Source: a virus (taxonomy: Duplodnaviria; Heunggongvirae; Uroviricota; Caudoviricetes). From it: a stretch of DNA of 29,509 nucleotides. The notes beneath the pieces are model-generated. The model saw only the letters and a program-made list of their open reading frames with translations. It had not been told where the DNA came from and did not search any database. Of this stretch, positions 1 through 29,509 are shown piece after piece. Every line of letters starts with the position of its first letter. The first letter of the stretch is position 1. The DNA lies in the IMG/VR virus record IMGVR_UViG_2718218398_000001, positions 1 through 29,509 of that record. One strand, 5' to 3'. The position numbers and the translations under genes were made by a program.

Positions 1-2203
1 GAGCGTTATTTCTTTAATGAATCCCGTGATCCTGTCCAGCGCGAAATGGAGCAGGATAAGCTCATTAGCCGGGCAAAGCTGGTGCATGAGCAGCAGCGTT
101 TTAATCCGGACATGGTCATACTGGCGGACGTTAACGCCCAGCCTTCCCATATCAGCAAGCCGCTGATGCAAACGTATTGAATACTTCAGCAGCCCTGGGC
201 AGGCCAAAGGCTTATTCCCGCTATTTGCGTGAGACGATTAAACCATGTCTGGAACGACTAGAGCATGTACGCGACAGTATCTGCATCTTTCGTTTTATGG
301 CAAAATGAAGGCTGGACGGCCTGCTGATCTTGCCTGAAATGAGTCAGGATCAGGTGAAGCGCCTGTCTACCCTTGTTGCCGGCACATATGAGCATGTGCC
401 TTGATGCAGCTTGTGGTGATTTGTATGCCACCGATGACGTTAAGCCAGAAGAAATCCGCAAGACATGGGAAAGGGTGGCGGCGGAAACCCTGCGTCTGGA
501 TGTCATCCCTCCTGCGTTTGAGCAACTCCGCCGGAAAAGAAACCGCCGTAAACCCGTACCCTATGAACTCATTCCGGGTTCGCTGGCGCGTATGTTGTGC
601 GCCGACTGGTGGTATCGGAAATTATGGAAGATGCGTTGCGAATGGCGGGAAGAGCAGTTGCGTGCTGTTTGCCTGGTCAGCAAAAAAGCATCTCCCTATG
701 TCAGCTATGAAGCCGTGATGCATAAACGTGAGCAGCGCCGTAAGTCGCTGGAGTTTTTCCGTTCTCATGAACTGGTGAACGAAGACGGCGACACGCTGGA
801 TATGGAGGACGTGGTAAACGCCAGTAGTAGCAACCCGGCGCATCGCCGCAATGAGATGATGGCATGTGTTAAAGGTCTGGAGCTTATCGCGGAAATGCGC
901 GGTGACTGCGCCGTTTTCTACACCATCACCTGTCCGTCACGTTTCCATTCCACGCTAAATAACGGCAGGCCCCAACCCGACCTGGACAAATGCGACGGTA
1001 AGACAAAGCAGTGATTATCTGGTCGGCATGTTTGCTGCATTTCGTAAGGCGATGTACAAAGCCGGATTGCGCTGGTATGGCGTGCGGGTGGCTGAGCCGC
1101 ATCATGACGGTACAGTTCACTGGCACCTGTTGTGTTTTATGCGCAAAAAAGATCGCCGCGCCATTACTGCTTTGTTGCGTAAGTTTGCCATTCGTGAAGA
1201 CCGCGAGGAGCTGGGTAATAACACAGGACCACGCTTTAAGTCTGAGCTGATAAACCCGCGCAAAGGTACACCAACAAGCTACATCGCGAAATACATCAGT
1301 AAGAACATTGACGGGCGTGGTCTGGCTGGCGAGATCAGCAAGGAAACGGGTAAATCTCTGCGTGATAACGCTGAATACGTTAATGCCTGGGCGTCTCTGC
1401 ATCGTGTTCAGCAATTCCGCTTCTTTGGCATTCCGGGGCGTCAGGCTTACCGTGAACTGCGATTGCTGGCTGGTCAGGCGGCAAGGCAACAGGGTGACAA
1501 AAAAGCAGGTGCGCCGGTACTGGATAACCCGCGCCTTGATGCCATTCTGGCTGCAGCTGATGCTGGTTGCTTTGCCACCTACATCATGAAGCAGGGCGGC
1601 GTACTGGTTCCCCGTAAATATCACCTCATCAGAACCGCTTATGAAATCAACGAAGAGCCGACCGCCTATGGCGATCACGGTATTCGTATTTATGGCATCT
1701 GGTCACCCATTGCAGAGGGCAAGATCTGCACTCATGCAGTGAAGTGGAAAATGGTCCGTAAAGCCGTTGACGTTCAGGAGGCGGCAGCCGACCAGGGCGC
1801 TTGCGCCCCTTGGACTCGTGGCAATAACTGTCCCCTTGCTGAAAATTTGTACCAACAAGGGAAAGACAAATCAGCTGATGGGGATACCAGAACGGACATT
1901 ACCCGCATGGATGACAAGGAGTTGCACGATTACCTGCACAGTATGAGCAAAAAAGAGCGCCGGGACCTGGCAGCAAGGTTACGCCTGGTTAAACCGAAAC
2001 GGCGTAAAGACTACAAACAGCGAATTACATACCATCAGCGACTGCAGCTCGTCTATGAGCTGAAGTCCAGAGGATTTGATGGTAGCGAGAAAGAGGTCGA
2101 TTTACTCCTTCGCGGCGGCAGTATTCCGTCAGGAGCAGGCTTGCGTATCTTCTATCGGAACCAGCGTTTGTGGGAAGATGATAAGTGGCGGAACCTGTAT
2201 TAA
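1..2203 (+). pseudogene. A: Replication initiation protein gpA (rolling-circle HUH endonuclease), 5' partial and frame-disrupted
   Basis: ORFs 373..1014 and 1028..2203 are collinear with P2 gpA. HUH motif HWHLL at 1118..1132 (within [11 protein letters not shown]). Paired active-site tyrosines [12 protein letters not shown] starting at 1280. Window bases 1..372 appear to continue the same protein in shifting frames. At least one frame break near 1015..1028, probably more upstream. Confidence 0.85.
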
Positions 2204-2295
2204 TTACGCGGATTAACAATTCGTGCTCTTAATAATACCAGGCATATCAGGCTGATGAACGTAAAAAAACGTTTTACATCAGTAAGATTATTATA

Positions 2296-2315
2296 TACTG
2301 TAAATATAAACAGTG
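2296..2315. promoter_or_regulatory. LexA (SOS) box, CTGT-N8-ACAG
   Basis: 20-mer tactgtaaatataaacagtg matches the E. coli LexA consensus taCTGT(at)4ACAGta, with CTGT at 2298..2301 and ACAG at 2310..2313. Lies in AT-rich DNA upstream of a small ORF and a dinI-like gene. Confidence 0.6.
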
Positions 2316-2356
2316 GTTATGCATACAGTATTGCTTGTGGTGTCATAGGAGGAAAG

Positions 2357-2479
2357 ATGCAGGACTATTTTTTGGAGTCTTTGAAGCTCCAGCGCATTGA
2401 TTTTTTTCTTAAGCTTGTAGCGGCTAGTGAGTGTAGTGATGAAGAAAGGGGCTGGCTCTGCAGTGGGTTTCTGAATTGA
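2357..2479 (+). CDS. Hypothetical small protein (40 aa) between the SOS box and dinI-like gene
   Basis: ATG at 2357 preceded by a strong RBS AGGAGG (2349..2354). The six-frame ORF extends to 2255, but that start lies upstream of the LexA box. No recognisable motif. Confidence 0.35.
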   Translation: MQDYFLESLKLQRIDFFLKLVAASECSDEERGWLCSGFLN

Positions 2480-2554
2480 CTGATGAACTCATGGCAAAGA
2501 TCAGAACCCACGAATACAACCGCTCAATGGATGTCATCAGTTGAGGTGACTTTT

Positions 2555-2788
2555 ATGCGCATTGAAATAATGATCGATAAAGAGCAGAAGATTAGCCAGT
2601 CTACCCTGGACGCCCTTGAATCCGAGCTTTACCGCAATCTGCGCCCCCTGTATCCAAAAACGGTAATTCGTATCCGTAAAGGTAGCTCTAACGGTGTGGA
2701 ACTGACCGGACTGCAACTGGATGAAGAAAGAAAACAAGTGATGAAAATTATGCAGAAGGTGTGGGAAGACGACAGCTGGCTGCATTAA
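2555..2788 (+). CDS. dinI: DinI-family protein (DNA-damage-inducible protein I-like)
   Basis: 77-aa product MRIEIMIDKEQ...IDALESELYRNL...KVWEDDSWLH aligns by eye along its length with E. coli DinI (MRIEVTIAK...IDALAGELSRR...ETWESADDWF). RBS GAGGTGA lies upstream of the ATG at 2555. The six-frame ORF 2483..2788 contains it. Confidence 0.8.
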   Translation: MRIEIMIDKEQKISQSTLDALESELYRNLRPLYPKTVIRIRKGSSNGVELTGLQLDEERKQVMKIMQKVWEDDSWLH

Positions 2789-2792
2789 GAAA

Positions 2793-2839
2793 CGTTGCCC
2801 CCAAGAGGATTTATCCTGTTGGGGGGAGTTTGGGCAACG
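2793..2839. terminator. Long imperfect inverted repeat or stem-loop downstream of the dinI-like gene (possible terminator)
   Basis: cgttgccc (2793..2800) pairs with gggcaacg (2832..2839), with inner ccccaa/ttgggg and aggat/atcct pairings. No clean U-tract. Confidence 0.3.
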
Positions 2840-3276
2840 AGTGAAATGAGGTGTAAGGTGGGCGGTCATTTTGATAAGTGATCGTCCACTTTGTGTCAGA
2901 ACCTGATGTTTGTTGTACATTCGGACGAATAGGCGGCGTTGTTTGCTTTAAAAATAAAACAGGAACACTTTGAGAAAGTGAACAGGTGTATTTATTTGTT
3001 GCTGATGAATGAGAGTAACTCTAATTTGGATAATTAGCTTGATAATAGGTCAGACGAAAATAATATTCCAGCACACTTTTGGTCGCAACAGGCATTAGTT
3101 AATTTTAAGTGATAAATTTTTATCCATAAATTAACACTAGTGTGTCATCTAGCGAAACCGAATCGCTTTAACTCATAACTTGAAGTTGAATCAGTGGGGT
3201 AGCAGTAGGCATGCCGGAACTGATAAACTGTGCAGAAGGCTAAACATTCATTCACTCGTGAGATAGTAGCTAAATT

Positions 3277-4143
3277 ATGCAAAGAATTATTCCTGATAAA
3301 AATTGGTGGGAAAAAGAGCGTATTAATCGTAAAGCATCATCAATATGCCCATATGCTAGTTCATACAGATGTCCTCGATACTATCAGAGTGTAGTTTTGC
3401 TCTCAAGCATCAATGTGATAGCTGGTATGGCAACTAGGAAAGAAAAAGAGTTGGGCGAATTTTGGGAAAGAACCACTTTCTCATCTTTATGTGATGAAGA
3501 AGTCCCTACAGTTACTACAAAAGAATATGGCGGCCTTGCATCAGTTAGTAATTTTTGCCCAGAAATATCATTTAGATATTTACACTACTACGCCGATTAT
3601 ATGTGTAAATATGTTGATGAGATAGATCAGGACACTGGCAGGCGTATTGCGGAAAAAGATAATTTAGAAAATGATTGGAAATATACATGGATGTCAGTCA
3701 ATCCTAAATTTTATTTAGATTGCGATGTTTTTGAAAGTGTCAAAAATTTTAATGAAGAATTGGCTAGTGATTACTTAAAAAGATTGCACCCAAATATCGT
3801 TCAGCAAATAGATAGAATGAATAATTGCTTGGATAATAATGATCCGGCAGGTGCACTGCACGCAGCCTCTAATATTTTAGAAACTATGGCTAAGGAAATC
3901 ACTCAAAACCCGAATGTGGCAAATGAGTCATTGGGTGGTTTTTTTAAACAGTTCGAAAAAATGTCAAAATTACCTAAGAATCTTATTGATGCTGTTAAAG
4001 ATATTTATGATTTACGCAACAAATTACCTACTGCTGGACACGGAAGCTTGAACAAGCCTGAATTGACTATGGTAGAAGCTATAACTATTGCGGCAATGAC
4101 AAAGGCGATTTTAGAAATTGAATATCGAAGCAAAGCCATCTAA
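3277..4143 (+). CDS. Hypothetical protein (288 aa) with Cys-rich N-terminus and HEPN/Abi_C-like C-terminal signature
   Basis: Intact ORF in low-GC DNA. N-terminal cysteines (CPYASSYRCPRYY, FCPE, MCKY, LDCD). C-terminal helical region with LRNKLPTAGHG (R at 4015, H at 4039), resembling the RN...HG signature of Abi_C/DUF4145-type HEPN domains. The R-H spacing is longer than canonical Rx4-6H. Confidence 0.5.
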   Translation: MQRIIPDKNWWEKERINRKASSICPYASSYRCPRYYQSVVLLSSINVIAGMATRKEKELGEFWERTTFSSLCDEEVPTVTTKEYGGLASVSNFCPEISFRYLHYYADYMCKYVDEIDQDTGRRIAEKDNLENDWKYTWMSVNPKFYLDCDVFESVKNFNEELASDYLKRLHPNIVQQIDRMNNCLDNNDPAGALHAASNILETMAKEITQNPNVANESLGGFFKQFEKMSKLPKNLIDAVKDIYDLRNKLPTAGHGSLNKPELTMVEAITIAAMTKAILEIEYRSKAI

Positions 4144-4270
4144 CAAACCAAATTATGTGGTTCAAATTCCCGCTACACTTCTGTGTTGCCGCCAGCGTCT
4201 ACTTATCGCTGTGAGTTCAACGGGTGATGATGCGTTAGAGATCTCTGAATCGATTGAAGTCTAAGGTTGT

Positions 4271-4292
4271 CAGGGCTGTAACAGCAGCCCTG
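4271..4292. terminator. Stem-loop between convergent genes (candidate bidirectional terminator)
   Basis: cagggctg (4271..4278), loop taacag, cagccctg (4285..4292). Sits in the 250-bp gap between the 3' ends of 3277..4143 (+) and 4393..5047 (-). Confidence 0.35.
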
Positions 4293-4392
4293 TGTCATGA
4301 ATGGATTGCATATTAATTGACGAAGAACAGACTAATATCATCGATAGCTGTTTTCAAAAATAGACCAATAACAAACTGAGATGTTATCGTAT

Positions 4393-5047
4393 TCATTTCG
4401 ATGATTGATCCAGATGTGTATATAACCATTGAAAGAGTTTTCTAATTTTTGTGATAGTATCTTTTAAATAATTTAAGGAGATTATTATATTATTTTCATT
4501 GTTTAATGAAAGAGTAGGTGTTTTATCAATGATATTTTTTAAGGCTACAGCTGTGCTCATTTTTTTAATGTCTCCATTAGCATGAACTATGCAATTCCTT
4601 ACTTTGTTAAACTCTGTCATGAATTGCCACTCTTGTGACAGGCCAAAGTTTATATCCATTAATTTTGTTAAATATCTTTTTGCTTTGTGGATGCCATCAC
4701 CATTAAAATCGGTTACTGATATATTGGTGTTTACAATCCTTTGACATATATTGCAATAGTCGTTTAGGTTGTGCTCTAAGCATGAGTATAAAGATACCAA
4801 AGCAGATTTATTAAAAAATATTTGGTTGTATGTTAACTAAGAAATCATATTGCTCTGAATAATAGTCTTCTAAGTAATTAATATAATCGTCAGGAGCATT
4901 CTTTTTTTCATCTTCATATGCTTTTTTTAATTCCGCTAAGTCAACTCTGTTTTGGCCGCCTGCTCCTAGGATATATTTTTCGAAATCATCAATCTGCGCT
5001 TCAAGTGAATATCTTGATAGCTGTGCGAAAAGTTTGTATTTACTCAT
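4393..5047 (-). CDS. HEPN-like protein, candidate abortive-infection RNase; split into two ORFs (4811..5047 and 4393..4800) by a 1-nt frame change at an A6/T6 run
   Basis: Minus-strand ORFs of 78 aa and 135 aa are contiguous; the upstream one ends at a TAATAA double stop directly after a T6 run (plus-strand A6 at 4814..4819). Removing one T fuses them into about 215 aa (...NIQPNIF-NKSALVSLYSC...). Canonical HEPN motif R-N-C-I-V-H (Rx4H) encoded at 4582..4599, followed by a predicted helix. Confidence 0.5.
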
Positions 5048-5446
5048 CGGTATGCCATTCCTTTTTAATTATAAACCTTTGGGTTAAAAGGAGCTGAAAA
5101 TAGTAACTCATTATTTTTGTTTGTAAAGGGGGTATTGTTTTTACTAGATCAAGATAAAACAATGGGAATATCCGCTTTTCGCTCACAGCGGACTTTCATC
5201 TTTGTAAACCCGTATGATTAGCTTTTCAGCGGTCATTCAGATACGGATTTACGCTTCCCTTGGCTGTGCATGACTATGACGCATGAGATCGCATGATCGT
5301 TAGAGGATCGTTTTTGCTGAGGCCAGCCAGAACTGGCGTGCTTTTGCTTATGTCGTGCAGGTGCATGAAAACCACTACATAAAGCGGGCAGGCGTGGCGG
5401 GGATACGAGCGCGCGCTTATTACTTTGATAGTACTCGGGTTATAAT

Positions 5447-7129
5447 ATGGATGACTATCTATCTCGGAGAATGTACATGTCATTAGACTATATTAAAGAA
5501 CAGTTGTCAGACTTTATTTCATCTGCAGAACCTGAGGTAATGGCTATTCAGGGTGAGTGGGGGATTGGGAAAACCTATACTTGGAATGCTTTCTTAAAGG
5601 AAAATAAAAATAAGATTGCATTTAATAGATATAGTTACGTCTCTCTTTTTGGTGTTAATTCATTGGACGCATTAAAATACTCCATCTTTGAAAATACAAT
5701 TACGAAAGATTTCATTGGAAACAAACCTAATTTAAAAACAGCAACACAAAATGCAAAGGGGCTTCTTGAATCCTGCACTAGAAAGACCGCTCGTGTGTTA
5801 AAAGATACACCTTTTTTGAAAAATTTCACTACGACACTTGAGTCAATGTCATTTATGTCAATTACTAATGTTATTGTAGTCATAGATGACTTAGAAAGAC
5901 GTGGTAAAAATTTAGAAGTGAAAGATGTCTTAGGGTTGGTTTCTTTATTGAAAGAACAAAAAAATTGTAAGGTGGTTCTTTTACTTAATAACGGGACAAG
6001 TGGTATGGATGACTACTCCACTTATAAAGAAAAGGTTATTGATAGAGAGATTACCTATAATCCTACTCCAGAAGAATGTGCAGTTATAGCATATAAAAAT
6101 AATTCTGATGTTCATAAATTATTAAGCAAATACTCCATTTCCCTGGGTATTAAGAATATTAGGATACTGAAAAAAATAGAGCGGTTTTTGCTAGCCTTGT
6201 TACCTGGCATTAACGTTAATTTTGAAAAAATTGCAAATGAAGTCGCACACTCCTTAACTTTGTATTGTTGGAGTCATTACGCATTTACTCCAGATGGAGA
6301 TGTACCATCATTGGAGTATATTAGAAATATGAGAAATATCTATATGCGTGATGAAAAAGAGGATGGAAAAGAAAAAAAATGGCTTAATACTTTGCTTATA
6401 TATGATTATAAAAAAACAAACGAACTTGATGAAGTCCTTATAGACATGGTAAGGCATGGATATATTGATATGAACAATTTCCAAAGGCAAGTAAGTCTAA
6501 GGAATGATGAACTTATCCGTGATAGTAAGCGAGGTTCACTGTTTGAAGCATGGAAGCTTTTCTATAATTCATTTGAAGATAACCGAAATCAGGTTATTGA
6601 TAATCTATATCAAGCGGTGGTTGGTGGGATAGAGTATGTAACTCCAAGTGACTTGGATAGTGTTGTCGGACTGTATAGAGATTTAGGTGAAAATATTAAA
6701 GCAAGTGAATTAATAAGTAAATTTATTAATTACGGCAATGATGCTCTTAAGGAATATGTTCAATCTATTTACATGAATGTTCATCCTATAAAAGATGCTG
6801 AGTTAAAGTCAAAAATCCAAGATTATTCTACTACTTTAAATCTGGATGGTTCTATAAAGGATGTTCTAATAAAATTATCAAGTCAGAATGGTTGGTCTGA
6901 TAGGCACGAGGAAATATTGGATGCTGCCTCAGAGGATGACTACTATGATTTATTTAAAAAAGTCATTCTTGATGGTGGTGATTCAATAATAGCTACTGCT
7001 CTTAAGTTTGGTGGGTATAGCAATGGTTCAGAAAGAATGAAACGCATCGGAGAAAAAGCGAGAAATGCTTTGATAAGAATTGGAAATGAGTCGAGCATTA
7101 ATAAAATACGTGTTAGACGGTATTTGTAA
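5447..7129 (+). CDS. KAP-family P-loop NTPase (560 aa)
   Basis: Walker A GEWGIGKT (5552..5575). Walker B plus the KAP-characteristic hhhhDDLER/DR motif NVIVVIDDLERR (about 5870..5902). Long alpha-helical C-terminal region. Low-GC codon usage. The true start is more likely ATG 5477 (RBS GGAGA at 5466..5470) than 5447. Confidence 0.7.
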   Translation: MDDYLSRRMYMSLDYIKEQLSDFISSAEPEVMAIQGEWGIGKTYTWNAFLKENKNKIAFNRYSYVSLFGVNSLDALKYSIFENTITKDFIGNKPNLKTATQNAKGLLESCTRKTARVLKDTPFLKNFTTTLESMSFMSITNVIVVIDDLERRGKNLEVKDVLGLVSLLKEQKNCKVVLLLNNGTSGMDDYSTYKEKVIDREITYNPTPEECAVIAYKNNSDVHKLLSKYSISLGIKNIRILKKIERFLLALLPGINVNFEKIANEVAHSLTLYCWSHYAFTPDGDVPSLEYIRNMRNIYMRDEKEDGKEKKWLNTLLIYDYKKTNELDEVLIDMVRHGYIDMNNFQRQVSLRNDELIRDSKRGSLFEAWKLFYNSFEDNRNQVIDNLYQAVVGGIEYVTPSDLDSVVGLYRDLGENIKASELISKFINYGNDALKEYVQSIYMNVHPIKDAELKSKIQDYSTTLNLDGSIKDVLIKLSSQNGWSDRHEEILDAASEDDYYDLFKKVILDGGDSIIATALKFGGYSNGSERMKRIGEKARNALIRIGNESSINKIRVRRYL

Positions 7130-7134
7130 TTTGG

Positions 7135-7152
7135 GGGGGATTTTCATCCCCC
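7135..7152 (+). terminator. Hairpin terminator candidate after the KAP NTPase gene
   Basis: ggggga / ttttca / tccccc stem-loop 6 nt after the stop at 7127..7129, followed by a T-rich stretch (cacattttat). Confidence 0.4.
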
Positions 7153-7163
7153 ACACATTTTAT

Positions 7164-8195
7164 CTAATTCAATGAATAATCTTTGAAGGCTATTATTTTT
7201 TTCTTTAGCCAAATATTAATTTCTACAAGTCTTTTTTGTAAAGGAGTTAACTCATTTCGCACAAAAACGCAACTGGCTTTTTCTATATCCCCAAACCCCC
7301 CAACATTGTTTGGCATTATCCCCATCATCTGCGGCGGCACACGATGCGCCGCCATCATGTCATCCCGACTTACGTTCTTGATGTTAAGAAATTCATCCTT
7401 CGCCGCGACTTCTGACAATGGGATGATCTGAAGCCCGTCTTTTTTGCCGTTAGGCGAGTACATAAACAGGTTGCGGAAGTTGCCTGGACCTTTGGCACTT
7501 TTCATCGCGTTGCGGAGGTTGTTCACATCCTCCTGATTCTGCGCGGCGTCGGTCATGTACATGATGAAGCCTGCATGGCTGCCGTTGATGTAATACTTAC
7601 GGCGGAACAGCGTGGCGGACTCGTTGAGCAGGGCGGATGGAATGGCAGAAAGATAGCCGGGCAGGCCGTAGATCTCCTGGTTGATGTCCGGCTCCATCAG
7701 ATGAAAAATGCTGCCTTTCGTGAACTGATACGGCTGGGTTGTCATACCGTATTGCACAAACCAGTAGGTATCCAGGTCTAACCCACGTCGGGTGTATTTT
7801 GCCAGAGCAGGCTCAAGGGCGATAACTTCACCGAACCGGTTCGTGCGTTTCTCCAGGTAAGCGTTACCAAATACCAGATAGTCCTGCACAAAACGTGAAA
7901 AAGCCTGCTGGCTGAGAAGCGGGTGAGGGATGTAGGTACTGGTCAGAATGTTGCATTTCACCGCAATTGGTGAACTGTGATGCACGGCAGCGCGGAAGGT
8001 TCGCGCCAGTCCGTCAAAACTCACTGGCGGCTCATACCAGCGATCTGTCTGTACGCATTCTACATAGTCCAGCAGTTCGCGGCGGTCCAGAACAGGAACG
8101 GGATCGCCAAAGCTGAATGCTTCGGCTGAAGTCTGGCTTTTGTGCTGAATCTGGTTCGTCGACACAGCGCGGTTCTTCTTACTCTTTCCCATCAA
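7164..8195 (-). CDS. Q: Portal protein gpQ
   Basis: 343-aa product, the same size as P2 gpQ and collinear with it by recall. Lies directly upstream of terminase P on the same strand, with the 4-bp overlap typical of P2 Q/P. The last ~45 codons are encoded in AT-rich DNA. Confidence 0.85.
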   Translation of the reverse strand: MMGKSKKNRAVSTNQIQHKSQTSAEAFSFGDPVPVLDRRELLDYVECVQTDRWYEPPVSFDGLARTFRAAVHHSSPIAVKCNILTSTYIPHPLLSQQAFSRFVQDYLVFGNAYLEKRTNRFGEVIALEPALAKYTRRGLDLDTYWFVQYGMTTQPYQFTKGSIFHLMEPDINQEIYGLPGYLSAIPSALLNESATLFRRKYYINGSHAGFIMYMTDAAQNQEDVNNLRNAMKSAKGPGNFRNLFMYSPNGKKDGLQIIPLSEVAAKDEFLNIKNVSRDDMMAAHRVPPQMMGIMPNNVGGFGDIEKASCVFVRNELTPLQKRLVEINIWLKKKIIAFKDYSLN

Positions 8196-9959
8196 AAAAT
8201 CTCCACAATATTGCTGGTATTGGCGGACTCGCCCTGCAGCGGTTCGTTAAACAGTGCGTGCATTGTTGCCCACGCCAGATCGGCATGGCTGGCTTCTTCG
8301 CTGCGGCTGGCTTCATAGGTCGGGCGGTTGCCGCTGGCGGTGGTGGCGCGACGGATTGCCATAAATGACTGCGCTATGTCGGTGTGTCCGGCGTCAAACT
8401 CCAGACGGCGGTGACTGATAATGTCGTAGGCCTTGAGTACCAGGGCATTTTTAACGTTGGGGTTGTAGACAAACTCCCGGACGGCAGGAAAAAACGCTTT
8501 CACGTTCTCGTAAACCCCGTGACCGACGCCGGTTGAGTCGATACCGATGTATGTCACGTTGTACTGTTCAGTCAGTTTTTTGATGGCGTCAGCCTGGGCG
8601 CGGAAGTCCATCCCGCGCCACTGGTGACGCTCAAGAATGCGGAACTTACCGCCCGGCACGGCTGGCGGTGCCACCACCACGCATCCGGCGCTGTCGCCGT
8701 TCTGCGTACCTTTTGCCGGGTCATAACCGATCCACACTTCGCGCCAGCCAAACGGGCGCAGCGCCAGTGCATGAAAGTCGGTCCAGACTTCCCAGCTGTC
8801 CACCATGCACGCCTGTAGTTCGCTGAGCGGGAACACGGACGCGAGATCGTCCACAAACTCGCACATCAGCAGGTTCTGGTATTCGTCCGGGCTGTATTCC
8901 ATGCGCAACTGGTCAAGGTCGAACAGGTTACAGCCACCGCGCACCGCATCTTCCACGGTGACTATCTGGCGGTATTGCCCGTCAGCGCACAGCAGGCCGG
9001 GGGCCAGATTGCTGTGGGACAGATCAATGTCCACCTTGTCGGCTTTGTTGCGTCCACGGTTGAACAGCGCACCGGACCAGAACGGATAAGCACTGTGGGT
9101 CAGGCTGGATGGTGTGGAAAAAATAGGTCTGCCGCCATTTCTTGTGAATAGCCATACCGGAAGCCACTTTGCGTAGCTCCTGAAATTTCGGTATCCAGAA
9201 ATATTCATCCAGATACAGGTTGCCGTGATAACTCTGGGCCGTGCGGGCATTGGTGCCGAGGAAGTAAAGCGTGGCCCCGTTAGGAAGCACCATCGGATCG
9301 CCTTTCAGTTCCACATCCACTTCTTTGGCGAAGTCGATGATGTACTGCTTAAAGACGTGGGCCTGTGCCTTACTGGCGGAAAGGAAAATCTGGTTACGTC
9401 CGGTAAGCAGGGCGTCAATCAGGGCTTCACGGGCAAAGTAAAAGGTCGCGCCGATCTGGCGTGACTTCAGCAGGTTGCGGATGCGGTTGGTTTTTCCGGC
9501 TTCCCACCAGTGGCGCTGGTAGTTGAACATGGAGGAATGGAAGATTTCTTCCAGCTTCTCAATCTGTTCATCGGTGAAGACATTCTTTTCCGGCTGACGG
9601 CGCGGGCCTTTGTTGCGGTTGGCGACGTTAGGGTTTAAGTCAGCTTCGTTGCCGCCATTGTTAAACTTGCCGATCCGCGCGTGGCGCTCAGACTGGCGCG
9701 CCAGCAGGTCAATCTCTTTGAAATCTTTCCCTTCTTTGTGCTCCTTCATAATGAGCTGGCAGTAGCGTGCGGCGGTGGTGAGCTGCATCTGATCCAGCGG
9801 CCCATAGTCACCCCACTTGTCGCGTTTTTTCCAGCTGTGAACGGTTGCAACTTTCTCGCCCAGCATTTCAGCAATGCGGGCGACGCGGTATCCCTGAAAG
9901 TACAGCAGCATGGCCTGCCGACGGGGATCGAGATCTGCGGGTGTCAGTGTGGTGTTCAT
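8192..9959 (-). pseudogene. P: Terminase large (ATPase) subunit gpP, frame-disrupted
   Basis: Two overlapping minus-strand ORFs (9024..9959 and 8192..9250) together span 1768 bp, about 589 aa, the size of P2 gpP. One frame change in the 9024..9250 overlap. Confidence 0.85.
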
Positions 9960-10005
9960 GGCACAAACCTACAGCCTTGAATGAAGGCTTTCCCCGCCTG
10001 CGGTT

Positions 10006-10023
10006 TGTGTGGTTGTCGGTACA
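10006..10023. promoter_or_regulatory. Ogr/Delta-type late-promoter activator site (TGT-N12-ACA) in the P/O divergent region
   Basis: tgt gtggttgtcggt aca, about 80-95 bp upstream of the O start (10102), in the divergent P-O intergenic region where P2 carries its late promoters. Confidence 0.45.
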
Positions 10024-10101
10024 AATACCGCGCATTGTTTCACTGCCCCCATCACCGCAACCATAAGGCTCCAGTAAGTTTTTTCTAACGGAGCACGGCT
10101 C

Positions 10102-10934
10102 ATGACAGTGAAAGCAAAGCGTTTTCGCATCGGGGTGGAAGGTGCCACCACCGATGGACGCGAAATCCAGCGAGAATGGCTGGAACAGATGGCAGCCAGC
10201 TACAACCCGGCGGTGTATACCGCGCTGATTAACCTTGAGCACATCAAGTCTTATCTGCCGGACAGCACCTTTAACCGCTACGCAAGGTGACGGCGCTGTT
10301 TGCTGAAGAAATCACGGAAGGTCCACTGGCAGGCAAGATGGCGCTGTATGCCGACGTTGAGCCAACGGAGTCCCTGGTGGAGCTGGTGAAAAAAGGCCAG
10401 AAATTATTCACCTCTATGGAAGTCAGCCCGAAGTTCGCTGATACGGGCAAAGCCTACCTGGTTGGCCTGGCTGCCACTGATGACCCTGCCAGTCTGGGCA
10501 CTGAAATGCTGACATTCAGCGCCAGTGCAGCCCATAACCCGCTGGCAAACCGCAAGCAGAACCCCGCCAATCTCTTTACCGCTGCAGAGGAAACGGTGAT
10601 CGAACTGGAAGAAGTCCAGGACGACAAACCGTCCCTGTTTGCCCGTGTCACGGCGCTGTTTACCAAAAAAGAGCAGTCCGATGATGCCCGGTTCTCTGAT
10701 GTGCATAAGGCCGTGGAACTGGTCGCCACTGAACAGCAAAACCTGAGTGCGCGCACCGAAAAATCCCTGTCTGAACAGGAAGAACGCCTGTCTGAGCTGG
10801 AGACTTCCCTGCAGGAGCAGCAAACCGCCTTTAACGAACTGGTGGATAAGCTGAGTCATGAAGACAGCCGCCAGGACTACCGCCAGCGTGCAACAGGCGG
10901 CAACGCCCCCGCTGACACTCTGACCAATTGCTGA
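10102..10934 (+). pseudogene. O: Capsid scaffolding protein gpO, one frame change near 10285
   Basis: ORFs 10102..10290 and 10287..10934. N-terminus FRIGVEGATTDGREI...INLEHIKSYLPD and C-terminus ...SDDARFSDVHKAV...ATGGNAPADTLTNC match P2 gpO. The frame break is consistent with loss of one G in a GG run (RYG). Confidence 0.85.
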
Positions 10935-10950
10935 TGGAGCATAAAACCCA

Positions 10951-12017
10951 ATGAAGAAGAATACCCGTTTTGCTTTTAACGCTTACCTGCAGCAGCTGGC
11001 GCGTCTGAACGGTGTGGCAGTTGAAGAACTGTCCAGCAAGTTCACTGTGGAGCCGTCTGTGCAGCAGACGCTGGAAGACCAGATCCAGCAGTCCGCCGCT
11101 TTCCTGACGCTGATTAACGTCACGCCCAGTGACTGAGCAGTCCGGTCAGCTGCTGGGGCTGGGTGTTGGCAGCACCATTGCCGGAACCACTGATACCACC
11201 GCGAAAGAGCGTGAACCTGTCCGATCCGACGCTGATGGTCGATGTGGAATACAAATGTGAACAGACCAACTTTTGACACGGTGCTGACCTACGCGAAGCT
11301 GGACCTGTGGGCGAAGTTTCAGGATTTCCAGGTGCGTATCCGTGACGGCCATCGTGAAACGTCAGGCACTGGACCGCATCATGATCGGCTTTAAACGGCG
11401 TGAAGCGTGCGAAAACCTCCAACCGTAGTGAAAACCCCGCTGCTGCAGGATGTGAACAAAGGCTGGCTGCAGAAAATCCGTGAGGATGCACCGGATCACG
11501 TCATGGGCAGCACCACCACGGGTGGTGAAACCACACCGGGCGCGGTGAAAGTCGGCAAAGGTGGAGAATATGCCAACCTGGACGCCGTGGTGATGGATGC
11601 TGTCAATGAGCTTATCGACGTGGTCTACCAGGACGATGACGATCTGGTGGTGATTTGCGGTCGTGAGCTGCTGTCTGACAAATATTTCCCGCTGGTCAAC
11701 AAAGAGCAGGAAAACAGTGAAAAACTGGCTGCCGATATGAATCATCAGTCAGAAACGCATGGGTGGCCTGCAGGCCGTGCGTGCGCCGTTCTTCCCGCCG
11801 AATGCGCTGCTGATCACCCCGTCTGGATAACCTGTCCATTTACTGGCAGGAGGACACCCGCCGCCGTTCGGTTATCGACAACCCGAAACGTGACCGGATT
11901 GAAAACTTTGAATCCGTTAACGAAGCCTATGTGGTTGAGGACTACCGCTGCGCAGCACTGGTGGAAAACATCCAGATTGGCGACTTCAGCGCCGCCGCCG
12001 CAGAAGCCGGAGCATAA
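10951..12017 (+). pseudogene. N: Major capsid protein gpN, multiply frame-disrupted
   Basis: N-terminus MKKNTRFAFNAYL...KFTVEPSVQQTL (10951..11136) and a later segment VKVGKGGEYANLDAVVMDAVNELIDVVYQDDDDLVVICGRELLSDKYFPLVNKEQENSEKLAAD match P2 gpN in different frames. At least four frame changes between 11136 and 11880. Stop at 12015..12017. Confidence 0.85.
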
Positions 12018-12020
12018 ACC

Positions 12021-12662
12021 ATGAGCCTGAGTCCCGCACGGCAGCATCGCCTGCGCGTTCAGGCTGAACAGGCCGCCCGCGAGGGCGGCAGTGTTCGCCA
12101 CGCGTCGGGCTATGACCTGATGCTGCTGCAACTGGCGGAAGACCGCCGCCGTCTCAAGGGCGTTCAGTCCACGGTCAAAAAAGCGGAAATCAAGGTGGAG
12201 CTGCTGCCGAAGTACGCCGCCTGGGCAGAGGGTGTCCTGGCTGCCGGAGGCGCTCAACAGGATGACGTGCTGATGTACGTGATGCTGTGGCGCATTGATG
12301 CCGGAGATTATGCCGGGGCGCTGGAGATCGGGCGTCATGCCCTGCGTCATGGCTGGGTGATGCCGCTGGGTAACCGCAACGTGCAGACCGTGCTGGCAGA
12401 GGAAATGGCAGATGCAGCCCAGAGCGCAATGCTTGCCGCCACCGGCTTTGATGCCGATCTGTTGCTGCAGACGCTGGAGCTGACAGACGGTATGGATATG
12501 CCGGACCAGTCACGGGCGCGTCTGCATAAAGCGATTGGCGCTGTCCTGAGTGAAAACAATCCGGCGTCCGCCCTTAATCATCTCAACCATGCGTTACAGC
12601 TCGATCCCCGCTGTGGCGTGAAAAAAAGACAAACAGCAGCTGGAGCGCAGACTGCGCAATGA
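12021..12662 (+). CDS. M: Terminase small (endonuclease) subunit gpM
   Basis: 213-aa product collinear with P2 gpM (…DDVLMYVMLWRIDAGDYAGALEIGRHALRHGW…). The extreme C-terminus may carry a 1-nt indel in the A-run at 12614..12620. Confidence 0.8.
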   Translation: MSLSPARQHRLRVQAEQAAREGGSVRHASGYDLMLLQLAEDRRRLKGVQSTVKKAEIKVELLPKYAAWAEGVLAAGGAQQDDVLMYVMLWRIDAGDYAGALEIGRHALRHGWVMPLGNRNVQTVLAEEMADAAQSAMLAATGFDADLLLQTLELTDGMDMPDQSRARLHKAIGAVLSENNPASALNHLNHALQLDPRCGVKKRQTAAGAQTAQ

Positions 12663-12767
12663 CAGCCGCTGACAGAACGTGCCCCCGCGCACGGGCGGCA
12701 CGGGGTGGCGAAAGGCACTGCCACATCAAAACCCCGTCCACCGCCCTCTATTTCAGGAGAAAGCAGC

Positions 12768-13232
12768 ATGAAGTTTGTTGCGCCAGAACAGGCACCGGAA
12801 CAGGCGGAAATCATCAGGAATACGCCGTTCTGGCCTGATGTGGACCTGTCGGAGTTTCGCAGTGTCATGCGCACTGACGGCACGGTGACGCAGCCGCGTT
12901 TAAAGCAGGTTGCGCTGTCGGCAATTTCGGAGGTCAACGCAGAGCTGTATGAGTTTCGCAGACGTCAGCAGATGCTGGGGTATGCGTCGCTGGCTGAGGT
13001 TCCGGCGGAACAGCTGGACGGCAAAAGTGAGCGCATCCAGCACTATTTCAACGCGGTTTACTGCTGGGCACGCGCCATGCTCAACGAACGATACCAGGAC
13101 TATGACGCCACGGCATCCGGTGTGAAGCGAGGCGAGGAACTGGCGGAATCCAGCGGTGATTTGTGGCGTGACGCCCGCTGGGCCATCAGCCGGGTGCAGG
13201 ATGCGCCGCACTGCACAGTGGAGCTTATCTGA
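12768..13232 (+). CDS. L: Head completion/stabilisation protein gpL
   Basis: ATG 12768 with RBS AGGAG. Product MKFVAPEQAPE... in conserved P2 position after M. The six-frame ORF start at 12705 is probably an upstream extension. Confidence 0.75.
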   Translation: MKFVAPEQAPEQAEIIRNTPFWPDVDLSEFRSVMRTDGTVTQPRLKQVALSAISEVNAELYEFRRRQQMLGYASLAEVPAEQLDGKSERIQHYFNAVYCWARAMLNERYQDYDATASGVKRGEELAESSGDLWRDARWAISRVQDAPHCTVELI

Positions 13233-13435
13233 TGAAAGTGCGTGCGCATCAGTATGACACGGTGGACGCGCTTTGCTGGCGTCATTACGGGCGCACGCAG
13301 GGTGTCACGGAGCAGGTACTGAAGGCAAATCCGGGGCTTGCCGAATATGGCCCCTTTTTACCTCACGGGCTGCAGGTGGAGCTGCCGGACATTCCGACCA
13401 CCACCACCGTGCAGACCGTCCAGCTATGGGACTGA
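13232..13435 (+). CDS. X: Tail protein gpX
   Basis: 67-aa product MKVRAHQYDTVDALCWRHYGRT..., the size and sequence pattern of P2 gpX. Its start overlaps the L stop (ATGA). Confidence 0.8.
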   Translation: MKVRAHQYDTVDALCWRHYGRTQGVTEQVLKANPGLAEYGPFLPHGLQVELPDIPTTTTVQTVQLWD

Positions 13436-13438
13436 ATT

Positions 13439-13654
13439 ATGACGCTTGAGCGAATCAGCGCCTTTATCACGTACTGCATCGCCGTTGTGCTGGCCTGGCT
13501 GGGCGATTTGTCCATCAAGGATGCCTCAACGCTGGGCGGCCTGATGATTGGTGTGCTGATGCTGGCTATCAACTGGTACTACAAACACAAAGCCTACCAG
13601 CTTCTGCGCGACGGGCAGATCTCGCGGGAGGACTATGAATCCATCAATCGTTAA
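13439..13654 (+). CDS. Holin (small two-TMD, pinholin-like)
   Basis: 71 aa with two hydrophobic helices and a charged C-terminus. Immediately upstream of, and overlapping, a SAR-type endolysin. Confidence 0.7.
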   Translation: MTLERISAFITYCIAVVLAWLGDLSIKDASTLGGLMIGVLMLAINWYYKHKAYQLLRDGQISREDYESINR

Positions 13655-14147
13655 ACGCTGCCTTGTCGGGGCCGTGCTGGCTATTGCTGCCACGCTGCCG
13701 GGTTTTCAGCAGCTTCACACCTCCGTGGAGGGGCTGAAACTGATTGCAGATTACGAAGGCTGTCGTCTGCAGCCGTATCAGTGCAGCGCGGGCGTCTGGA
13801 CCGACGGCATTGGTAACACGTCAGGCGTCATTCCCGGCAAAACCATTACGGAACGACAGGCAGCTGAAGGGCTGATCTCCAACGTGCTACGAGTGGAGCG
13901 GGCGATGGAAAGGTGTGTGAAGCAACAGCCGCCGCAGAAGGTGTATGACGCTACGGTGTCGTTTGCCTTCAACGTGGGGACGGGCAATGCCTGTAGTTCC
14001 ACGCTGGTGAAATTGCTCAATCAGCGGCGCTGGGCGGATGCATGCCGACAGTTGCCGCGCTGGGTTTATGTGAAAGGTGTTTTTAATCAGGGGCTGGATA
14101 ACCGCCGTGCGCGGGAGATGGCCTGGTGTTTACAGGGAGCAAACTGA
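13635..14147 (+). CDS. K: Endolysin, GH24 (T4-type) lysozyme with N-terminal SAR signal-anchor
   Basis: Catalytic spacing E-x8-C-x5-T (DYEGCRLQPYQCSAGVWT). G/A-rich weakly hydrophobic N-terminal segment CLVGAVLAIAATLPG, typical of SAR endolysins. Confidence 0.8.
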   Translation: MNPSIVKRCLVGAVLAIAATLPGFQQLHTSVEGLKLIADYEGCRLQPYQCSAGVWTDGIGNTSGVIPGKTITERQAAEGLISNVLRVERAMERCVKQQPPQKVYDATVSFAFNVGTGNACSSTLVKLLNQRRWADACRQLPRWVYVKGVFNQGLDNRRAREMAWCLQGAN

Positions 14148-14148
14148 A

Positions 14149-14526
14149 ATGAAAAAGAAATTAATCAGCGGACTGTTTCTGATGTTATGGATGGCGCTGT
14201 TAATCGCAGCAATGGTGTATCCGCAGGGGATTTTTCCGGTACTGGCAGCGTCCGGCGTTTGGGTAGCCTGTTTGCTGACATGGGCGGTAATTCCGGTAGC
14301 ACTGGCTGCGTTAATTAAGAATGGCCCGCTCTGGCAGGAGTTAAGGGCATCTTTGCTGAAGACAATTACCCGAAAAGAAAACGTATTTACCAGTTGGGTG
14401 ATGCGATTGCTGATTGTTGTAAGTCTCGCCTGGACGGGGTGGGCTATTACCCTGGTCTTTTATCTACTGACCGTTATTGCCTTCTGGATCACCCGTAATC
14501 AGATGGCGCAACAGGTAGCAGCATGA
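14149..14526 (+). CDS. lysA: LysA-like membrane protein (lysis timing/antiholin-like)
   Basis: ATG 14149 with RBS GGGAG. 125-aa product with about four predicted TM helices, in the P2 lysA position. Confidence 0.6.
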   Translation: MKKKLISGLFLMLWMALLIAAMVYPQGIFPVLAASGVWVACLLTWAVIPVALAALIKNGPLWQELRASLLKTITRKENVFTSWVMRLLIVVSLAWTGWAITLVFYLLTVIAFWITRNQMAQQVAA

Positions 14527-14951
14527 ACCGGTTGCTGCTGGTTGTGCTGACGTTATTACTGGCGGCGCTGGGCTGGCAGACGTGGCGGCTGGCTGATGCC
14601 AGCCAGACCATCAGCACGCAGGCAGACGAGCTGCAGAGCAAAAGCCAGGCACTGGCAAAGAGCAATAGCCAGCTTATCAGCCTGTCCATTCTGACTGAAA
14701 CCAATAACCGGGAGCAGGCGCGGCTCTATGCCGAAGCAGAACAGACCAGCACGCTGCTGAGACAACGACAACACCGGATCGAGGAACTGAAACGTGAGAA
14801 CGAGGATTTACGCCGCTGGGCTGATACTCCTTTGCCTGCTGACATTATCCGGCTGCGGAAACGTCCGGCACTCACCGGAGGTATGGCTTACCGTCAGTGG
14901 TTGTCCGCGAGTGACGCCGTGTCGGCTGGATCAGGCAACGCCGCGCACTAA
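14523..14951 (+). CDS. lysB: LysB, Rz-like inner-membrane spanin (i-spanin)
   Basis: N-terminal TMD (LLLVVLTLLLAALGW) followed by a coiled-coil periplasmic domain. P2 lysB position. Confidence 0.75.
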   Translation: MNRLLLVVLTLLLAALGWQTWRLADASQTISTQADELQSKSQALAKSNSQLISLSILTETNNREQARLYAEAEQTSTLLRQRQHRIEELKRENEDLRRWADTPLPADIIRLRKRPALTGGMAYRQWLSASDAVSAGSGNAAH

Positions 14952-15084
14952 CGGTGATCTGAACGCGTTGCTGGATGAAACGGAGGCCGCCTGGGCGGTC
15001 TGTGCAGACAAAGTGGACATGATTATTGCGTGTCAGGAGCGAAACAGTGAACAAACCACAATCCCTGCGCCACGCCCTCAATAA
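14794..15084 (+). CDS. lysC: LysC, Rz1-like outer-membrane lipoprotein spanin (o-spanin), overlapping lysB in the +1 frame
   Basis: Signal peptide with lipobox LTLSGC, in a different frame from lysB and extending past its stop, which is the P2 lysB/lysC architecture. Confidence 0.7.
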   Translation: MRTRIYAAGLILLCLLTLSGCGNVRHSPEVWLTVSGCPRVTPCRLDQATPRTNGDLNALLDETEAAWAVCADKVDMIIACQERNSEQTTIPAPRPQ

Positions 15085-15478
15085 AGCGGTGCCTTATGTC
15101 CGCAATAACCCGGACAAACTGCATCTGTTTGTGGATAACGGTTCGCTGGTTGCCACGGGGGCCAGCTCCATGTCGTGGGAGTACCGTTACACACTGAACG
15201 CGGTGATTGAGGATTTCAGCGGCGACCAGAATCTGCTGATGGCCCCGGTTTTGCTGTGGCTGAGGGATAACCAGCCCGATGCCATCAATAACCCGGCGTT
15301 ACGGGAAAAGCTATTCACCTTTGAGGTGGATATTCTGCGCAACGATGTCTGTGATATCAGCCTGAACCTGCAACTGACGGAACGTGTGCTGGTCAGCACT
15401 GACGGCAGTGTGTCGAGCGTTGAAGCTATAGCGGAACCTGATGCACCTGAAGAAATGTGGACGGTGAAACGTGGCTGA
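15047..15478 (+). CDS. R: Tail completion protein gpR
   Basis: GTG 15047 with RBS AGGAG (15035..15039). NKPQSLRHALNKAVPYVRNNPDKLHLFVDNGS... matches P2 gpR. Confidence 0.8.
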   Translation: MNKPQSLRHALNKAVPYVRNNPDKLHLFVDNGSLVATGASSMSWEYRYTLNAVIEDFSGDQNLLMAPVLLWLRDNQPDAINNPALREKLFTFEVDILRNDVCDISLNLQLTERVLVSTDGSVSSVEAIAEPDAPEEMWTVKRG

Positions 15479-15917
15479 ACTGCAGAAGGTGGACGACTGG
15501 CTGAGTGCCTTGCTGGCGAATCTGGAACCAGCCTCGAGAAGCCGCATGATGCGCCAGCTGGCGCAGGAACTTCGCCGGACACAGCAGCAGAATATCAGGA
15601 TGCAGCGCAACCCTGACGGCAGCGGCTATGAACCGCGACGGGTAACAGCACGCAGTAAAAAAGGCCGTATCAAACGTCAGATGTTTGCAAAGCTGCGCAC
15701 CACAAAATACCTGAAAACTGCCGCCAGCACCGACTCTGCCAGCGTGCAGTTTGAAGGCAAGGTGCAGCGCATTGCCCGCGTTCACCATTACGGCCTGCGA
15801 GATCGCGTCAGTCGTAAGGGACCGGAGGTTCGTTACGCAGAGCGTCGCCTTCTGGGTGTAAATGATGATGTTGAGGCAATGACCCGCGACATGATTCTGC
15901 AATGGCTGGCGGGGTGA
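15471..15917 (+). CDS. S: Tail completion protein gpS
   Basis: GTG start overlapping the R stop. 148-aa product in conserved P2 order. Confidence 0.75.
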   Translation: MAELQKVDDWLSALLANLEPASRSRMMRQLAQELRRTQQQNIRMQRNPDGSGYEPRRVTARSKKGRIKRQMFAKLRTTKYLKTAASTDSASVQFEGKVQRIARVHHYGLRDRVSRKGPEVRYAERRLLGVNDDVEAMTRDMILQWLAG

Positions 15918-15921
15918 TCTT

Positions 15922-15939
15922 TGTATCAGCACTGATACA
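15922..15939. promoter_or_regulatory. Ogr-type late promoter element upstream of V (TGT-N12-ACA, near-perfect palindrome)
   Basis: ttgtatcag cac tgatacaa, with TGT at 15922..15924 and ACA at 15937..15939, in the S-V intergenic region. Confidence 0.45.
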
Positions 15940-15985
15940 AGTTGCAGCACTGCCGCCTTTCTTCCCCTGATGGCAACCTTTCCCT

Positions 15986-16564
15986 ATGAACGCACAATTA
16001 ACCGAAATCATGCGCCTTATCACCAACCTGATCCGCACAGGGGTAGTCACCGAAGTGGACAGGGAAAACTGGCTTTGCCGGGTGAAAACGGGCGACCTTG
16101 AAACCAACTGGATTAACTGGCTGACGCTGCGCGCGGGTAATGCCCGGACATGGTGGCGACCATCGGAAGGTGAGCAGGTGGTGCTACTGAGTCTGGGCGG
16201 CAATCTGGAAACAGCCTTTGCGCTGCCCGCCATCTATTCGAATCAGTTCGCGCCACCGTCGACGTCGGCAGACGCCTGCGTGACAGAACATCCTGACGGT
16301 GGCTGGTTTGAATACGAACCTGCCACCGGGCGTTGGTATGTAAGGGGCATCAAATCAATGGTCATTGAGGCCGCTGACAACATCACCATGAAAACCAGTG
16401 AGTTTGTACTGGAGGCTGACCACACGCGCATTAACAGCGAAGTGGTGATCAATGGTGGCGTTACCCAGGGCGGCGGAGTGATGAGTTCTAACGGGATTGT
16501 GGTTGATGCACATCAGCATACTGGCGTCCTGAAAGGCGGCGACACAACCGGAGGCCCGGTATGA
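15986..16564 (+). CDS. V: Baseplate spike/assembly protein gpV
   Basis: 192-aa product in conserved P2 order, with the glycine-rich C-terminus typical of gpV. Confidence 0.8.
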   Translation: MNAQLTEIMRLITNLIRTGVVTEVDRENWLCRVKTGDLETNWINWLTLRAGNARTWWRPSEGEQVVLLSLGGNLETAFALPAIYSNQFAPPSTSADACVTEHPDGGWFEYEPATGRWYVRGIKSMVIEAADNITMKTSEFVLEADHTRINSEVVINGGVTQGGGVMSSNGIVVDAHQHTGVLKGGDTTGGPV

Positions 16565-16920
16565 CGCTTTATAGCGGGATGAACAATACCAGCGGTAAAG
16601 CCATTACTGATATTGACCATCTGCGCCAGTCGGTGCGGGACATTTTGTTGACGCCGCAGGGTAGCCGCATTGCCCGTCGGGAATATGGTTCCCTGCTGTC
16701 GGCACTGATAGACCAGCCACAAAATCCGGCATTACGCCTGCAGGTCATGTCGGCAGTGTATGTGGCGCTGAGTCGCTGGGAGCCACGACTGACGCTGGAT
16801 TCCATCACCATCAACAGCAACTTTGACGGTTCTATGGTGGTGGAGCTGACCGGGCGGCGGAATAACGGTGTGCCTGTGTCCCTTTCCGTATCAACAGGAG
16901 CAGAGAATGGCAATGATTGA
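16561..16920 (+). CDS. W: Baseplate protein gpW (gp25/GPW family)
   Basis: 119-aa product. Position and size match P2 gpW. Confidence 0.75.
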   Translation: MTLYSGMNNTSGKAITDIDHLRQSVRDILLTPQGSRIARREYGSLLSALIDQPQNPALRLQVMSAVYVALSRWEPRLTLDSITINSNFDGSMVVELTGRRNNGVPVSLSVSTGAENGND

Positions 16921-17815
16921 CCTTTCGCAGTTGCCTGCACCGCAGATTGTGGATGTGCCGGACTTTGAGACGCTGCTTGCCGAACGCAAGGCAGAATTTG
17001 TGGCGCTTCATCCGAAAGATGAGCAGGAAGCCGTGATCCGCACGCTGGAACTGGAATCTGAACCCGTCACTAAATTGTTGCAGGAGAACGCTTACCGTGA
17101 GTTGCTTCTGCGCCAGCGCATTAACGAAGCCGCGCAGGCGGTGATGGTGGCTTACGCGATGGGCGGCGATCTTGACCAGCTCGCTGCCAACTACAACGTG
17201 ACACGCCTGACGGTGACGCCTGCTGATAATGATGCTGTGCCGCCCGTTGCAGCTGTGATGGAAAGCGATGAAGCGTTACGCCTGCGTGTGCCTGCAGCCT
17301 TTGAAGGGCTTTCTGTTGCGGGGCCAACTGCAGCTTATGAATTTCATGCCCGAAGCGCCGACGGTAGGGTGGCGGATGCCAGTGCAACCAGCCCGGCACC
17401 TGCAGAGGTGGTGCTGACTGTCCTTAGCCGCGAAGGCGATGGAACTGCAGAAAAAGACCTGCTGGACGTGGTGGAAAAAGCTCTGAACAGTGAGAACGTC
17501 CGCCCGGTGGCTGACCGTCTGACGGTTCGCAGCGCAGAAATCATCCCGTATCGCGTGGAAGCCACCATTTTTCTCTATCCGGGACCGGAAGCAGAGCCGG
17601 TAATGGCAGCGGCAAAAGCCAGCCTGCAGAAGTACATCGCCAGTCAGACGCGTCTTGGTCGGGATATTCGCCGTAGCGCCATCTTTGCCGCCCTGCATGT
17701 TGAGGGTGTGCAGCGTGTGGAGCTGGCTTCTCCTCTGGCGGATGTGGTCCTGAACAAAACACAGGCGGCATCATGTACGCAGTGGAGCGTAACCAACGGA
17801 GGAACGGATGAATAG
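16907..17815 (+). CDS. J: Baseplate assembly protein gpJ
   Basis: ATG 16907 with RBS CAGGAG. MAMIDLSQLPAPQIVDVPDFETLLAERKA... is collinear with P2 gpJ (MPIIDLNQLPAP...). Confidence 0.85.
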   Translation: MAMIDLSQLPAPQIVDVPDFETLLAERKAEFVALHPKDEQEAVIRTLELESEPVTKLLQENAYRELLLRQRINEAAQAVMVAYAMGGDLDQLAANYNVTRLTVTPADNDAVPPVAAVMESDEALRLRVPAAFEGLSVAGPTAAYEFHARSADGRVADASATSPAPAEVVLTVLSREGDGTAEKDLLDVVEKALNSENVRPVADRLTVRSAEIIPYRVEATIFLYPGPEAEPVMAAAKASLQKYIASQTRLGRDIRRSAIFAALHVEGVQRVELASPLADVVLNKTQAASCTQWSVTNGGTDE

Positions 17816-18413
17816 TCTGCTGCCACCGGGTTCAACTTCACTGGAGCGCCGACTGGCGCAAACCTGTAGCGGGATTTCTGATCTGCAGGTGCCGCTGCGT
17901 GACTTGTGGAATCCGGCTACCTGTCCGGTCAGCTTCCTGCCTTATCTCGCCTGGGCGTTCTCTGTGGATCGCTGGGACGAGGGCTGGACAGAAAGCGTCA
18001 AACGCCAGGTAGTGAAGGATGCTTTTTATATTCATCAGCATAAAGGAACCACCAGTGCCGTGCGGCGGGTGGTGGAACCGTTCGGATTCCTGATCCGCAT
18101 TATTGAGTGGTGGCAGACCGGAGAGGCTCCGGGCACGTTTCGCCTGGATATCGGCGTGCAGGACCAGGGCATCACTGAAGATACCTATCTGGAACTTGAG
18201 CGACTGATAAGCGATGCCAAACCATGTAGCCGCCACATGATCGGCATGTCCATCAATCTGCAGACCAGCGGCCCGCATTGGGTGGGAGCCGCCAGCTATC
18301 TTGGCGAAGAAATCACGATCTATCCGTATATCAACGAAACAATTATTTCTGGCGGCACCGCGCATGAAGGCGGGGCGGTCCATGTTATTGACACAATGAG
18401 AGTGAATCCATGA
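17808..18413 (+). CDS. I: Baseplate assembly protein gpI
   Basis: 201-aa product in conserved P2 order. Confidence 0.8.
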   Translation: MNSLLPPGSTSLERRLAQTCSGISDLQVPLRDLWNPATCPVSFLPYLAWAFSVDRWDEGWTESVKRQVVKDAFYIHQHKGTTSAVRRVVEPFGFLIRIIEWWQTGEAPGTFRLDIGVQDQGITEDTYLELERLISDAKPCSRHMIGMSINLQTSGPHWVGAASYLGEEITIYPYINETIISGGTAHEGGAVHVIDTMRVNP

Positions 18414-19792
18414 GCACAAAATTTTATACCCTGCTGACGGATATTGGCGCGGCGAAACTTGCCAGCGCCGCCGCGCTCGGTGTGCCGCTAAAAATTACCC
18501 ATATGGCGGTGGGCGATGGTGGCGGAACATTGCCGACGCCGGACGCAAAGCAGAGTGCACTGGTAAATGAGAAACGTCGGGCTGCGCTGAATATGCTCTA
18601 TATCGACCCACAGAACAGCAGCCAGATTATTGCTGAACAGGTGATCCCTGAAAACGAGGGCGGTTGGTGGATACGTGAAGTGGGCCTGTTTGATGAGTCA
18701 GGGGCATTGATTGCCGTGGGCAACTGCCCGGAAAGCTATAAGCCGCAACTGGCTGAAGGCAGCGGGCGTACCCAGACCGTGCGCATGGTGCTGATTACCA
18801 GCAGCACGGACAATATCACCCTGAAAATCGACCCTGCTGTAGTGCTGGCAACCCGCAAGTATGTGGATGACAAGGCACTGGAGCTGAAGGTGTACGCGGA
18901 TGATCAGATGGCAAAACATCTTGCCGCACCGGACCCGCATTCACAGTATGCAGCCAAAGAAAGTCCTACGTTTACCGGGACACCCAAAGCGCCAACGCCA
19001 GCGACGGGGAATAACACCACGCAGGTTGCGACCACCGCATTTGTTCAGGCGGCACTGACGGCTCTTATTAATGATGCGCCAGCCACGCTGGACACGCTGA
19101 AAGAAATAGCCGTAGCCATTAACAATGATCCGAAATTCAGTACCACCATTAACAATGCGCTGGCACTGAAAGCGCCGCTGTCGAGTCCGGCACTCACCGG
19201 AACGCCAACCGCACCGACTGCGGCACAGTCGGTCAACAATACACAGATTGCCACCACGGCATTTGTGAAATCGGCGATTGCGGCAATGGTGGGTTCTGCA
19301 CCTGCGGCACTGGATACACTGAACGAACTGGCGGCGGCGCTGGGGAATGACCCGAACTTTGCCACGACAATGCTTAATGCACTGGCAGGTAAACAACCGC
19401 TGGACAATACGCTGACTAATTTGAGTGGAAAGGATGTTGCTGGTCTTCTCGCATACCTTGGTTTGGGAGAAGCGGCAAAACGGAATGTGGGAACAGGGGA
19501 AAATCAGATACCTGATATGTCAGCTTATTCATCAGGATCTGGCTGGCAAAAATTGCCTGATGGTTCAATTGAACAGTGGGGAAGAATTAATTTCCCGAAT
19601 AACGCCGCGGCGGTATCTACAAATGTGACTTTCACCATTCCTTTTACGCAGGAGCCAGACGTAGTGATTGTATATGACGGCGGTTTTGGTGGTGGGAATA
19701 TGTGGGGCGCAACTAACTGGACGAAAACAGGTTTCGTTGCTCATTGTAACTATGGCTTTGAAGGTGGAGCCTTCTACGCGAAAGGGCGTTAA
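18410..19792 (+). CDS. H: Tail fibre protein gpH (constant N-terminal part plus invertible C-terminal receptor-binding part)
   Basis: 460-aa product with a conserved N-terminus (MSTKFYTLLTDIGAAKLA...). The C-terminal region after the LGLGE crossover point (about 19459) lies inside the invertible segment. Confidence 0.85.
   Translation: MSTKFYTLLTDIGAAKLASAAALGVPLKITHMAVGDGGGTLPTPDAKQSALVNEKRRAALNMLYIDPQNSSQIIAEQVIPENEGGWWIREVGLFDESGALIAVGNCPESYKPQLAEGSGRTQTVRMVLITSSTDNITLKIDPAVVLATRKYVDDKALELKVYADDQMAKHLAAPDPHSQYAAKESPTFTGTPKAPTPATGNNTTQVATTAFVQAALTALINDAPATLDTLKEIAVAINNDPKFSTTINNALALKAPLSSPALTGTPTAPTAAQSVNNTQIATTAFVKSAIAAMVGSAPAALDTLNELAAALGNDPNFATTMLNALAGKQPLDNTLTNLSGKDVAGLLAYLGLGEAAKRNVGTGENQIPDMSAYSSGSGWQKLPDGSIEQWGRINFPNNAAAVSTNVTFTIPFTQEPDVVIVYDGGFGGGNMWGATNWTKTGFVAHCNYGFEGGAFYAKGR
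18962..19402 (+). repeat. Tandem protein-coding repeat in H (two units of about 73 aa, phage tail-fibre repeat)
   Basis: SPTFTGTPKAPTPATGNNTTQVATTAFVQAAL...DTLKEIAVAINNDPKFSTTINNALALKAPL is followed by SSPALTGTPTAPTAAQSVNNTQIATTAFVKSAI...DTLNELAAALGNDPNFATTMLNALAGKQPL. Confidence 0.7.
19446..19471. other. Inversion crossover site (hix/gix/cix-like, 26 bp) inside H
   Basis: ttctcgcatacc TT ggtttgggagaa: 12-bp imperfect inverted half-sites around a central TT. 21 of 26 positions match the reverse complement of the site at 21304..21329, including a perfect 14-bp block. Confidence 0.75.
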
Positions 19793-19794
19793 TT

Positions 19795-20235
19795 ATGAAA
19801 TATTTGTATGTTGATAATCTGGCGTACCCTTATGCCCTCCAGTCTGTTTACGCTGCAAAAGGCCAATGGCCCGAAGGTAAAGGCGTGGATATAGACGAAG
19901 CTATTTTCAGGGAATATTTCCATGATACGCCGCCTGACGGTAAGTACAGAATTACCGGAGACGATGGAATGCCAGCATGGGCAGATGTTCCACCGCCAAC
20001 ACGTGAAGAACAAATTGCATCAGCCGAAACTAAAAAGCAGCAATTGATTAATCAGGCCAACGATTATATGAACAGTAGACAATGGGCTGGTAAAGCGGCT
20101 ATTGGTCGTCTGAAAGGTGAGGAACTGGCGCAATATAATTTGTGGCTGGATTATCTGGACGCACTGGAGCTGGTCGATACTTCCAGTGCACCAGATATTG
20201 AATGGCCTACTCCTCCGGCAGTTCAGGCCAGATGA
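19795..20235 (+). CDS. Tail fibre assembly chaperone (Tfa, gpG-like), orientation-specific copy
   Basis: 146-aa product with the conserved Tfa C-terminus (...LWLDYLDALELVDTSSAPDIEWP). Immediately follows H. Confidence 0.8.
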   Translation: MKYLYVDNLAYPYALQSVYAAKGQWPEGKGVDIDEAIFREYFHDTPPDGKYRITGDDGMPAWADVPPPTREEQIASAETKKQQLINQANDYMNSRQWAGKAAIGRLKGEELAQYNLWLDYLDALELVDTSSAPDIEWPTPPAVQAR

Positions 20236-20809
20236 CATCCGGCGCGGTGCTGATATCTGTTGCCGTCACCGCGTCAATGTAATCCAGCACAGCGTTAAGC
20301 CGGGTTGTTTCTGCCTGCGTCAGTTTCCGCCCGGCCTGTAATTTCAGTTGAATCAGACTAATGGAAGCCATTGCAGTATCAATCAGTGACTGACGCTGTG
20401 CTTCTGCCGCGTCTACTGCGGCGCGATGCTGTGCCTCAGTATCGGTCACCCATTTCTCACCATCCCATTTATCGTATGGCGTTAATGGGGCGATAGTGGT
20501 TGTATTTTCGGGGTAATCACCCGGAGTTGTGATTTCTTTGGTGTCTCCCGTTTCGGTGTTATAGACGATTTCACCGCGATGGTCTGGCACATATTCCCAT
20601 GAGTTTAAATCTGCCGAACGGCAGATTGCATAACCAGCCTTATGTATACCAGGTTCATCCAGACAGGAATATGCCGGGATACCAACACCAACGGCAAGAT
20701 ATTCATTTGAAGTGGAAATATATTCCCGAGTTTCACCATCATAGCTATAGACGGTAATATTCCCCGCCTTCGTGGCAATAAGCTCGCTATTTAATACAGC
20801 GTTATCCAT
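20207..20809 (-). CDS. Alternative tail fibre assembly chaperone (Tfa') for the inverted orientation
   Basis: 200-aa minus-strand product with a Tfa-type C-terminus (...LNAVLDYIDAVTATDISTAPDVIWPELPEE), converging on and overlapping the plus-strand tfa by 29 bp. Confidence 0.75.
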   Translation of the reverse strand: MDNAVLNSELIATKAGNITVYSYDGETREYISTSNEYLAVGVGIPAYSCLDEPGIHKAGYAICRSADLNSWEYVPDHRGEIVYNTETGDTKEITTPGDYPENTTTIAPLTPYDKWDGEKWVTDTEAQHRAAVDAAEAQRQSLIDTAMASISLIQLKLQAGRKLTQAETTRLNAVLDYIDAVTATDISTAPDVIWPELPEE

Positions 20810-21316
20810 TATGCAGCTCTCACAATATAATTAAATGACGTATTACGTGGTCGTACTGATATCCATGCACTATAAAAACCGTCTTCTGCTGTTCTCTGCG
20901 TTCCCGTAATGGAGTTATCAGACGAAGCTGGAACATAGTTACTGCTGTCGCCAGCTTTAGAATTAGCAGGTATCCCGCTTGTTTGTACTTTATCGGCGGA
21001 AGCAAATGCTATCCCCACCTTGACAGAGGTTGTTGTATCAACCCCGTAATAATCCTGTAACGCTGTACGAATAAAAGTTGCATCCTGACCACTGAGTAGT
21101 GATCGTCCACTGTCTACACCGCGTCCATCATCCCAGCCACGAATAAACTCACCGCGTAAATCAGGCAATTTATTTGTCGGGTAAGCCTTTGCCAGTTCCG
21201 GGTATTCTTCAGCAGAAAAAGCTGCACCATTGCATTTCAACCAGCCTGTCGGTGGTGTAGCTGAAGGCCACGGAACAGGCACACCAACCGGTAATGCTGA
21301 ACCTTCTCCCAAACCA
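20809..21316 (-). CDS. Alternative tail fibre C-terminal (receptor-binding) segment, promoterless, expressed only after inversion
   Basis: The minus-strand ORF encodes ...LGLGEGSALPVGVPVPWP..., sharing the LGLGE junction with H at the crossover site. Its stop overlaps the Tfa' start (TAATG). The six-frame ORF extends to 21357, but sequence beyond the site is outside the segment. Confidence 0.7.
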
Positions 21317-21329
21317 ACGTTTAAGAAAA
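21304..21329. other. Inversion crossover site (hix/gix/cix-like, 26 bp), inverted partner of 19446..19471
   Basis: ttctcccaaacc AA cgtttaagaaaa: the central dinucleotide AA is complementary to the TT of the partner site. Lies just upstream of the invertase gene. Confidence 0.75.
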
Positions 21330-21384
21330 TGCAGAGGTAACAGCTAACTGGCATCATCTCCGGTTTTTATTCAGGGGGATGATC

Positions 21385-21951
21385 ATGCTTATTGGCTATG
21401 TACGCGTGTCAACAAATGACCAGAACACCGATTTGCAACGTAATGCACTGAACTGCGCGGGATGTGAGCGGATTTTTGAGGACAAAATCAGTGGCACTAA
21501 GTCCGACAGACCGGGGCTGAAAAAACTACTCAGGACACTATCGGCAGGAGACACGCTGGTTGTCTGGAAGCTGGACAGGTTGGGGCGCAGTATGCGGCAT
21601 CTTGTTACGCTGATAGAAGAGTTGCGCCAGCGTGGTGTGAATTTCAGAAGCCTGACTGACAGTATTGATACCAGTACCCCAATGGGCCGTTTCTTTTTTC
21701 ATGTCATGGGTGCCCTGGCTGAAATGGAACGCGAACTGATAGTTGAACGTACCAGGGCAGGGCTGGCTGCAGCTCGTGCCAAAGGCAGAGTAGGTGGACG
21801 CCGTCCTAAGTTGACCACCGAACAGTGGGCACAGATTGGGCGTTTACTCGAGGCCGGAGAATCAAGACAGCGTATTGCACTGATTTTTGATGTAGGCGTT
21901 TCTACCATTTATAGAAAATTTCCGGCAAATAAGATCAATGAATCCCCCTGA
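21385..21951 (+). CDS. pin: Serine recombinase, DNA invertase of the Gin/Hin/Cin/Pin family
   Basis: MLIGYVRVSTNDQNTDLQRNAL... is near-identical at the N-terminus to Gin/Cin/Pin, including catalytic Ser in YVRVSTNDQ. C-terminal HTH (GVSTIYRKF). Start is probably ATG 21385; the ORF opens at 21379. Confidence 0.9.
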   Translation: MLIGYVRVSTNDQNTDLQRNALNCAGCERIFEDKISGTKSDRPGLKKLLRTLSAGDTLVVWKLDRLGRSMRHLVTLIEELRQRGVNFRSLTDSIDTSTPMGRFFFHVMGALAEMERELIVERTRAGLAAARAKGRVGGRRPKLTTEQWAQIGRLLEAGESRQRIALIFDVGVSTIYRKFPANKINESP

Positions 21952-21999
21952 ATCAGCATTATGTTGATTATCCCTGCAAGCAGACAAATACCGTTATTT

Positions 22000-22017
22000 T
22001 GTGTGAATAACGACACA
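22000..22017. promoter_or_regulatory. Ogr-type late promoter element upstream of FI (TGT-N12-ACA)
   Basis: tgt gtgaataacgac aca, about 75-95 bp upstream of the FI start codon (22094). Confidence 0.45.
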
Positions 22018-22093
22018 ACTGCGTTTAGCTGTTTGTCAGGCACAATCACTTCAACATAGGGCGAAGCCTAATCCAATCAGGAGGTTCGCCACT

Positions 22094-23267
22094 ATGGCTC
22101 AGGATTACCACCACGGGGTGCGCGTTGTTGAAGTCAACGAAGGCACCCGATCTATTACCACGGTGAGCACCGCCATCGTGGGTATGGTCTGCACGGGCGA
22201 TGATGCCGATGCAAAAATGTTTCCTCTTAATAAACCCGTGCTGATCACTGATGTGCTGACTGCCAGCGGTAAAGCGGGTGAGTCCGGTACTCTGGCCCGT
22301 TCGCTGGATGCCATCGCTGACCAGGCAAAACCCGTGACCATTGTTGTGCGTGTGCCGCAGGGTGAAACGGAAGACGAAACCACGACCAATATCATCGGCG
22401 CAGTGACTGCTGAAGGTAAAAAAACAGGTATGAAAGCCCTGTTATCTGCCCAGTCACAGCTCGGCGTTAAACCGCGCATTCTCGGCGTGCCAGGCCACGA
22501 CACCAAGGCGGTGGCTACTGAGTTGCTGAGCGTGGCGCAAAGCCTGCGTGGATTTGCTTACCTGTCAGCGTATGGCTGCAAGACAGTGCAGGAGGCGATC
22601 ACTTACCGCGAAAACTTCAGCCAGCGCGAAGGGATGCTGATCTGGCCTGACTTTACTGGCTGGGACACGGTGCTGAATGCCGAAGCAACGGCATATGCCA
22701 CCGCTCGTGCGCTTGGTCTGCGCGCCAAAATTGACGAGCAGACCGGATGGCACAAAAGCCTGTCCAACGTGGGCGTGAACGGTGTCACCGGAATTTCTGC
22801 AGATGTGTTCTGGGATCTGCAGGACCCGGCAACCGATGCAGGTCTGCTGAACCAGAACGACGTCACCACGCTTGTGCGTAAAGACGGTTTCCGCTTCTGG
22901 GGTTCCCGCTGCCTGAGTGATGACCCGCTCTTTGCCTTCGAAAACTACACCCGCACGGCGCAGGTGCTGATGGACACGATGGCAGAAGCACACATGTGGG
23001 CGGTGGATAAAACCGCTTAACCCGTCGCTGGCCCGCGACATTATCGAAGGTATCCGCGCCAAAATGCGCAGCCTGGTCAGTCAGGGCTATCTCATTGGTG
23101 GTGATTGCTGGCTGGATGAGTCGGTGAACGACAAAGACACGCTGAAAGCCGGAAAACTCACCATCGACTACGACTACACGCCAGTGCCGCCACTTGAAAA
23201 CCTGATGCTGCGTCAGCGCATCACCGATCAGTACCTGGTGAATTTCGCCAGCCAGGTCAGCGCGTAA
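22094..23267 (+). pseudogene. FI: Tail sheath protein gpFI, one frame change near 23010
   Basis: ORF 22094..23020 (308 aa) plus ORF 23064..23267 in another frame give about 390 aa, matching P2 FI (396 aa). RBS AGGAGG precedes the ATG. Confidence 0.85.
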
Positions 23268-23276
23268 GGGGACAAC

Positions 23277-23792
23277 ATGGCTTTACCACGCAAATTAAAA
23301 CACCTGAACCTGTTTAACGACGGGAACAACTGGCAGGGGATCGTTGAGTCGCTGACGCTGCCGAAATTTACCCGCAAATATGAGAAGTATCGCGGCGGCG
23401 GAATGCCGGGTGCGGTGGATGTGGATCTGGGGCTTGATGACAGTGCGCTGGACACAGAATTTTCCATTGGTGGTACTGAATTGCTGCTGTTTAAACAGAT
23501 GGGTAAAGCCACGGTGGATGGCATCCAGCTGCGCTTTACCGGCTCTATTCAGCGTGACGATACCGGGGAAGTGCAGGCCGTGGAGCTTGTCGTGCGTGGA
23601 CGTCACAAAGAAGTGGATTCCGGCGAGTGGAAGACGGGCGAAAGCAACACCACCAAAGTGACCAGTACCAACAGCTACGCGAAGCTGACCATCAATGGTG
23701 AGGTGCTCTATGAAGTGGACCTTATCAACATGGTGGAAATTGTGGACGGTGTGGACCTGATGGAAGCGCACCGCAACGCCCTCGGCCTCTGA
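23277..23792 (+). CDS. FII: Tail tube protein gpFII
   Basis: 171-aa product directly after FI, the size and order of P2 FII. Confidence 0.85.
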   Translation: MALPRKLKHLNLFNDGNNWQGIVESLTLPKFTRKYEKYRGGGMPGAVDVDLGLDDSALDTEFSIGGTELLLFKQMGKATVDGIQLRFTGSIQRDDTGEVQAVELVVRGRHKEVDSGEWKTGESNTTKVTSTNSYAKLTINGEVLYEVDLINMVEIVDGVDLMEAHRNALGL

Positions 23793-23846
23793 TATATCTG
23801 AACGGCGCGGGATACCGCGCCAGAACCCAATTGACAGGACAGCAAA

Positions 23847-24284
23847 ATGAGCGATAAGCAGACTGAAAAGACCATTCAACTGGATACCCCATCAAGCGCG
23901 GTAAAACAGAAATCACCGAAATTGTGCTGCGTAAACCGCAGTCCGGTGCGCTGCGCGGTACACGCCTGCAGGCCATTATGGATATGGATGTAAACGCGAT
24001 GATGACCGTGATCCCCCGCATCTCCCAGTCCCGGCACTGACTGCACAGGAAATTGCAGAGATGGACCCGGCAGATCTCACTGCCATGTCGGTTGAGGTTG
24101 TCACTTTTTTGTTGAAGAAGTCGGTGCTTGCCGGTTTACCGACAGCCTGACGGTTGACGATCTGGTGGCAGATATCGCCACCATTTTTCACTGGCCGCCA
24201 TCCGTTACTGACGTTATGCCGCTGACCGAAGTGCTGGAATGGCGGTATAAAGCGATTCAGAGAAGCGGGGCCAACGATGAGTGA
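23847..24284 (+). pseudogene. E: Tail assembly chaperone gpE/E' with T6G programmed -1 frameshift site; additionally frame-disrupted near 23890
   Basis: ATG 23847. Conserved slippery heptamer TTTTTTG at 24105..24111 (the P2 E/E' site). The N-terminal frame is broken in a C-run: gataccccatc (C4) needs C5 to read DTPIKRGKTEITEIVLRKPQSG. The E' frame ends at 24282..24284. Confidence 0.7.
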
Positions 24285-27200
24285 TAACAACCTGCGTCTG
24301 CAGGTCATTCTTAATGCGGTTGACAAGCTTACCCGCCCATTTCGATCTGCGCAGGCCAGTTCAAGAGAACTGGCTGCTGCTGTCAAAAAATCCCGCGATG
24401 CAATAAAGCAGCTTGATCAGGCCGGGAGCAGTCTGGACAGCTTCCGAAAGCTGCAGGCAGAAAATCAGAAATTAGGCGACAGGCTGAACTATGCCCGCCA
24501 GCGTGCAAATTTGCTCAGTCAGGAACTGGGAGCGATGGGGCCGCCTTCGCAACGTCAGGTTGTTGCTCTGGGCCGTCAACGGCTGGCTGTTCAGCGCCTG
24601 GAAGAACGCCAGAAAAAGCTGCAGCAGCAGACGGCGCTTGTGCGTGCTGAACTGTACCGGGCGGGAATTTCTGCGAAAGACGATGCGGGAGCAACTGCCC
24701 GTTTAGCCCGTGAAACATCACGTTATAACCAGGAACTTTCGAAACAGGAGGCGCGGCTGAAGCGACTGGGGGAAGCTCAGCGCAGGATGAATGCAGCGCG
24801 TGCCAGTTATGCCCGTTCGCTGGAGGTGCGTGATCGTATTGCAGGTGCCGGAGCCACCACCACGGCTGCAGGGCTGGCAATGGGCGCAACCAGTGATGGC
24901 GGCAGTAAAAAAGCTATACCAGCATGGAAGATGCCATGAAAGGTGTGGCAAAGCAGGTCAATGGTCTGCGTGACGATAATGGCAACCGCACTGCACGTTT
25001 TTATGAAATGCAGGATGCCATCAAGGCTGCCAGCCGAACAGTTGCCGATGGAAAACGGTGCGGTGGATTTCGCTGCACTGGTTGAAGGTGGTGCGCGCAT
25101 GAACGTCGCAAACCCTGACGACAGTTGGGAAGATCAGAAACGTGACCTGCTGGCCTTCGCCAGTACGGCAGCAAAGGCGGCAACAGCCTTTGAGCTGCCA
25201 GCGGATGAACTGTCAGAAAGTCTGGGGAAAATCGCCCAGCTCTACAAAATCCCCACCCGCAATATTGAACAGCTCGGCGATGCGCTGAACTATCTGGATG
25301 ATAACGCCATGTCGAAAGGGGCAGACATCATTGATGTGATGCAACGTCTGGGCGGTGTGGCTGACCGTCTGGATTATCGTAAAGCGGCGGCGCTGGGTTC
25401 CACCTTCCTGACACTGGGCGCTGCGCCAGAGGTTGCAGCCAGTGCAGCAAACGCGATGGTGCGTGAATTGTCCATTGCCACCATGCAAAGCAAGAGTTTC
25501 TTTGAAGGGATGAATCTGCTGAAACTCAATCCTGAAGTGATTGAAAAGCAGATGACGAAGGATGCGATGGGAACCATCCAGCGCGTGCTGGAGAAGGTAA
25601 ACGCGCTGCCGCAGGACAAGCGCCTGTCTGCCCATGACTATGTTGTTTGGTAAAGAGTTTGGCGATGAATGCGGCGAAACTGGCAAACAACCTGCCGGAA
25701 CTGCAGCGTCAGTTAAAACTGACAGCGGGCAATGATGCGCTCGGCTCCATGCAGAAAGAATCCGACATTAACAAGGATTCACTTTCTGCGCAGTGGTTGC
25801 TGGTCAAAACCGGAGCGCAGAACACCTTCAGCAGTCTGGGCGAAACGCTGCGCCAGCCGCTGATGGATATTCTGTACACGGTGAAAAGCGTCACGGGGGC
25901 GTTGCCGTCGCTGGGTGGAAGCTAACCCGGAACTGACAGGCACACTGATGAAAGCAATCGGCTGTTGTGGCTGCGGTTACCGTCGGCCTAGGCACCTTAG
26001 CGGTGGCGATGGCTGCAGTGCTGGGGCCGCTGGCAGTGATCCGTCCTGGGATTCTCTGTGCTGGGTATCAAAACGTTACCTTCCGTTATGGCAGCAGTAA
26101 CTCGAACCAGCAACGCGTTGTCCCTGGTTGGCTGGCGCTCCACTGGCACTGCTGCGACGCGGGCTTGCTTCATCGGGCAACGCCGCAGGTTTACTTACTG
26201 CGCCGTTGTCGTCTTTGCGCCCGCACGGCATCACTGACGGGAAATGTCCTGAAAACTGTAAGCAGGTGCGCCAGTTGCACTTTTGCGGTCTGGATTATCC
26301 GGTTTTACGTGCTGTTGCTGTGATGTTTATGAATCCTCTGGCGGTACTGCGCGGTGGACTGGCCGCCGCAGGCACGGTGCTGCGAGTACTGGCATCTGGT
26401 CCACTGGCGATGCTGCGCGTTGCCCTGTATGCCATATCTGGGTCTGTTAGGTGCTCTGCTCAGTCCGATAGGTCCTTGTGGTTACTGCACTGGCGGGCGT
26501 GGCGCTGGTTTGTCTGGAAATACTGGCAACCCATCACCGCATTTCTCGGTGGCGTGGTGGAAGGATTCAAAGCGGCGGCAGGTCCATCAGTGCAGCGTTC
26601 GAACCGCTTAAGCCCGTGTTCCAGTGGATTGGCGACAAAGTGCAGGCGCTGTGGGGGCTGGTTTACTGATCTGCTGACGCCCGTTAAGTCGACCTCTGCC
26701 GAACTGCAGAGCGCAGCGGCAATGGGGCGGCGATTCGGGGAGGCACTGGCGGAAGGGCTGAATATGGTCATGCATCCGCTGGACTCCCTGAAATCCGGCG
26801 TTTCCTGGTTGCTGGAGAAGCTCGGCATTGTCAGTAAAGAGGCCGCAAAGGCAAAACTGCCGGAAAGCGTGACGCGTCAGCAACCTGCGACGGTGAATGC
26901 AGACGGTAAAGTGATGATGCCATCGGGTGGTTTTCCATCATGGGGATATGGCTTTGCGGGGATGTATGACAGCGGCGGGTATATCCCGCGCGGGCAGTTT
27001 GGCATCGTCGGTGAAAACGGACCGGAAATTGTTAACGGCCCGGCAAATGTGACCAGCCGGAGAAATACAGCTGCACTGGCTGCCGTTGTTGCCGGAATGA
27101 TGGGCGTTGCTGCCGCGCCAGCAGAGCTTCCACCGTTGCACCCTTGGCACTTCCCGCGAAAGGTGGAGAAGCAATTGTGAGTCGCGCAGCCACTGTGCCG

Positions 27201-27368
27201 CTCGTTCAACGGATTGAGGCACCGACGCAGATCATCATTCAGACGCAGCCAGGACAAAGTGCGCAGGATATTGCGCGGGAGGTGGCACGCCAGCTTGATG
27301 AACGTGAACGCAGGCTGAAGGCAAAAGCCAGGAGTAACTACAGCGATCAGGGGGGATACGACGCATGA
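24277..27368 (+). pseudogene. T: Tail tape measure protein gpT, multiply frame-disrupted
   Basis: ATG 24277 overlaps the E' end. Coiled-coil N-terminus and hydrophobic/Gly-Ala-rich internal repeats (PLALLRRGLASSGNAAGLL; NPLAVLRGGLAAAGTVL) spread over ORFs 24277..24939, 24943..25653, 25647..25925, 26128..27180 and 27144..27368. Stop overlaps the U start. Confidence 0.8.
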
Positions 27369-27850
27369 TGATGGTGCTGGGATTGTACGTGTTTATGCTG
27401 CGCACCGTTCCGTATCAGGAACTGCAGTATCAACGCAGCTGGCGACATGCGGCAAACAGTCGGGTAAACCGACGTCCGTCCACGCAGTTTCTGGGACCGG
27501 AAAACGACATGCTGACGCTTTCCGGTGTTCTTATGCCGGAAATAACAGGCGGCAGGCTGTCGTTGCTGGCACTGGAGCAGATGGCAGAACAGGGGAAAGC
27601 ATGGCCCCTGATTGAAGGCAGCGGCACGATTTACGGCATGTATGTGATTGAGGGACTGAATCAGACTAAAACGGAGTTTTTCCGCGACGGTATGCCGCGC
27701 CGGATTGAGTTCACCCTGTCGCTCAAACGAGTGGATGAATCCCTGTCCGATATGTTCGGTGATCTCAGTGCGCAACTGAATAATCTGCAGGACACGGCAA
27801 CGTCTGCCTTAAGCGATATCAGTAAAACGGTGGGAGGGCTGCTGTCGTGA
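27365..27850 (+). CDS. U: Tail protein gpU
   Basis: MMMVLGLYVFMLRTVPYQ...AWPLIEGSGTIYGMYVI...RRIEFTLSLKRVDESL is collinear with P2 gpU (MMLALGMFVFM...RAWPLLDGTGMIYGMYVI...). Confidence 0.85.
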   Translation: MMMVLGLYVFMLRTVPYQELQYQRSWRHAANSRVNRRPSTQFLGPENDMLTLSGVLMPEITGGRLSLLALEQMAEQGKAWPLIEGSGTIYGMYVIEGLNQTKTEFFRDGMPRRIEFTLSLKRVDESLSDMFGDLSAQLNNLQDTATSALSDISKTVGGLLS

Positions 27851-28566
27851 ATTTCAGCTCTGAACTGCTTAACAAAGGCAACAAAACTCCCGCATTCAGC
27901 ATCAGTATTGAGGGCAGGGATATCACCACTGTGCTGGATAACCGCCTGATGAGTTTGACGCTGACGGATAACCGGGGCTTTGAAGCGGACCAGCTTGATC
28001 TGGAGCTGGATGACGCTGACGGAAAAATCGTGCTGCCGCGCCGTGGTGCGGTTATTACGCTGGCGCTGGGCTGGAAGGGGCAGCCGCTTTTCCCGAAAGG
28101 GGCATTCACAGTGGACGAGATTGAACACACTGGCGCACCGGACCGCCTGACTATCCGGGCGCGAAGTGCTGATTTTAGGGAAACGCTGAATACCCGCCGT
28201 GAAAAATCGTGGCACAAGACCACTGTCGGGAAGTGGTGAAGGAAATAGCCGCGCGTCATAAGCTGAAGATGGCACTGGGTAAAGACCTGTCGGATAAGCC
28301 CGTGAGCATATAGACCAGACTAATGAGAGTGACGGCAGTTTTCTGATGCGGCTGGCGCGCCAGTACGGTGCCATCGCGTCGGTGAAAAATGGCAATCTGT
28401 TATTCATCCGGCAGGGACAGGGCAAAAGCGCCAGCGGTAAACCACTGCCGGTGATCTCAATCACACGTAAGGACGGCGACAGTCACCGCTTTACCCTGGC
28501 AGATCGCGGAGCCTACACGGGCGTAATTGCCAGCTGGTTGCATACCCGCGAACCCGCGAAGAAAGA
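27847..28566 (+). pseudogene. D: Tail protein gpD (late control gene D), frame-disrupted and 3'-truncated
   Basis: GTG 27847. The N-terminal 130 aa and the segment 28346..28560 (RLARQYGAIASVKNGNLLFIRQG...) match gpD in different frames. Homology stops at about 28560, roughly 240 of the expected ~387 codons. Confidence 0.7.
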
Positions 28567-29305
28567 AAGCACACGGATTATCCCAGCTATCTGGTTGCGG
28601 ATATTAATCCTGATTTAATCAACCTCTATAAAAAGGTTGCCGCTGATTGTGAATCGTTTATATCTCGCGCCAGAGTTTTATTTTAAGGAAGCAAACAGGG
28701 AGGTGGCTTATTACAACATAAGGCAGGAGTTTAATTACTCAACTGAAATTACTGATTTCATGAAAGCGGTATATTTCCTGTATCTCAATCGTCACGGTTA
28801 CCGTGGGTTATGTCGCTATAACAAGAGCGGGCATTTCAACATTCCCTACGGTAATTATAAAAATCCGTATTTCCCTGAAAAAGAAATTTGCGCATTTGCA
28901 GAGAAAGCCCAACGAGCAACGTTTATCTGCGCCAGCTTTGATGAAACGCTGGCGATGTTGAAGGCGGGGGATGTGGTGTATTGCGATCCGCCGTATGACG
29001 GTACGTTTTCCAGCTATCACACTGATGGTTTCACTGAAGATGACCAGTATCACCTGGCATCCGTTCTTGAACATCGGTCATCAGAAGGACATCCGGTCAT
29101 TGTTTCTAACAGTGACACATCCCTGATCCGTTCGCTGTATCGCAATTTTACTCACCACTACATCAAGGCAAAACGCAGCATCGGCGTAGCAGCTGGTGAG
29201 AGTTCTGCAACAGAAATCATCGCTGTTTTCTGGGGCGCGCTGCTGGGTGGATTTGATCCTTCGCGTGGCGTGGATAGTTCTGCCGTGTACGGAGTACGTG
29301 CATGA
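28567..29305 (+). pseudogene. dam: DNA adenine methyltransferase (Dam family) fragment, 5'-truncated and frame-disrupted
   Basis: TDYPSYLVADINPDLINLYKK (from about 28567) aligns to E. coli Dam NTDFSRYILADINSDLISLY, i.e. about 45 N-terminal residues including the SAM-binding FxGxG motif are missing. Downstream has [18 protein letters not shown] and catalytic DPPY (VYCDPPYDG). Frame changes near 28670 and near the 3' end. Confidence 0.75.
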
Positions 29306-29499
29306 GACATGCTGATATGAACAACTGCAGCGGCTTTAACGAGGCCGCCGCAGCATTCTCATGGAACAGCCCGAAAAAGGCGATTAACCCTTATCTGGAC
29401 CCGGCGGAAGTTGCGCCGGTTTCTGCGCTTTCAAACCTGATCACTCTGTACGCTGCCGATAACAAGCAGGAACAAACTGCGCCGCGAGGCACTGAGTGA
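29302..29499 (+). CDS. Hypothetical protein (65 aa)
   Basis: ORF whose ATG overlaps the dam stop (ATGA). No recognisable motif. Confidence 0.3.
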
Positions 29500-29509
29500 T
29501 CAGGTCTGG

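Follow-up and report, generated by a model that had tools for sequence, protein, structure and literature searches.

The region from position 2296 to 2788 of the window, by which we mean the whole analyzed stretch of 29,509 nucleotides, is very probably the SOS induction operon of a 186/Fels-2-type P2-like prophage, present in the split-tum form and with its tumA-like gene frameshifted. The operon lies directly after the replication gene, with gene A ending at 2203 and the first LexA box beginning at 2296. The LexA box, ribosome-binding site (RBS), small ORF, and DinI-family gene were all found at the coordinates given by an earlier, first-pass annotation of this DNA, including the strong RBS ahead of a 40-codon frame and the intact 77-aa DinI-family gene (Table 1). 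The split-tum (tumA/tumB) arrangement is already known from PSP3 and Fels-2, and nothing in this window is new, because the unusual length of the small ORF is the result of a frameshift.

Table 1. Features of the SOS operon and of the adjacent cargo island (positions in the window)
Feature	Position	Strand	Evidence or remark
3' part of replication gene A (P2/186 gpA family)	1..2203	+	several frames in window
Putative -35, TTTACA, of SOS promoter (186 p95 counterpart)	2273..2278	+	17 nt upstream of TACTGT
Putative -10, TACTGT, inside LexA box 1	2296..2301	+	analogy with 186 p95
LexA box 1, TACTGTAAATATAAACAGTG	2296..2315	+	matrix score, shuffles, conservation
LexA box 2, CAGTGGTTATGCATACAGTA	2311..2330	+	matrix score, conservation; 5-nt overlap with box 1
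Shine-Dalgarno AGGAGG of tumA-like gene	2347..2352	+	read from sequence; invariant in close relatives
40-codon ORF as read in window	2357..2479	+	residues 1-30 native TumA-like; 31-40 out of frame
tumA-like gene, full extent (62 aa in relatives)	2357..2544	+	alignment; homology to 186 Tum residues 5-52
Shine-Dalgarno GAGGTGA of DinI-like gene	2543..2549	+	overlaps tumA stop codon in intact relatives
DinI-family gene (tumB-like), 77 aa, intact	2555..2788	+	PF06183, Tum C-half, 1GHH, phrog_189
GC-rich hairpin after dinI	2798..2825	+	fold z = -1.42, not significant
Abi_C-like ORF	3277..4143		weak, E 0.0017
HEPN-like ORF	4393..4800	-	PADLOC RTasHEPN, E 4e-6
78-aa ORF	4811..5047	-	
KAP P-loop NTPase	5447..7129		PADLOC PDC-S49, E 2e-25

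The operator was scored with a LexA position weight matrix, as the first-pass annotation had proposed; the matrix was derived from a training set of 25 E. coli boxes, and its scores are approximate. Box 1 reached 23.3 bits, above the median of the training sites (20.1 bits) and above the highest score seen in any of 500 shuffled versions of the window (18.3 bits). It differs from the 20-mer LexA consensus at three positions, a level attained by 0 of 100 shuffles, and its sequence, TACTGTAAATATAAACAGTG, is the sole CTGT-N8-ACAG in the 29.5-kb window. The site had been described as near consensus, and these figures bear that out. A further matrix site at 1209 inside gene A (15.0 bits) was dismissed as chance, its score being equal to the 95th percentile of the shuffle maxima.

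A second box, CAGTGGTTATGCATACAGTA, was absent from the first-pass annotation. It scored 13.8 bits, the third-best matrix site in the window, and was kept in six Fels-2-type sequences (12.1 to 19.5 bits, with the value of the window among them), its ATACAGT half-site conserved and its flanking bases variable. In an alignment of the upstream regions, box 2 was not found in 186, PSP3, or the ESSI-2 group. The Fels-2-type group is thus predicted to have a double LexA operator, which is a modestly useful point. Overlapping LexA boxes of this kind presumably resemble those of colicin operators, for example colE1 cea, whose double boxes likewise share 5 nt and have a second box beginning CAGTGG...TACAGTA, as at 2296 to 2330. 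The genes downstream of colicin operators are unlike those of the window.

When the upstream regions of ten phages were aligned, a strong LexA box was present in all ten (20 to 29 bits). Box 1 is identical in Fels-2 and the Klebsiella phages, and a strong box also occurs in SopEPhi, Yersinia MLG42, the ESSI-2 group, 186, PSP3, and metagenomic relatives. In two metagenomic lineages, whose proteins are 42 to 52% identical, the box scores 23 to 27 bits and ends 15 nt before the ATG. Across the ten phages and these two lineages, the box is retained at the orthologous position while the flanks diverge. For 186, the promoter p95 is annotated as TTCACA, an 18-nt spacer, and TACTGT, the -10 being the TACTGT of the LexA site. 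Across the aligned phages, a TTTACA-like -35 likewise precedes the TACTGT of the box by 17 to 18 nt, matching the p95 geometry, and by this analogy the TACTGT at 2296 to 2301 is the putative -10 in the window.

A generic sigma-70 promoter scan called no promoter here, because the -10 matches at only three of six positions. That result is what favors reading the palindrome as a chance match or as the site of another factor, with the operon outside SOS control. We consider such a reading highly improbable, since the score exceeds those of all 500 shuffles, the box has been kept in place in diverged phages and metagenomic relatives, and the homologous site and promoter of 186 are annotated as LexA regulated and have been used experimentally as a UV-inducible module (PMC7708051). 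We infer that LexA binds, and that the promoter is used, at 2296 to 2330.

The small gene behind this operator encodes in relatives, from the same ATG, a 62-aa protein, MQDYFLESLKLQRIDFFLKLVAASECSDEEKGLALQWVSELTDELMAKIRTHEYNRSMDVIS, which is 98.4% identical to Fels-2 STM2728. By megablast, the region was found at 97 to 98% identity in 56 Peduoviridae phage records (Klebsiella, Escherichia, and Salmonella), and about 20% of the complete E. coli genomes searched carry it (1100 of 5426). An AlphaFold model of the 62-aa protein gave a helical hairpin (helices at residues 2 to 23 and 28 to 61, pLDDT 88). No solved structure matching the 62-aa protein was found, Pfam and NCBIfam hold no family for the small protein in either its 62-aa or its 96-aa form, and an Rfam search of the window found nothing.

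The first-pass annotation had suggested a comparison of the small ORF with the N- and C-terminal regions of Tum. Pairwise BLASTP gave no match between the 62-aa protein and either 186 Tum or PSP3 TumA, nor between PSP3 TumA and 186 Tum, whereas the profile comparison did place the family on the N-terminal half of Tum. An exhaustive HMMER search yielded 56 family representatives, 23 full-length members of which were aligned for a profile. Against 186 Tum, this profile gave an hhalign probability of 94% (E 1.3e-7) over Tum residues 5 to 52, and one family member (P0147) matched Tum residues 5 to 43 with 41% identity over 39 aa (E 7e-11). The match of the profile to PSP3 TumA was weak (hhalign probability 15%). 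In addition, the 62-aa protein matched phrog_698, phrog_8554, and phrog_1993, the N-terminal half of Tum matched phrog_1993, phrog_8554, and phrog_698, and PSP3 TumA matched phrog_1993. Thus, on the strength of profiles and intermediate sequences, the 62-aa family is judged to be a homologue of the N-terminal half of Tum, the antirepressor of 186. Since the DinI-like protein matches the C-terminal half, the two genes of the window are taken to correspond to the two halves of Tum.

In public records, the small gene is modeled as 62 aa or 96 aa (for example, at 2056 to 2346 of L002 and 3056 to 3346 of L001) and is labeled "hypothetical" or "levan regulatory domain protein"; phrog_698, phrog_8554, and phrog_1993 are listed as of unknown function. 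Some phage records and one UniRef name would make the small ORF a 96-aa "levan regulatory protein" starting at the ATG at 2255. This model was rejected and is hardly credible, because neither the 62-aa nor the 96-aa form matches a Pfam or NCBIfam family, the 34-aa extension is not conserved and overlies the promoter and both LexA boxes, and family members at 35 to 73% identity start at MQD/MxD after the RBS. One of the records concerned, RefSeq record L001 (Escherichia phage 500465-1), carries IS100kyp-family (IS21-like) genes inserted in gene A (924 to 2156), together with compensating indels of its own in tumA and indels in dinI (3056 to 3688). It therefore also appears to be a damaged or error-rich copy.

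The first-pass annotation had described a small ORF of 40 aa and had proposed either a novel small antirepressor or a remnant. That length is not natural: relative to every close relative, all of which encode 62 aa, the window has a 1-nt deletion between 2445 and 2446 (GAAGAGAAGG to GAAGA-AAGG). The ORF is a frameshifted copy of the widespread 62-aa gene, so "novel" does not apply and "remnant" comes closer, although the cause may be sequencing error. Residues 31 to 40 (RGWLCSGFLN) are read out of frame, and the remaining 32 native C-terminal codons are still encoded, out of frame, at 2446 to 2544; in relatives, the 62-aa gene stops 10 nt before the dinI ATG. The frameshift after codon 30 removes helix 2 with the invariant W37 and the ELA..W..EL motif. 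The reading frame for the whole domain is thus not intact in the window copy, and its product is most probably inactive.

In favor of a genuine and functional mini-antirepressor, the 40-aa ORF has a strong RBS, a start codon, and a putative LexA-controlled promoter, and it retains, in its first 30 residues, helix 1, which is conserved in the family. However, one missing base is all that separates it from the 62-aa gene, which is carried by about 1100 genomes of E. coli and by at least 120 contigs in IMG/VR. A 39-mer of the window allele had no exact match in IMG/VR, whereas a 40-mer of the intact allele had at least 120. Moreover, the most conserved motif of the family is gone along with helix 2, the rest of the native codons persist out of frame, and frameshifts occur across the whole window. 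A functional mini-antirepressor is accordingly very unlikely, and loss of function of the window copy is the inferred outcome.

The truncated tumA frame is also the frame of the ORF at 2483 to 2788, which contains dinI, with only the TGA at 2477 to 2479 between them. Because the conserved helix 2 is lost, this shared frame is probably a coincidence and not a 186-like fusion. Other frameshifted versions exist in public assemblies, since ten proteins (P0129, P0132, P0136, P0140, P0141, P0143, P0145, P0148, P0153, and P0157) are near identical to the family over only their first 29 to 47 residues, beyond which they either end or become dissimilar.

Indels are frequent throughout the window, so the tumA frameshift is one instance of a general defect. 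Compared with its closest E. coli prophage (E189), the window showed 72 indel events over 22.3 kb; 71 were not multiples of three, 46 were changes in homopolymer length, and single-base insertions predominated. Against the same reference, three high-quality relatives had two to six events each, with zero or one homopolymer-length change. The genes broken in the window include gene A, the terminase, the capsid, and the tape-measure genes (e.g., 170 to 970, 11125 to 12621, and 24026 to 26653). Gene A, annotated in relatives as a single 2415-nt gene, is here spread over ORFs at 46 to 180, 177 to 308, 373 to 1014, and 1028 to 2203, not all in the same frame; it is split into four frames and contains eight indel sites relative to E189. 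Indels of this kind are commonly seen in assemblies with many errors. Because 1-nt indels occur throughout, the tumA deletion is likely a sequencing or assembly error, and otherwise a product of general prophage decay.

The window is also circularly permuted: its end at 29509 continues seamlessly into position 1, and 28573 to 29509 matches the region just ahead of position 1, which holds dam and the beginning of gene A. Late gene D and the dam methylase gene meet near 28573 (region 28545 to 28605), at a 4-bp microhomology, ACGG. As a result of this junction, about 5 kb is absent, comprising the 3' end of D, ogr, att, int, cI, apl, cII, fil, and small early genes, and the absence reflects either a deletion or a misassembly. 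There is no CI gene in the window, the whole int-cI-cII region being lacking, so the expected target of the TumA-like protein is missing from this sequence. The E189 prophage has a 186-type immunity region (int, CI, apl-like, CII, and Fil), and its CI (WP_024220196) shares 33% identity with the CI of 186 across 175 aa (E 9e-39).

If the tumA deletion were real, the window could be a decaying, non-inducible prophage remnant with tumA as a true pseudogene. We regard this as possible but rather doubtful. The reading is favored by the position of the tumA deletion at 2445/2446, outside any homopolymer run, by the frames lost in gene A, terminase, capsid, and tape measure, and by the loss of ogr, att, int, cI, apl, and cII at the microhomology junction. 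However, the dominance of homopolymer-length changes (46 of 72) and of single-base insertions, and the ratio of indels to substitutions (about 1:12 overall, 1:3.5 in the A region), look more like read error than natural decay. The closure of the window as a circle would also be odd for a chromosomal remnant.

The second gene of the operon is intact. Its product scored 81.3 bits against PF06183 (cut-off, 24.2), covering profile positions 1 to 63 of 63, matched the E. coli DinI structure 1GHH (E 2.7e-6), was 41% identical to 186 Tum residues 71 to 145, and was assigned to phrog_189. Against NCBIfam NF007893, the equivalog of the chromosomal E. coli DinI, it scored 42.7 bits, below the cut-off of 111. 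These scores indicate a phage paralogue, not host dinI.

In ESSI-2-type phages and two metagenomic lineages, a tumA-like gene stands behind a LexA box without dinI (L012, 701 to 913; L013, about 701 to 868; L135, 535 to 744; and L137, 3001 to 3192). There, an ogr/delta gene on the opposite strand and the portal gene directly follow the lone tumA-like gene. Judged from these loci, the DinI half is dispensable for the module, and the conserved core therefore appears to be the LexA box and the tumA-like gene, with the DinI half optional.

Two hairpins near the DinI-like gene were considered. The GC-rich hairpin after dinI may be a weak terminator (compare 186 t95a); a terminator scan called none at 2798 to 2825, and the hairpin is not a canonical terminator. 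The hairpin at 2533 to 2550 over the dinI RBS was rejected as a coupling or attenuation element, its fold being no better than those of shuffled sequences (z = -0.65).

Between dinI and the portal gene lies a low-GC island (2900 to 7160; 31 to 41% GC versus 51 to 61% in the phage core), which occupies the P2-type variable cargo/defense site. At this site, relatives carry SIR2 plus an ATPase, or a TIR protein. A more far-reaching version of the remnant reading would have the deletion real and the prophage domesticated and no longer SOS inducible, with the double LexA operator expressing only the DinI-like modulator and maybe the defense cargo. We think this improbable. If true, read-through past the weak hairpin would reach the Abi_C-like, HEPN-like, and KAP NTPase cargo at 3277 to 7129, and antiphage defense would be coupled to DNA damage.

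For the intact operon of relatives, homology and the work on 186 suggest the following mechanism. In the lysogen, LexA bound to the two overlapping boxes (2296 to 2330) would cover the -10 of the promoter after gene A and keep the operon off. Upon DNA damage, LexA would be cleaved and the promoter would express the two genes. The TumA-type 62-aa helical-hairpin protein would then bind a 186-type CI and block its binding to the operator, leading to lytic growth, while the TumB-type DinI-like protein would modulate RecA and the SOS response. CI binding by the 62-aa family, and hence the path from LexA release to CI inactivation, is expected by analogy with Tum of 186, which binds CI and prevents operator binding (Shearwin et al. 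1998, as cited in PMC3121763). The version in the window would yield 30 native and 10 foreign residues, with the conserved second helix lost.

The main value of the analysis is a correction of annotation for the small gene after gene A. This gene, which about a fifth of complete E. coli genomes carry and which is also common among P2-like prophages of Klebsiella and Salmonella, is to be read as a stand-alone Tum N-terminal half. A very common gene is unannotated or mislabeled in public databases, and this is again a modestly useful point. Because a gene for the Tum N-terminal half stands under a double LexA operator, these prophages are predicted to be induced by DNA damage, including that caused by SOS-inducing antibiotics.

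Among the closest known systems is the Fels-2 pair STM2728/STM2726.1. As reported previously, Tum looks like an antirepressor fused to DinI, tum is split by a stop codon in Fels-2 and PSP3, and the upstream gene of PSP3 carries the antirepressor activity (Lemire et al. 2011, PMC3121763). That paper credits the split-tum statement to Bunny et al. 2002, the primary source for Fels-2, and to a personal communication. A literature search for tumA/tumB returned no relevant match. The Fels-2 pair is treated in the literature as the two halves of tum (PMC3121763), and STM2726.1, the gene after STM2728, is annotated as similar to PSP3 TumB. Fels-2 has the same LexA box 1 and the same spacing as the window, with the DinI-like gene 10 nt past the stop codon. 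It differs in that the window copy has the 1-nt deletion that truncates the first gene, and in its downstream cargo.

PSP3 has the same layout, in which gene A is followed by a LexA box, then by a gene encoding about 60 aa, and then by a 77-aa DinI-like gene. Its record describes tumA (60 aa) as "similar to 5' end 186 tum; UV induction of prophage" and tumB as "similar to dinI and 3' end of 186 tum", and tumA sits behind a perfect LexA box. However, that box is single, and PSP3 TumA belongs to another subfamily (phrog_1993, versus phrog_698 here), although the 62-aa protein does match phrog_1993 at E 0.0022. In the Gifsy dinI-gfoA/gftA operons, LexA likewise represses a DinI homologue and a small antirepressor (PMC3121763), but dinI comes first, and the antirepressors and their target repressors are from unrelated families.

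The 186 record has annotations for promoter p95, for a LexA site that overlaps the -10 of this promoter, and for tum (146 aa). The promoter comes just after gene A, and its overlap with the LexA site is the arrangement proposed for the window. The 62-aa family is related to the N-terminal half of Tum and the DinI-like protein to the C-terminal half. The first-pass annotation had likened the locus to 186, and its reading of a LexA-controlled operon of the 186 type, directly after the replication gene and with a DinI-family gene, is supported. The separate DinI-like ORF that it attributed to 186 does not exist as such, the DinI-like part being the C-terminal half of Tum itself. In general, 186 differs from the window in that the two halves are fused in one polypeptide behind a single LexA box, and orf97 comes next in the operon.

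Follow-up and report, generated by a model that had tools for sequence, protein, structure and literature searches.

A predicted defense gene in a P2-like prophage

The ORF at positions 3277..4143 (plus strand) of the window, that is, the whole 29,509-nucleotide stretch of DNA analyzed here, encodes a 288-aa two-domain protein. This is most likely an AbiJ/SadR-like HEPN defense protein in its known part and novel in its N-terminal domain. Our preferred reading, to which we assign a probability of about 0.6, is that of a stand-alone abortive-infection or defense protein of the AbiJ/SadR kind, in which a predicted HEPN RNase effector would be restrained by a new N-terminal domain with four cysteines. 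If this reading is true, the P2 hotspot carries an unannotated AbiJ/SadR-like RNase defense gene that is missed by current defense finders. An initial annotation of the window, made from the sequence alone, had described the product as an orphan with an HEPN/Abi_C domain, arranged tail-to-tail with a second HEPN-like gene. The domain assignment has held up, whereas the orphan status and the weight placed on the tail-to-tail pairing have not.

The gene is intact and conserved. It has an ATG start and is uninterrupted up to a stop codon at 4141-4143; in agreement with the intact ORF of the initial annotation, no indels were found relative to E. coli PEC422, whose copy is 99.9% identical. The window is a P2-like prophage, and the gene is located in an island that is bounded on one side by the C-terminal part of the replication endonuclease gpA (1028-2203; Pfam Phage_GPA, 5e-43) and a DinI-like gene (2483-2788), and on the other by the portal gene (7164-8195, minus strand). 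The GC content of the island is 0.32-0.41, as compared with approximately 0.55 for the phage core, and its position, from DinI to the portal gene, is a known P2 defense hotspot (PMC9122126). Three units make up the island: the 288-aa ORF, a convergent HEPN-like gene, and a gene for a 560-aa KAP-family P-loop NTPase (5447-7129, plus strand; Pfam, 1.3e-8; PADLOC candidate PDC-S49, 2e-25; phrog_4740, 8e-145). An AF2 model of the full protein, based on 36 sequences (pLDDT 84.4, pTM 0.64), consists of an alpha+beta N-domain followed by a five-helix C-domain at residues 172-284.

The C-terminal HEPN domain

The C-terminal domain, probably of the Abi_C/AbiJ type, comprises residues 171-288 (3787..4140), and its five helices form the all-alpha up-and-down bundle of the HEPN fold. 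The HEPN active site has been described as Rx4-6H with a polar residue after the R, plus an upstream Ex3[KR] (PMC3710099). In the window protein the upstream element is present as E202-T-M-A-K206 (3880..3894), and the counterpart of the other is R247-N-KLPTAG-H255 (4015..4041), the predicted catalytic R-polar-X6-H (Rx7H). The latter lies within LRNKLPTAGHG, which the initial annotation had noticed near the C-terminus and which corresponds to residues 246-256 (4012-4044). In an alignment of 20 family members with 48-88% identity (alignment A6), R247, H255, E202 and K206 are all invariant, and since R247 and H255 are unchanged in every one of these members, the LRNKLPTAGHG motif is not due to chance. 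The R-H spacing had been called non-canonical, and correctly so: the separation of R247 and H255 is 7 residues, one above the maximum of the classical Rx4-6H, and it is constant across all full-length homologues. H255 is located in the sole low-confidence loop of the AF2 model (residues 253-256). Among 2,815 Abi_C proteins, the spacer of the R-polar-X-H motif ranges from 2 to 6 residues with a mode of 5 (PMC13590631); that of the window protein, within its last 120 residues, is 6, and thus inside the Abi_C range at its upper edge.

The sequence link to Abi_C is recurrent but weak. The Pfam Abi_C model (PF14355) aligns with residues 227-279 at 18.8 bits (E=0.0017), under its gathering threshold of 24 bits, and matches 10 of 36 family members at E<0.1 (best E 0.0017), all of them below threshold. 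Precomputed PF14355 matches exist for two proteins that are 97% identical to the window protein (P0001 and P0331), and a 98%-identical C-terminal fragment has been named 'abortive infection family protein' by NCBI. A more distant protein, P0188, has the same N-domain followed by Abi_C at residues 430-507 (53.8 bits). The family profile reaches P0188 through position 210, into the HEPN helices, while hhalign comparison of the C-domain with P0188 gave a probability of 32% and 38% identity over 39 residues, covering the first two helices only. In a MAFFT alignment with P0188 the ETxxK sequences pair with each other (ETCCK in P0188) and LRN-VHGTGHG is placed opposite LRNKLPTAGHG; relative to RNVHGTGH, the motif loop of the window protein's family has a single-residue insertion. 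A word-indexed protein search with the C-domain profile returned close relatives and fragments only, with no bridge to the wider Abi_C family. PADLOC v2 gave a sole match for the 288-aa protein, to PDC-S32 (E=0.0099, residues 201-268), which is not significant for any system model.

We conclude that the C-domain is a HEPN domain, most probably of the Abi_C/AbiJ type, which lies at the margin of what the Pfam model covers and has a predicted RNase activity. The initial annotation had made the HEPN/Abi_C call and had named a PF14355 search and structure prediction as ways to check it. The Pfam comparison did place Abi_C on residues 227-279, but with a score short of the cut-off; in the structural model the C-domain is a helical bundle of the HEPN fold. 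The five-helix model together with the invariant Ex3K and R-N-x6-H bear the call out.

The N-terminal four-cysteine domain

The N-terminal domain (residues 1-166; 3277..3774), a proposed sensor or switch, has an alpha+beta fold and contains C24 (3346), C32 (3370), C94 (3556) and C149 (3721). The model of this region is confident (pLDDT 90.5, pTM 0.83). Residues W10, C24, C32, W63, F93, C94, P95, E96, D114 and C149 are invariant in 127 N-domain sequences having 24-62% identity to the window protein, and E74 and D117 are nearly so. The initial annotation had spoken of a Cys-rich N-terminus. The protein has seven cysteines (residues 24, 32, 72, 94, 110, 149 and 184); the four invariant ones are spread over residues 24-149 and do not form a cluster at the extreme N-terminus. 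The four invariant cysteines probably bind metal, either zinc or an iron-sulfur cluster, in a putative site.

The N-domain appears to be both undescribed and widespread, and the main interest of the protein lies there. Nothing among the Pfam, NCBIfam, PADLOC and PHROGs models matched it, and the Pfam AbiJ_NTD models matched neither the window protein nor 150 N-domain proteins. Profiles of the full-length protein and of the N-domain found no PDB chain sequence even at E<=10, and a BFVD fold search with the N-domain model gave no match at E<=0.001. In the literature, searched with WP accessions, PDC names and domain keywords, neither the family nor the N-domain was found to have been described. 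When ten N-domain proteins of 342-378 aa were run through PADLOC, no model covered the N-domain and nine of the ten had no match at all; in the fusion relative P0108, the sole case with per-residue coordinates, the match falls on the TIR part and not on the N-domain.

A profile search run exhaustively over 1.84 billion representatives identified 654 clusters (at 50% identity) with E<=1e-3, of which 551 have E<=1e-10. Nearly all of the 654 match profile positions 1 to approximately 160 only, and the domain is nearly always placed at the N-terminus. Among the best 150 of the 654 representatives, the C-terminal partners include TIR_2 (19), TIR (11) and CAP12/Pycsar TIR (5), followed by DpnII-MboI REase (3), PLD (2) and HTH_17 (2), with one case each of a protein kinase with TPR, GGDEF, Schlafen AlbA_2, SEFIR and Abi_C. 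Many other N-domain proteins consist of the domain alone or of the domain plus a tail of 20-80 residues. In 16 of 54 the tail is hydrophobic enough for a transmembrane helix, and many of the others are amphipathic with a common motif; such tails may represent a minimal membrane-acting effector. Judged from these matches, the N-domain is a module in its own right that is combined with a wide variety of effectors. If the preferred reading is right, it would give access to hundreds of unannotated proteins in which this module is combined with most of the classical abortive-infection effectors, and one sensor with many effectors would make a ready comparative series for how effectors are switched on. 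Knowledge of what the N-domain senses, and of whether its four cysteines hold zinc or an iron-sulfur cluster, would then extend bacterial immunity by a new type of sensor.

A broader proposal is that the domain of about 165 aa represents a new fold with a four-cysteine metal site, which would serve as the phage-sensing switch, or the switch for trigger-dependent assembly, of a large and so far unrecognized family of single-protein immune receptors (more than 650 clusters in many bacterial phyla), plugged into HEPN, TIR, SEFIR, REase, PLD, kinase, membrane-helix and amphipathic effectors. We regard this as tentative, with the odds somewhat against it.

Two features of the wider N-domain set should be mentioned. 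The amphipathic tail is approximately 30 aa long (for example in P0104, P0152 and P0177; among P0069-P0212) and follows the pattern (E)LKPxxxG(I/V)x(L/I)(N/D)(L/V)Kx(L/I)..R(L)xxWW(L)RR, also written ELKPxxxGIxLNLKxLxxRLxxWWLRR. Proteins P0070, P0077, P0082, P0086, P0089, P0091, P0095, P0098 and P0118 (342-378 aa) end in some 200 aa for which PADLOC gave no match, and these C-terminal regions may be further unrecognized effector domains; the Pfam scan covered the N-domain proteins in aggregate.

Activation is probably by self-association. HEPN, TIR, PLD and REase effectors and membrane tails act as dimers or oligomers. According to the preferred AbiJ/SadR-like reading, the N-domain would keep the HEPN domain inactive until an infection cue arrives. 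It would either detect this cue or drive a cue-dependent self-association that brings two HEPN domains together. The C-terminal HEPN domain would be the effector, a metal-independent ribonuclease using R247, N248, H255 and E202/K206, and once active it would break down the RNA of both cell and phage and halt phage growth, which is the predicted anti-phage phenotype of the 288-aa protein.

Distribution and genomic context

A search of 5.8 billion proteins found 63 homologues, most of them full length, with 42-97% identity. All are named hypothetical and come from Gammaproteobacteria, in the genera Escherichia, Salmonella, Serratia, Hafnia, Pectobacterium, Vreelandella, Shewanella, Vibrio, Pseudomonas and Methylophaga. 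With these homologues and the 654 clusters that share its N-domain, the protein can no longer be called an orphan. No match was obtained when it was compared by tblastn with 50,697 phage records.

The gene was found in 17 of 5,426 complete E. coli genomes. In eight it occupies the P2 hotspot together with an intact 217-aa convergent gene, and the third module of the hotspot varies, being the LPO_1073/Vpar_1526 family or Septu PtuAB in place of the KAP NTPase of the window. A single-gene KAP system, 'Reve', has been validated in P4 satellites (PMC13586616). In eight others (EC261 and seven more; L019, 4501-5367) a 97%-identical copy is located in a lambdoid prophage and adjoins a zeta-toxin family gene. 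These copies have an in-frame stop where E115 of the conserved DEID motif should be, and RefSeq calls two hypothetical proteins; the stop at codon 115 in eight E. coli genomes indicates that the gene is dispensable. In the remaining genome, NCTC9064, the gene (82% DNA identity) lies between Lamassu LmuA/LmuB and Gabija GajA/GajB.

The more divergent homologues are also placed in mobile or defense-like surroundings. In Serratia plymuthica the gene is again in the P2 hotspot, where the variable module is GAPS4 or SIR2-STAND; in Pseudomonas it is flanked by a NACHT gene and a KAP/PDC-S20 gene, in Vibrio it adjoins DUF2971/PDC-S31 and ParDE, and in Shewanella a resolvase is near. Short N-domain proteins adjoin a trypsin-like protease gene or Abi_C and HNH genes. 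The gene thus recurs in defense hotspots, a case of guilt by association that covers about ten loci. A search of six-frame translations of the 29.5-kb window and 23 related loci with the N-domain HMM detected one copy of the domain per locus and no second. Since there is also no conserved partner gene, the gene moves, and presumably works, alone.

A DUF2971 gene is found on the same strand upstream of the N-domain gene, directly so in Vibrio (L010-L012) and one gene away in metagenome loci (L013-L016); the PDC-S31 score for the DUF2971 gene at 3583-4410 of L013 is 1e-43. This recurrence in two unrelated lineages could be a coincidental stacking of defense candidates or a functional link.

Comparison with known systems

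SadR, an Abi_C protein of 266 aa, is a ssRNA RNase with roles in anti-phage and anti-plasmid defense, both of which need the R, N and H of its RNEYGDAH sequence (PMC13590631). The window protein resembles SadR and AbiJ (Abi-859) in size (288 aa, as against 266-282 aa) and in its Abi_C-type C-terminal HEPN domain with R-N-x..-H-G and an upstream Ex3K (PMC13590631; PMC3710099). It is likewise encoded by a single gene on mobile elements or in defense islands, and the N-terminal half is the variable one. It differs from them in its spacer, X6 rather than the usual X5, in an Abi_C score under the cut-off, and in an N-domain that has no Pfam match and lies outside the recognized types (AbiJ-NTD3, 4, 5 and Sdh5). 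The five NTD classes of the SadR study do not include it (PMC13590631).

The AbiJ-NTDs are N-terminal domains common to AbiJ-HEPN, TIR, REase, HKD/PLD and kinase proteins, and have been proposed as sensors of phage components, with killing left to the C-domain (Anantharaman et al. 2013, PMC3710099). Like the AbiJ-NTD1-5 class, the window-type N-domain is an alpha+beta domain fused to AbiJ-HEPN, TIR, REase, HKD/PLD and kinase domains. It differs in its four invariant cysteines, which are unmentioned for any AbiJ-NTD, and in matching none of the AbiJ_NTD models of Pfam, a set from which NTD1 and NTD2 may be absent. It also differs in occurring with transmembrane or amphipathic tails, SEFIR, CAP12-TIR and GGDEF. 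The HEPN-T protein AF0298 (PDB 2hsb) and the HEPN/MNT toxins (5yep, 7ae2) have only 8-15% sequence identity to the window protein and, unlike it, consist of a single domain and have a nucleotidyltransferase antitoxin as partner; no NTase domain was found among the neighbors of the gene (the DinI-like gene, the HEPN-like 217-aa gene and the KAP NTPase).

Alternative explanations and the convergent gene

The roles of the two domains might be reversed, with a metal-dependent enzyme or toxin activity in the N-domain and a HEPN domain that serves as a non-catalytic appendage for regulation or ligand binding. Indeed, no C-terminal partner is as conserved as the N-domain or nearly as widespread, its frequent occurrence alone or with a short tail would fit an enzyme, and in addition to the four cysteines it has the acidic residues E96 and D114, which are invariant, and E74 and D117, which are nearly so. 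The off-canon Rx7H spacing points the same way, and HEPN domains that lack catalytic activity have been described, such as MtlR and the NT-associated HEPN (PMC3710099). However, a dead HEPN domain would not be expected to keep R247, H255, E202 and K206 invariant, no known enzyme matches the fold of the N-domain, and the C-terminal partners are nearly all recognized effectors (TIR, REase, PLD, HEPN, transmembrane), which is the usual pattern of a constant sensor with swappable effectors. We therefore consider this explanation unlikely. An adaptor role for the N-domain, of the EAD type, in which the HEPN effector would be recruited by homotypic interaction to a separate core sensor such as a KAP or STAND NTPase, is in our view very improbable. 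The N-domain resembles EADs in being an N-terminal, non-enzymatic-looking domain on varied effectors (PMC7159879), and KAP NTPase genes are nearby in the window and in Pseudomonas. Against this, neither the window nor the 23 related loci hold a second copy of the domain, the KAP gene is swapped for unrelated modules in the sister hotspots, and EADs are small and mostly all-alpha (PMC7159879), whereas the N-domain is alpha+beta, approximately 165 aa long and has four cysteines.

It could also be supposed that the 288-aa protein and its convergent 217-aa HEPN-like neighbor form one two-gene system, either a paired-HEPN or a toxin/antitoxin-like arrangement. In the window the neighbor is read as two ORFs on the minus strand, of 135 aa (4393-4800) and 78 aa (4811-5047). 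The initial annotation was right that the HEPN-like gene is convergent, but the ORF at 4393-4800 accounts for no more than its distal part. Relatives carry an uninterrupted 217-aa gene (WP_000049685, WP_001404037), which is split here at about 4813 by a single additional base within an A/T homopolymer (T6 rather than T5 on the coding strand). The canonical RNCIVH motif and a PADLOC RTasHEPN match (E about 4e-6 to 1e-5) speak for a pair, as does the retention of both genes in the eight E. coli P2 hotspots while the third module changes; comparison of the 217-aa sequence with PDB chains gave no match. However, the eight genomes share one block of 98.8-99.6% identity and so count as one event. 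The neighbor is absent from the other nine E. coli genomes, in the lambdoid prophage as well as in the Lamassu/Gabija island, and from the surroundings of the homologues in Shewanella, Pseudomonas, Serratia and Vibrio; Serratia does have a convergent ORF there, which is of no kinship to the neighbor and seems spurious. The convergent orientation implies separate transcripts, and in the window the neighbor reads as frameshifted, the 288-aa ORF being intact. The two-gene system is thus quite improbable. Apparently frameshifted here, and missing from 9 of the 17 gene-bearing E. coli genomes, the neighbor is not an obligatory partner, and the weight that had been placed on two tail-to-tail HEPN genes is not sustained by its distribution in E. 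coli and other genera. The stacking of two modules in one hotspot is the best explanation for the tail-to-tail pair, in keeping with the preferred reading of the 288-aa protein as a stand-alone AbiJ/SadR-like defense protein.

Convergent ORFs near the homologues in Serratia and in the lambdoid prophages were considered as possible kin of the 217-aa neighbor and rejected as unrelated; the Serratia ORF looks non-coding. Comparison of positions 1-12000 of the window with the P2-like prophage of PEC422 revealed about 20 small indels over approximately 10 kb, mostly 1-bp insertions, including those at 968 (gpA), 9118 (terminase gene) and 11125-11817 (further downstream). This indel load suggests an error-prone assembly or a decaying prophage and bears on any frameshift in the window; that of the neighbor may accordingly be an assembly error or a sign of prophage decay. 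Midway between the convergent genes, at 4271-4292, there is a perfect 8-bp inverted repeat, CAGGGCTG-TAACAG-CAGCCCTG, which was not called by the terminator scan because a T-run is absent; it could serve as a bidirectional terminator.

What the first reader, a model, noticed from the sequence alone, without database searches (positions are those of the whole stretch)
4393..5047. HEPN-motif gene split by a single-base change in an A6/T6 homopolymer
Two adjacent minus-strand ORFs become one roughly 215-aa protein if the T6 run (plus-strand A6 at 4814..4819) is T5. The fused protein carries a canonical Rx4H HEPN motif (RNCIVH at 4582..4599). A homopolymer in a toxin-like RNase gene could be a sequencing indel, an inactivating mutation that detoxifies the locus, or a phase-variable on/off switch.
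Basis: seen in the sequence. Interest (0 to 1): 0.6.

Follow-up and report, generated by a model that had tools for sequence, protein, structure and literature searches.

The report
Sequencing-error frameshift in prophage HEPN gene
The "split" toxin-like gene is almost certainly one intact 217-residue HEPN gene carried as cargo by a P2-like prophage. The extra base that breaks it is one of about fifty homopolymer-length errors spread through this error-rich contig, so the split is ordinary and not a genetic switch.

Summary
RNCIVH lies at 4582..4599.

The split is most likely an artefact:
- All 15 independent copies I could find have A5 and an intact gene (8 complete E. coli genomes, 4 IMG/VR contigs, 3 metagenome contigs).
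- The fused protein is 100% identical to a protein seen on 263 contigs. The two truncated products are on record nowhere.
- Against its closest relative (~99.3% identity) the window carries 52 one-base indels. Most are extra bases in homopolymers, and the rate rises with run length, reaching 5% of 5-mers.
- These indels break the terminase, capsid, sheath, tape measure, gpA and gpD genes. Finished-genome pairs show 0-4 such indels.

The gene is stand-alone cargo in the P2 gpA–portal hotspot. It is already listed there as "hypothetical" and has not been tested. It is probably a solo-HEPN abortive-infection RNase. Interest is low.

The parts
4393..5047 (-). Single gene for a 217-aa stand-alone HEPN protein (identical to WP_000049685.1 / P0001 once the run is A5). 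In the window it is read as two ORFs.
   Evidence: It is annotated as one 654-nt CDS in all 8 complete E. coli genomes that carry it.
4813..4818 (.). A6 run (T6 on the coding strand). It is one base longer than in every other copy and causes the apparent frameshift at codons F78/N79.
   Evidence: indel at window 4813 against L001 and L002. One search shows A5 in 8 of 8 genomes. Searches show A5 in 7 of 7 further contigs.
4811..5047 (-). Upstream ORF fragment (78 aa), equal to residues 1-78 of the real protein.
   Evidence: No gene with exactly this product is on record in 153 billion gene positions.
4393..4800 (-). Downstream ORF fragment (135 aa from a TTG), equal to residues 83-217 of the real protein.
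   Evidence: The exact product is not on record. The break lies in the middle of predicted helix 53-105.
4582..4599 (-). RNCIVH, the Rx4H HEPN catalytic motif (R150, N151, H155).
   Evidence: by direct reading. R150 and H155 are invariant and N151 is at least 90% conserved in 66 relatives at 21-35% identity. The PADLOC RTasHEPN match covers residues 122-164.
2800..7160 (.). Context: the AT-rich cargo hotspot of a P2-like prophage, between gpA/DinI-like and portal gpQ. GC is 0.35 here against 0.54 for the backbone. It also holds a 288-aa Abi_C-like gene (3277..4143 +) and a 560-aa KAP P-loop NTPase (5447..7129 +).
   Evidence: The hotspot is described in PMC9122126.

Best explanation
The locus is one intact gene for a 217-aa stand-alone HEPN-domain protein. 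It belongs to a divergent branch near the RiboL-PSP-HEPN family (Abi2/AbiD/AbiF clade). It is AT-rich cargo in the gpA–gpQ anti-phage hotspot of a P2-like prophage. The extra A/T at 4813..4818 that splits it is a homopolymer-length sequencing or assembly error, one of about 50 such errors in this contig. What is shown: the split depends on one base; every other copy has A5; the window has a run-length-dependent, insertion-biased indel excess that breaks essential phage genes; the protein has an invariant RNxxxH motif and a HEPN-like helical fold; orthologues are solo genes on prophages and an ICE. What is inferred: the protein dimerises to build a composite Rx4H RNase site, stays inactive until a superinfecting phage triggers it, then cleaves cellular or phage RNA and aborts the infection. 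This is the way the solo HEPN protein HepS works (PMC13043305) and the way proposed for AbiD/AbiF.
For: Artefact:
- Window against its closest relative L003 (99.3-99.4% identity): 52 one-base indels in 26.7 kb, 39 of them extra bases in the window and 47 in runs of at least 2. Finished-genome pairs at higher divergence show 0-4.
- The fraction of runs with a changed length rises steadily with run length: 0.09%, 0.39%, 0.75%, 2.2%, 5.1% for runs of 1 to 5.
- The same A5-to-A6 change breaks the terminase gene at 9118 and the tape-measure gene at 24907.
- Dam, gpA, terminase P and M, scaffold O, capsid N, sheath FI, gpE, tape measure T and gpD are all frame-broken in the window but intact in L003.
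- The intact gene has 8 runs of at least 5 bases, so an error hit in it is unsurprising.
- A5 is found in 15 of 15 other copies.
- The fused protein equals P0001, seen on 263 contigs. The truncated products are absent from the gene index.
- Pseudogenes of defence genes are reported to be rare in P2 hotspots (PMC13586616).

Single gene:
- 3,982 cluster representatives match at E <= 1e-3. Nearly all of the best 150 listed are 200-250 aa and match as one stretch across the junction.
- The residues NIFNKS across the junction are at least 90% conserved.
- The AlphaFold2 model (pLDDT 87.9) puts the junction inside one helix, residues 53-105.

HEPN:
- R150 and H155 are invariant.
- PADLOC RTasHEPN matches at E = 1.1e-5.
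- 12 of 66 relatives hit PF18735 HEPN_RiboL-PSP, best E = 3e-7.

Solo cargo:
- Orthologues sit alone at a lambdoid prophage end (Salmonella), in the P2-like G/FI slot (Morganella), and in an ICE (Pantoea).
Confidence: 0.85

Rival explanations
1. The A6 allele is genuine: a real frameshift inactivated (detoxified) the HEPN gene in this particular prophage copy.
For: Homopolymers are natural indel hotspots. HEPN RNases can be toxic, so loss-of-function alleles are plausible. The immediate neighbourhood of 4813 has few other indels. The contig also lacks the ogr-att-int-C region, which could mean a defective element.
Against: None of 15 other copies has A6. The truncated products are not on record anywhere. 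The window's indel spectrum is insertion-biased, depends on run length, and sometimes reaches 8 indels in 700 bp, with only about 0.5% substitutions. That is an error signature, not natural decay. Defence pseudogenes are rare in P2 hotspots.
Confidence: 0.1
2. The run is a phase-variable on/off switch, or a programmed +1 frameshift site (UUU UAA), that regulates production of the full-length toxin.
For: Restoring the frame needs a +1 shift. tRNA-Phe could re-pair on U UUU next to a stop codon, which formally resembles the prfB site (direct reading; established knowledge of RF2 frameshifting).
Against: There is no tract-length polymorphism in 15 other copies. The wild-type tract is only 5, below the roughly 7-8 or more typical of contingency loci (established knowledge). 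The tract is T3 in the Salmonella, Morganella and Pantoea orthologues. No Shine-Dalgarno-like stimulator lies upstream, and the stop is UAA-U, a strong terminator context (reading; established knowledge). All homologues are in-frame single ORFs.
Confidence: 0.03
3. The two ORFs are really two genes, for example a small antitoxin upstream of a HEPN toxin.
For: The two ORFs are adjacent, on the same strand and separated by 10 nt, which superficially resembles a toxin-antitoxin layout.
Against: The downstream ORF has only a TTG start. Homologues are one polypeptide across at least 3,982 clusters. The junction residues are conserved in one frame. The model shows a continuous helix 53-105 across the break. 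RefSeq annotates one CDS in 8 genomes.
Confidence: 0.01

Closest known systems
RiboL-PSP-HEPN family (Pfam PF18735; Anantharaman et al. 2013, PMC3710099; Abi2/AbiD/AbiF-related clade)
   Same: Conserved Rx4H motif with N after the R and an all-helical HEPN fold. 12 of 66 relatives match PF18735. UniRef names close relatives "RiboL-PSP-HEPN domain-containing protein".
   Different: The window protein itself gives no PF18735 hit at E <= 1. It has no fusion to an endoRNase L-PSP domain and no ParB operon. It is a solo gene of about 217 aa, with an 80-100-residue helical N-terminal extension, on prophages and an ICE.
HepS, solo HEPN abortive-infection protein of the Gifsy-1 prophage (PMC13043305; PDB 9oik)
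   Different: No detectable sequence relationship: profile searches of the PDB gave no HepS hit at E <= 10. The motif is at R150-H155 here and at R100-H105 in HepS. The trigger (siphovirus tail tip) and target (tRNA anticodon loops) are known for HepS and unknown here.
P2 gpA–gpQ anti-phage hotspot cargo (old/tin locus; Rousset et al. 2022, PMC9122126)
   Same: The position is the same, between gpA/DinI-like and portal gpQ. WP_000049685 and WP_001404037 appear in that paper's Table S5 arrangements.
   Different: It is listed there only as "hypothetical" and was not among the systems tested. The tested "Putative HEPN" (pFR103) has a different sequence.
Homopolymer indel errors of error-prone sequencing and unpolished assemblies
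   Same: One-base length changes, an excess of insertions, probability rising with run length, and many broken conserved genes.
   Different: The platform is unknown and no reads are available to confirm it.

Membership tests
HEPN superfamily | Conserved Rx4-6H catalytic motif | tested here: met
   R150-x4-H155 is invariant, and N151 is at least 90% conserved, in 66 relatives at 21-35% identity.
HEPN superfamily | All-alpha, four-helix up-and-down core fold | tested here: met
HEPN superfamily | Metal-independent RNase activity that depends on R and H | not testable with these tools
   Needs biochemistry with R150A and H155A mutants.
Pfam PF18735 HEPN_RiboL-PSP | Match to the family profile at the curated threshold | tested here: not met
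   The protein itself has no hit at E <= 1. 12 of 66 distant relatives match at E <= 0.01, best 3e-7. It is therefore a neighbouring, divergent branch, not a demonstrated member.
Pfam PF18735 HEPN_RiboL-PSP | Fusion to endoRNase L-PSP, or an operon with ParB (Anantharaman 2013) | tested here: not met
   It is a solo gene in all contexts examined.
Phase-variable contingency locus | Tract length varies among strains or copies | tested here: not met
   A5 in 15 of 15 other copies.
Phase-variable contingency locus | Long, conserved simple-sequence tract | tested here: not met
   The wild-type tract is 5 nt. It is T3 in orthologues from three other genera.
Programmed +1 ribosomal frameshift (prfB-like) | The out-of-frame arrangement is conserved in homologues | tested here: not met
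   All homologues are single in-frame ORFs.
HepS-like solo HEPN Abi | Sequence homology to HepS | tested here: not met
   Profile searches of all PDB chains gave no HepS hit at E <= 10. HepS is present in the fold library used as 9oik.
HepS-like solo HEPN Abi | Stand-alone prophage gene without a partner or immunity gene | tested here: met
   There is no conserved neighbour across the Salmonella, Morganella, Pantoea and E. coli contexts.
HepS-like solo HEPN Abi | Anti-phage abortive-infection phenotype | not testable with these tools
   Needs plaque assays.
Two-gene toxin-antitoxin | Homologues occur as two separate genes | tested here: not met

The most novel reading that the evidence does not exclude
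The A6 allele is genuine and reversible. This lysogen carries an "off" copy of a solo HEPN toxin or defence gene. Slippage on the T5/T6 run, or low-level +1 frameshifting at UUU-UAA, turns it back on, which would make this a homopolymer-gated prophage abortive-infection gene. Separately and more plausibly, the intact family (at least 3,982 clusters) may be an uncharacterised HepS-like single-gene defence.
Probability: 0.04. Interest if true: 0.45.

Novelty: not a real feature. Interest (0 to 1): 0.1.

Why it matters
The frameshift matters mainly as a warning. This contig carries about two homopolymer indels per kb in places, so any apparent pseudogene, split gene or "switch" in it should be distrusted until the reads are checked. 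The underlying gene is of modest interest. It belongs to a large, widely mobile family of 217-aa stand-alone HEPN proteins that sits in known anti-phage hotspots. It has been catalogued but never tested, and it could be a further example of the solo-HEPN abortive-infection strategy recently shown for HepS.

Tried and rejected
- Pfam, NCBIfam and PHROGs scans of the fused protein found no real family hit.
- Profile searches of PDB sequences found nothing relevant.
- Foldseek against the PDB found nothing significant. The afdb50 library was unavailable. BFVD gave one uncharacterised Myoviridae protein.
- A megablast of the locus against the phage collection found no match.
- Exact look-ups of the two truncated products, made to locate the source contig or other split copies, found neither on record.
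- A pattern scan of genome contigs found no match. That collection holds only one genome per species.
- I tested whether the 288-aa neighbour and the HEPN gene form a conserved pair, and rejected it. Orthologues of each occur without the other. The convergent 213-aa gene next to the Pectobacterium orthologue is unrelated.
- I checked whether Rousset's tested "Putative HEPN" (pFR103) is this protein. It is not.
- The promoter and terminator scan around the gene did no better than shuffles for promoters, so I make no claim from it.

Full report
**1. Observation**

On the minus strand, ORF 4811..5047 (78 aa, ATG start) ends ...AAT ATT TTT TAA. ORF 4393..4800 (135 aa, TTG start) follows 10 nt later in another frame. 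Removing one T from the T6 gives a single 217-aa ORF that reads ...QPNIFNKSALVSLYS.... RNCIVH is at 4582..4599, exactly as stated.

**2. Context**

The window is a P2-like prophage genome of E. coli type. It holds dam, gpA, a DinI-like gene, then cargo, then portal Q, terminase P, the capsid and tail genes and gpD. The gene sits in the AT-rich cargo block between gpA/DinI-like and gpQ, where GC is 0.35 against 0.54 for the backbone. This is the old/tin hotspot of anti-phage systems described by Rousset et al. 2022 (PMC9122126).

The cargo is mosaic. A 288-aa gene plus this gene are shared with 8 complete E. coli genomes, where they lie next to an AAA ATPase and an HNH gene (L001, L002). The 560-aa KAP NTPase and everything downstream match a different prophage, L003.

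**3. Is the frameshift real?**

Comparative evidence:
- All 8 complete E. coli genomes with the locus have A5 and an annotated 654-nt CDS, WP_000049685.1 or WP_001404037.1.
- A pattern scan that allowed A4-A8 found 4 IMG/VR contigs and 3 metagenome contigs, all with A5.
- The fused protein is 100% identical to P0001, which is seen on 263 contigs.
- No gene giving exactly the 78-aa or the 135-aa product is on record in 153 billion gene positions.

Error signature of the window:
- Against its closest relative (L003, 99.3-99.4% identity) the window has 52 one-base indels in 26.7 kb. Of these, 39 are extra bases in the window and 47 lie in runs of at least 2.
- Three pairs of finished genomes at 4-5% divergence show 0-4 such indels.
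- The share of reference runs whose length differs in the window climbs with run length:

| Run length in reference | Share changed in window |
|---|---|
| 1 | 0.09% |
| 2 | 0.39% |
| 3 | 0.75% |
| 4 | 2.2% |
| 5 | 5.1% |

- The same A5-to-A6 change hits the terminase gene at 9118 and the tape-measure gene at 24907.
- Dam, gpA, terminase P and M, scaffold O, capsid N, sheath FI, gpE, tape measure T and gpD are all frame-broken in the window, while L003's annotated CDSs are intact.
- The intact HEPN gene is 30% GC and has eight runs of at least 5 bases. At about 5% per run, an error in it is unsurprising.
- Independently, pseudogenes of defence genes are reported to be rare in P2 hotspots (PMC13586616).

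I conclude, at about 85-90%, that the split is a homopolymer sequencing or assembly error. The main caveat is that no reads are available. Also, 4813 is the only indel between roughly 2.5 and 9 kb, so the local error density is low.

**4. Switch or recoding?**

The tract does not vary among 15 other copies. Its wild-type length of 5 is short for a contingency locus. In the Salmonella, Morganella and Pantoea orthologues the same codons give T3.

A +1 shift at UUU-UAA is formally possible. However, there is no upstream Shine-Dalgarno-like stimulator, the stop context UAA-U is a strong terminator (reading; established knowledge), and no homologue needs recoding. I reject both ideas.

**5. One gene or two?**

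A full HMMER scan with a 15-sequence profile found 3,982 cluster representatives at E <= 1e-3 and 1,714 at E <= 1e-10. Nearly all of the best 150 listed are 200-250 aa and match in one stretch across the junction. The residues N-I-F-N-K-S across the junction are at least 90% conserved. The AlphaFold2 model (pLDDT 87.9, pTM 0.81) places the junction inside one long helix, residues 53-105. It is one gene. By inference, the 135-aa fragment would lack half of a core helix.

**6. Is it HEPN?**

Evidence against or neutral:
- The protein itself has no Pfam, NCBIfam or PHROG family.
- Foldseek against the PDB found nothing significant.
- No solved structure is a sequence relative.

Evidence for:
- It hits the PADLOC RTasHEPN model at E = 1.1e-5 over residues 122-164.
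- In 66 relatives at 21-35% identity the only invariant residues are W140, R150 and H155. N151, G158 and E91 are at least 90% conserved.
- 12 of those 66 match PF18735 HEPN_RiboL-PSP, best E = 3e-7.
- UniRef names close relatives RiboL-PSP-HEPN.

Anantharaman et al. 2013 describe Ribo L-PSP-HEPN as having a conserved motif and being distantly related to AbiD and AbiF (PMC3710099). I file the protein as a HEPN-superfamily member on a branch next to PF18735, not as a demonstrated PF18735 member.

**7. How it probably works**

Orthologues are stand-alone cargo with no shared neighbour:
- at the end of a lambdoid prophage in Salmonella diarizonae;
- between G and FI of a P2-like prophage in Morganella;
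- inside an ICE in Pantoea.

The 288-aa neighbour (weak Abi_C hit) also travels independently. Its orthologues lie next to DUF4145 genes, a Gabija-like pair or integrase islands. The convergent gene beside the Pectobacterium copy is unrelated to this family.

The most likely mechanism is therefore a self-contained, normally latent HEPN RNase. A superinfecting phage would activate it, it would cleave RNA, and the infection would abort. This has been demonstrated for the unrelated-in-sequence solo HEPN protein HepS of Gifsy-1, which is a tetramer triggered by tail-tip protein and acting as a tRNA anticodon nuclease (PMC13043305). Everything beyond motif, fold and gene context is inference.

**8. 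Known or new?**

Rousset et al.'s Table S5 already lists WP_000049685 and WP_001404037 among P2-hotspot arrangements, as "hypothetical". Their tested "Putative HEPN" is a different protein, and no paper in the library cites these accessions. The gene is catalogued but uncharacterised.

**9. Verdict**

This is an ordinary artefact lying over an ordinary, if untested, solo-HEPN prophage cargo gene. Interest 0.1.

Noticed in passing
window-wide, e.g. 170, 193, 970, 2446, 9118, 10282, 11125-11817, 12621, 23009-28573: There are about 52 one-base, mostly insertion-type homopolymer indels relative to the closest finished genome. They break dam, gpA, terminase P and M, scaffold, capsid, sheath, gpE, tape measure and gpD. 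Stretch 12.7-20.7 kb is clean. Any pseudogene-like feature in this contig is suspect.
   Followed up: yes
window 28573..28579 and the 29509/1 boundary: The window is circularly permuted: 29509 to 1 is contiguous inside gpA. gpD (about aa 245) is joined directly to dam (about aa 42) through a 4-bp microhomology (ACGG). The ogr/att/int/C/cox early region (roughly 6 kb in L003) is therefore absent. This is either a deletion derivative or a chimeric or over-circularised assembly.
   Followed up: partly
window 3277..4143 (+): An intact 288-aa protein lies convergent to the HEPN gene. It has a weak C-terminal Abi_C (HEPN-clan) match (E = 0.0017) and the motif DLRNKLPTAGHG. It belongs to a conserved gammaproteobacterial family found in other defence-island contexts (next to DUF4145, a Gabija-like pair, phage tail modules) and is not linked to the 217-aa family outside E. 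coli.
   Followed up: partly
window 5447..7129 (+): A 560-aa KAP-family P-loop NTPase (Pfam KAP_NTPase 1.3e-8; PADLOC candidate PDC-S49 2.2e-25; phrog_4740 7.7e-145). It appears to be the second cargo module of the hotspot and is shared with a different set of prophages than the HEPN gene.
   Followed up: partly
window 4200..4376 and 5167..5299: Short stretches flanking the HEPN gene match hundreds of E. coli genomes that lack the gene (645 further records, about 95% identity). Homology to the two donor prophage types overlaps at 5267..5417. These look like conserved linkers at which hotspot cassettes are swapped.
   Followed up: no
window ~1812 (gpA): L002 carries three extra copies of a GGACTC hexamer (18 bp, in frame) at this point in the replication endonuclease gene. 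This is a small tandem-repeat length polymorphism in gpA.
   Followed up: no
window 19795..21951: The tail-fibre and tail-fibre-assembly region has oppositely oriented assembly genes and an adjacent recombinase (21379..21951), typical of an invertible host-range segment. The 182-aa ORF at 20809..21357 (-) has no match above 80% to L003's corresponding tail protein.
   Followed up: no

Follow-up and report, generated by a model that had tools for sequence, protein, structure and literature searches.

A probable cos packaging site between two cargo bays in a Fels-2-type phage genome

The window analyzed here, the whole 29,509 nucleotides of IMG/VR virus record IMGVR_UViG_2718218398_000001, carries in the midst of AT-rich accessory genes a short GC-rich block, and the question is what this block is and why different cargo lies on either side of it. 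The original prediction, made from the letters of the sequence, was that it resembles the cohesive-end (cos) sequence of phages P2 and 186. The window is a P2-like genome of the Fels-2 type, 95 to 97% identical to CP019275 (an E. coli circular phage-like record), Klebsiella phage KP12, and Escherichia phage 500465-1. Its genes follow the order gpA, DinI, cargo, cos, cargo, Q, P, and then O, N, M, and L; fragments of gpA occupy 373..2203 and DinI occupies 2483..2788, followed by the block and by Q and P (Table 1), and the order around cos is the same as that in P2, 186, and Fels-2. Farther along, in the tail-fibre assembly segment 20176..21320, the parts 20176..20853 and 21119..21320 match the E. 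coli E308 prophage on the opposite strand, and the adjoining gene at 21379..21951 is colinear with the E308 "recombinase family protein"; the segment resembles a Gin/Cin-type invertible host-range segment in the other orientation.

Table 1. Coordinates of the cos block, its parts, and the neighboring genes in the window.
Feature	Position	Strand	Remarks
Left bay	3277..5047	.	288-aa gene and 217-aa HEPN-like gene
288-aa gene of left bay	3277..4143	+	Abi_C, E=0.0017, below Pfam cut-off
217-aa HEPN-like gene of left bay	4393..5047	-	PADLOC RTasHEPN, E=1.1e-5 (intact PEC422 copy); RNxxxH motif
Complete conserved cos block (putative)	5266..5416	+	125 bp left of top-strand nick, 19-nt overhang, 7 bp right
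Three direct GCATG repeats	5268, 5281, 5291 (within 5268..5295)	+	Offsets -123, -110, -100 from nick
GC-rich inverted repeat followed by TTTT, terminator-like	5322..5346	+	Between distal repeats and core
Left half of cos core, including GCATGAAAACC and AAAGCGGGCA	5359..5390	+	Left part of published P2/P4 "55-bp core"
Fourth GCATG repeat, inside core	5363..5367	+	Offset -28
Predicted 19-nt 5' cohesive end, GGCGTGGCGGGGATACGAG	5391..5409	+	Same columns as P2 cosL 1..19 and 186 cos 1..19
Right border CGCGCGC	5410..5416	+	TGCGCGC in P2 and 186, CGCGCGC in P4
Right bay, KAP-family P-loop NTPase gene	5477..7129	+	Pfam, E=1.3e-8; PADLOC candidate defence family PDC-S49, E=2.2e-25
Portal gene, gpQ homologue, read toward cos	7164..8192	-	Pfam Phage_portal, E=3.7e-16
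Terminase large subunit gene, gpP homologue	8192..9959	-	Pfam Terminase_5, Terminase_6N, Terminase_6C over two ORFs
Terminase small (endonuclease) subunit gene, gpM homologue	12021..12662	+	Pfam Phage_term_smal, E=1.5e-40

Resemblance of the block to P2-family cos

The stretch 5391..5410 reads ggcgtggcggggatacgagc and is followed by gcgcgc, just as had been reported, and the P2 cohesive end used there for the comparison is correct: cosL 1..19 of NC_001895 is GGCGAGGCGGGGAAAGCAC, in agreement with PMC3931495. In the record of 186, the annotated cos 1..19 is GGCGTGGCGGGGAAAGCAT, and both PMC3931495 and PMC5261728 quote the P2 and 186 ends as the phage records have them; sequencing of the P2 end goes back to Padmanabhan et al. 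1974, as cited in PMC3931495. The first 13 nucleotides match P2 at 12 positions, as claimed, and 186 at all 13, and over the full 5391..5409 the ungapped matches are 14/19 and 15/19, respectively. The G-rich start GGCG(A/T)GGCGGGG, used to recognize such cohesive ends, opens 5391..5409, and the pattern GGCGWGGCGGGGAWA has a single exact match in the window, where 0.17 matches are expected by chance with up to two mismatches. Among closer relatives the agreement is complete. All 19 nucleotides recur in Salmonella phage SEN8, whose record starts with them as a "putative cos site", in Escherichia phage Cartapus, where a 59-nt "putative cos site" feature contains them, and at the same position in Fels-2, while the overhang plus CGCGCGC is invariant in Fels-2, KP12, CP019275, and E. 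coli PEC422, PSJ-29, and E308.

The circular cos junctions of P2, 186, and P4 were rebuilt by joining the record ends, and the alignment was anchored at the annotated nick. The window aligns with them gap-free, the left flank GCAT(G/T)AAAACC...AAAG(C/T)GGGC(A/G), the 19-nt end, and the right flank (C/T)GCGCGC all coinciding. In addition, an nhmmer profile of 151 bp, made from the cos regions of P2, 186, and P4 only, matched the window once, at 5267..5416 with E=1.3e-17, and the alignment and the profile together bear out the predicted likeness to the P2/186 cos. The profile had no second match in the window at E<=10, so the concern that cos might be found elsewhere is removed. A second cos at 29262 was considered and rejected, since the candidate has two mismatches, no cos-like flanks, and no nhmmer match. 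An unsystematic look at IMG/VR contigs, many of which are isolate-genome prophages, turned up none ending exactly at cos.

The GC-rich patch had been described as about 240 bp long. Its richness in GC holds, at 0.498 over 5200..5440, but its size does not, because the conserved unit is the 151 bp of 5266..5416. The GC content of this unit is 0.55, equal to that of the phage backbone (0.55), against 0.32 in the left flank (4393..5265) and 0.33 in the right (5417..7129). BLAST matches to 80 phage records run from about 5266 to 5416-5420, the homology shared with over 150 relatives breaks off at about 5266 and about 5416, and 36 distinct enterobacterial copies lose conservation sharply at both edges. 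Relative to columns conserved in at least 90% of those 36 copies, the window departs at 5325 and 5355 only; both changes are common to E. coli PEC422, whose block is 100% identical to that of the window, with no indels between the two. Fels-2-type relatives match at 134-139 of the 151 positions and at 57-58 of 58 in the core. Of 5426 complete E. coli genomes, 1253 have the block, most of them without annotating it. On the right, CGCGCGC directly follows the overhang in 133 of the 157 loci that have this overhang (38 from species-representative genomes and 119 from IMG/VR), and in every relative inspected the sequences diverge immediately after it.

The DNA just outside these limits has some features of its own. 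The approximately 95 bp to the left (5171..5265) is 83-88% identical to a subset of IMG/VR relatives that otherwise differ in their left cargo, holds a terminator-like hairpin at 5178..5192, and may be the conserved end-piece of one left-bay cassette family. To the right of CGCGCGC, a motif like GGTGAAATGGTGAAAAT lies at +27..+50 in several loci of our survey (L043, L048, L053, L054, SEN8 as L012 19..60, and L029/L038/Cartapus). It occurs in relatives whose cos-to-Q interval is nearly or wholly free of cargo, and in some that do have cargo; the window, E308, and P4 have no clear copy, and the motif seems dispensable for cos function.

Within the block, the interval from about -32 to +26 hardly differs between P2 and P4, and over it the window matches P2 and 186 at 45/58 positions each, P4 at 44/58, and Fels-2 at 58/58, all ungapped. 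A 55-bp core common to P2 and P4 is attributed to Ziermann & Calendar 1990 where that work is cited in PMC5694545 and PMC3931495. Copies of GCAT[G/T] occur at offsets common to the window, SEN8, Fels-2, 186, and P2 (the first being at -122 in P2), and P4 has those at -110, -100, and -28 only. All copies are on one strand, the sequence between them has diverged, and the four in the block compare with 0.4 expected (Poisson P=8e-4). By analogy with cosB, the GCATG repeats are candidate recognition elements for the terminase (gpM).

A terminator scan of the block gave GCCAG-CCAGAA-CTGGC, then GTGCTTTTGC. The consensus of the relatives at this hairpin is GCCCGCCAGAACTGGCGGGCTTTT, from which the window differs at 5325, as does PEC422, and the alignment places GC-rich inverted repeats at about the same position in 186 and P4. 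Two stem mismatches separate the hairpin of the window from the consensus, and a compensatory change was rejected because the two stem changes particular to the window do not fall in register. A structured RNA or a known RNA family was likewise rejected, as 4000..7500 has no Rfam match at E<=1 and single-strand folding is no better than that of shuffled sequence (z=+1.1); the lack of both an Rfam match and excess folding energy fits a site bound by protein as double-stranded DNA.

Cargo bays on the two sides of the block

The KAP NTPase gene that had been predicted between cos and Q is there (5447/5477..7129) and has the Pfam KAP_NTPase domain. For the HEPN genes predicted on the other side, the position holds and the assignment to HEPN is less firm, with the Abi_C and RTasHEPN matches listed in Table 1. 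Cargo does flank cos on both sides, which proved to be the usual arrangement in the clade and not special to the window. The candidate anti-phage content of the bays consists of domain matches, namely PDC-S49, which is a candidate system, RTasHEPN, and Abi_C, which falls below the cut-off, and the 217-aa HEPN-like gene is split in the window by an extra A at 4813. In E. coli E308 and PSJ-29 the same KAP gene follows cos, under the annotation "P-loop NTPase fold protein". A consensus scan found no promoter for this gene on the plus strand in 5417..5476; by eye, TTATTA-18 nt-TATAAT is a possible one.

Comparison with complete genomes separates the two sides. The window from 2100 to 5417 is 99.5% identical to PEC422, whose right cargo differs, and the arrangement cos–KAP NTPase–Q recurs with other left cargo in PSJ-29 and in E308, the latter having this layout in an apparently intact prophage at ssrA. 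Several complete E. coli genomes have the left (2100..5417) or the right (5417..7163) module, each at 97-99.5% identity, and no phage, plasmid, or complete E. coli record has both cargo modules together. The window is thus a new combination of known cassettes, and the two bays exchange independently.

The survey of loci with this overhang gives the range of such cargo. Of the 109 loci with Q in view, 13 have less than 300 bp between cos and Q, 19 have 300-1000 bp, and 77 have 1000 bp or more (96 have at least 500 bp); the median is 1682 bp, the range is 150-3528 bp, and the window has 1754 bp; a gap below 300 bp is the P2/186-like state without cargo. The distance from A to cos is 482-3797 bp, and 3187 bp in the window. 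The flanks are diverse, the 132 right flanks falling into 88 clusters and the 150 left flanks into 67. Variable gpA-gpQ content adjoining cos against a conserved backbone, the mark of a hotspot, is what the loci with this cos have.

Two Chitinimonas genomes (Betaproteobacteria) have four to five copies each of the exact 26-mer GGCGTGGCGGGGATACGAGCGCGCGC. The loci behind this observation are L050 (Chitinimonas taiwanensis NZ_FPKR01000011.1; ~3.7 kb either side of cos, oriented 3706), L019-L022, L025, L039, and L042. At L050, an AlpA gene and a gene for a primase zinc-ribbon protein lie on one side, and those for an AAA_15/AAA_21 ATPase and a DUF4062 protein lie on the other; no portal gene lies nearby, and the arrangement corresponds to a P4-like satellite whose defence bay adjoins cos. 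If the 26-mer truly belongs to P4-like satellites of such distant hosts, the packaging signal would be common to helpers and satellites and to Gammaproteobacteria and Betaproteobacteria.

State of this copy and proposed cleavage

We are highly confident that a Fels-2-type phage of the P2 family (Peduoviridae) has its cos packaging site at 5266..5416, because the gap-free alignment to P2, 186, and P4, the single profile match, the identity with SEN8 and Cartapus, and the repeats in register all point to it, and because gpM, gpP, and Q stand in the P2 gene order, homology ends at the block edges, and the cargo modules are exchanged. The site, the family, and the layout are already known and very common. 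Both genes of the cognate terminase are present, each with a 1-bp insertion that might be a sequencing error. In the gpP gene, a +1 insertion in an A run at 9118, placed against four relatives, splits the reading frame, and an insertion at 12621 alters the C-terminus of gpM, which otherwise agrees with E308 gpM at 199 of 202 residues (99%). The intact E308 orthologues are 49% (gpM) and 63% (gpP) identical to those of P2, a divergence that is in line with the diverged cos (core 45/58).

These insertions are part of a larger pattern that bears on whether the site still works. Set against the intact prophage of E. coli E308, the window shows 57 indels with lengths not divisible by three (e.g., at 170, 193, 277-309, 379, 970, 2445, 4813, 9118, 10281, 11125-11817, 12621, and 23009-28573), and they shift the frames of gpA, the HEPN-like gene (4813), gpP (9118), gpO (10281), gpN (eight indels, 11125-11817), gpM (12621), and many tail genes. 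Furthermore, 28573..29509, which contains the dam methylase gene and the start of gpA, runs gap-free into position 1; as this segment is colinear with the sequence just upstream of the window start, the window is a circular permutation. At 28573-28576, ACGG microhomology links a point inside the tail gene D to a point inside the dam methylase gene, with the loss of the final ~370 nt of D and of ogr, att, int, and the repressor region (CI, cII, fil). The D–dam junction is absent from phage, plasmid, and E. coli records and represents either a circle with a genuine deletion or a chimera of the assembly. In the form given by the record, the element could not package itself.

The frameshifts in gpP, gpO, gpN, and gpM among the 57 indels, together with the loss of ogr, att, int, and the repressor region, would be expected if the site were cos by descent but a functionally dead relic, in an element incapable of making terminase, capsid, or late activator, usable only with the terminase of a related helper phage supplied in trans. 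The indels themselves speak for another origin, as nearly all are 1 bp, mostly one extra base, many lie in short homopolymer runs, and they are clustered, with none from about 12700 to 20000; by their type and clustering they look more like errors of sequencing or assembly than like natural decay. In addition, the cos block is free of indels and identical to that of PEC422, and a site intact in cis stays usable by a helper. A dead relic therefore seems to us rather unlikely, although it is the most serious of the alternatives, and we infer that the site may be cleaved in this copy too.

For the active cos site, the following sequence of events can be proposed. The terminase, made up of gpM and gpP, would recognize the ~125 bp that lie on the left side of the cut, with the four in-register GCAT[G/T] repeats and the core AAAACC...AAAGCGGGCA as its probable targets, and would place staggered nicks at 5390/5391 on the top strand and 5409/5410 on the bottom strand to leave 19-nt 5' overhangs of the predicted sequence, a cut geometry that is the same as the one stated in the 186 record. 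After injection, the ends would anneal and ligation would restore the circle. The overhangs differ from P2 and 186 at four of their last six bases (positions 14, 16, 17, and 19 in the comparison with 186), and for this reason the length of 19 nt and the bottom-strand nick are extrapolated. With ...TACGAG in place of ...AAGCA(C/T), the ends would not anneal with those of P2, 186, or P4.

These four differences would also suit a cos variant that is cut elsewhere, or to another overhang length than in P2 and 186, so that the end is not exactly 5391..5409, and the predicted ends of other P2-like phages do vary, e.g., 20 nt in Burkholderia phage AP3 (PMC5247547). The sequence flanking the nicks is, however, kept with P2, 186, and P4, as GGGC(A/G) before and GGCG after the left nick and as (C/T)GCGCGC after the right one, and cohesive ends of the ...ACGAG type, predicted or reported, are 19 nt long in Smp131 (one base different) and in SEN4/SEN5 (PMC3931495, PMC5261728); a variant of this kind is accordingly improbable. 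As for the patch being leftover backbone with a terminator or promoter between two islands and only a coincidental likeness to cos, which the terminator-like hairpin and the lack of annotation in most genome records might suggest, the score of the profile built solely from reference cos regions, the register kept over 151 bp including the 19-nt end, and the location with respect to Q, P, and A, which P2 and 186 share, effectively refute it, and we give it virtually no credence.

Returning to the cos site, its asymmetry and its edges have consequences for the whole genome. Since the conserved sequence lies nearly all on one side of the nick, the recognition (cosB-like) half would form the right end of the mature genome, and we infer the direction of packaging along with it. 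Only 7 bp to the right and 125 bp to the left of the overhang would be constrained; the flanking DNA beyond is therefore free to vary, which would give two independent cargo bays, one between cos and Q and the other between the DinI-like gene and cos. The bays would be the two extreme ends of the mature linear genome, which the location of cos fixes, with the KAP NTPase gene at the extreme left and the HEPN-like genes at the extreme right. In more than 150 loci, variable DNA starts at -125 and +26, which amounts to a natural deletion map. We regard it as an evenly balanced proposition that the 151-bp block is the minimal functional unit, that it serves as the fixed hinge of independent bays, and that the ends or the block might anchor recombination, all three taken jointly.

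What is added here to earlier knowledge is modest: exact natural boundaries at -125/+26, and a view of the hotspot as two bays that hinge on one fixed block of 151 bp. The composition profile of the region would be explained by a GC-normal island of 151 bp in ~5 kb of AT-rich cargo. The site is not a new kind of element. Prophage annotation could profit from it, since most of the 1253 E. coli genomes with the block leave it unannotated, and so could the design of cos-plasmid or transduction tools for Fels-2-type helpers.

Relation to known cos sites and cargo hotspots

The cos of phage lambda consists of cosN and of cosB with its R repeats and bend site, and a terminase of two subunits cuts it, producing 5' cohesive ends. 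The lambda ends are 12 nt long against 19 nt here, the repeat-bearing side is the left end in lambda and the right end of the map in P2, and the P2-family terminase uses monomeric circles as its substrate. Lambda cos is thus an analogy of mechanism only, in that a nicking site has repeats and a spacer on one side, and it has no sequence similarity to the block. The cos sites of P2, 186, and P4, on the other hand, share with the window an architecture that is in register throughout, with repeats at approximately -123, -110, -100, and -28, AAAACC...AAGCGGGC, GGCG(A/T)GGCGGGGA, and (C/T)GCGCGC. In P2 and 186 the site lies upstream of Q and P, both read toward cos, as in the window; Q ends within ~190 bp of cos in these two phages, with no gene between, whereas the window has the KAP NTPase gene there.

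The closest counterparts are the cos sites of Fels-2 and SEN8 (Felsduovirus) and of Cartapus (Elveevirus), which have the same overhang plus CGCGCGC at the same place between the DinI-side accessory genes and Q, and, like the window, all have cargo between cos and Q. They differ from the window in the flanking cargo and in a few spacer and hairpin substitutions, and in nothing else. Encapsidated Cartapus DNA has been found in the virome of E. coli LF82 (PMC9928086).

Cargo next to cos was recorded early in this family. PMC5694545, where it turns to the region from cos to Q, already calls this position a hotspot and cites the retrons Ec67/Ec86 (Dodd & Egan 1996) and ctx of phiCTX (Nakayama 1999) as residents of it. 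In their account of P2-like phages, Rousset et al. 2022 (PMC9122126) define the hotspot between gpA and gpQ and speculate that the cohesive ends drive exchange in it, and the definition is repeated in a 2026 follow-up (PMC13586616). The window agrees with this gpA-gpQ hotspot in that AT-rich, variable accessory genes with candidate defence domains abut cos. The hotspot passages of these papers describe one gpA-gpQ hotspot adjoining cos, whereas here there are two bays with a fixed block of 151 bp between them, and the published "hotspot" would accordingly be a pair of bays parted by an immovable packaging signal.

Follow-up and report, generated by a model that had tools for sequence, protein, structure and literature searches.

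PifA, encoded by the F plasmid, is the founding bacterial member of the KAP family of P-loop NTPases and excludes phage T7. It is regulated by PifC, and it is reported to act by membrane depolarisation and leakage, in a form of abortive infection (PMC13001434). Restriction of phages by single-gene KAP NTPases was reported in 2026 for EF_KAP and three proteins from gut metagenomes; their defence requires the Walker B motif and the C-terminal region, and EF_KAP was described as non-abortive (PMC13552941). A further one-gene defence, Reve, resides in a hotspot of P4 satellites (PMC13586616; bioRxiv 10.64898/2026.02.27.708500). The construct pFD425, which we take to be Reve (we equate Reve with UnknownSys7, and with this construct, from the order of the supplementary files), restricts 7/7 of the Drexlerviridae tested, by 40x to 4e5x, and also Bas58 and Bas63. 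The original prediction for the locus described here regarded the mechanism of KAP NTPases as largely uncharacterised, a statement that is partly out of date now that one-gene restriction has been shown (PMC13552941; PMC13586616).

Several other systems invite comparison. Tmn, of the YobI family, is also a one-protein P-loop NTPase defence; it senses the T2 phage protein RIIB, upon which its ATP turnover rises, and with two transmembrane helices inside its P-loop domain it forms a decameric pore, with export of Mg2+ and plasmolysis. QatA (of qatABCD) is a predicted KAP-family NTPase that binds DNA, and RdrA is the ATPase of RADAR; both assemble into rings of 7 or 8 subunits, and both work in operons, with QatBCD and RdrB respectively. 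STAND proteins (Avs and NLR-like proteins) join an NTPase switch to C-terminal helical repeats. Finally, the accessory exclusion genes old and tin of phage P2 lie in the gpA-gpQ region adjacent to cos, which is a defence hotspot in P2 (PMC9122126).

We analysed a 29,509-nucleotide stretch of viral DNA (hereafter the window) in which this same hotspot holds a KAP NTPase gene. The gene is the one-gene cargo of a P2-like prophage and sits between the DNA-packaging site (cos) and the portal gene. Locus, gene and family label are already catalogued, the exact protein (WP_001726290) being listed as KAP_NTPase in Table S5A of Rousset 2022 (PMC9122126), and our analysis changes no concept. What it adds is a comparison by which the protein most likely defends against phages and is a relative of Reve.

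The KAP gene between cos and the portal gene

The features of the locus are as follows, with positions given in the window.

3277..5047, no strand: a cargo slot of its own, across cos from the KAP gene and outside the KAP module
3277-4143, plus strand: gene whose 288-aa product matches Abi_C weakly
4393-5047, minus strand: HEPN-like gene, split by a 1-nt insertion at 4813
5266..5416, no strand: conserved cos region, part of the P2-like backbone and not cargo
5391..5409, no strand: 19-nt homologue of the cohesive ends of P2 (cosL) and phage 186 (cos), GGCGTGGCGGGGATACGAG
5417..5476, plus strand: promoter-like leader at the start of the cargo, with a weak -35 element TTATTA (5417-5422), an 18-nt spacer, a -10 element TATAAT (5441-5446) and a Shine-Dalgarno sequence GGAG (5466-5469)
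5477..7129, plus strand: KAP-family P-loop NTPase gene, 550 aa (Pfam PF07693, PADLOC PDC-S49, phrog_4740, identity to WP_001726290)
7132..7153, no strand: intergenic hairpin on which the KAP and portal genes converge, a terminator-like match with a G/C-rich stem of 7 bp and a T-run after it
7164..8195, minus strand: portal gene gpQ, backbone (Pfam Phage_portal)

A GC-richer stretch (~5180-5440) precedes the KAP gene, and it had been proposed that this block and a downstream hairpin flank the module. The hairpin stands, while the upstream block turns out to be the phage cos site, which belongs to the backbone and lies outside the module. Positions 5266-5419 are 88-93% identical across 80 P2-like phage records, and the 5266..5416 region can be aligned to the cosR flank annotated in P2. 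Two annotated cohesive ends match the 19-nt element within it: P2 cosL, GGCGAGGCGGGGAAAGCAC, is identical at 14/19 positions, and phage 186 cos, GGCGTGGCGGGGAAAGCAT, at its first 13. The KAP gene begins 68 nt from this cohesive end.

The limits of the cargo emerge from comparison with a prophage bearing a different one, with which homology stops at 5417 and resumes only at 7215. Each cargo of this slot begins directly after cos and the sequence CGCGCGC, and each has its own leader. Judging by its TATAAT, the leader of the KAP gene may act as a promoter; a sigma-70 consensus scan called no promoter in 5417-5476. At the far end, the hairpin differs between KAP alleles and occupies the same place in each, and it is likely to be an intrinsic terminator that works in both directions and moves together with the cargo. 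The last ~17 portal codons (7164-7214) also move with the cargo, and the C-termini of the portal proteins co-vary with it. In both P2 and 186 the spacer between cos and the portal gene is empty and the KAP gene is absent; old and tin, for their part, lie on the opposite side of cos in P2 and encode unrelated proteins. The KAP gene has the properties of hotspot cargo: a gpA-gpQ position by cos, variability among related prophages and a foreign composition, with a GC content of 32.7% vs 54.7% in the phage.

The gene had been predicted as an open reading frame of 560 aa at 5447..7129 on the plus strand. This frame exists and ends as predicted, but the start is probably the ATG at 5477, 30 nt downstream, giving a protein of 550 aa. 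All of the aligned homologues (41/41) start with 'MS...' at this second in-frame ATG, the SD-like GGAG lies 8 nt 5' of it, and the TATAAT, a perfect one, would overlap the ATG at 5447. For these reasons we consider 5477 most likely to be the true start and 5447 an upstream in-frame ATG, and residue numbers below follow the 550-aa protein. This protein is 100% identical to WP_001726290, to P0001 and to an E. coli protein of 550 aa that belongs to a 90% cluster of 191 sequences. A chance open reading frame is ruled out by the 550-560 codons in DNA of 32.7% GC, by how widespread the identical protein is and by a dN/dS of 0.09-0.13, which indicates purifying selection.

Family membership, architecture and the relation to Reve

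The profile search bore out the proposed KAP-family identity. PF07693 (KAP_NTPase) has a cut-off of 20 bits and scores 34.9 (E 1.3e-8, over positions 6-231 of the 293 in the profile), it is the sole Pfam family over its curated cut-off for the protein, and it is matched by 38/42 family members (E <= 0.01). The rival outcome, assignment to an ABC/AAA clade such as that of AriA, was not obtained. AAA_22, AAA_16 and NB-ARC each fall under their own Pfam cut-offs, and ABC-type ATPases (AriA/PARIS, GajA, PtuA, Old) give no match at E <= 0.1 in PADLOC or Pfam. STAND proteins (NB-ARC or NACHT; Avs) were rejected on an NB-ARC score of 14.9 vs 23.5 bits, the lack of any domain before the P-loop and a C-terminus without an enzyme fold; the KAP profile also scores better in 38/42 members, and where Avs proteins are concerned the KAP protein differs in having neither an N-terminal nor a C-terminal effector domain. 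Tmn/YobI, QatA and RdrA were rejected because the protein has no PADLOC match to them, no transmembrane segment and no conserved partner genes, neighbours of the QatBCD or RdrB kind included. The PF07693 score is modest here (35 bits); PifA reaches 148 bits.

Two further models match the protein, the first of them in part. The sole PADLOC match, to the candidate family PDC-S49 (E 2.2e-25, 87.5 bits), covers only profile positions 9-443 of 624, which leaves the last ~115 residues of the protein unmatched; PDC-S49 is matched by 42/42 family members, with a best E of 3e-29. The match to phrog_4740 is full length (E 7e-145). Both labels mean 'unknown function / candidate'. NCBIfam yielded no model that fits the protein, no paper mentioning PDC-S49 turned up in a literature search, and we found no published experiment on the protein or its family.

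We compared the protein with the traits of the KAP family as given by Pfam, statements in later papers and general knowledge. The Walker A pattern GxxGxGK[ST] and the Walker B pattern hhhhDDL[DE]R are both present, as originally claimed, and the corresponding GEWGIGKT and VVIDDLERR are kept family-wide. The post-Walker B motif (Y/F-x-E/Q-K-I/V-I) is present as YKEKVID, and an alpha-helical or superhelical region follows the NTPase. Transmembrane helices near the NTPase, a trait of many KAP members and not of PifA (PMC13001434), are absent by prediction (highest 19-residue Kyte-Doolittle mean 1.28). PifA, also borne by a mobile element, shares the Walker B DDL(D/E)R and the Y..(E/Q)K.I motif after it; it differs in its length of 740 aa, and its match to our family profile is local only, with an overall hhalign probability of 19%. 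The conserved elements, in an alignment of 42 sequences, are these.

5552..5575, plus strand: Walker A GEWGIGKT, with G26, W28, G29, G31, K32 and T33 invariant
5876..5902, plus strand: Walker B and KAP signature VVIDDLERR, with I136, D137, D138, L139, E140 and R141 invariant
5978..6043, plus strand: LLLNN and YKEKVID, with N171, E185, K186 and D189 invariant
6146..6175, plus strand: GIKNIRILKK in the lid, with I225, N227, I228 and R229 invariant, aligned with TNIRI of Reve
6287..7126, plus strand: C-terminal all-alpha domain, residues 271-550, the proposed specificity or sensor part

In alignments with PifA and Reve, the counterparts of the Walker B segment are DDLDR and IIDDLER respectively, and those of YKEKVID are YLQKIIQ and HKEKVIS. 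In the AF2 model (pLDDT 82) N171 of LLLNN falls at the end of strand 4, a position that would suit a sensor-1-like residue, and R229 is a candidate sensor-2 arginine. The layout is an AAA+/ORC-like P-loop domain, then a lid, then ~280 aa of helical repeats; residues ~80-130, between Walker A and Walker B, are basic, with pLDDT < 50 at 97-119. The protein is predicted to be an intact, soluble KAP-family ATPase. Whether the C-terminal 350 aa carry an effector or sensor domain had been posed as a question for structure prediction. In the model, helical repeats make up the C-terminal ~280 aa, in which no nuclease, NADase, pore or other effector fold was recognised. This region may still be catalytic.

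Among tested proteins, Reve is the closest relative that we found. We read its sequence from Dataset E1 of 10.64898/2026.02.27.708500 and compared it with our family profile, obtaining an hhalign probability of 97.8% (E 1e-12) over 223 columns that span the NTPase and lid. Both proteins have GEWGxGKT, SxxGxNSL, IDDLER, KEKVI and NIRI, both are encoded by single genes (586 aa for Reve vs 550 aa here), and both genes lie directly after cos and CGCGCG of a P2/P4-type element. The annotation given to Reve by its authors has the same signature, namely KAP PF07693, AAA_22 PF13401 and the human ORC motor module as top Foldseek match. The two differ in that identity is 26% and does not extend beyond residues 21-243, with no alignment over the C-terminal ~300 aa, and in that Reve is carried by a satellite and the KAP protein by a helper phage. 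By these alignments the family of our protein is a sister of the Reve family and distinct from it. The phenotype of Reve may not transfer to it, since the homology is confined to the NTPase and lid and the C-terminal halves are unrelated. EF_KAP and its group, compared at the level of the Pfam family by description, likewise join a KAP P-loop domain to a C-terminal part whose fold is unknown; their hosts are Firmicutes, and EF_KAP has two predicted transmembrane helices where the KAP protein has none. Tmn differs in the same respect, and the protein gave no PADLOC tmn match.

Independence from the genes across cos

The Abi_C-like and HEPN-like genes on the other side of cos raise the question of whether the KAP gene is part of a multi-gene system, in which the NTPase would be the sensor and a HEPN RNase the effector, together with the Abi_C-like gene. 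The genes lie within 2.2 kb in a single low-GC island, and a 135-aa ORF contains the sequence RNCIVH and matches RTasHEPN (E 4e-6); the pair was characterised by HMM scans only. Another KAP allele also faces a HEPN protein across cos, albeit a different one. Yet cos itself stands between the KAP gene and the pair, and the HEPN gene is frameshifted in the window where the KAP gene is intact. The pair occurs at ~99% identity in at least 8 E. coli genomes without the KAP gene, the KAP gene faces at least 6 different gene sets across cos (five of them other than this pair), and none of the complete E. coli genomes has both. Because cos intervenes and the slot across it recombines independently of the KAP gene in E. 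coli prophages, the suggested comparison of the gene alone with the gene plus its HEPN-like neighbours is poorly motivated. We regard a multi-gene system of this kind as highly improbable.

Across 80 species, an all-against-all blastp of the flanking ORFs within 3.5 kb found no neighbouring protein family in more than 5 loci, and so no conserved partner. When 144 nearest neighbours were classified with Pfam and PADLOC, some proved to be defence genes already known (Dsr1, ThsA, LmuA, Old and GajA among them), and many of the adjacent genes in other species are housekeeping genes. The KAP gene is a solo module. Its description as a self-contained module was right, as was that of the largest cargo gene, and comparative genomics strengthens both.

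Spread of the family and its probable role

The family comprises 1,725 clusters at 50% identity (E <= 1e-30), with constant length across 150 cluster representatives, and spans many phyla, from Enterobacteria to cyanobacteria, Leptospira and CPR bacteria. Of 5,426 complete E. coli genomes, 127 contain the family; Reve was counted in 19 E. coli genomes. Carriers of the family are P2-like and lambdoid prophages, integrative islands and plasmids.

One way to view such a gene is as serving the life cycle of the element and not defence: its product, as a DNA-binding ATPase of the ORC/Cdc6 type, could act in replication, in plasmid-like maintenance or in the control of cos and packaging. The best structural matches of the model are indeed Orc/Cdc6 initiators and TnsC, the gene lies close to the cohesive end, partition systems occupy about a quarter of P2 hotspots (PMC9122126), and homologues are found on plasmids, among them Klebsiella plasmids of ~110 kb, and in an Escherichia phage record of 109 kb. 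The ORC-like match, however, is limited to a generic AAA+ base and lid, with no winged-helix or other recognisable DNA-binding domain identified in the protein. P2 and 186 do without the gene, as do most of the E. coli genomes surveyed. It persists in prophage remnants from which the packaging genes are gone, and remnants in a large group of E. coli isolates, mostly from humans, retain it; elsewhere it occupies unrelated positions in lambdoid prophages, islands and the chromosomes of many phyla. We consider a life-cycle role improbable. NLRs and Apaf-1 are also among the structural matches of the model, and Avs3 sensor repeats are among those of the C-terminal part; RdrA is a weak match at rank 25, and a PDB sequence search with the family profile returned nothing (best E 0.12).

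The reading that we prefer, and hold to be reasonably probable, is that of a solo P2-prophage cargo encoding a soluble KAP NTPase that protects the lysogen from other phages by means of an NTPase switch and a C-terminal sensor. The C-terminal helical-repeat domain would bind a trigger made by the phage, and this binding would switch the AAA+/ORC-like NTPase towards oligomer assembly and NTP hydrolysis. The NTP-driven assembly might then itself interfere with infection, in that it would hold or remodel whatever phage component or nucleic acid is bound; we place the interference in the assembly, and not in a separate killing enzyme, because no effector fold was found. A bolder version is that the family is a widespread one-protein immune sensor without a killing enzyme, which captures or remodels a conserved phage component, and that the NTPase shared with Reve is a portable switch onto which C-terminal recognition domains have been grafted. 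We offer this version as a speculation, itself on the unlikely side.

The significance of a defence role, were it confirmed, is that the one-gene KAP-NTPase immune proteins, so far a small set, would gain a very widespread family. The KAP protein and Reve would then form a domain-swap pair with a common switch and unrelated C-termini, and swaps between them could show how a KAP NTPase senses a phage and stops it without an obvious effector. The gene would also be a prophage-borne resistance determinant, and its retention in remnants in isolates mostly from humans could matter for host range in phage therapy.

Protection might instead be directed at P4-type satellites, rival P2-like prophages or plasmids, or the gene might stabilise the element as a module for addiction or toxicity. 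Hotspot systems can hit relatives of P2 and alter P4 transfer (PMC9122126), the canonical KAP member PifA is plasmid-borne and abortive with membrane damage (PMC13001434), and QatA is dispensable for part of the defence range of its own system (PMC13279940). Against this, lytic phages are restricted directly by Reve and by four more KAP NTPases that act as single genes, no conserved antitoxin-like partner was found, and the family extends far beyond the host range of P2 and P4. We judge such targets rather unlikely, and continue to favour protection of the lysogen from other phages.

Finally, gpA, the terminase gene and the HEPN gene are each split by frameshifts in the window, as they might be in a degenerating prophage of which the KAP gene was a decaying, non-functional remnant. 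We give this next to no credence, as it is contradicted by the selection and identity data set out above and by the intact reading frame of the KAP gene. The frameshifts are 1-nt changes, mostly in short runs of one base, and fit assembly error as well.

Reading frame, family and predicted structure of the KAP protein

The window is a P2-like prophage, whose KAP gene lies in a low-GC island. The relevant features are:

Left part: replication gene A (Pfam Phage_GPA) and a DinI-like gene
~2.9-7.13 kb: low-GC island, 32-37% GC vs ~55% in the phage
3277-4143, plus strand: 288-aa protein whose C-terminus matches Abi_C below threshold
4393-5047, minus strand: HEPN-like gene (RNCIVH motif; weak match to RTasHEPN), intact (217 aa) in E. 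coli PEC422
5477-7129, plus strand: KAP gene
After the island, minus strand: portal gpQ and terminase
Beyond the terminase, plus strand: scaffold, capsid and tail genes

The original prediction, made without database searches, placed a KAP-family NTPase in an ORF at 5447-7129. This ORF is present in the window, with Walker A (GEWGIGKT) at nt 5552-5575 and Walker B (VVIDDLERR) at nt 5876-5902. Its length of 550-560 codons in DNA of 32.7% GC, a 100% identical 550-aa E. coli protein (in a 90% cluster with 191 member sequences) and a dN/dS of 0.13 against an allele of 80% nucleotide identity together argue that it is not a chance frame, and we regard a dead gene as the less likely reading. The predicted start at 5447 gave way to the second in-frame ATG at 5477, because all 41 aligned homologues begin there with "MS...", GGAG lies 8 nt 5' of this ATG, and the upstream one would be overlapped by a perfect TATAAT (5441-5446). 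We therefore place the gene at 5477-7129, encoding 550 aa. Some database entries of 614-615 aa (e.g. E. coli locus 4365-6209) extend upstream through the cos site; homologues lack the extension, and these entries are annotation artefacts.

A check for another NTPase clade using Pfam and PADLOC came out negative, upholding the KAP assignment. KAP_NTPase was the sole Pfam family over its curated cut-off (34.9 bits vs 20), with AAA_22, AAA_16 and NB-ARC all under theirs; it was matched by 38 of 42 relatives, NB-ARC coming second with 13. PADLOC returned only the candidate family PDC-S49 (E 2e-25, profile positions 9-443 of 624) and nothing for AriA, GajA, PtuA, Old, Tmn, QatA or RdrA. The whole protein falls in phrog_4740, a function-unknown family in PHROGs, and NCBIfam holds no model for it. 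Alignment with PifA of the F plasmid, the canonical KAP protein, extends only from Walker B to "EK.I", which makes this a peripheral, soluble member of the family.

In the AlphaFold2 model (mean pLDDT 82), residues 1-195 form a P-loop core of five strands, followed by a helical lid up to ~residue 270 and then an all-alpha C-terminal part; residues 97-119, inside a basic segment (~80-130) that separates the two Walker motifs, have low confidence (pLDDT < 50). The protein has no predicted transmembrane segment. Walker A, DDLER, N171 (closing strand 4), E185, K186, D189 and R229 in the lid are among the invariant positions and together look like a complete catalytic set, with individual roles that we infer. 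The NTPase core is the best-conserved region (55% identity among distant members) and the C-terminus the least (35%), and dN/dS is higher in the C-terminus (0.13-0.16 vs 0.04-0.10). As to whether the C-terminus carries an effector, a question raised with the original prediction, the last ~280 residues contain no recognisable enzyme and resemble a scaffold for binding or sensing.

On balance we favour one-protein anti-phage defence as the explanation for the KAP protein as a whole, and hold its mechanistic details less firmly. What we observe is its domain architecture and conserved motifs, the gene's solo status, mobility and selection, and homology between the NTPase module and that of the defence protein Reve; the steps that follow we infer. 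The divergent helical-repeat C-terminus would recognise a phage product, and recognition would switch on the conserved NTPase, which would then oligomerise and hydrolyse NTP, a type of state seen in its ring-forming relatives QatA and RdrA and in Orc/Cdc6 and STAND proteins. Since there is neither an effector domain nor a membrane anchor, the assembly itself would block infection, with the target held or remodelled, or possibly with NTP consumed.

Two cargo slots divided by cos

The GC-rich block upstream of the gene, originally read as a flank of the module, is instead the phage cos site. Positions 5391-5409 correspond to the cohesive ends annotated in P2 and 186, with homologous flanks, and conservation of the ~150 bp around them extends to 80 P2-like phage records:

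Window 5391-5409: GGCGTGGCGGGGATACGAG
P2 cohesive end: GGCGAGGCGGGGAAAGCAC, 14 of 19 identical to the window
186 cohesive end: GGCGTGGCGGGGAAAGCAT, first 13 identical to the window

The gpA-gpQ hotspot (2800-7214 in the window) is really two cargo slots, split by cos and recombining independently. KAP cargo occupies the cos-portal slot, beginning directly after cos+CGCGCGC at 5417 and ending at 7214 inside the portal gene, in its final ~17 codons. This portal 3' end (7164-7214) varies among prophages in step with the adjacent cargo, which places a recombination junction inside it. In P4 fragments (Dataset E1), cargo starts at the same cos+CGCGCG junction. The cos-portal slot of P2 and 186 is empty, holding only a ~170 nt spacer, and an ORC-like role for the protein in the element's own replication or packaging seems to us less likely than defence.

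The Abi_C-like and HEPN-like genes, possibly a two-gene cargo, sit in the other slot, where P2 has old and tin; neither protein matched a named defence system. Coupling of KAP to these neighbours is a further alternative, which their arrangement makes less likely. At least eight E. coli genomes have the pair at ~99% identity with other cargo in the cos-portal slot, namely an 81-aa protein and a member of the LPO_1073/Vpar_1526 family. Conversely, further genomes with KAP have one of five alternative gene sets on the far side of cos, encoding a 111-aa protein, one of 141 aa, two proteins of 66 and 260 aa, an 883-aa HsdR_N/AAA/S1 protein, or an LA2681 HEPN protein. The combination in the window was found in no complete E. 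coli genome. Each KAP allele also has its own leader and its own hairpin; in the window the predicted hairpin is confirmed: a stem-loop and then a T-run occupy 7132-7153, where KAP and the portal gene converge. Independent assortment and these allele-specific elements argue that the module is self-contained and not tied to the HEPN genes. The original interpretation was essentially right, and needed amendment in its start codon, the identity of the GC-rich block and the gene's independence from its neighbours.

Distribution and comparison with Reve

Among 5,426 complete E. coli genomes, 127 have the KAP gene, in each case as one chromosomal copy. Of these copies, twelve are at least 95% identical and about 115 represent the ~80% allele, a count possibly inflated by clonal sampling. 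Two inspected loci adjoin ybjL and are P2 remnants without the genes from portal/terminase through most of gene D; one, with the 80% allele (>100 genomes), has the 883-aa HsdR_N/AAA/S1 protein across cos. That KAP and its cross-cos partner were kept in remnants stripped of most structural genes suggests that the host retains this cargo. In both Salmonella and E. coli, the cos-portal slot is also the site of a third allele, 44% identical.

When 1.84 billion cluster representatives were searched by profile, 1,725 clusters matched at E <= 1e-30, with full-length coverage in almost all of the top 150 (546-607 aa). Eighty species-level loci include Gamma-, Beta- and Alphaproteobacteria, Desulfobacterota, Myxococcota, cyanobacteria, Leptospira, Bacteroidota, Nitrospinota, an Acidobacteriota MAG and several CPR lineages. 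Settings outside the hotspot include lambdoid prophages, a CP4-57-like island, plasmids and plain chromosomal sites. No flanking protein family was shared by more than 5 of these 80 loci; nearest neighbours were a mixture of integrases, portals, housekeeping genes and scattered known defence genes (Dsr1, ThsA, LmuA, Old, GajA, AriA-like proteins and restriction enzymes). In Cronobacter lambdoid prophages, a 47%-identical homologue lies in the accessory region between replication and antiterminator Q genes, flanked by a pentapeptide-repeat protein and an AbiJ_NTD4 protein, a group that may be another small defence cluster.

The window KAP gene itself was already catalogued. Rousset et al. 2022 (PMC9122126) defined the cos-adjacent gpA-gpQ hotspot, and their Table S5A lists WP_001726290 (the window protein) and WP_023147874 (the 80% allele) as "KAP_NTPase", both with many different companions. 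Our literature search found no sign of an assay of WP_001726290. Four one-gene KAP NTPases restrict phages (PLoS Biology 2026, PMC13552941); for one, EF_KAP, defence requires Walker B and the C-terminal region and, according to the authors, is not abortive infection. An anti-satellite, anti-plasmid or addiction role for the window protein is, in our judgement, less likely than anti-phage defence.

The nearest tested relative we found is Reve, a one-gene ATPase/KAP system from P4 validated in a study of P2/P4 hotspots (NAR 2026, PMC13586616), whose 586-aa protein we translated from the synthesised fragment UnknownSys7 (preprint Dataset E1), equating Reve, UnknownSys7 and pFD425 by file order. 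It aligns with the window protein over residues 21-243 (blastp, 26% identity, E 2e-12) and with the family profile over 223 columns (hhalign, 97.8% probability), with GEWGxGKT, SxxGxNSL, IDDLER, KEKVI and NIRI in common. The NTPase and lid of Reve thus appear homologous to those of the KAP family, whereas the C-terminal halves are not alignable. As judged from sequence, the family would be a new sister family within the now established group of KAP-NTPase defence proteins that act as single genes at the cos hotspots of P2 and P4 and, studied alongside Reve, would lend itself well to working out how effector-less KAP NTPases act. The construct pFD425, taken as Reve by file order, restricted 7 of 7 Drexlerviridae tested (40-fold to 4e5-fold), and also Bas58 and Bas63, with no consistent effect of at least 10-fold in both replicates on lambda, T4, T5, T7 or P1. 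Reve is the rarer in E. coli (19 genomes).

Other features of the prophage

Replication gene A (373-2203), the HEPN-like gene (4393-5047) and the terminase (8192-9959, a split known only from two ORF calls) each appear as two ORFs. Comparison with an E. coli prophage of 99.6% identity shows 1-nt indels in the window at 170, 193, 381, 970, 2445 and 4813, most in short base runs, which are either assembly errors or early decay. Further along, the following region looks like an invertible host-range switch:

18410-21951: tail-fibre module, coinciding with a GC dip
20207-21357, minus strand: second, inverted tail-fibre C-terminus and chaperone set
21379-21951: serine invertase (Resolvase and HTH_7)

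What the first reader, a model, noticed from the sequence alone, without database searches (positions are those of the whole stretch)
10951..12017. Pervasive single-nucleotide frame disruptions in essential phage genes, some at mononucleotide runs
A, P, O, N, FI, E, T, D and dam each need one or more 1-nt corrections, while the encoded peptides remain highly conserved. Where I could resolve them (a C4-versus-C5 run in E near 23890, a GG run in O near 10285, the A6 run at 4814..4819), the breaks sit in homopolymers. This pattern fits homopolymer sequencing or consensus errors better than slow pseudogenisation, which would also accumulate substitutions and stops. The major capsid gene N (span given) is the clearest case, with four or more breaks.
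Basis: seen in the sequence. Interest (0 to 1): 0.45.

Follow-up and report, generated by a model that had tools for sequence, protein, structure and literature searches.

The report
Assembly errors in a duplicate prophage contig
The broken phage genes are not decaying: the window is an error-rich, redundant extra contig of an E. coli ST131 genome assembly whose chromosome carries the same P2-like prophage with these genes intact, so the frameshifts are consensus errors and of no biological interest.

Summary
The window is a P2-like (Peduoviridae) phage genome with 51 indels that no other sequence shares: 37 single-base insertions, 11 single-base deletions and 3 short deletions. They break A, dam, P, O, N (8 insertions), M, FI, E, T (18), D and two small genes. 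Removing them restores every reading frame with no internal stops.

The window is a whole 29,509-bp GenBank record of "Escherichia coli O25b:H4" (proteins ANK07212–ANK07252). The 5.29-Mb chromosome of the same assembly encodes the indel-corrected T (ANK06258.1, including a window-specific substitution), M and HEPN-like protein (ANK06230.1) exactly.

Indels outnumber private substitutions 51 to 13 (about 35 to 2 in the late genes). 36 of 37 insertions copy a neighbouring base. The events cluster in about 1%-error zones, with a clean 10.4-kb stretch.

Two extras:
- The contig holds the Pin-invertible tail-fibre segment in the opposite orientation to the chromosome. The in-silico flipped H is exactly ANK06250.1.
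- It is closed through a non-homologous D→dam junction that removes the lysogeny module.

It is most likely a minority-read "haplotig". Verdict: artefact, low interest.

The parts
10951..12017 (+). Major capsid gene N (P2 family), broken by 8 single-base insertions at 11125(C), 11221(C), 11271(T), 11347(G), 11393(A), 11435(C), 11740(A) and 11817(C)
   Evidence: The corrected translation is identical to the TUM9803 N protein WP_000742510.1. The peptide walks frames 0,1,2,0,1,2,0,1,2.
24277..27368 (+). Tape-measure gene T, with 16 single-base insertions (24888-26653) and 2 single-base deletions (26584, 27141)
   Evidence: The corrected 1025-aa protein, including the window-specific M602, is exactly ANK06258.1 on the 5,289,898-bp chromosome.
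23847..24150 (+). Tail assembly gene E: deletion of C at 23887 (C4 vs C5) and insertions of C at 24024 and 24030. The natural E/E' slippery site TTTTTTG at 24105 is intact.
22094..23267 (+). Tail sheath gene FI: insertion of A at 23009 (A4 vs A3)
   Evidence: The truncated 308-aa product is ANK07246.1.
12021..12672 (+). Small terminase gene M: insertion of A at 12621 (A7 vs A6).
   Evidence: The corrected M is UniProt A0A192CKJ0_ECO25, found on the 5.29-Mb record.
10102..10934 (+). Scaffold gene O: deletion of G at 10282 (G vs GG)
   Evidence: The truncated 62-aa product is ANK07222.1. The corrected O carries an O25b:H4 name.
8192..9959 (-). Terminase ATPase gene P: insertion of A at 9118 (A6 vs A5)
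4393..5047 (-). HEPN-like cargo gene (217 aa): insertion of A in the run 4813-4818 (A6 vs A5)
   Evidence: The corrected protein is exactly ANK06230.1 on the chromosome.
2357..2544 (+). 62-aa hypothetical gene: deletion of G after 2445
1..2203 (+). Replication gene A; it starts at 29302 and runs across the record's start. Nine events: 29474, 170, 193, 277 (5-nt deletion), 288, 303 (2-nt deletion), 310, 379 and 968.
   Evidence: Reference-guided correction gives an 804-aa ORF with no stops, but that exact protein is not on record.
28573..29305 (+). dam methylase gene, 5'-truncated at the junction. Events: insertion of T at 28681, deletion of AAA at 29203, insertion of T at 29231, deletion of G at 29249.
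27847..28572 (+). Gene D, 3'-truncated at the junction. Deletions of G at 28228 and 28304, and of C at 28572.
28569..28576 (.). Non-homologous D|dam junction with at most 4 nt of microhomology (ACGG). It closes the record into a circle that lacks the D 3' end, ogr, att, int, CI, the early genes and the dam 5' end.
   Evidence: No complete E. coli genome has this junction as a contiguous match.
12622..23008 (.). 10,387-bp stretch (the 10,388-bp gap between the events at 12621 and 23009), covering genes L through FI, with no private indel
   Evidence: 12.2 insertions would be expected from the run-length census.
19446..21329 (.). Pin-invertible tail-fibre segment, with 26-bp Din-type sites at 19446-19471 and 21304-21329 and cores TT/AA. 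It lies in the opposite orientation to the chromosomal copy.
   Evidence: The in-silico flipped H (518 aa) is ANK06250.1, whereas the window's H (460 aa) is ANK07242.1 only.
21379..21951 (+). pin serine invertase, intact; identical in both copies (ANK06253.1 and ANK07245.1)

Best explanation
The window is a complete 29,509-bp GenBank record: an extra 'replicon' of an Escherichia coli O25b:H4 (ST131) genome assembly. It duplicates a P2-like prophage that is also present, intact, in that assembly's 5.29-Mb chromosome. The 51 frame-breaking indels are consensus errors left in stretches of this redundant contig that had little or no usable read support. They are not mutations. The contig probably exists because a minority of cells or reads carried the Pin-invertible tail-fibre segment in the other orientation, so the assembler could not merge those reads into the chromosome path and built a second, thinly covered copy. 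Its closure through a D-to-dam junction is most likely a chimeric or mis-joined end.

Shown: the indels are private to the window; removing them restores all genes; the chromosome of the same assembly encodes the corrected proteins exactly; the two copies differ in segment orientation.

Inferred: low depth or failed polishing as the cause; a long-read single-molecule platform; the inversion as the reason for the separate contig; the artefactual nature of the junction.
For: (a) Source. The truncated products are deposited as ANK07212-ANK07252 on a contig of exactly 29,509 bp.

(b) Intact twin in the same assembly. Corrected T = ANK06258.1, with the window-specific M602, and only 4 contigs hold this sequence. 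Corrected M = A0A192CKJ0_ECO25 on the 5,289,898-bp record. Corrected HEPN-like protein = ANK06230.1, and corrected O carries an O25b:H4 name. Intact genes come in accession pairs: ANK06229/07216, 06231/07218, 06251/07243 and 06253/07245. From pin to T there are 5 accession steps on the chromosome (FI, FII, E, E', T as single CDSs) against 7 in this record.

(c) Reverting the indels gives 0 internal stops and 0-1 aa differences from the TUM9803 prophage in Q, P, O, N, M, L, FI, FII, E, T and U.

(d) The indels are private. All references in the six-locus panel agree against the window. Ten further loci show the same 24-25 gaps whether they differ by 4 or 155 substitutions. A 30-mer spanning one indel is absent from viral, genome and metagenome contig collections.

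(e) Error signature. 37 insertions vs 11 single deletions (p=2e-4). 36 of 37 insertions copy a neighbour (p=2e-12). The rate rises with run length. There are only 13 private substitutions, 2 of them in the late genes.

(f) Clustering that composition cannot explain: 8 observed vs 0.8 expected in N, 16 vs 2.0 in T, and 0 vs 12.2 in the clean stretch.

(g) Orientation difference of the invertible segment.

(h) Residual indel errors in long-read bacterial assemblies, and their persistence in repeated regions after polishing, are documented (PMC8812927, PMC12007338).
Against: No reads were available, so coverage and the platform are unverified. The link to chromosome CP015085 rests on the organism name only. 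The chromosome's DNA could not be fetched, so the comparison with the intact copy is at protein level and covers T, M, O, H, the HEPN-like protein and the intact genes; N, P, FI and E are too widespread for their accessions to be listed. Corrected A was not found as an exact protein, so the dam/A zone may hold further errors or real differences. Why the errors fall in these particular zones is not explained: the zone around the unique junction is error-rich, while 970-9117, far from the invertible segment, is nearly clean. The C+A vs G+T asymmetry of inserted bases (28 vs 9, p=0.0014) is also unexplained.
Confidence: 0.93

Rival explanations
1. The indels are real: the window is a genuinely decayed, defective P2-like element (a cryptic prophage or defective circle) that has accumulated about 50 frameshift mutations.
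For: Many essential genes are broken, and the lysogeny module, ogr and part of D are missing. This superficially resembles a remnant. Real P2 remnants do exist, for example dam-A'|'D-ogr in FDAARGOS_1337.
Against: Decay produces substitutions, nonsense codons, larger deletions and IS insertions. Here there are 51 indels against 13 private substitutions, no nonsense substitution, and corrected proteins identical to those of the same strain's chromosomal copy. None of the indels is shared by any aligned relative, and none of 5,426 complete E. coli genomes holds a closer match than TUM9803. No known process yields insertions that almost always copy a neighbour, at about 1% density in patches, without any substitutions.
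Confidence: 0.02
2. The indels are errors, but the molecule is real: a subpopulation carries a circular or tandemly amplified dam-to-D segment of the prophage, formed by illegitimate recombination, with the tail-fibre segment flipped. The assembler reported it as a circle.
For: The record closes seamlessly (L001 11275 to 11276) with no terminal overlap. The junction has short microhomology, typical of illegitimate recombination. The flipped segment shows that the contig derives from reads distinct from those that built the chromosome. Other P2-like sequences are deposited as separate 'plasmids' of 15-45 kb.
Against: The junction sits inside an error-dense zone (16 events across 28228-29509 and 1-970), as expected for thinly covered or chimeric contig ends. 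No other genome has this junction. The circle lacks att/int, so it is not a normal excision product. Chimeric reads and spurious small contigs are common in early long-read assemblies (own knowledge).
Confidence: 0.12
3. The frame changes are decoded: programmed ribosomal frameshifting or transcriptional slippage restores the proteins.
For: P2-like phages do use one programmed -1 frameshift (E/E+E'), and its TTTTTTG site is present at 24105.
Against: The natural site is untouched and identical to the references. The 51 events are at non-slippery, non-conserved sites, absent from every homologue. Eight +1 events in one capsid gene would abolish its expression.
Confidence: 0.005
4. A frameshift-specific mutational process (an intercalating mutagen, a mismatch-repair defect or an error-prone polymerase) hit this copy.
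For: +1 duplications of a neighbouring base are the classic slippage or acridine signature. The clustering could mimic patches of error-prone synthesis.
Against: A mismatch-repair defect targets long runs and also raises transitions. Here 25 of 37 insertions are at runs of 1-2 bases, and there are almost no substitutions. The chromosomal twin in the same culture is unaffected.
Confidence: 0.005

Closest known systems
Residual indel (homopolymer-length) errors in long-read bacterial assemblies, persisting in repeats after polishing (PMC8812927; gene-fragmenting errors, PMC12007338)
   Same: Single-base indels fragment otherwise conserved genes. Indels far outnumber substitutions. The rate rises with run length. 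The affected sequence is a repeat within its assembly (a second copy of a chromosomal prophage), which is where polishing is known to fail.
   Different: Many errors are 1-to-2 base doublings rather than long-homopolymer miscounts. Insertions dominate. The errors are confined to patches. The platform of this record is not known to me.
Redundant or spurious small contigs ('haplotigs') built from minority structural variants in an isolate assembly
   Same: The contig duplicates a chromosomal region and differs from it by a structural variant (the flipped Pin-invertible segment). Its consensus quality is poor.
   Different: It was deposited as a closed 29.5-kb molecule with an extra non-homologous junction. 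Read depth could not be checked.
P2-like temperate phages (Peduoviridae; closest: the prophage at rcdA/ybjL in E. coli TUM9803, NZ_CP135671.1; phages 500465-1 and Cartapus)
   Same: Full synteny across A ... Q P | O N M L X Y K lysABC R S V W J I H G | pin | FI FII E E' T U D. The late genes are 99.3-99.4% identical including gaps. The corrected proteins are identical or differ by one residue.
   Different: It lacks ogr, att, int, CI and the early genes. The dam-A module is mosaic (93-94% to TUM9803, 98-99% to E189). It carries 51 private indels.
Din-family (Pin/Gin/Cin) invertible tail-fibre switches
   Same: A serine invertase sits next to a 1.86-kb segment flanked by 26-bp inverted sites. 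Inversion swaps the C-terminus of H (460 aa vs 518 aa) and the assembly chaperone. Both orientations are seen within one assembly.
   Different: Nothing unusual. This is an ordinary member, noted only because it explains the duplicate contig.

Membership tests
Sequencing/consensus artefact | The differences are private to the one record and absent from all relatives | tested here: met
   Panel of 6 loci, 10 further loci and exact 30-mer scans of three collections
Sequencing/consensus artefact | Reverting the differences restores intact, conserved ORFs | tested here: met
   11 genes, 0 stops, 0-1 aa differences; A, hyp217, hyp1
Sequencing/consensus artefact | Indel-dominated spectrum with run-length dependence and few substitutions | tested here: met
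   51 indels vs 13 private substitutions; per-run rate from 0.08% (run 1) to about 3% (runs 5-6)
Sequencing/consensus artefact | An independent copy of the same locus from the same sample lacks the differences | tested here: met
   ANK06258.1 (T), ANK06230.1 (HEPN-like) and A0A192CKJ0 (M) on the 5.29-Mb record equal the corrected proteins. This is protein level only.
Sequencing/consensus artefact | Raw reads contradict the consensus, or depth is low at the sites | not testable with these tools
   No read data are accessible
Decayed cryptic prophage (pseudogenisation) | Substitutions, nonsense codons, larger deletions or IS insertions accompany the frameshifts | tested here: not met
   No nonsense substitution; 2 private substitutions in about 23 kb of late genes
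Decayed cryptic prophage (pseudogenisation) | The lesions are inherited, so related strains share them | tested here: not met
   None is shared by any aligned reference locus, and no closer match exists among 5,426 complete E. coli genomes
Programmed frameshifting / recoding | A slippery site conserved at the same position in homologues | tested here: not met
   Only the canonical E/E' TTTTTTG at 24105 is conserved. All 51 indel sites are unique to the window.
P2-like phage (Peduoviridae) | P2 gene order and hallmark proteins (Phage_cap_P2, GPO, GPA, gpD, gpU, etc.) | tested here: met
   Synteny and annotation transfer from NZ_CP135671.1 and NC_049342.1; Pfam labels on related loci
P2-like phage (Peduoviridae) | A complete genome with the lysogeny module (int, C/CI, cox), ogr and att | tested here: not met
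   The window jumps from D (L001 38545) to dam (L001 10338)
Din-family invertible segment | An adjacent serine invertase, inverted 26-bp crossover sites, and alternative H C-termini seen in both orientations | tested here: met
   (H = ANK07242.1; flipped H = ANK06250.1)

The most novel reading that the evidence does not exclude
The 29.5-kb circle might be a real molecule in a subpopulation of this ST131 isolate: a replicating or tandemly amplified dam-to-D derivative of the prophage. It would have been made by illegitimate recombination, would keep the A replication gene, the region where cos is expected and all the late genes, and would have lost immunity, integration and ogr. Its tail-fibre switch would be in the alternative orientation. 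The indels would still be sequencing errors laid on top of it.
Probability: 0.1. Interest if true: 0.3.

Novelty: not a real feature. Interest (0 to 1): 0.05.

Why it matters
It matters only for data hygiene. This record feeds about 40 truncated 'proteins' into public databases (for example a 61-aa 'major capsid protein', ANK07224.1, which also has a RefSeq WP_ identifier). It could be misread as a plasmid, a defective phage or a pseudogenised prophage. Any scan for pseudogenes, recoding or phage decay should exclude it. It is also a clean worked example of how to separate artefact from decay without reads, using three checks: the ratio of private indels to private substitutions, neighbour-copying insertions, and an intact twin in the same assembly.

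Tried and rejected
- Exact 30-mer scans of viral, genome and metagenome contigs for an indel-bearing sequence found nothing.
- The record is not in the local phage collection, the RefSeq E. coli collection or PLSDB. NZ_CP015085.1 is not in the local collections either.
- The look-up of encoding contigs could not return the 29.5-kb record or the 5.29-Mb chromosome. A direct DNA comparison of the two copies was therefore impossible and was replaced by exact-protein look-ups.
- JJ1887 (PMC4866839) was considered as the source and rejected, because its chromosome size differs.
- Searches for the assembly's sequencing description failed.
- Composition, homopolymer density and GC were tested as the cause of the clustering and rejected.
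- Proximity to Dam/Dcm methylation motifs was tested as the cause. There was no meaningful enrichment: 2 vs 1.6 expected and 3 vs 1.1 expected.
- Corrected A protein (two variants) was not found in the collection.
- The idea that polishing quality simply decays with distance from the invertible segment was considered. It does not fit, because 970-9117 is clean and the junction zone is dirty.

Full report
**What the window is**

The ORF map and megablast show a P2-like (Peduoviridae) phage genome. The closest complete-genome match is the prophage between rcdA and ybjL in E. coli TUM9803 (NZ_CP135671.1, fetched as L001). blastn against L001 gives four pieces:

| Window | L001 | Identity |
|---|---|---|
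| 5267-20765 | 15269-30757 | 99.4% |
| 21113-28576 | 31095-38545 | 99.3% |
| 1-2798 | 11276-14079 | 94% |
| 28573-29509 | 10338-11275 | 93% |

Two structural points follow.
- The end of the window continues exactly into its start (L001 11275 to 11276), with no terminal overlap. The record is therefore a closed circle.
- At 28572/28573 the sequence jumps from inside gene D to inside dam. This omits the D 3' end, ogr, att, int, CI and the early genes.

**Checking the observation**

A base-by-base comparison, gene mapping and a six-reference panel give 51 indel events at which the references agree against the window: 37 single-base insertions, 11 single-base deletions, and deletions of 5, 2 and 3 bases.

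Events per gene:

| Gene | Events |
|---|---|
| A | 9 |
| dam | 4 |
| 62-aa gene | 1 |
| HEPN-like gene | 1 |
| P | 1 |
| O | 1 |
| N | 8 |
| M | 1 |
| FI | 1 |
| E | 3 |
| T | 18 |
| D | 3 |

N (10951-12017) has insertions at 11125, 11221, 11271, 11347, 11393, 11435, 11740 and 11817. Its peptide moves through frames 0,1,2,0,1,2,0,1,2.

Ten more independent loci show the same 24-25 gaps across 21.3-28.6 kb, whether they differ from the window by 4 or by 155 substitutions.

**Signature of the events**

- Insertions outnumber single deletions 37 to 11 (p=2e-4).
- 36 of 37 insertions copy an adjacent base (44% expected, p=2e-12).
- The true run lengths at insertion sites are 1 (13 sites), 2 (12), 3 (6), 4 (1), 5 (3) and 6 (1). 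Most events are therefore not in long homopolymers, although the per-run rate rises about 40-fold from runs of 1 to runs of 5-6.
- Inserted bases are strand-asymmetric: C+A 28 against G+T 9 (p=0.0014).
- Only 13 substitutions are private to the window. Ten of them lie in the mosaic A/early region (window 1-2700), one in dam and two in the late genes.
- The events are patchy: about 1 per 100 bp in 11125-11817, 23887-26653, and 28228-29509 plus 1-970. There are none in 12622-23008 (10.4 kb, p about 2e-8), and the variance/mean per kb is 4.55 (p=4e-15).
- Run-length composition predicts 12.2 insertions in the clean stretch (0 observed), 0.8 in the N patch (8 observed) and 2.0 in the T patch (16 observed). 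Sequence content therefore does not explain the patches.
- Dam/Dcm motifs are not meaningfully enriched near the events.

**Reverting the events**

Removing the indels while keeping the window's substitutions restores Q, P, O, N, M, L, FI, FII, E, T and U. There are no internal stops and 0-1 residue differences from TUM9803. Reference-guided correction also restores A (804 aa), the HEPN-like protein (217 aa) and the 62-aa protein. The natural E/E' slippery site TTTTTTG at 24105 is intact and is not among the events.

**Source of the window**

Exact look-up of the truncated products shows that they are deposited proteins ANK07212.1-ANK07252.1 of "Escherichia coli O25b:H4", on a contig of exactly 29,509 bp. 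The window is thus a whole GenBank record.

The KAP NTPase is also ANK06231.1, on a 5,289,898-bp record of the same accession series. Further look-ups show:
- The corrected T, with the window-specific M602, is exactly ANK06258.1 on that chromosome. Only four contigs hold this sequence.
- The corrected M is A0A192CKJ0_ECO25 on the same record.
- The corrected HEPN-like protein is ANK06230.1.
- The corrected O carries an O25b:H4 name.
- Intact genes occur as accession pairs: 06229/07216, 06231/07218, 06251/07243 and 06253/07245.
- From pin to T there are 5 accession steps on the chromosome, which fits one CDS each for FI, FII, E, E' and T. In this record there are 7.

So the same assembly holds an intact twin of this phage. 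The window differs from that twin, where testable, by indels only.

CP015085 is described in the literature as the chromosome of the ST131 strain named "O25b:H4" from Saudi Arabia, 2014 (PMC10866875). I infer, from the organism name only, that it is the parent assembly.

**Why a second copy exists**

The window's H tail-fibre protein (460 aa) is ANK07242.1 only. The window has a Din-type invertible segment, with 26-bp sites at 19446-19471 and 21304-21329 and cores TT/AA, next to pin. Inverting 19458-21317 in silico yields a 518-aa H that is exactly ANK06250.1 on the chromosome.

The two copies therefore differ in the orientation of the switch. I infer that reads from the minority orientation could not be merged into the chromosome and seeded a thin, redundant contig. 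As a near-exact repeat of the chromosome, this contig was poorly covered or poorly polished. Persistence of such errors in repeats is documented (PMC8812927), as is gene fragmentation by long-read indels (PMC12007338).

The D|dam junction has at most 4 nt of microhomology, lies inside an error-dense zone, and is found in no other genome. A chimeric join is the simplest reading, but a real aberrant circle or tandem amplification is not excluded.

**Rivals**

- Real decay is rejected. There is no substitution load, there are no nonsense codons, no lesion is shared with relatives, and the twin in the same culture is intact.
- Recoding is rejected. None of the sites is conserved or slippery.
- A frameshift-specific mutagenic process is rejected. 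Most sites are runs of 1-2 bases, there are no accompanying transitions, and the twin is unaffected.

**Limits**

- No reads were available, so depth and platform are unknown.
- The chromosome's DNA could not be retrieved, so the comparison with the twin is at protein level.
- Corrected A was not found, so the dam/A zone may contain further errors or real differences.
- The placement of the error patches and the base asymmetry remain unexplained.

**Verdict**

The feature is an assembly and consensus artefact in a redundant contig. It is not biology, and its interest is low.

Noticed in passing
window 28569-28576 (junction at 28572/28573), and 29509->1: The record is a closed circle. It joins gene D directly to dam through a non-homologous junction with at most 4 nt of microhomology (ACGG). 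About 6 kb is missing: the D 3' end, ogr, att, int, CI, the early genes and the dam 5' end. No complete E. coli genome has this join.
   Followed up: partly
window 19446-21329 (sites 19446-19471 and 21304-21329); pin at 21379-21951: The Pin-invertible tail-fibre segment lies in the opposite orientation to the chromosomal copy in the same assembly. The window's H (460 aa) is ANK07242.1, and the in-silico flipped H (518 aa) is ANK06250.1. This is direct evidence of phase heterogeneity in the sequenced culture.
   Followed up: yes
window 3277-7129: Cargo genes lie between the DinI-like gene and portal gene Q: a 288-aa hypothetical protein, a HEPN-like 217-aa protein (weak PADLOC RTasHEPN hit, 1e-5) and a KAP-family P-loop NTPase (PADLOC PDC-S49, 2e-25). 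This looks like a candidate anti-phage defence island at a variable P2 locus. TUM9803 and other relatives carry different cargo there.
   Followed up: partly
window 28573-29509 and 1-2798: The dam-A replication module is mosaic. It is 93-94% identical to TUM9803, whose late genes are about 99.9% identical apart from the indels, but 98-99% identical to E. coli E189 and PEC422. Recombination between P2-like phages is the likely cause.
   Followed up: partly
all 37 insertion sites in the window: The inserted bases are strand-asymmetric on the + strand: C 15, A 13, T 5, G 4 (C+A vs G+T, p=0.0014). Deleted bases are mostly G or C. This is unexplained. It may reflect consensus built from reads of one orientation.
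   Followed up: no
PLSDB records NZ_CP019257.1, NZ_CP019246.1, NZ_CP019275.1, NZ_CP019274.1, NZ_CP019279.1: Other E. coli assemblies also list 15-45 kb 'plasmids' made of P2-like phage sequence. They may be the same kind of redundant or excised-phage contig.
   Followed up: no
L002 (NZ_CP070026.1, FDAARGOS_1337) 3732-5345: This is a genuine P2-like remnant at the ssrA locus, in which a 5' fragment of A is fused to a 3' fragment of D, so all the late genes are deleted. It is a real deletion derivative with roughly the reverse content of the window.
   Followed up: no
L005 (NZ_CM168005.1, PEC422) 14617-15642 and 29519-30690: One of the reference prophages has a portal gene with an internal stop and a frameshifted tail sheath gene, both flagged by PGAP. 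Single lesions of this kind do occur in other deposited prophages.
   Followed up: no

Follow-up and report, generated by a model that had tools for sequence, protein, structure and literature searches.

The tail-fibre region of this temperate phage raises the question of what purpose is served by a second fibre tip, which is encoded with a chaperone of its own on the strand opposite to the fibre gene H and is followed by a gene for a DNA invertase. The window, which is the whole stretch of 29,509 nucleotides that was analysed, carried late genes in the order V, W, J, I, H, chaperone, and then FI, FII, E, T, U and D, as in the P2 family (Peduoviridae). Our analysis suggests, with a probability of about 0.9, that the locus is a two-state, invertase-driven tail-fibre host-range switch of a P2-family (Fels-2/186-like) phage.

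An earlier note on this DNA had described the backbone as P2-type. This was right for the gene order, but most of the structural genes showed 83-86% DNA identity to Fels-2, and by sequence the backbone resembles Fels-2/186 more than P2. The same note had proposed that the module replaced Z/fun. In P2 itself, fun(Z) lies between G and FI, and a homologue of fun(Z) was absent from the window (tblastn, E > 2), which supports the proposal by position. As an event, however, the replacement cannot be inferred and is a comparison with one reference phage, because Fels-2 already has the identical layout. At the downstream edge of this slot, a TGT-N12-ACA dyad matched the position of the annotated activator site of P2 pF. 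On position only, it is likely to be the Ogr-type activator site of the late F-operon promoter, the motif itself being at chance level over the whole window (9 found vs 7.9 expected).

Two fibre cassettes between inverted crossover sites

Analysis of the H ORF (18410-19792, plus strand) revealed a Phage_tail_fib domain at the N-terminus (Pfam, residues 1-150, E 1e-64) and a Gp53-like_C domain at the tip, and the constant part was 53% identical to the first 330 residues of P2 H. Downstream of the constant part, the segment consisted of two convergent cassettes, one per strand, each formed by a fibre tip and its own assembly chaperone (Table 1). The ORFs and the Pfam domains agreed on this anatomy, which had been read before as the C-terminus of H plus tfa on the plus strand and a second fibre tip plus tfa' on the minus strand. 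The two chaperone genes overlapped tail to tail by 29 nt. The C-terminal half of the tip-A chaperone was 73% identical to e14 TfaP, whereas the tip-B chaperone was 89% identical to e14 TfaE and tip B was 58% identical to e14 StfE.

Table 1. Positions of the features of the fibre locus within the window
Feature	Position	Strand	Remarks
Constant N-terminal part of H, ~349 codons	18410..19457	+	outside the invertible segment
Left crossover site	19446..19471	+	inside the H reading frame, encodes LLAYLGLGE; 3 differences vs e14 left site
Fibre tip A, 110 aa	19460..19792	+	Gp53-like C-terminal domain PF21882, E 3.5e-7; fused to H, ON
tfa, chaperone for tip A, 146 aa	19795..20235	+	Pfam Caudo_TAP, E 4e-32; ON
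tfa', chaperone for tip B, 200 aa	20207..20809	-	Pfam Caudo_TAP, E 5e-32; OFF
Fibre tip B, 168 aa	20809..21315	-	Pfam Collar (phage tail collar domain), E 7e-16; OFF
Right crossover site	21304..21329	+	1 difference vs e14 right site
DNA invertase gene, 188 aa	21385..21951	+	Pfam Resolvase (E 2e-53) and HTH_7
Candidate Fis-dependent recombinational enhancer	21403..21474	+	5' coding part of the invertase gene; by homology
TGT-N12-ACA dyad	22000..22017	+	precedes the FI start by ~85 nt; slot boundary on the downstream side

As sequenced, the fibre was 460 residues long and ended in tip A. When the segment was flipped in silico, H was fused in frame to tip B, and an uninterrupted fibre of 518 residues was produced. 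The expressed fibre read ...AYLGLGE in both orientations, whereas the silent copy as written read NVGLGE. The LGLGE junction thought to be shared by both variants was therefore confirmed for the expressed protein, but the part common to the two stored copies was GLGE. The domains of the two tips, Gp53-like_C and Collar, are unrelated, which is consistent with the recognition of different receptors by tips A and B.

The segment was bracketed by two 26-bp sites in inverted orientation, each composed of two 12-bp half-sites around a 2-bp core. The left site (L) was TTCTCGCATACC-TT-GGTTTGGGAGAA with the core at 19458-19459, and the right site (R) was TTCTCCCAAACC-AA-CGTTTAAGAAAA with the core at 21316-21317, so that the cores match once the sites are aligned. 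The core-to-core distance was 1860 bp, and the earlier description of the inverted sites, their TT/AA cores and the length of ~1.86 kb was exact in every point. The inner half-sites of L and R were identical (TTCTCCCAAACC), but the outer half-sites were not. Both sites aligned with e14 pix, P1 cix, Mu gix and the Fels-2 sites, with the half-site TTCTCnnAAACC around a 2-bp core, and comparison with the inversion-site consensus, a check that had been recommended, showed that the conserved positions of the gix/cix/pix family were present in both. When a family-consensus pattern was searched with up to 3 mismatches allowed, L and R were the sole matches in the 29.5-kb window, and none of 100 dinucleotide-preserving shuffles of the window contained any match to the pattern. 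The inner half-site occurred exactly twice.

The invertase and its candidate enhancer

The gene following the segment encoded an invertase of the Gin/Hin family, as had been recognised earlier with the correct end coordinate. The protein was a small serine recombinase with an N-terminal catalytic domain (Resolvase) and a C-terminal helix-turn-helix (HTH_7). It was 85% identical to e14 PinE, 86% to Fels-2 Fin, 77% to P1 Cin and 74% to Mu Gin, and it was matched by the Gin structure 3UJ3 of the PDB (E 1e-92). Its transcription leads away from the segment, an orientation shared with Mu, e14 and Fels-2. Translation is likely to start at ATG 21385 rather than at 21379, judging from the N-terminus MLIGYVRVST of Gin, Cin and Pin; the motif MLIGYVRVS9T was invariant in the invertase and these three proteins, and the catalytic Ser9 was kept. 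The substitutions H107Y in Hin and M114V in Gin make these enzymes Fis-independent (hyperactive). Neither of them was present in the invertase, which kept H106 and M114, and the PDB Gin chains showed a difference of M to V relative to its M114. The residues reported as specific to Fis-dependent invertases are Q151, R154 and L155 of Hin together with basic residues at 47, 48 and 51 (PMC3798978), and these were equivalent to Q150, R153, L154, K46, K47 and R50 of the invertase, respectively. With Ser9 and the residues of the Fis-dependent type intact, the enzyme does not appear to be inactive, an outcome that the earlier note had listed as evidence against a switch.

The candidate enhancer in the 5' part of the invertase gene aligned without gaps to the annotated P1 cin enhancer (P1 31678-31749) with 78% identity, compared with 68% in the rest of the gene. 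Two G-N13-C 15-mers, at 21406 and 21455, were positioned as in cin, gin and pin, but the excess of conservation at synonymous sites was small (5 of 19 codons in the enhancer region vs 10 of 93). On the basis of this homology, the region is probably a Fis-dependent enhancer.

A scan for sigma-70 promoters of the invertase or the silent cassette gave hits that were no commoner than in shuffles, and none was suitably placed; the scan was uninformative because the late promoters of P2 do not follow the sigma-70 consensus. The fold of 21325-21384 was not superior to shuffled sequence (z = -1.4), and a terminator-like hairpin at 21346-21365, in the gap separating the right site from the invertase, is therefore not claimed. 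The invertase ORF was flanked by a perfect 12-nt inverted repeat (21369-21380 and 21942-21953), which was treated as chance: e14, Mu, P1 and Fels-2 did not share it, and KP12 alone had both arms.

In the proposed mechanism, the late operon V-W-J-I-H would read into the 1.86-kb invertible segment, and only the cassette facing the constant part of H would be translated, in frame through the LGLGE encoded by the site. In the sequenced state, the cassette of the Gp53-like tip and its 146-aa chaperone would be on, and that of the collar-domain (StfE-like) tip and the TfaE-like chaperone would be off. By analogy with the Hin/Gin/Cin family, invertase dimers would bind the two 26-bp sites, and the enhancer lying within the first ~90 nt of the invertase gene would, with Fis bound, join the sites on supercoiled DNA. 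Ser9 would then cut both strands at the 2-bp core (TT/AA), one subunit pair would rotate by 180 degrees, and the DNA would be rejoined. Inversion in lysogens would create a mixed population, from which induction would yield virions with two receptor specificities. The analysis showed the anatomy, the fusion in frame, the family to which sites and enzyme belong, and the inversion in nature of closely matching modules at the same sites; the dependence on Fis, the recombination chemistry and the change of host range are inferred.

Natural inversion of near-identical modules and the state of this copy

Near-identical modules were found to invert naturally at exactly these sites. In complete E. coli genomes, 66 records matched the native arrangement colinearly and 86 matched the flipped construct. 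The loci of LS4 and NQ3 were identical over 6.7 kb save one exact inversion, with 0 mismatches, and those of OkiPb01698 and OkiPb01682 were likewise identical over 6.7 kb apart from an exact inversion (0 mismatches). The breakpoints in both pairs were confined to the inner half-site and core of the same two sites, the left and right sites of these inverting loci being identical to L and R. In the nearest phage record, KP12, the segment was in the flipped orientation. The observation of a single orientation, which would have spoken against the earlier proposal, was thus not what these genomes contained. In P2-like prophages of EPEC, inversion has been detected by whole-genome sequencing, and four variants of a three-repeat locus were confirmed by PCR (PMC4272514); inversion in Fels-2 was inferred from a comparison of the LT2 and LT7 genomes (PMC7953296).

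The condition of the window itself suggested that the switch might be a fossil, that is, an intact module carried by the remains of a dead prophage or by a mis-assembled contig, with no effect on virions, comparable to the P segment of cryptic e14. The module-bearing contig was circularly permuted. Relative to KP12 and Fels-2, a truncated D was joined directly to a dam methylase gene at 28573-28576, and ~6.3 kb with the end of D, ogr, int and the repressor region was missing from the window. Compared with KP12, there were 52 indels, mostly single extra bases in the window, by which gpA, terminase P, sheath FI and tape measure T were split; should these indels be real, virions could not be made, and at the level of the phage the switch would be without effect. 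However, the indels were clustered, with none at 12.7-23.0 kb outside the invertible segment, and most of them extended a homopolymer tract, as is typical of errors in sequencing or assembly and not of decay. The module was intact, all five of its genes being as long as their RefSeq homologues, and intact relatives with the same module are common. A fossil is therefore a serious but rather unlikely explanation. The presence of more than two fibre variants, as in the Min system of p15B or the three-repeat P2-like prophage of EPEC, is very improbable: three-repeat variants do exist in P2-like prophages (PMC4272514), but the search at up to 3 mismatches gave no third crossover site in the window, where a shufflon needs at least three, and the segment held exactly two cassettes of tip and chaperone.

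The module could also serve the host in the lysogen. A short stub starts at ATG 21357/21354 on the minus strand (ORF 20809-21357), and inversion creates a second chimeric ORF by fusing the stub to whichever tip faces it; the product could block the adsorption of other phages, like StfE2, the inversion product of the e14 P segment, for which a block of T2 adsorption was reported (PMC12529663). Among relatives, RefSeq called the stub ORF with the segment in either orientation, the sequence context of its ATG (plus strand, ATGGCAT) was conserved in e14, Fels-2 and Mu, and the inner repeat is shared with the e14 P segment. On the other hand, no promoter was identified for the stub and no convincing ribosome-binding site either, what is conserved in the leader may be nothing more than the promoter and ribosome-binding site of the invertase on the opposite strand, and tip B was only 58% identical to StfE. 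Such a role would add to the host-range function and not compete with it, and we consider it improbable. The specific form in which the stub, fused to the silent tip and expressed in the lysogen, would mask outer-membrane receptors against other phages in the manner of StfE2 seems slightly more doubtful still; if it were true, the module in the fun(Z) slot of P2 would also act as a switchable superinfection exclusion.

The host-range switch, which we prefer, is an ordinary and already well-described phage device and carries little weight as a discovery; it shows that a Din-type inversion switch is recognisable from raw sequence by a reader without tools. The module is of some practical use. 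In annotation pipelines, the silent tip appears as a gene of its own for a “phage tail protein”. Prophage assemblies can differ or break at the segment because both orientations coexist, and the near-identity of the sites with e14 pix predicts cross-talk with the Pin recombinases of the host. For host-range engineering, the locus offers one more natural pair of exchangeable cassettes of tip and chaperone on a P2-type fibre.

Comparison with known inversion systems

The closest layout was that of Fels-2, a P2-family prophage of Salmonella LT2, in which I, H, tfa, tfa' and the H' tip (on the opposite strand), the invertase and FI follow in the identical order and the crossover site likewise encodes YLGLGE. 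The Fels-2 sites, however, have a TC/GA core like Mu gix instead of TT/AA, the tips and chaperones in the segment are other cassettes, and fin shared only 72% DNA identity with the invertase gene, compared with 86% identity of the proteins. The P segment of e14, a cryptic prophage of E. coli K-12, has the same layout of stfP-tfaP, tfaE-stfE on the opposite strand and pinE. The chaperone genes there overlap tail to tail by the same 29 nt, and the sites are nearly identical. However, e14 is a lambdoid remnant whose fibre gene is truncated, whereas the module described here is built on a full-length P2-type H and adjoins baseplate and sheath genes.

The G segment of Mu also has the constant part of the fibre outside and two convergent S/U cassettes inside, and gin lies just past the right site and is transcribed away from it, but the segment is 3 kb with a TC/GA core, its fibre tips are unrelated to those of the window at the BLASTP level, and Mu is a transposable phage and not a member of the P2 family. 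The C segment of P1 has the same TT/AA core, related half-sites and an annotated enhancer in the 5' part of cin, whereas cin is located on the opposite side and reads towards the segment, which is 4.2 kb long. P2 shares the order of baseplate, fibre and sheath genes but has a fixed fibre, with fun(Z) where the window has the second cassette and the invertase. The module is of the same type as the host-range switches of Mu G, P1 C, e14 P and Fels-2 fin, an arrangement that is common and already known.

Crossover sites and the fibre genes they join

Two sites lie in inverted orientation on either side of the fibre-tip cassettes, exactly where the earlier note had placed them. In a repeat search they formed the longest inverted pair in the window (27 nt, 81% complementary, spacing 1830 nt), with identical inner half-sites and unlike outer half-sites. 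When the whole 29.5-kb window was searched with a family-consensus pattern allowing up to three mismatches, only these two sites were matched, and the same pattern had 0 matches in 100 shuffles of the window sequence. Since, in addition, the inner half-site occurred exactly twice in the window, a chance repeat was ruled out. For comparison, family sites were taken from the annotated records of e14, P1, Mu and Fels-2. The sites of e14, the cryptic prophage of E. coli K-12, differed from those of the window at three positions on the left and one on the right. The inverted repeat of the e14 P segment has been given by Kirigo et al. (PMC12529663), and the inner repeat of the window matched it at 16/16 bases in the right arm and 15/16 in the left.

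Crossover sites of the window and of related systems (half-site, core dinucleotide, half-site)
System	Left site	Right site
Window	TTCTCGCATACC TT GGTTTGGGAGAA	TTCTCCCAAACC AA CGTTTAAGAAAA
e14	CTCTCGAAAACC TT GGTTTGGGAGAA	TTCTCCCAAACC AA CGTTTATGAAAA
P1 cix	CAATCCTAAACC TT GGTTTAAGAGAA	TTCTCTTAAACC AA GGTATTGGATAA
Mu gix	TTATCCAAAACC TC GGTTTACAGGAA	TTCCTGTAAACC GA GGTTTTGGATAA
Fels-2	TTCTCACATACC TC GGTTTAGGCGAA	TTCGCCTAAACC GA GGTTTATGAAAA

Positions of the features in the window
Feature	Position	Strand	Description
ORF	3277-4143		288 aa; without family
ORF	4393-4800	minus	135 aa; weak RTasHEPN/DRT match, E 4e-6
KAP-family P-loop NTPase	5447-7129		560 aa; matches candidate defence family PDC-S49, E 2e-25
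TGT-N12-ACA dyad	10006-10023		P/O divergent region
TGT-N12-ACA dyad	15922-15939		before V
H (tail fibre)	18410-19792		460 aa; P2-type tail-fibre N-terminal domain, Gp53-like C-terminal tip
Left site	19446-19471
Chaperone after H	19795-20235		146 aa; fibre assembly
Second chaperone	20207-20809	opposite to H	200 aa
Collar-domain fibre tip	20809-21315	opposite to H
Stub ORF fused to silent tip	20809-21357	minus
Right site	21304-21329
Leader	21318-21384		right site to invertase start
Invertase	21385-21951		188-aa serine recombinase; Resolvase and HTH_7 domains
Enhancer homologue	21403-21474		probable, by homology
TGT-N12-ACA dyad	22000-22017		before FI

The Gp53-like tip is ON in the state as sequenced, and the minus-strand cassette of collar-domain tip and chaperone is oriented back toward the right site. 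Tail to tail, the two chaperone genes share 29 nt, an overlap also seen between tfaP and tfaE in e14. In silico exchange of the segment, made at its core dinucleotides, gave a construct that encoded an uninterrupted 518-aa fibre (...AGLLAYLGLGE-GSALPVGVPVPWP...), so that a full fibre is encoded in either orientation. The joining peptide LGLGE is encoded by the crossover site itself in both orientations. The G+C content was 43-49% at 19450-21400, which covers the segment and the beginning of the invertase gene, vs about 55% in H, I and FI on either side; this is consistent with a horizontally exchanged or exchangeable cassette.

Inversion in related genomes

Evidence on orientation was drawn from public genomes with near-identical modules. 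The query was the native 3.7-kb arrangement from H to the start of FI, and a match was counted as colinear at a coverage of at least 80% in one place, a threshold that demands the correct orientation because about half of the query is flank and about half is segment. The native arrangement was colinear in 66 complete E. coli records, and the in-silico flipped construct in 86. Two pairs of isolates, LS4 and NQ3 from yak (chromosomes of 5,196,956 and 5,196,957 bp) and OkiPb01698 and OkiPb01682 from bovine faeces in Okinawa, each carried 6.7-kb loci that were base-identical, with 0 mismatches, save for one exact inversion. The inversion boundaries were confined in both pairs to 15 bp, comprising the inner half-site and the core, and the sites were the same as those of the window. 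These two otherwise base-identical locus pairs are judged decisive evidence for inversion of such near-identical modules. The segment was also flipped relative to the window in KP12 (OM835953.1), the closest phage record, with 97% identity over the backbone. As a whole, the observation of the earlier note at 19446-21951 was confirmed, and its interpretation as a G-segment-like tail-fibre inversion switch was supported.

Two of the compared records showed irregularities of their own. The KP12 record is filed under Vequintavirinae, as a Klebsiella phage; the clone is a 34.8-kb genome of the P2 family that shares about 96-99% identity with the window over matching blocks. Its fibre gene (28422-29974), in the flipped orientation, is annotated in two pieces of 1269 nt and 243 nt, which may point to a mislabelled record or to a frameshift in it. 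The 37.4-kb record CP019275.1, labelled E. coli plasmid p13P477T-2, contains the same prophage plus chromosomal ssrA, smpB and bamE, with many genes, the invertase among them, annotated as frameshifted. The record is probably a stretch of chromosome, either excised or mis-assembled, that is integrated at ssrA.

The invertase and its probable enhancer

The invertase was 86% identical to Fels-2 Fin, 85% to e14 PinE, 77% to P1 Cin and 74% to Mu Gin, and matched the solved Gin structures at E 1e-92. The nucleophile Ser9 is kept, as are H106 and M114, the positions of known Fis-independent mutants; the Gin chains in the PDB have V at 114. Residues Q150, R153 and L154, together with the basic K46, K47 and R50, correspond to Hin 151/154/155 and 47/48/51, positions uniquely conserved in Fis-dependent invertases according to McLean et al. 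(PMC3798978).

The Cin enhancer is annotated in the P1 record at nt 19-90 of cin, and this stretch aligned without gaps across the five invertase genes. The homologous region of the window was 78% identical to that of P1, vs 68% for the remainder of the gene, and contained two G-N13-C 15-mers, at 21406 and 21455, whose positions are shared with cin, gin and pin. Among conserved residues, 5/19 codons were fully identical in the enhancer region vs 10/93 elsewhere. Since this excess is small, the region is graded as a probable Fis-type enhancer by homology. With the leader upstream of the invertase, e14, Fels-2 and Mu share the conserved pattern …AAAATG.AG…ATGGCAT[C/G]AT…TTT…AGG[G/A]G…. The minus strand of this leader carries the ATG of the stub ORF. 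The leader may serve as the invertase promoter and ribosome-binding site, the stub start, or both.

In the proposed working of the switch, late transcription would extend across V, W, J, I and H; the tip and chaperone facing H would be expressed and the other pair would be silent. Invertase dimers would bind both sites, with activation coming from the Fis-bound enhancer when the DNA is supercoiled, and cutting at the TT/AA core via Ser9 would be followed by rotation and rejoining. For Hin, Gin and Cin this course of events is established, and we infer it here. Lysogen populations would become mixed, and two kinds of virion would therefore be released on induction.

State of the window and comparison with known systems

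The window is circularly permuted: in relatives its last base adjoins its first (29509/1). A truncated D runs straight into the dam (DNA adenine) methylase gene at 28573-28576, and about 6.3 kb of KP12 and Fels-2 is absent, comprising the end of D, ogr, the integrase gene (int), the repressor and the apl/cII region; either the window is a deletion derivative or the assembly is at fault here. Relative to KP12 there were 52 indels, most of them single extra bases extending a run of the same base, in the regions 1-400, 9118-12621, 23009-28572 and 28684-29474. They split the replication gene A (gpA; 373-1014 / 1028-2203) and terminase P (8192-9250 / 9024-9959), break the tape measure T into several ORFs and, by an extra A at 23009, divide the sheath FI (22094-23020 / 23064-23267). 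Between 12.7 and 23.0 kb no indel vs KP12 was found outside the invertible segment, and the five module genes were unaffected. This pattern resembles sequencing error more than it does decay. If the indels and the junction were real, the switch in the window's copy would be a fossil, like that of e14.

A cargo region at 2800-7200, between a DinI-like gene and the portal gene, occupies the slot equivalent to P2 tin/old; in Fels-2 this slot likewise carries a protein, one of similar size. The three TGT-N12-ACA dyads occupy positions expected for Ogr-activated late promoters, with a count of this motif in the whole window not above chance.

P2 itself has fun(Z) between G and FI, and no fun(Z) homologue was found in the window; the remark that the module takes the slot of Z/fun was therefore right. 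This is a known system, with the layout of Mu G-gin and of e14 P-pinE. Inversion has been found by whole-genome sequencing in two P2-like prophages of EPEC, one a simple two-state system and the other a three-repeat shufflon with four PCR-confirmed variants (Goldberg et al., PMC4272514), and an inversion in Fels-2 between LT2 and LT7 has been ascribed to fin (Zaworski et al., PMC7953296). The system is also common, since some part of the 3.7-kb query was matched in 3051 of 5426 complete E. coli genomes. Every gene from I to FI stands in the same order in Fels-2 (I, H, tfa, tfa', H' tip, invertase, FI); the backbone of the window is Fels-2/186-like, and the module is already present in that lineage.
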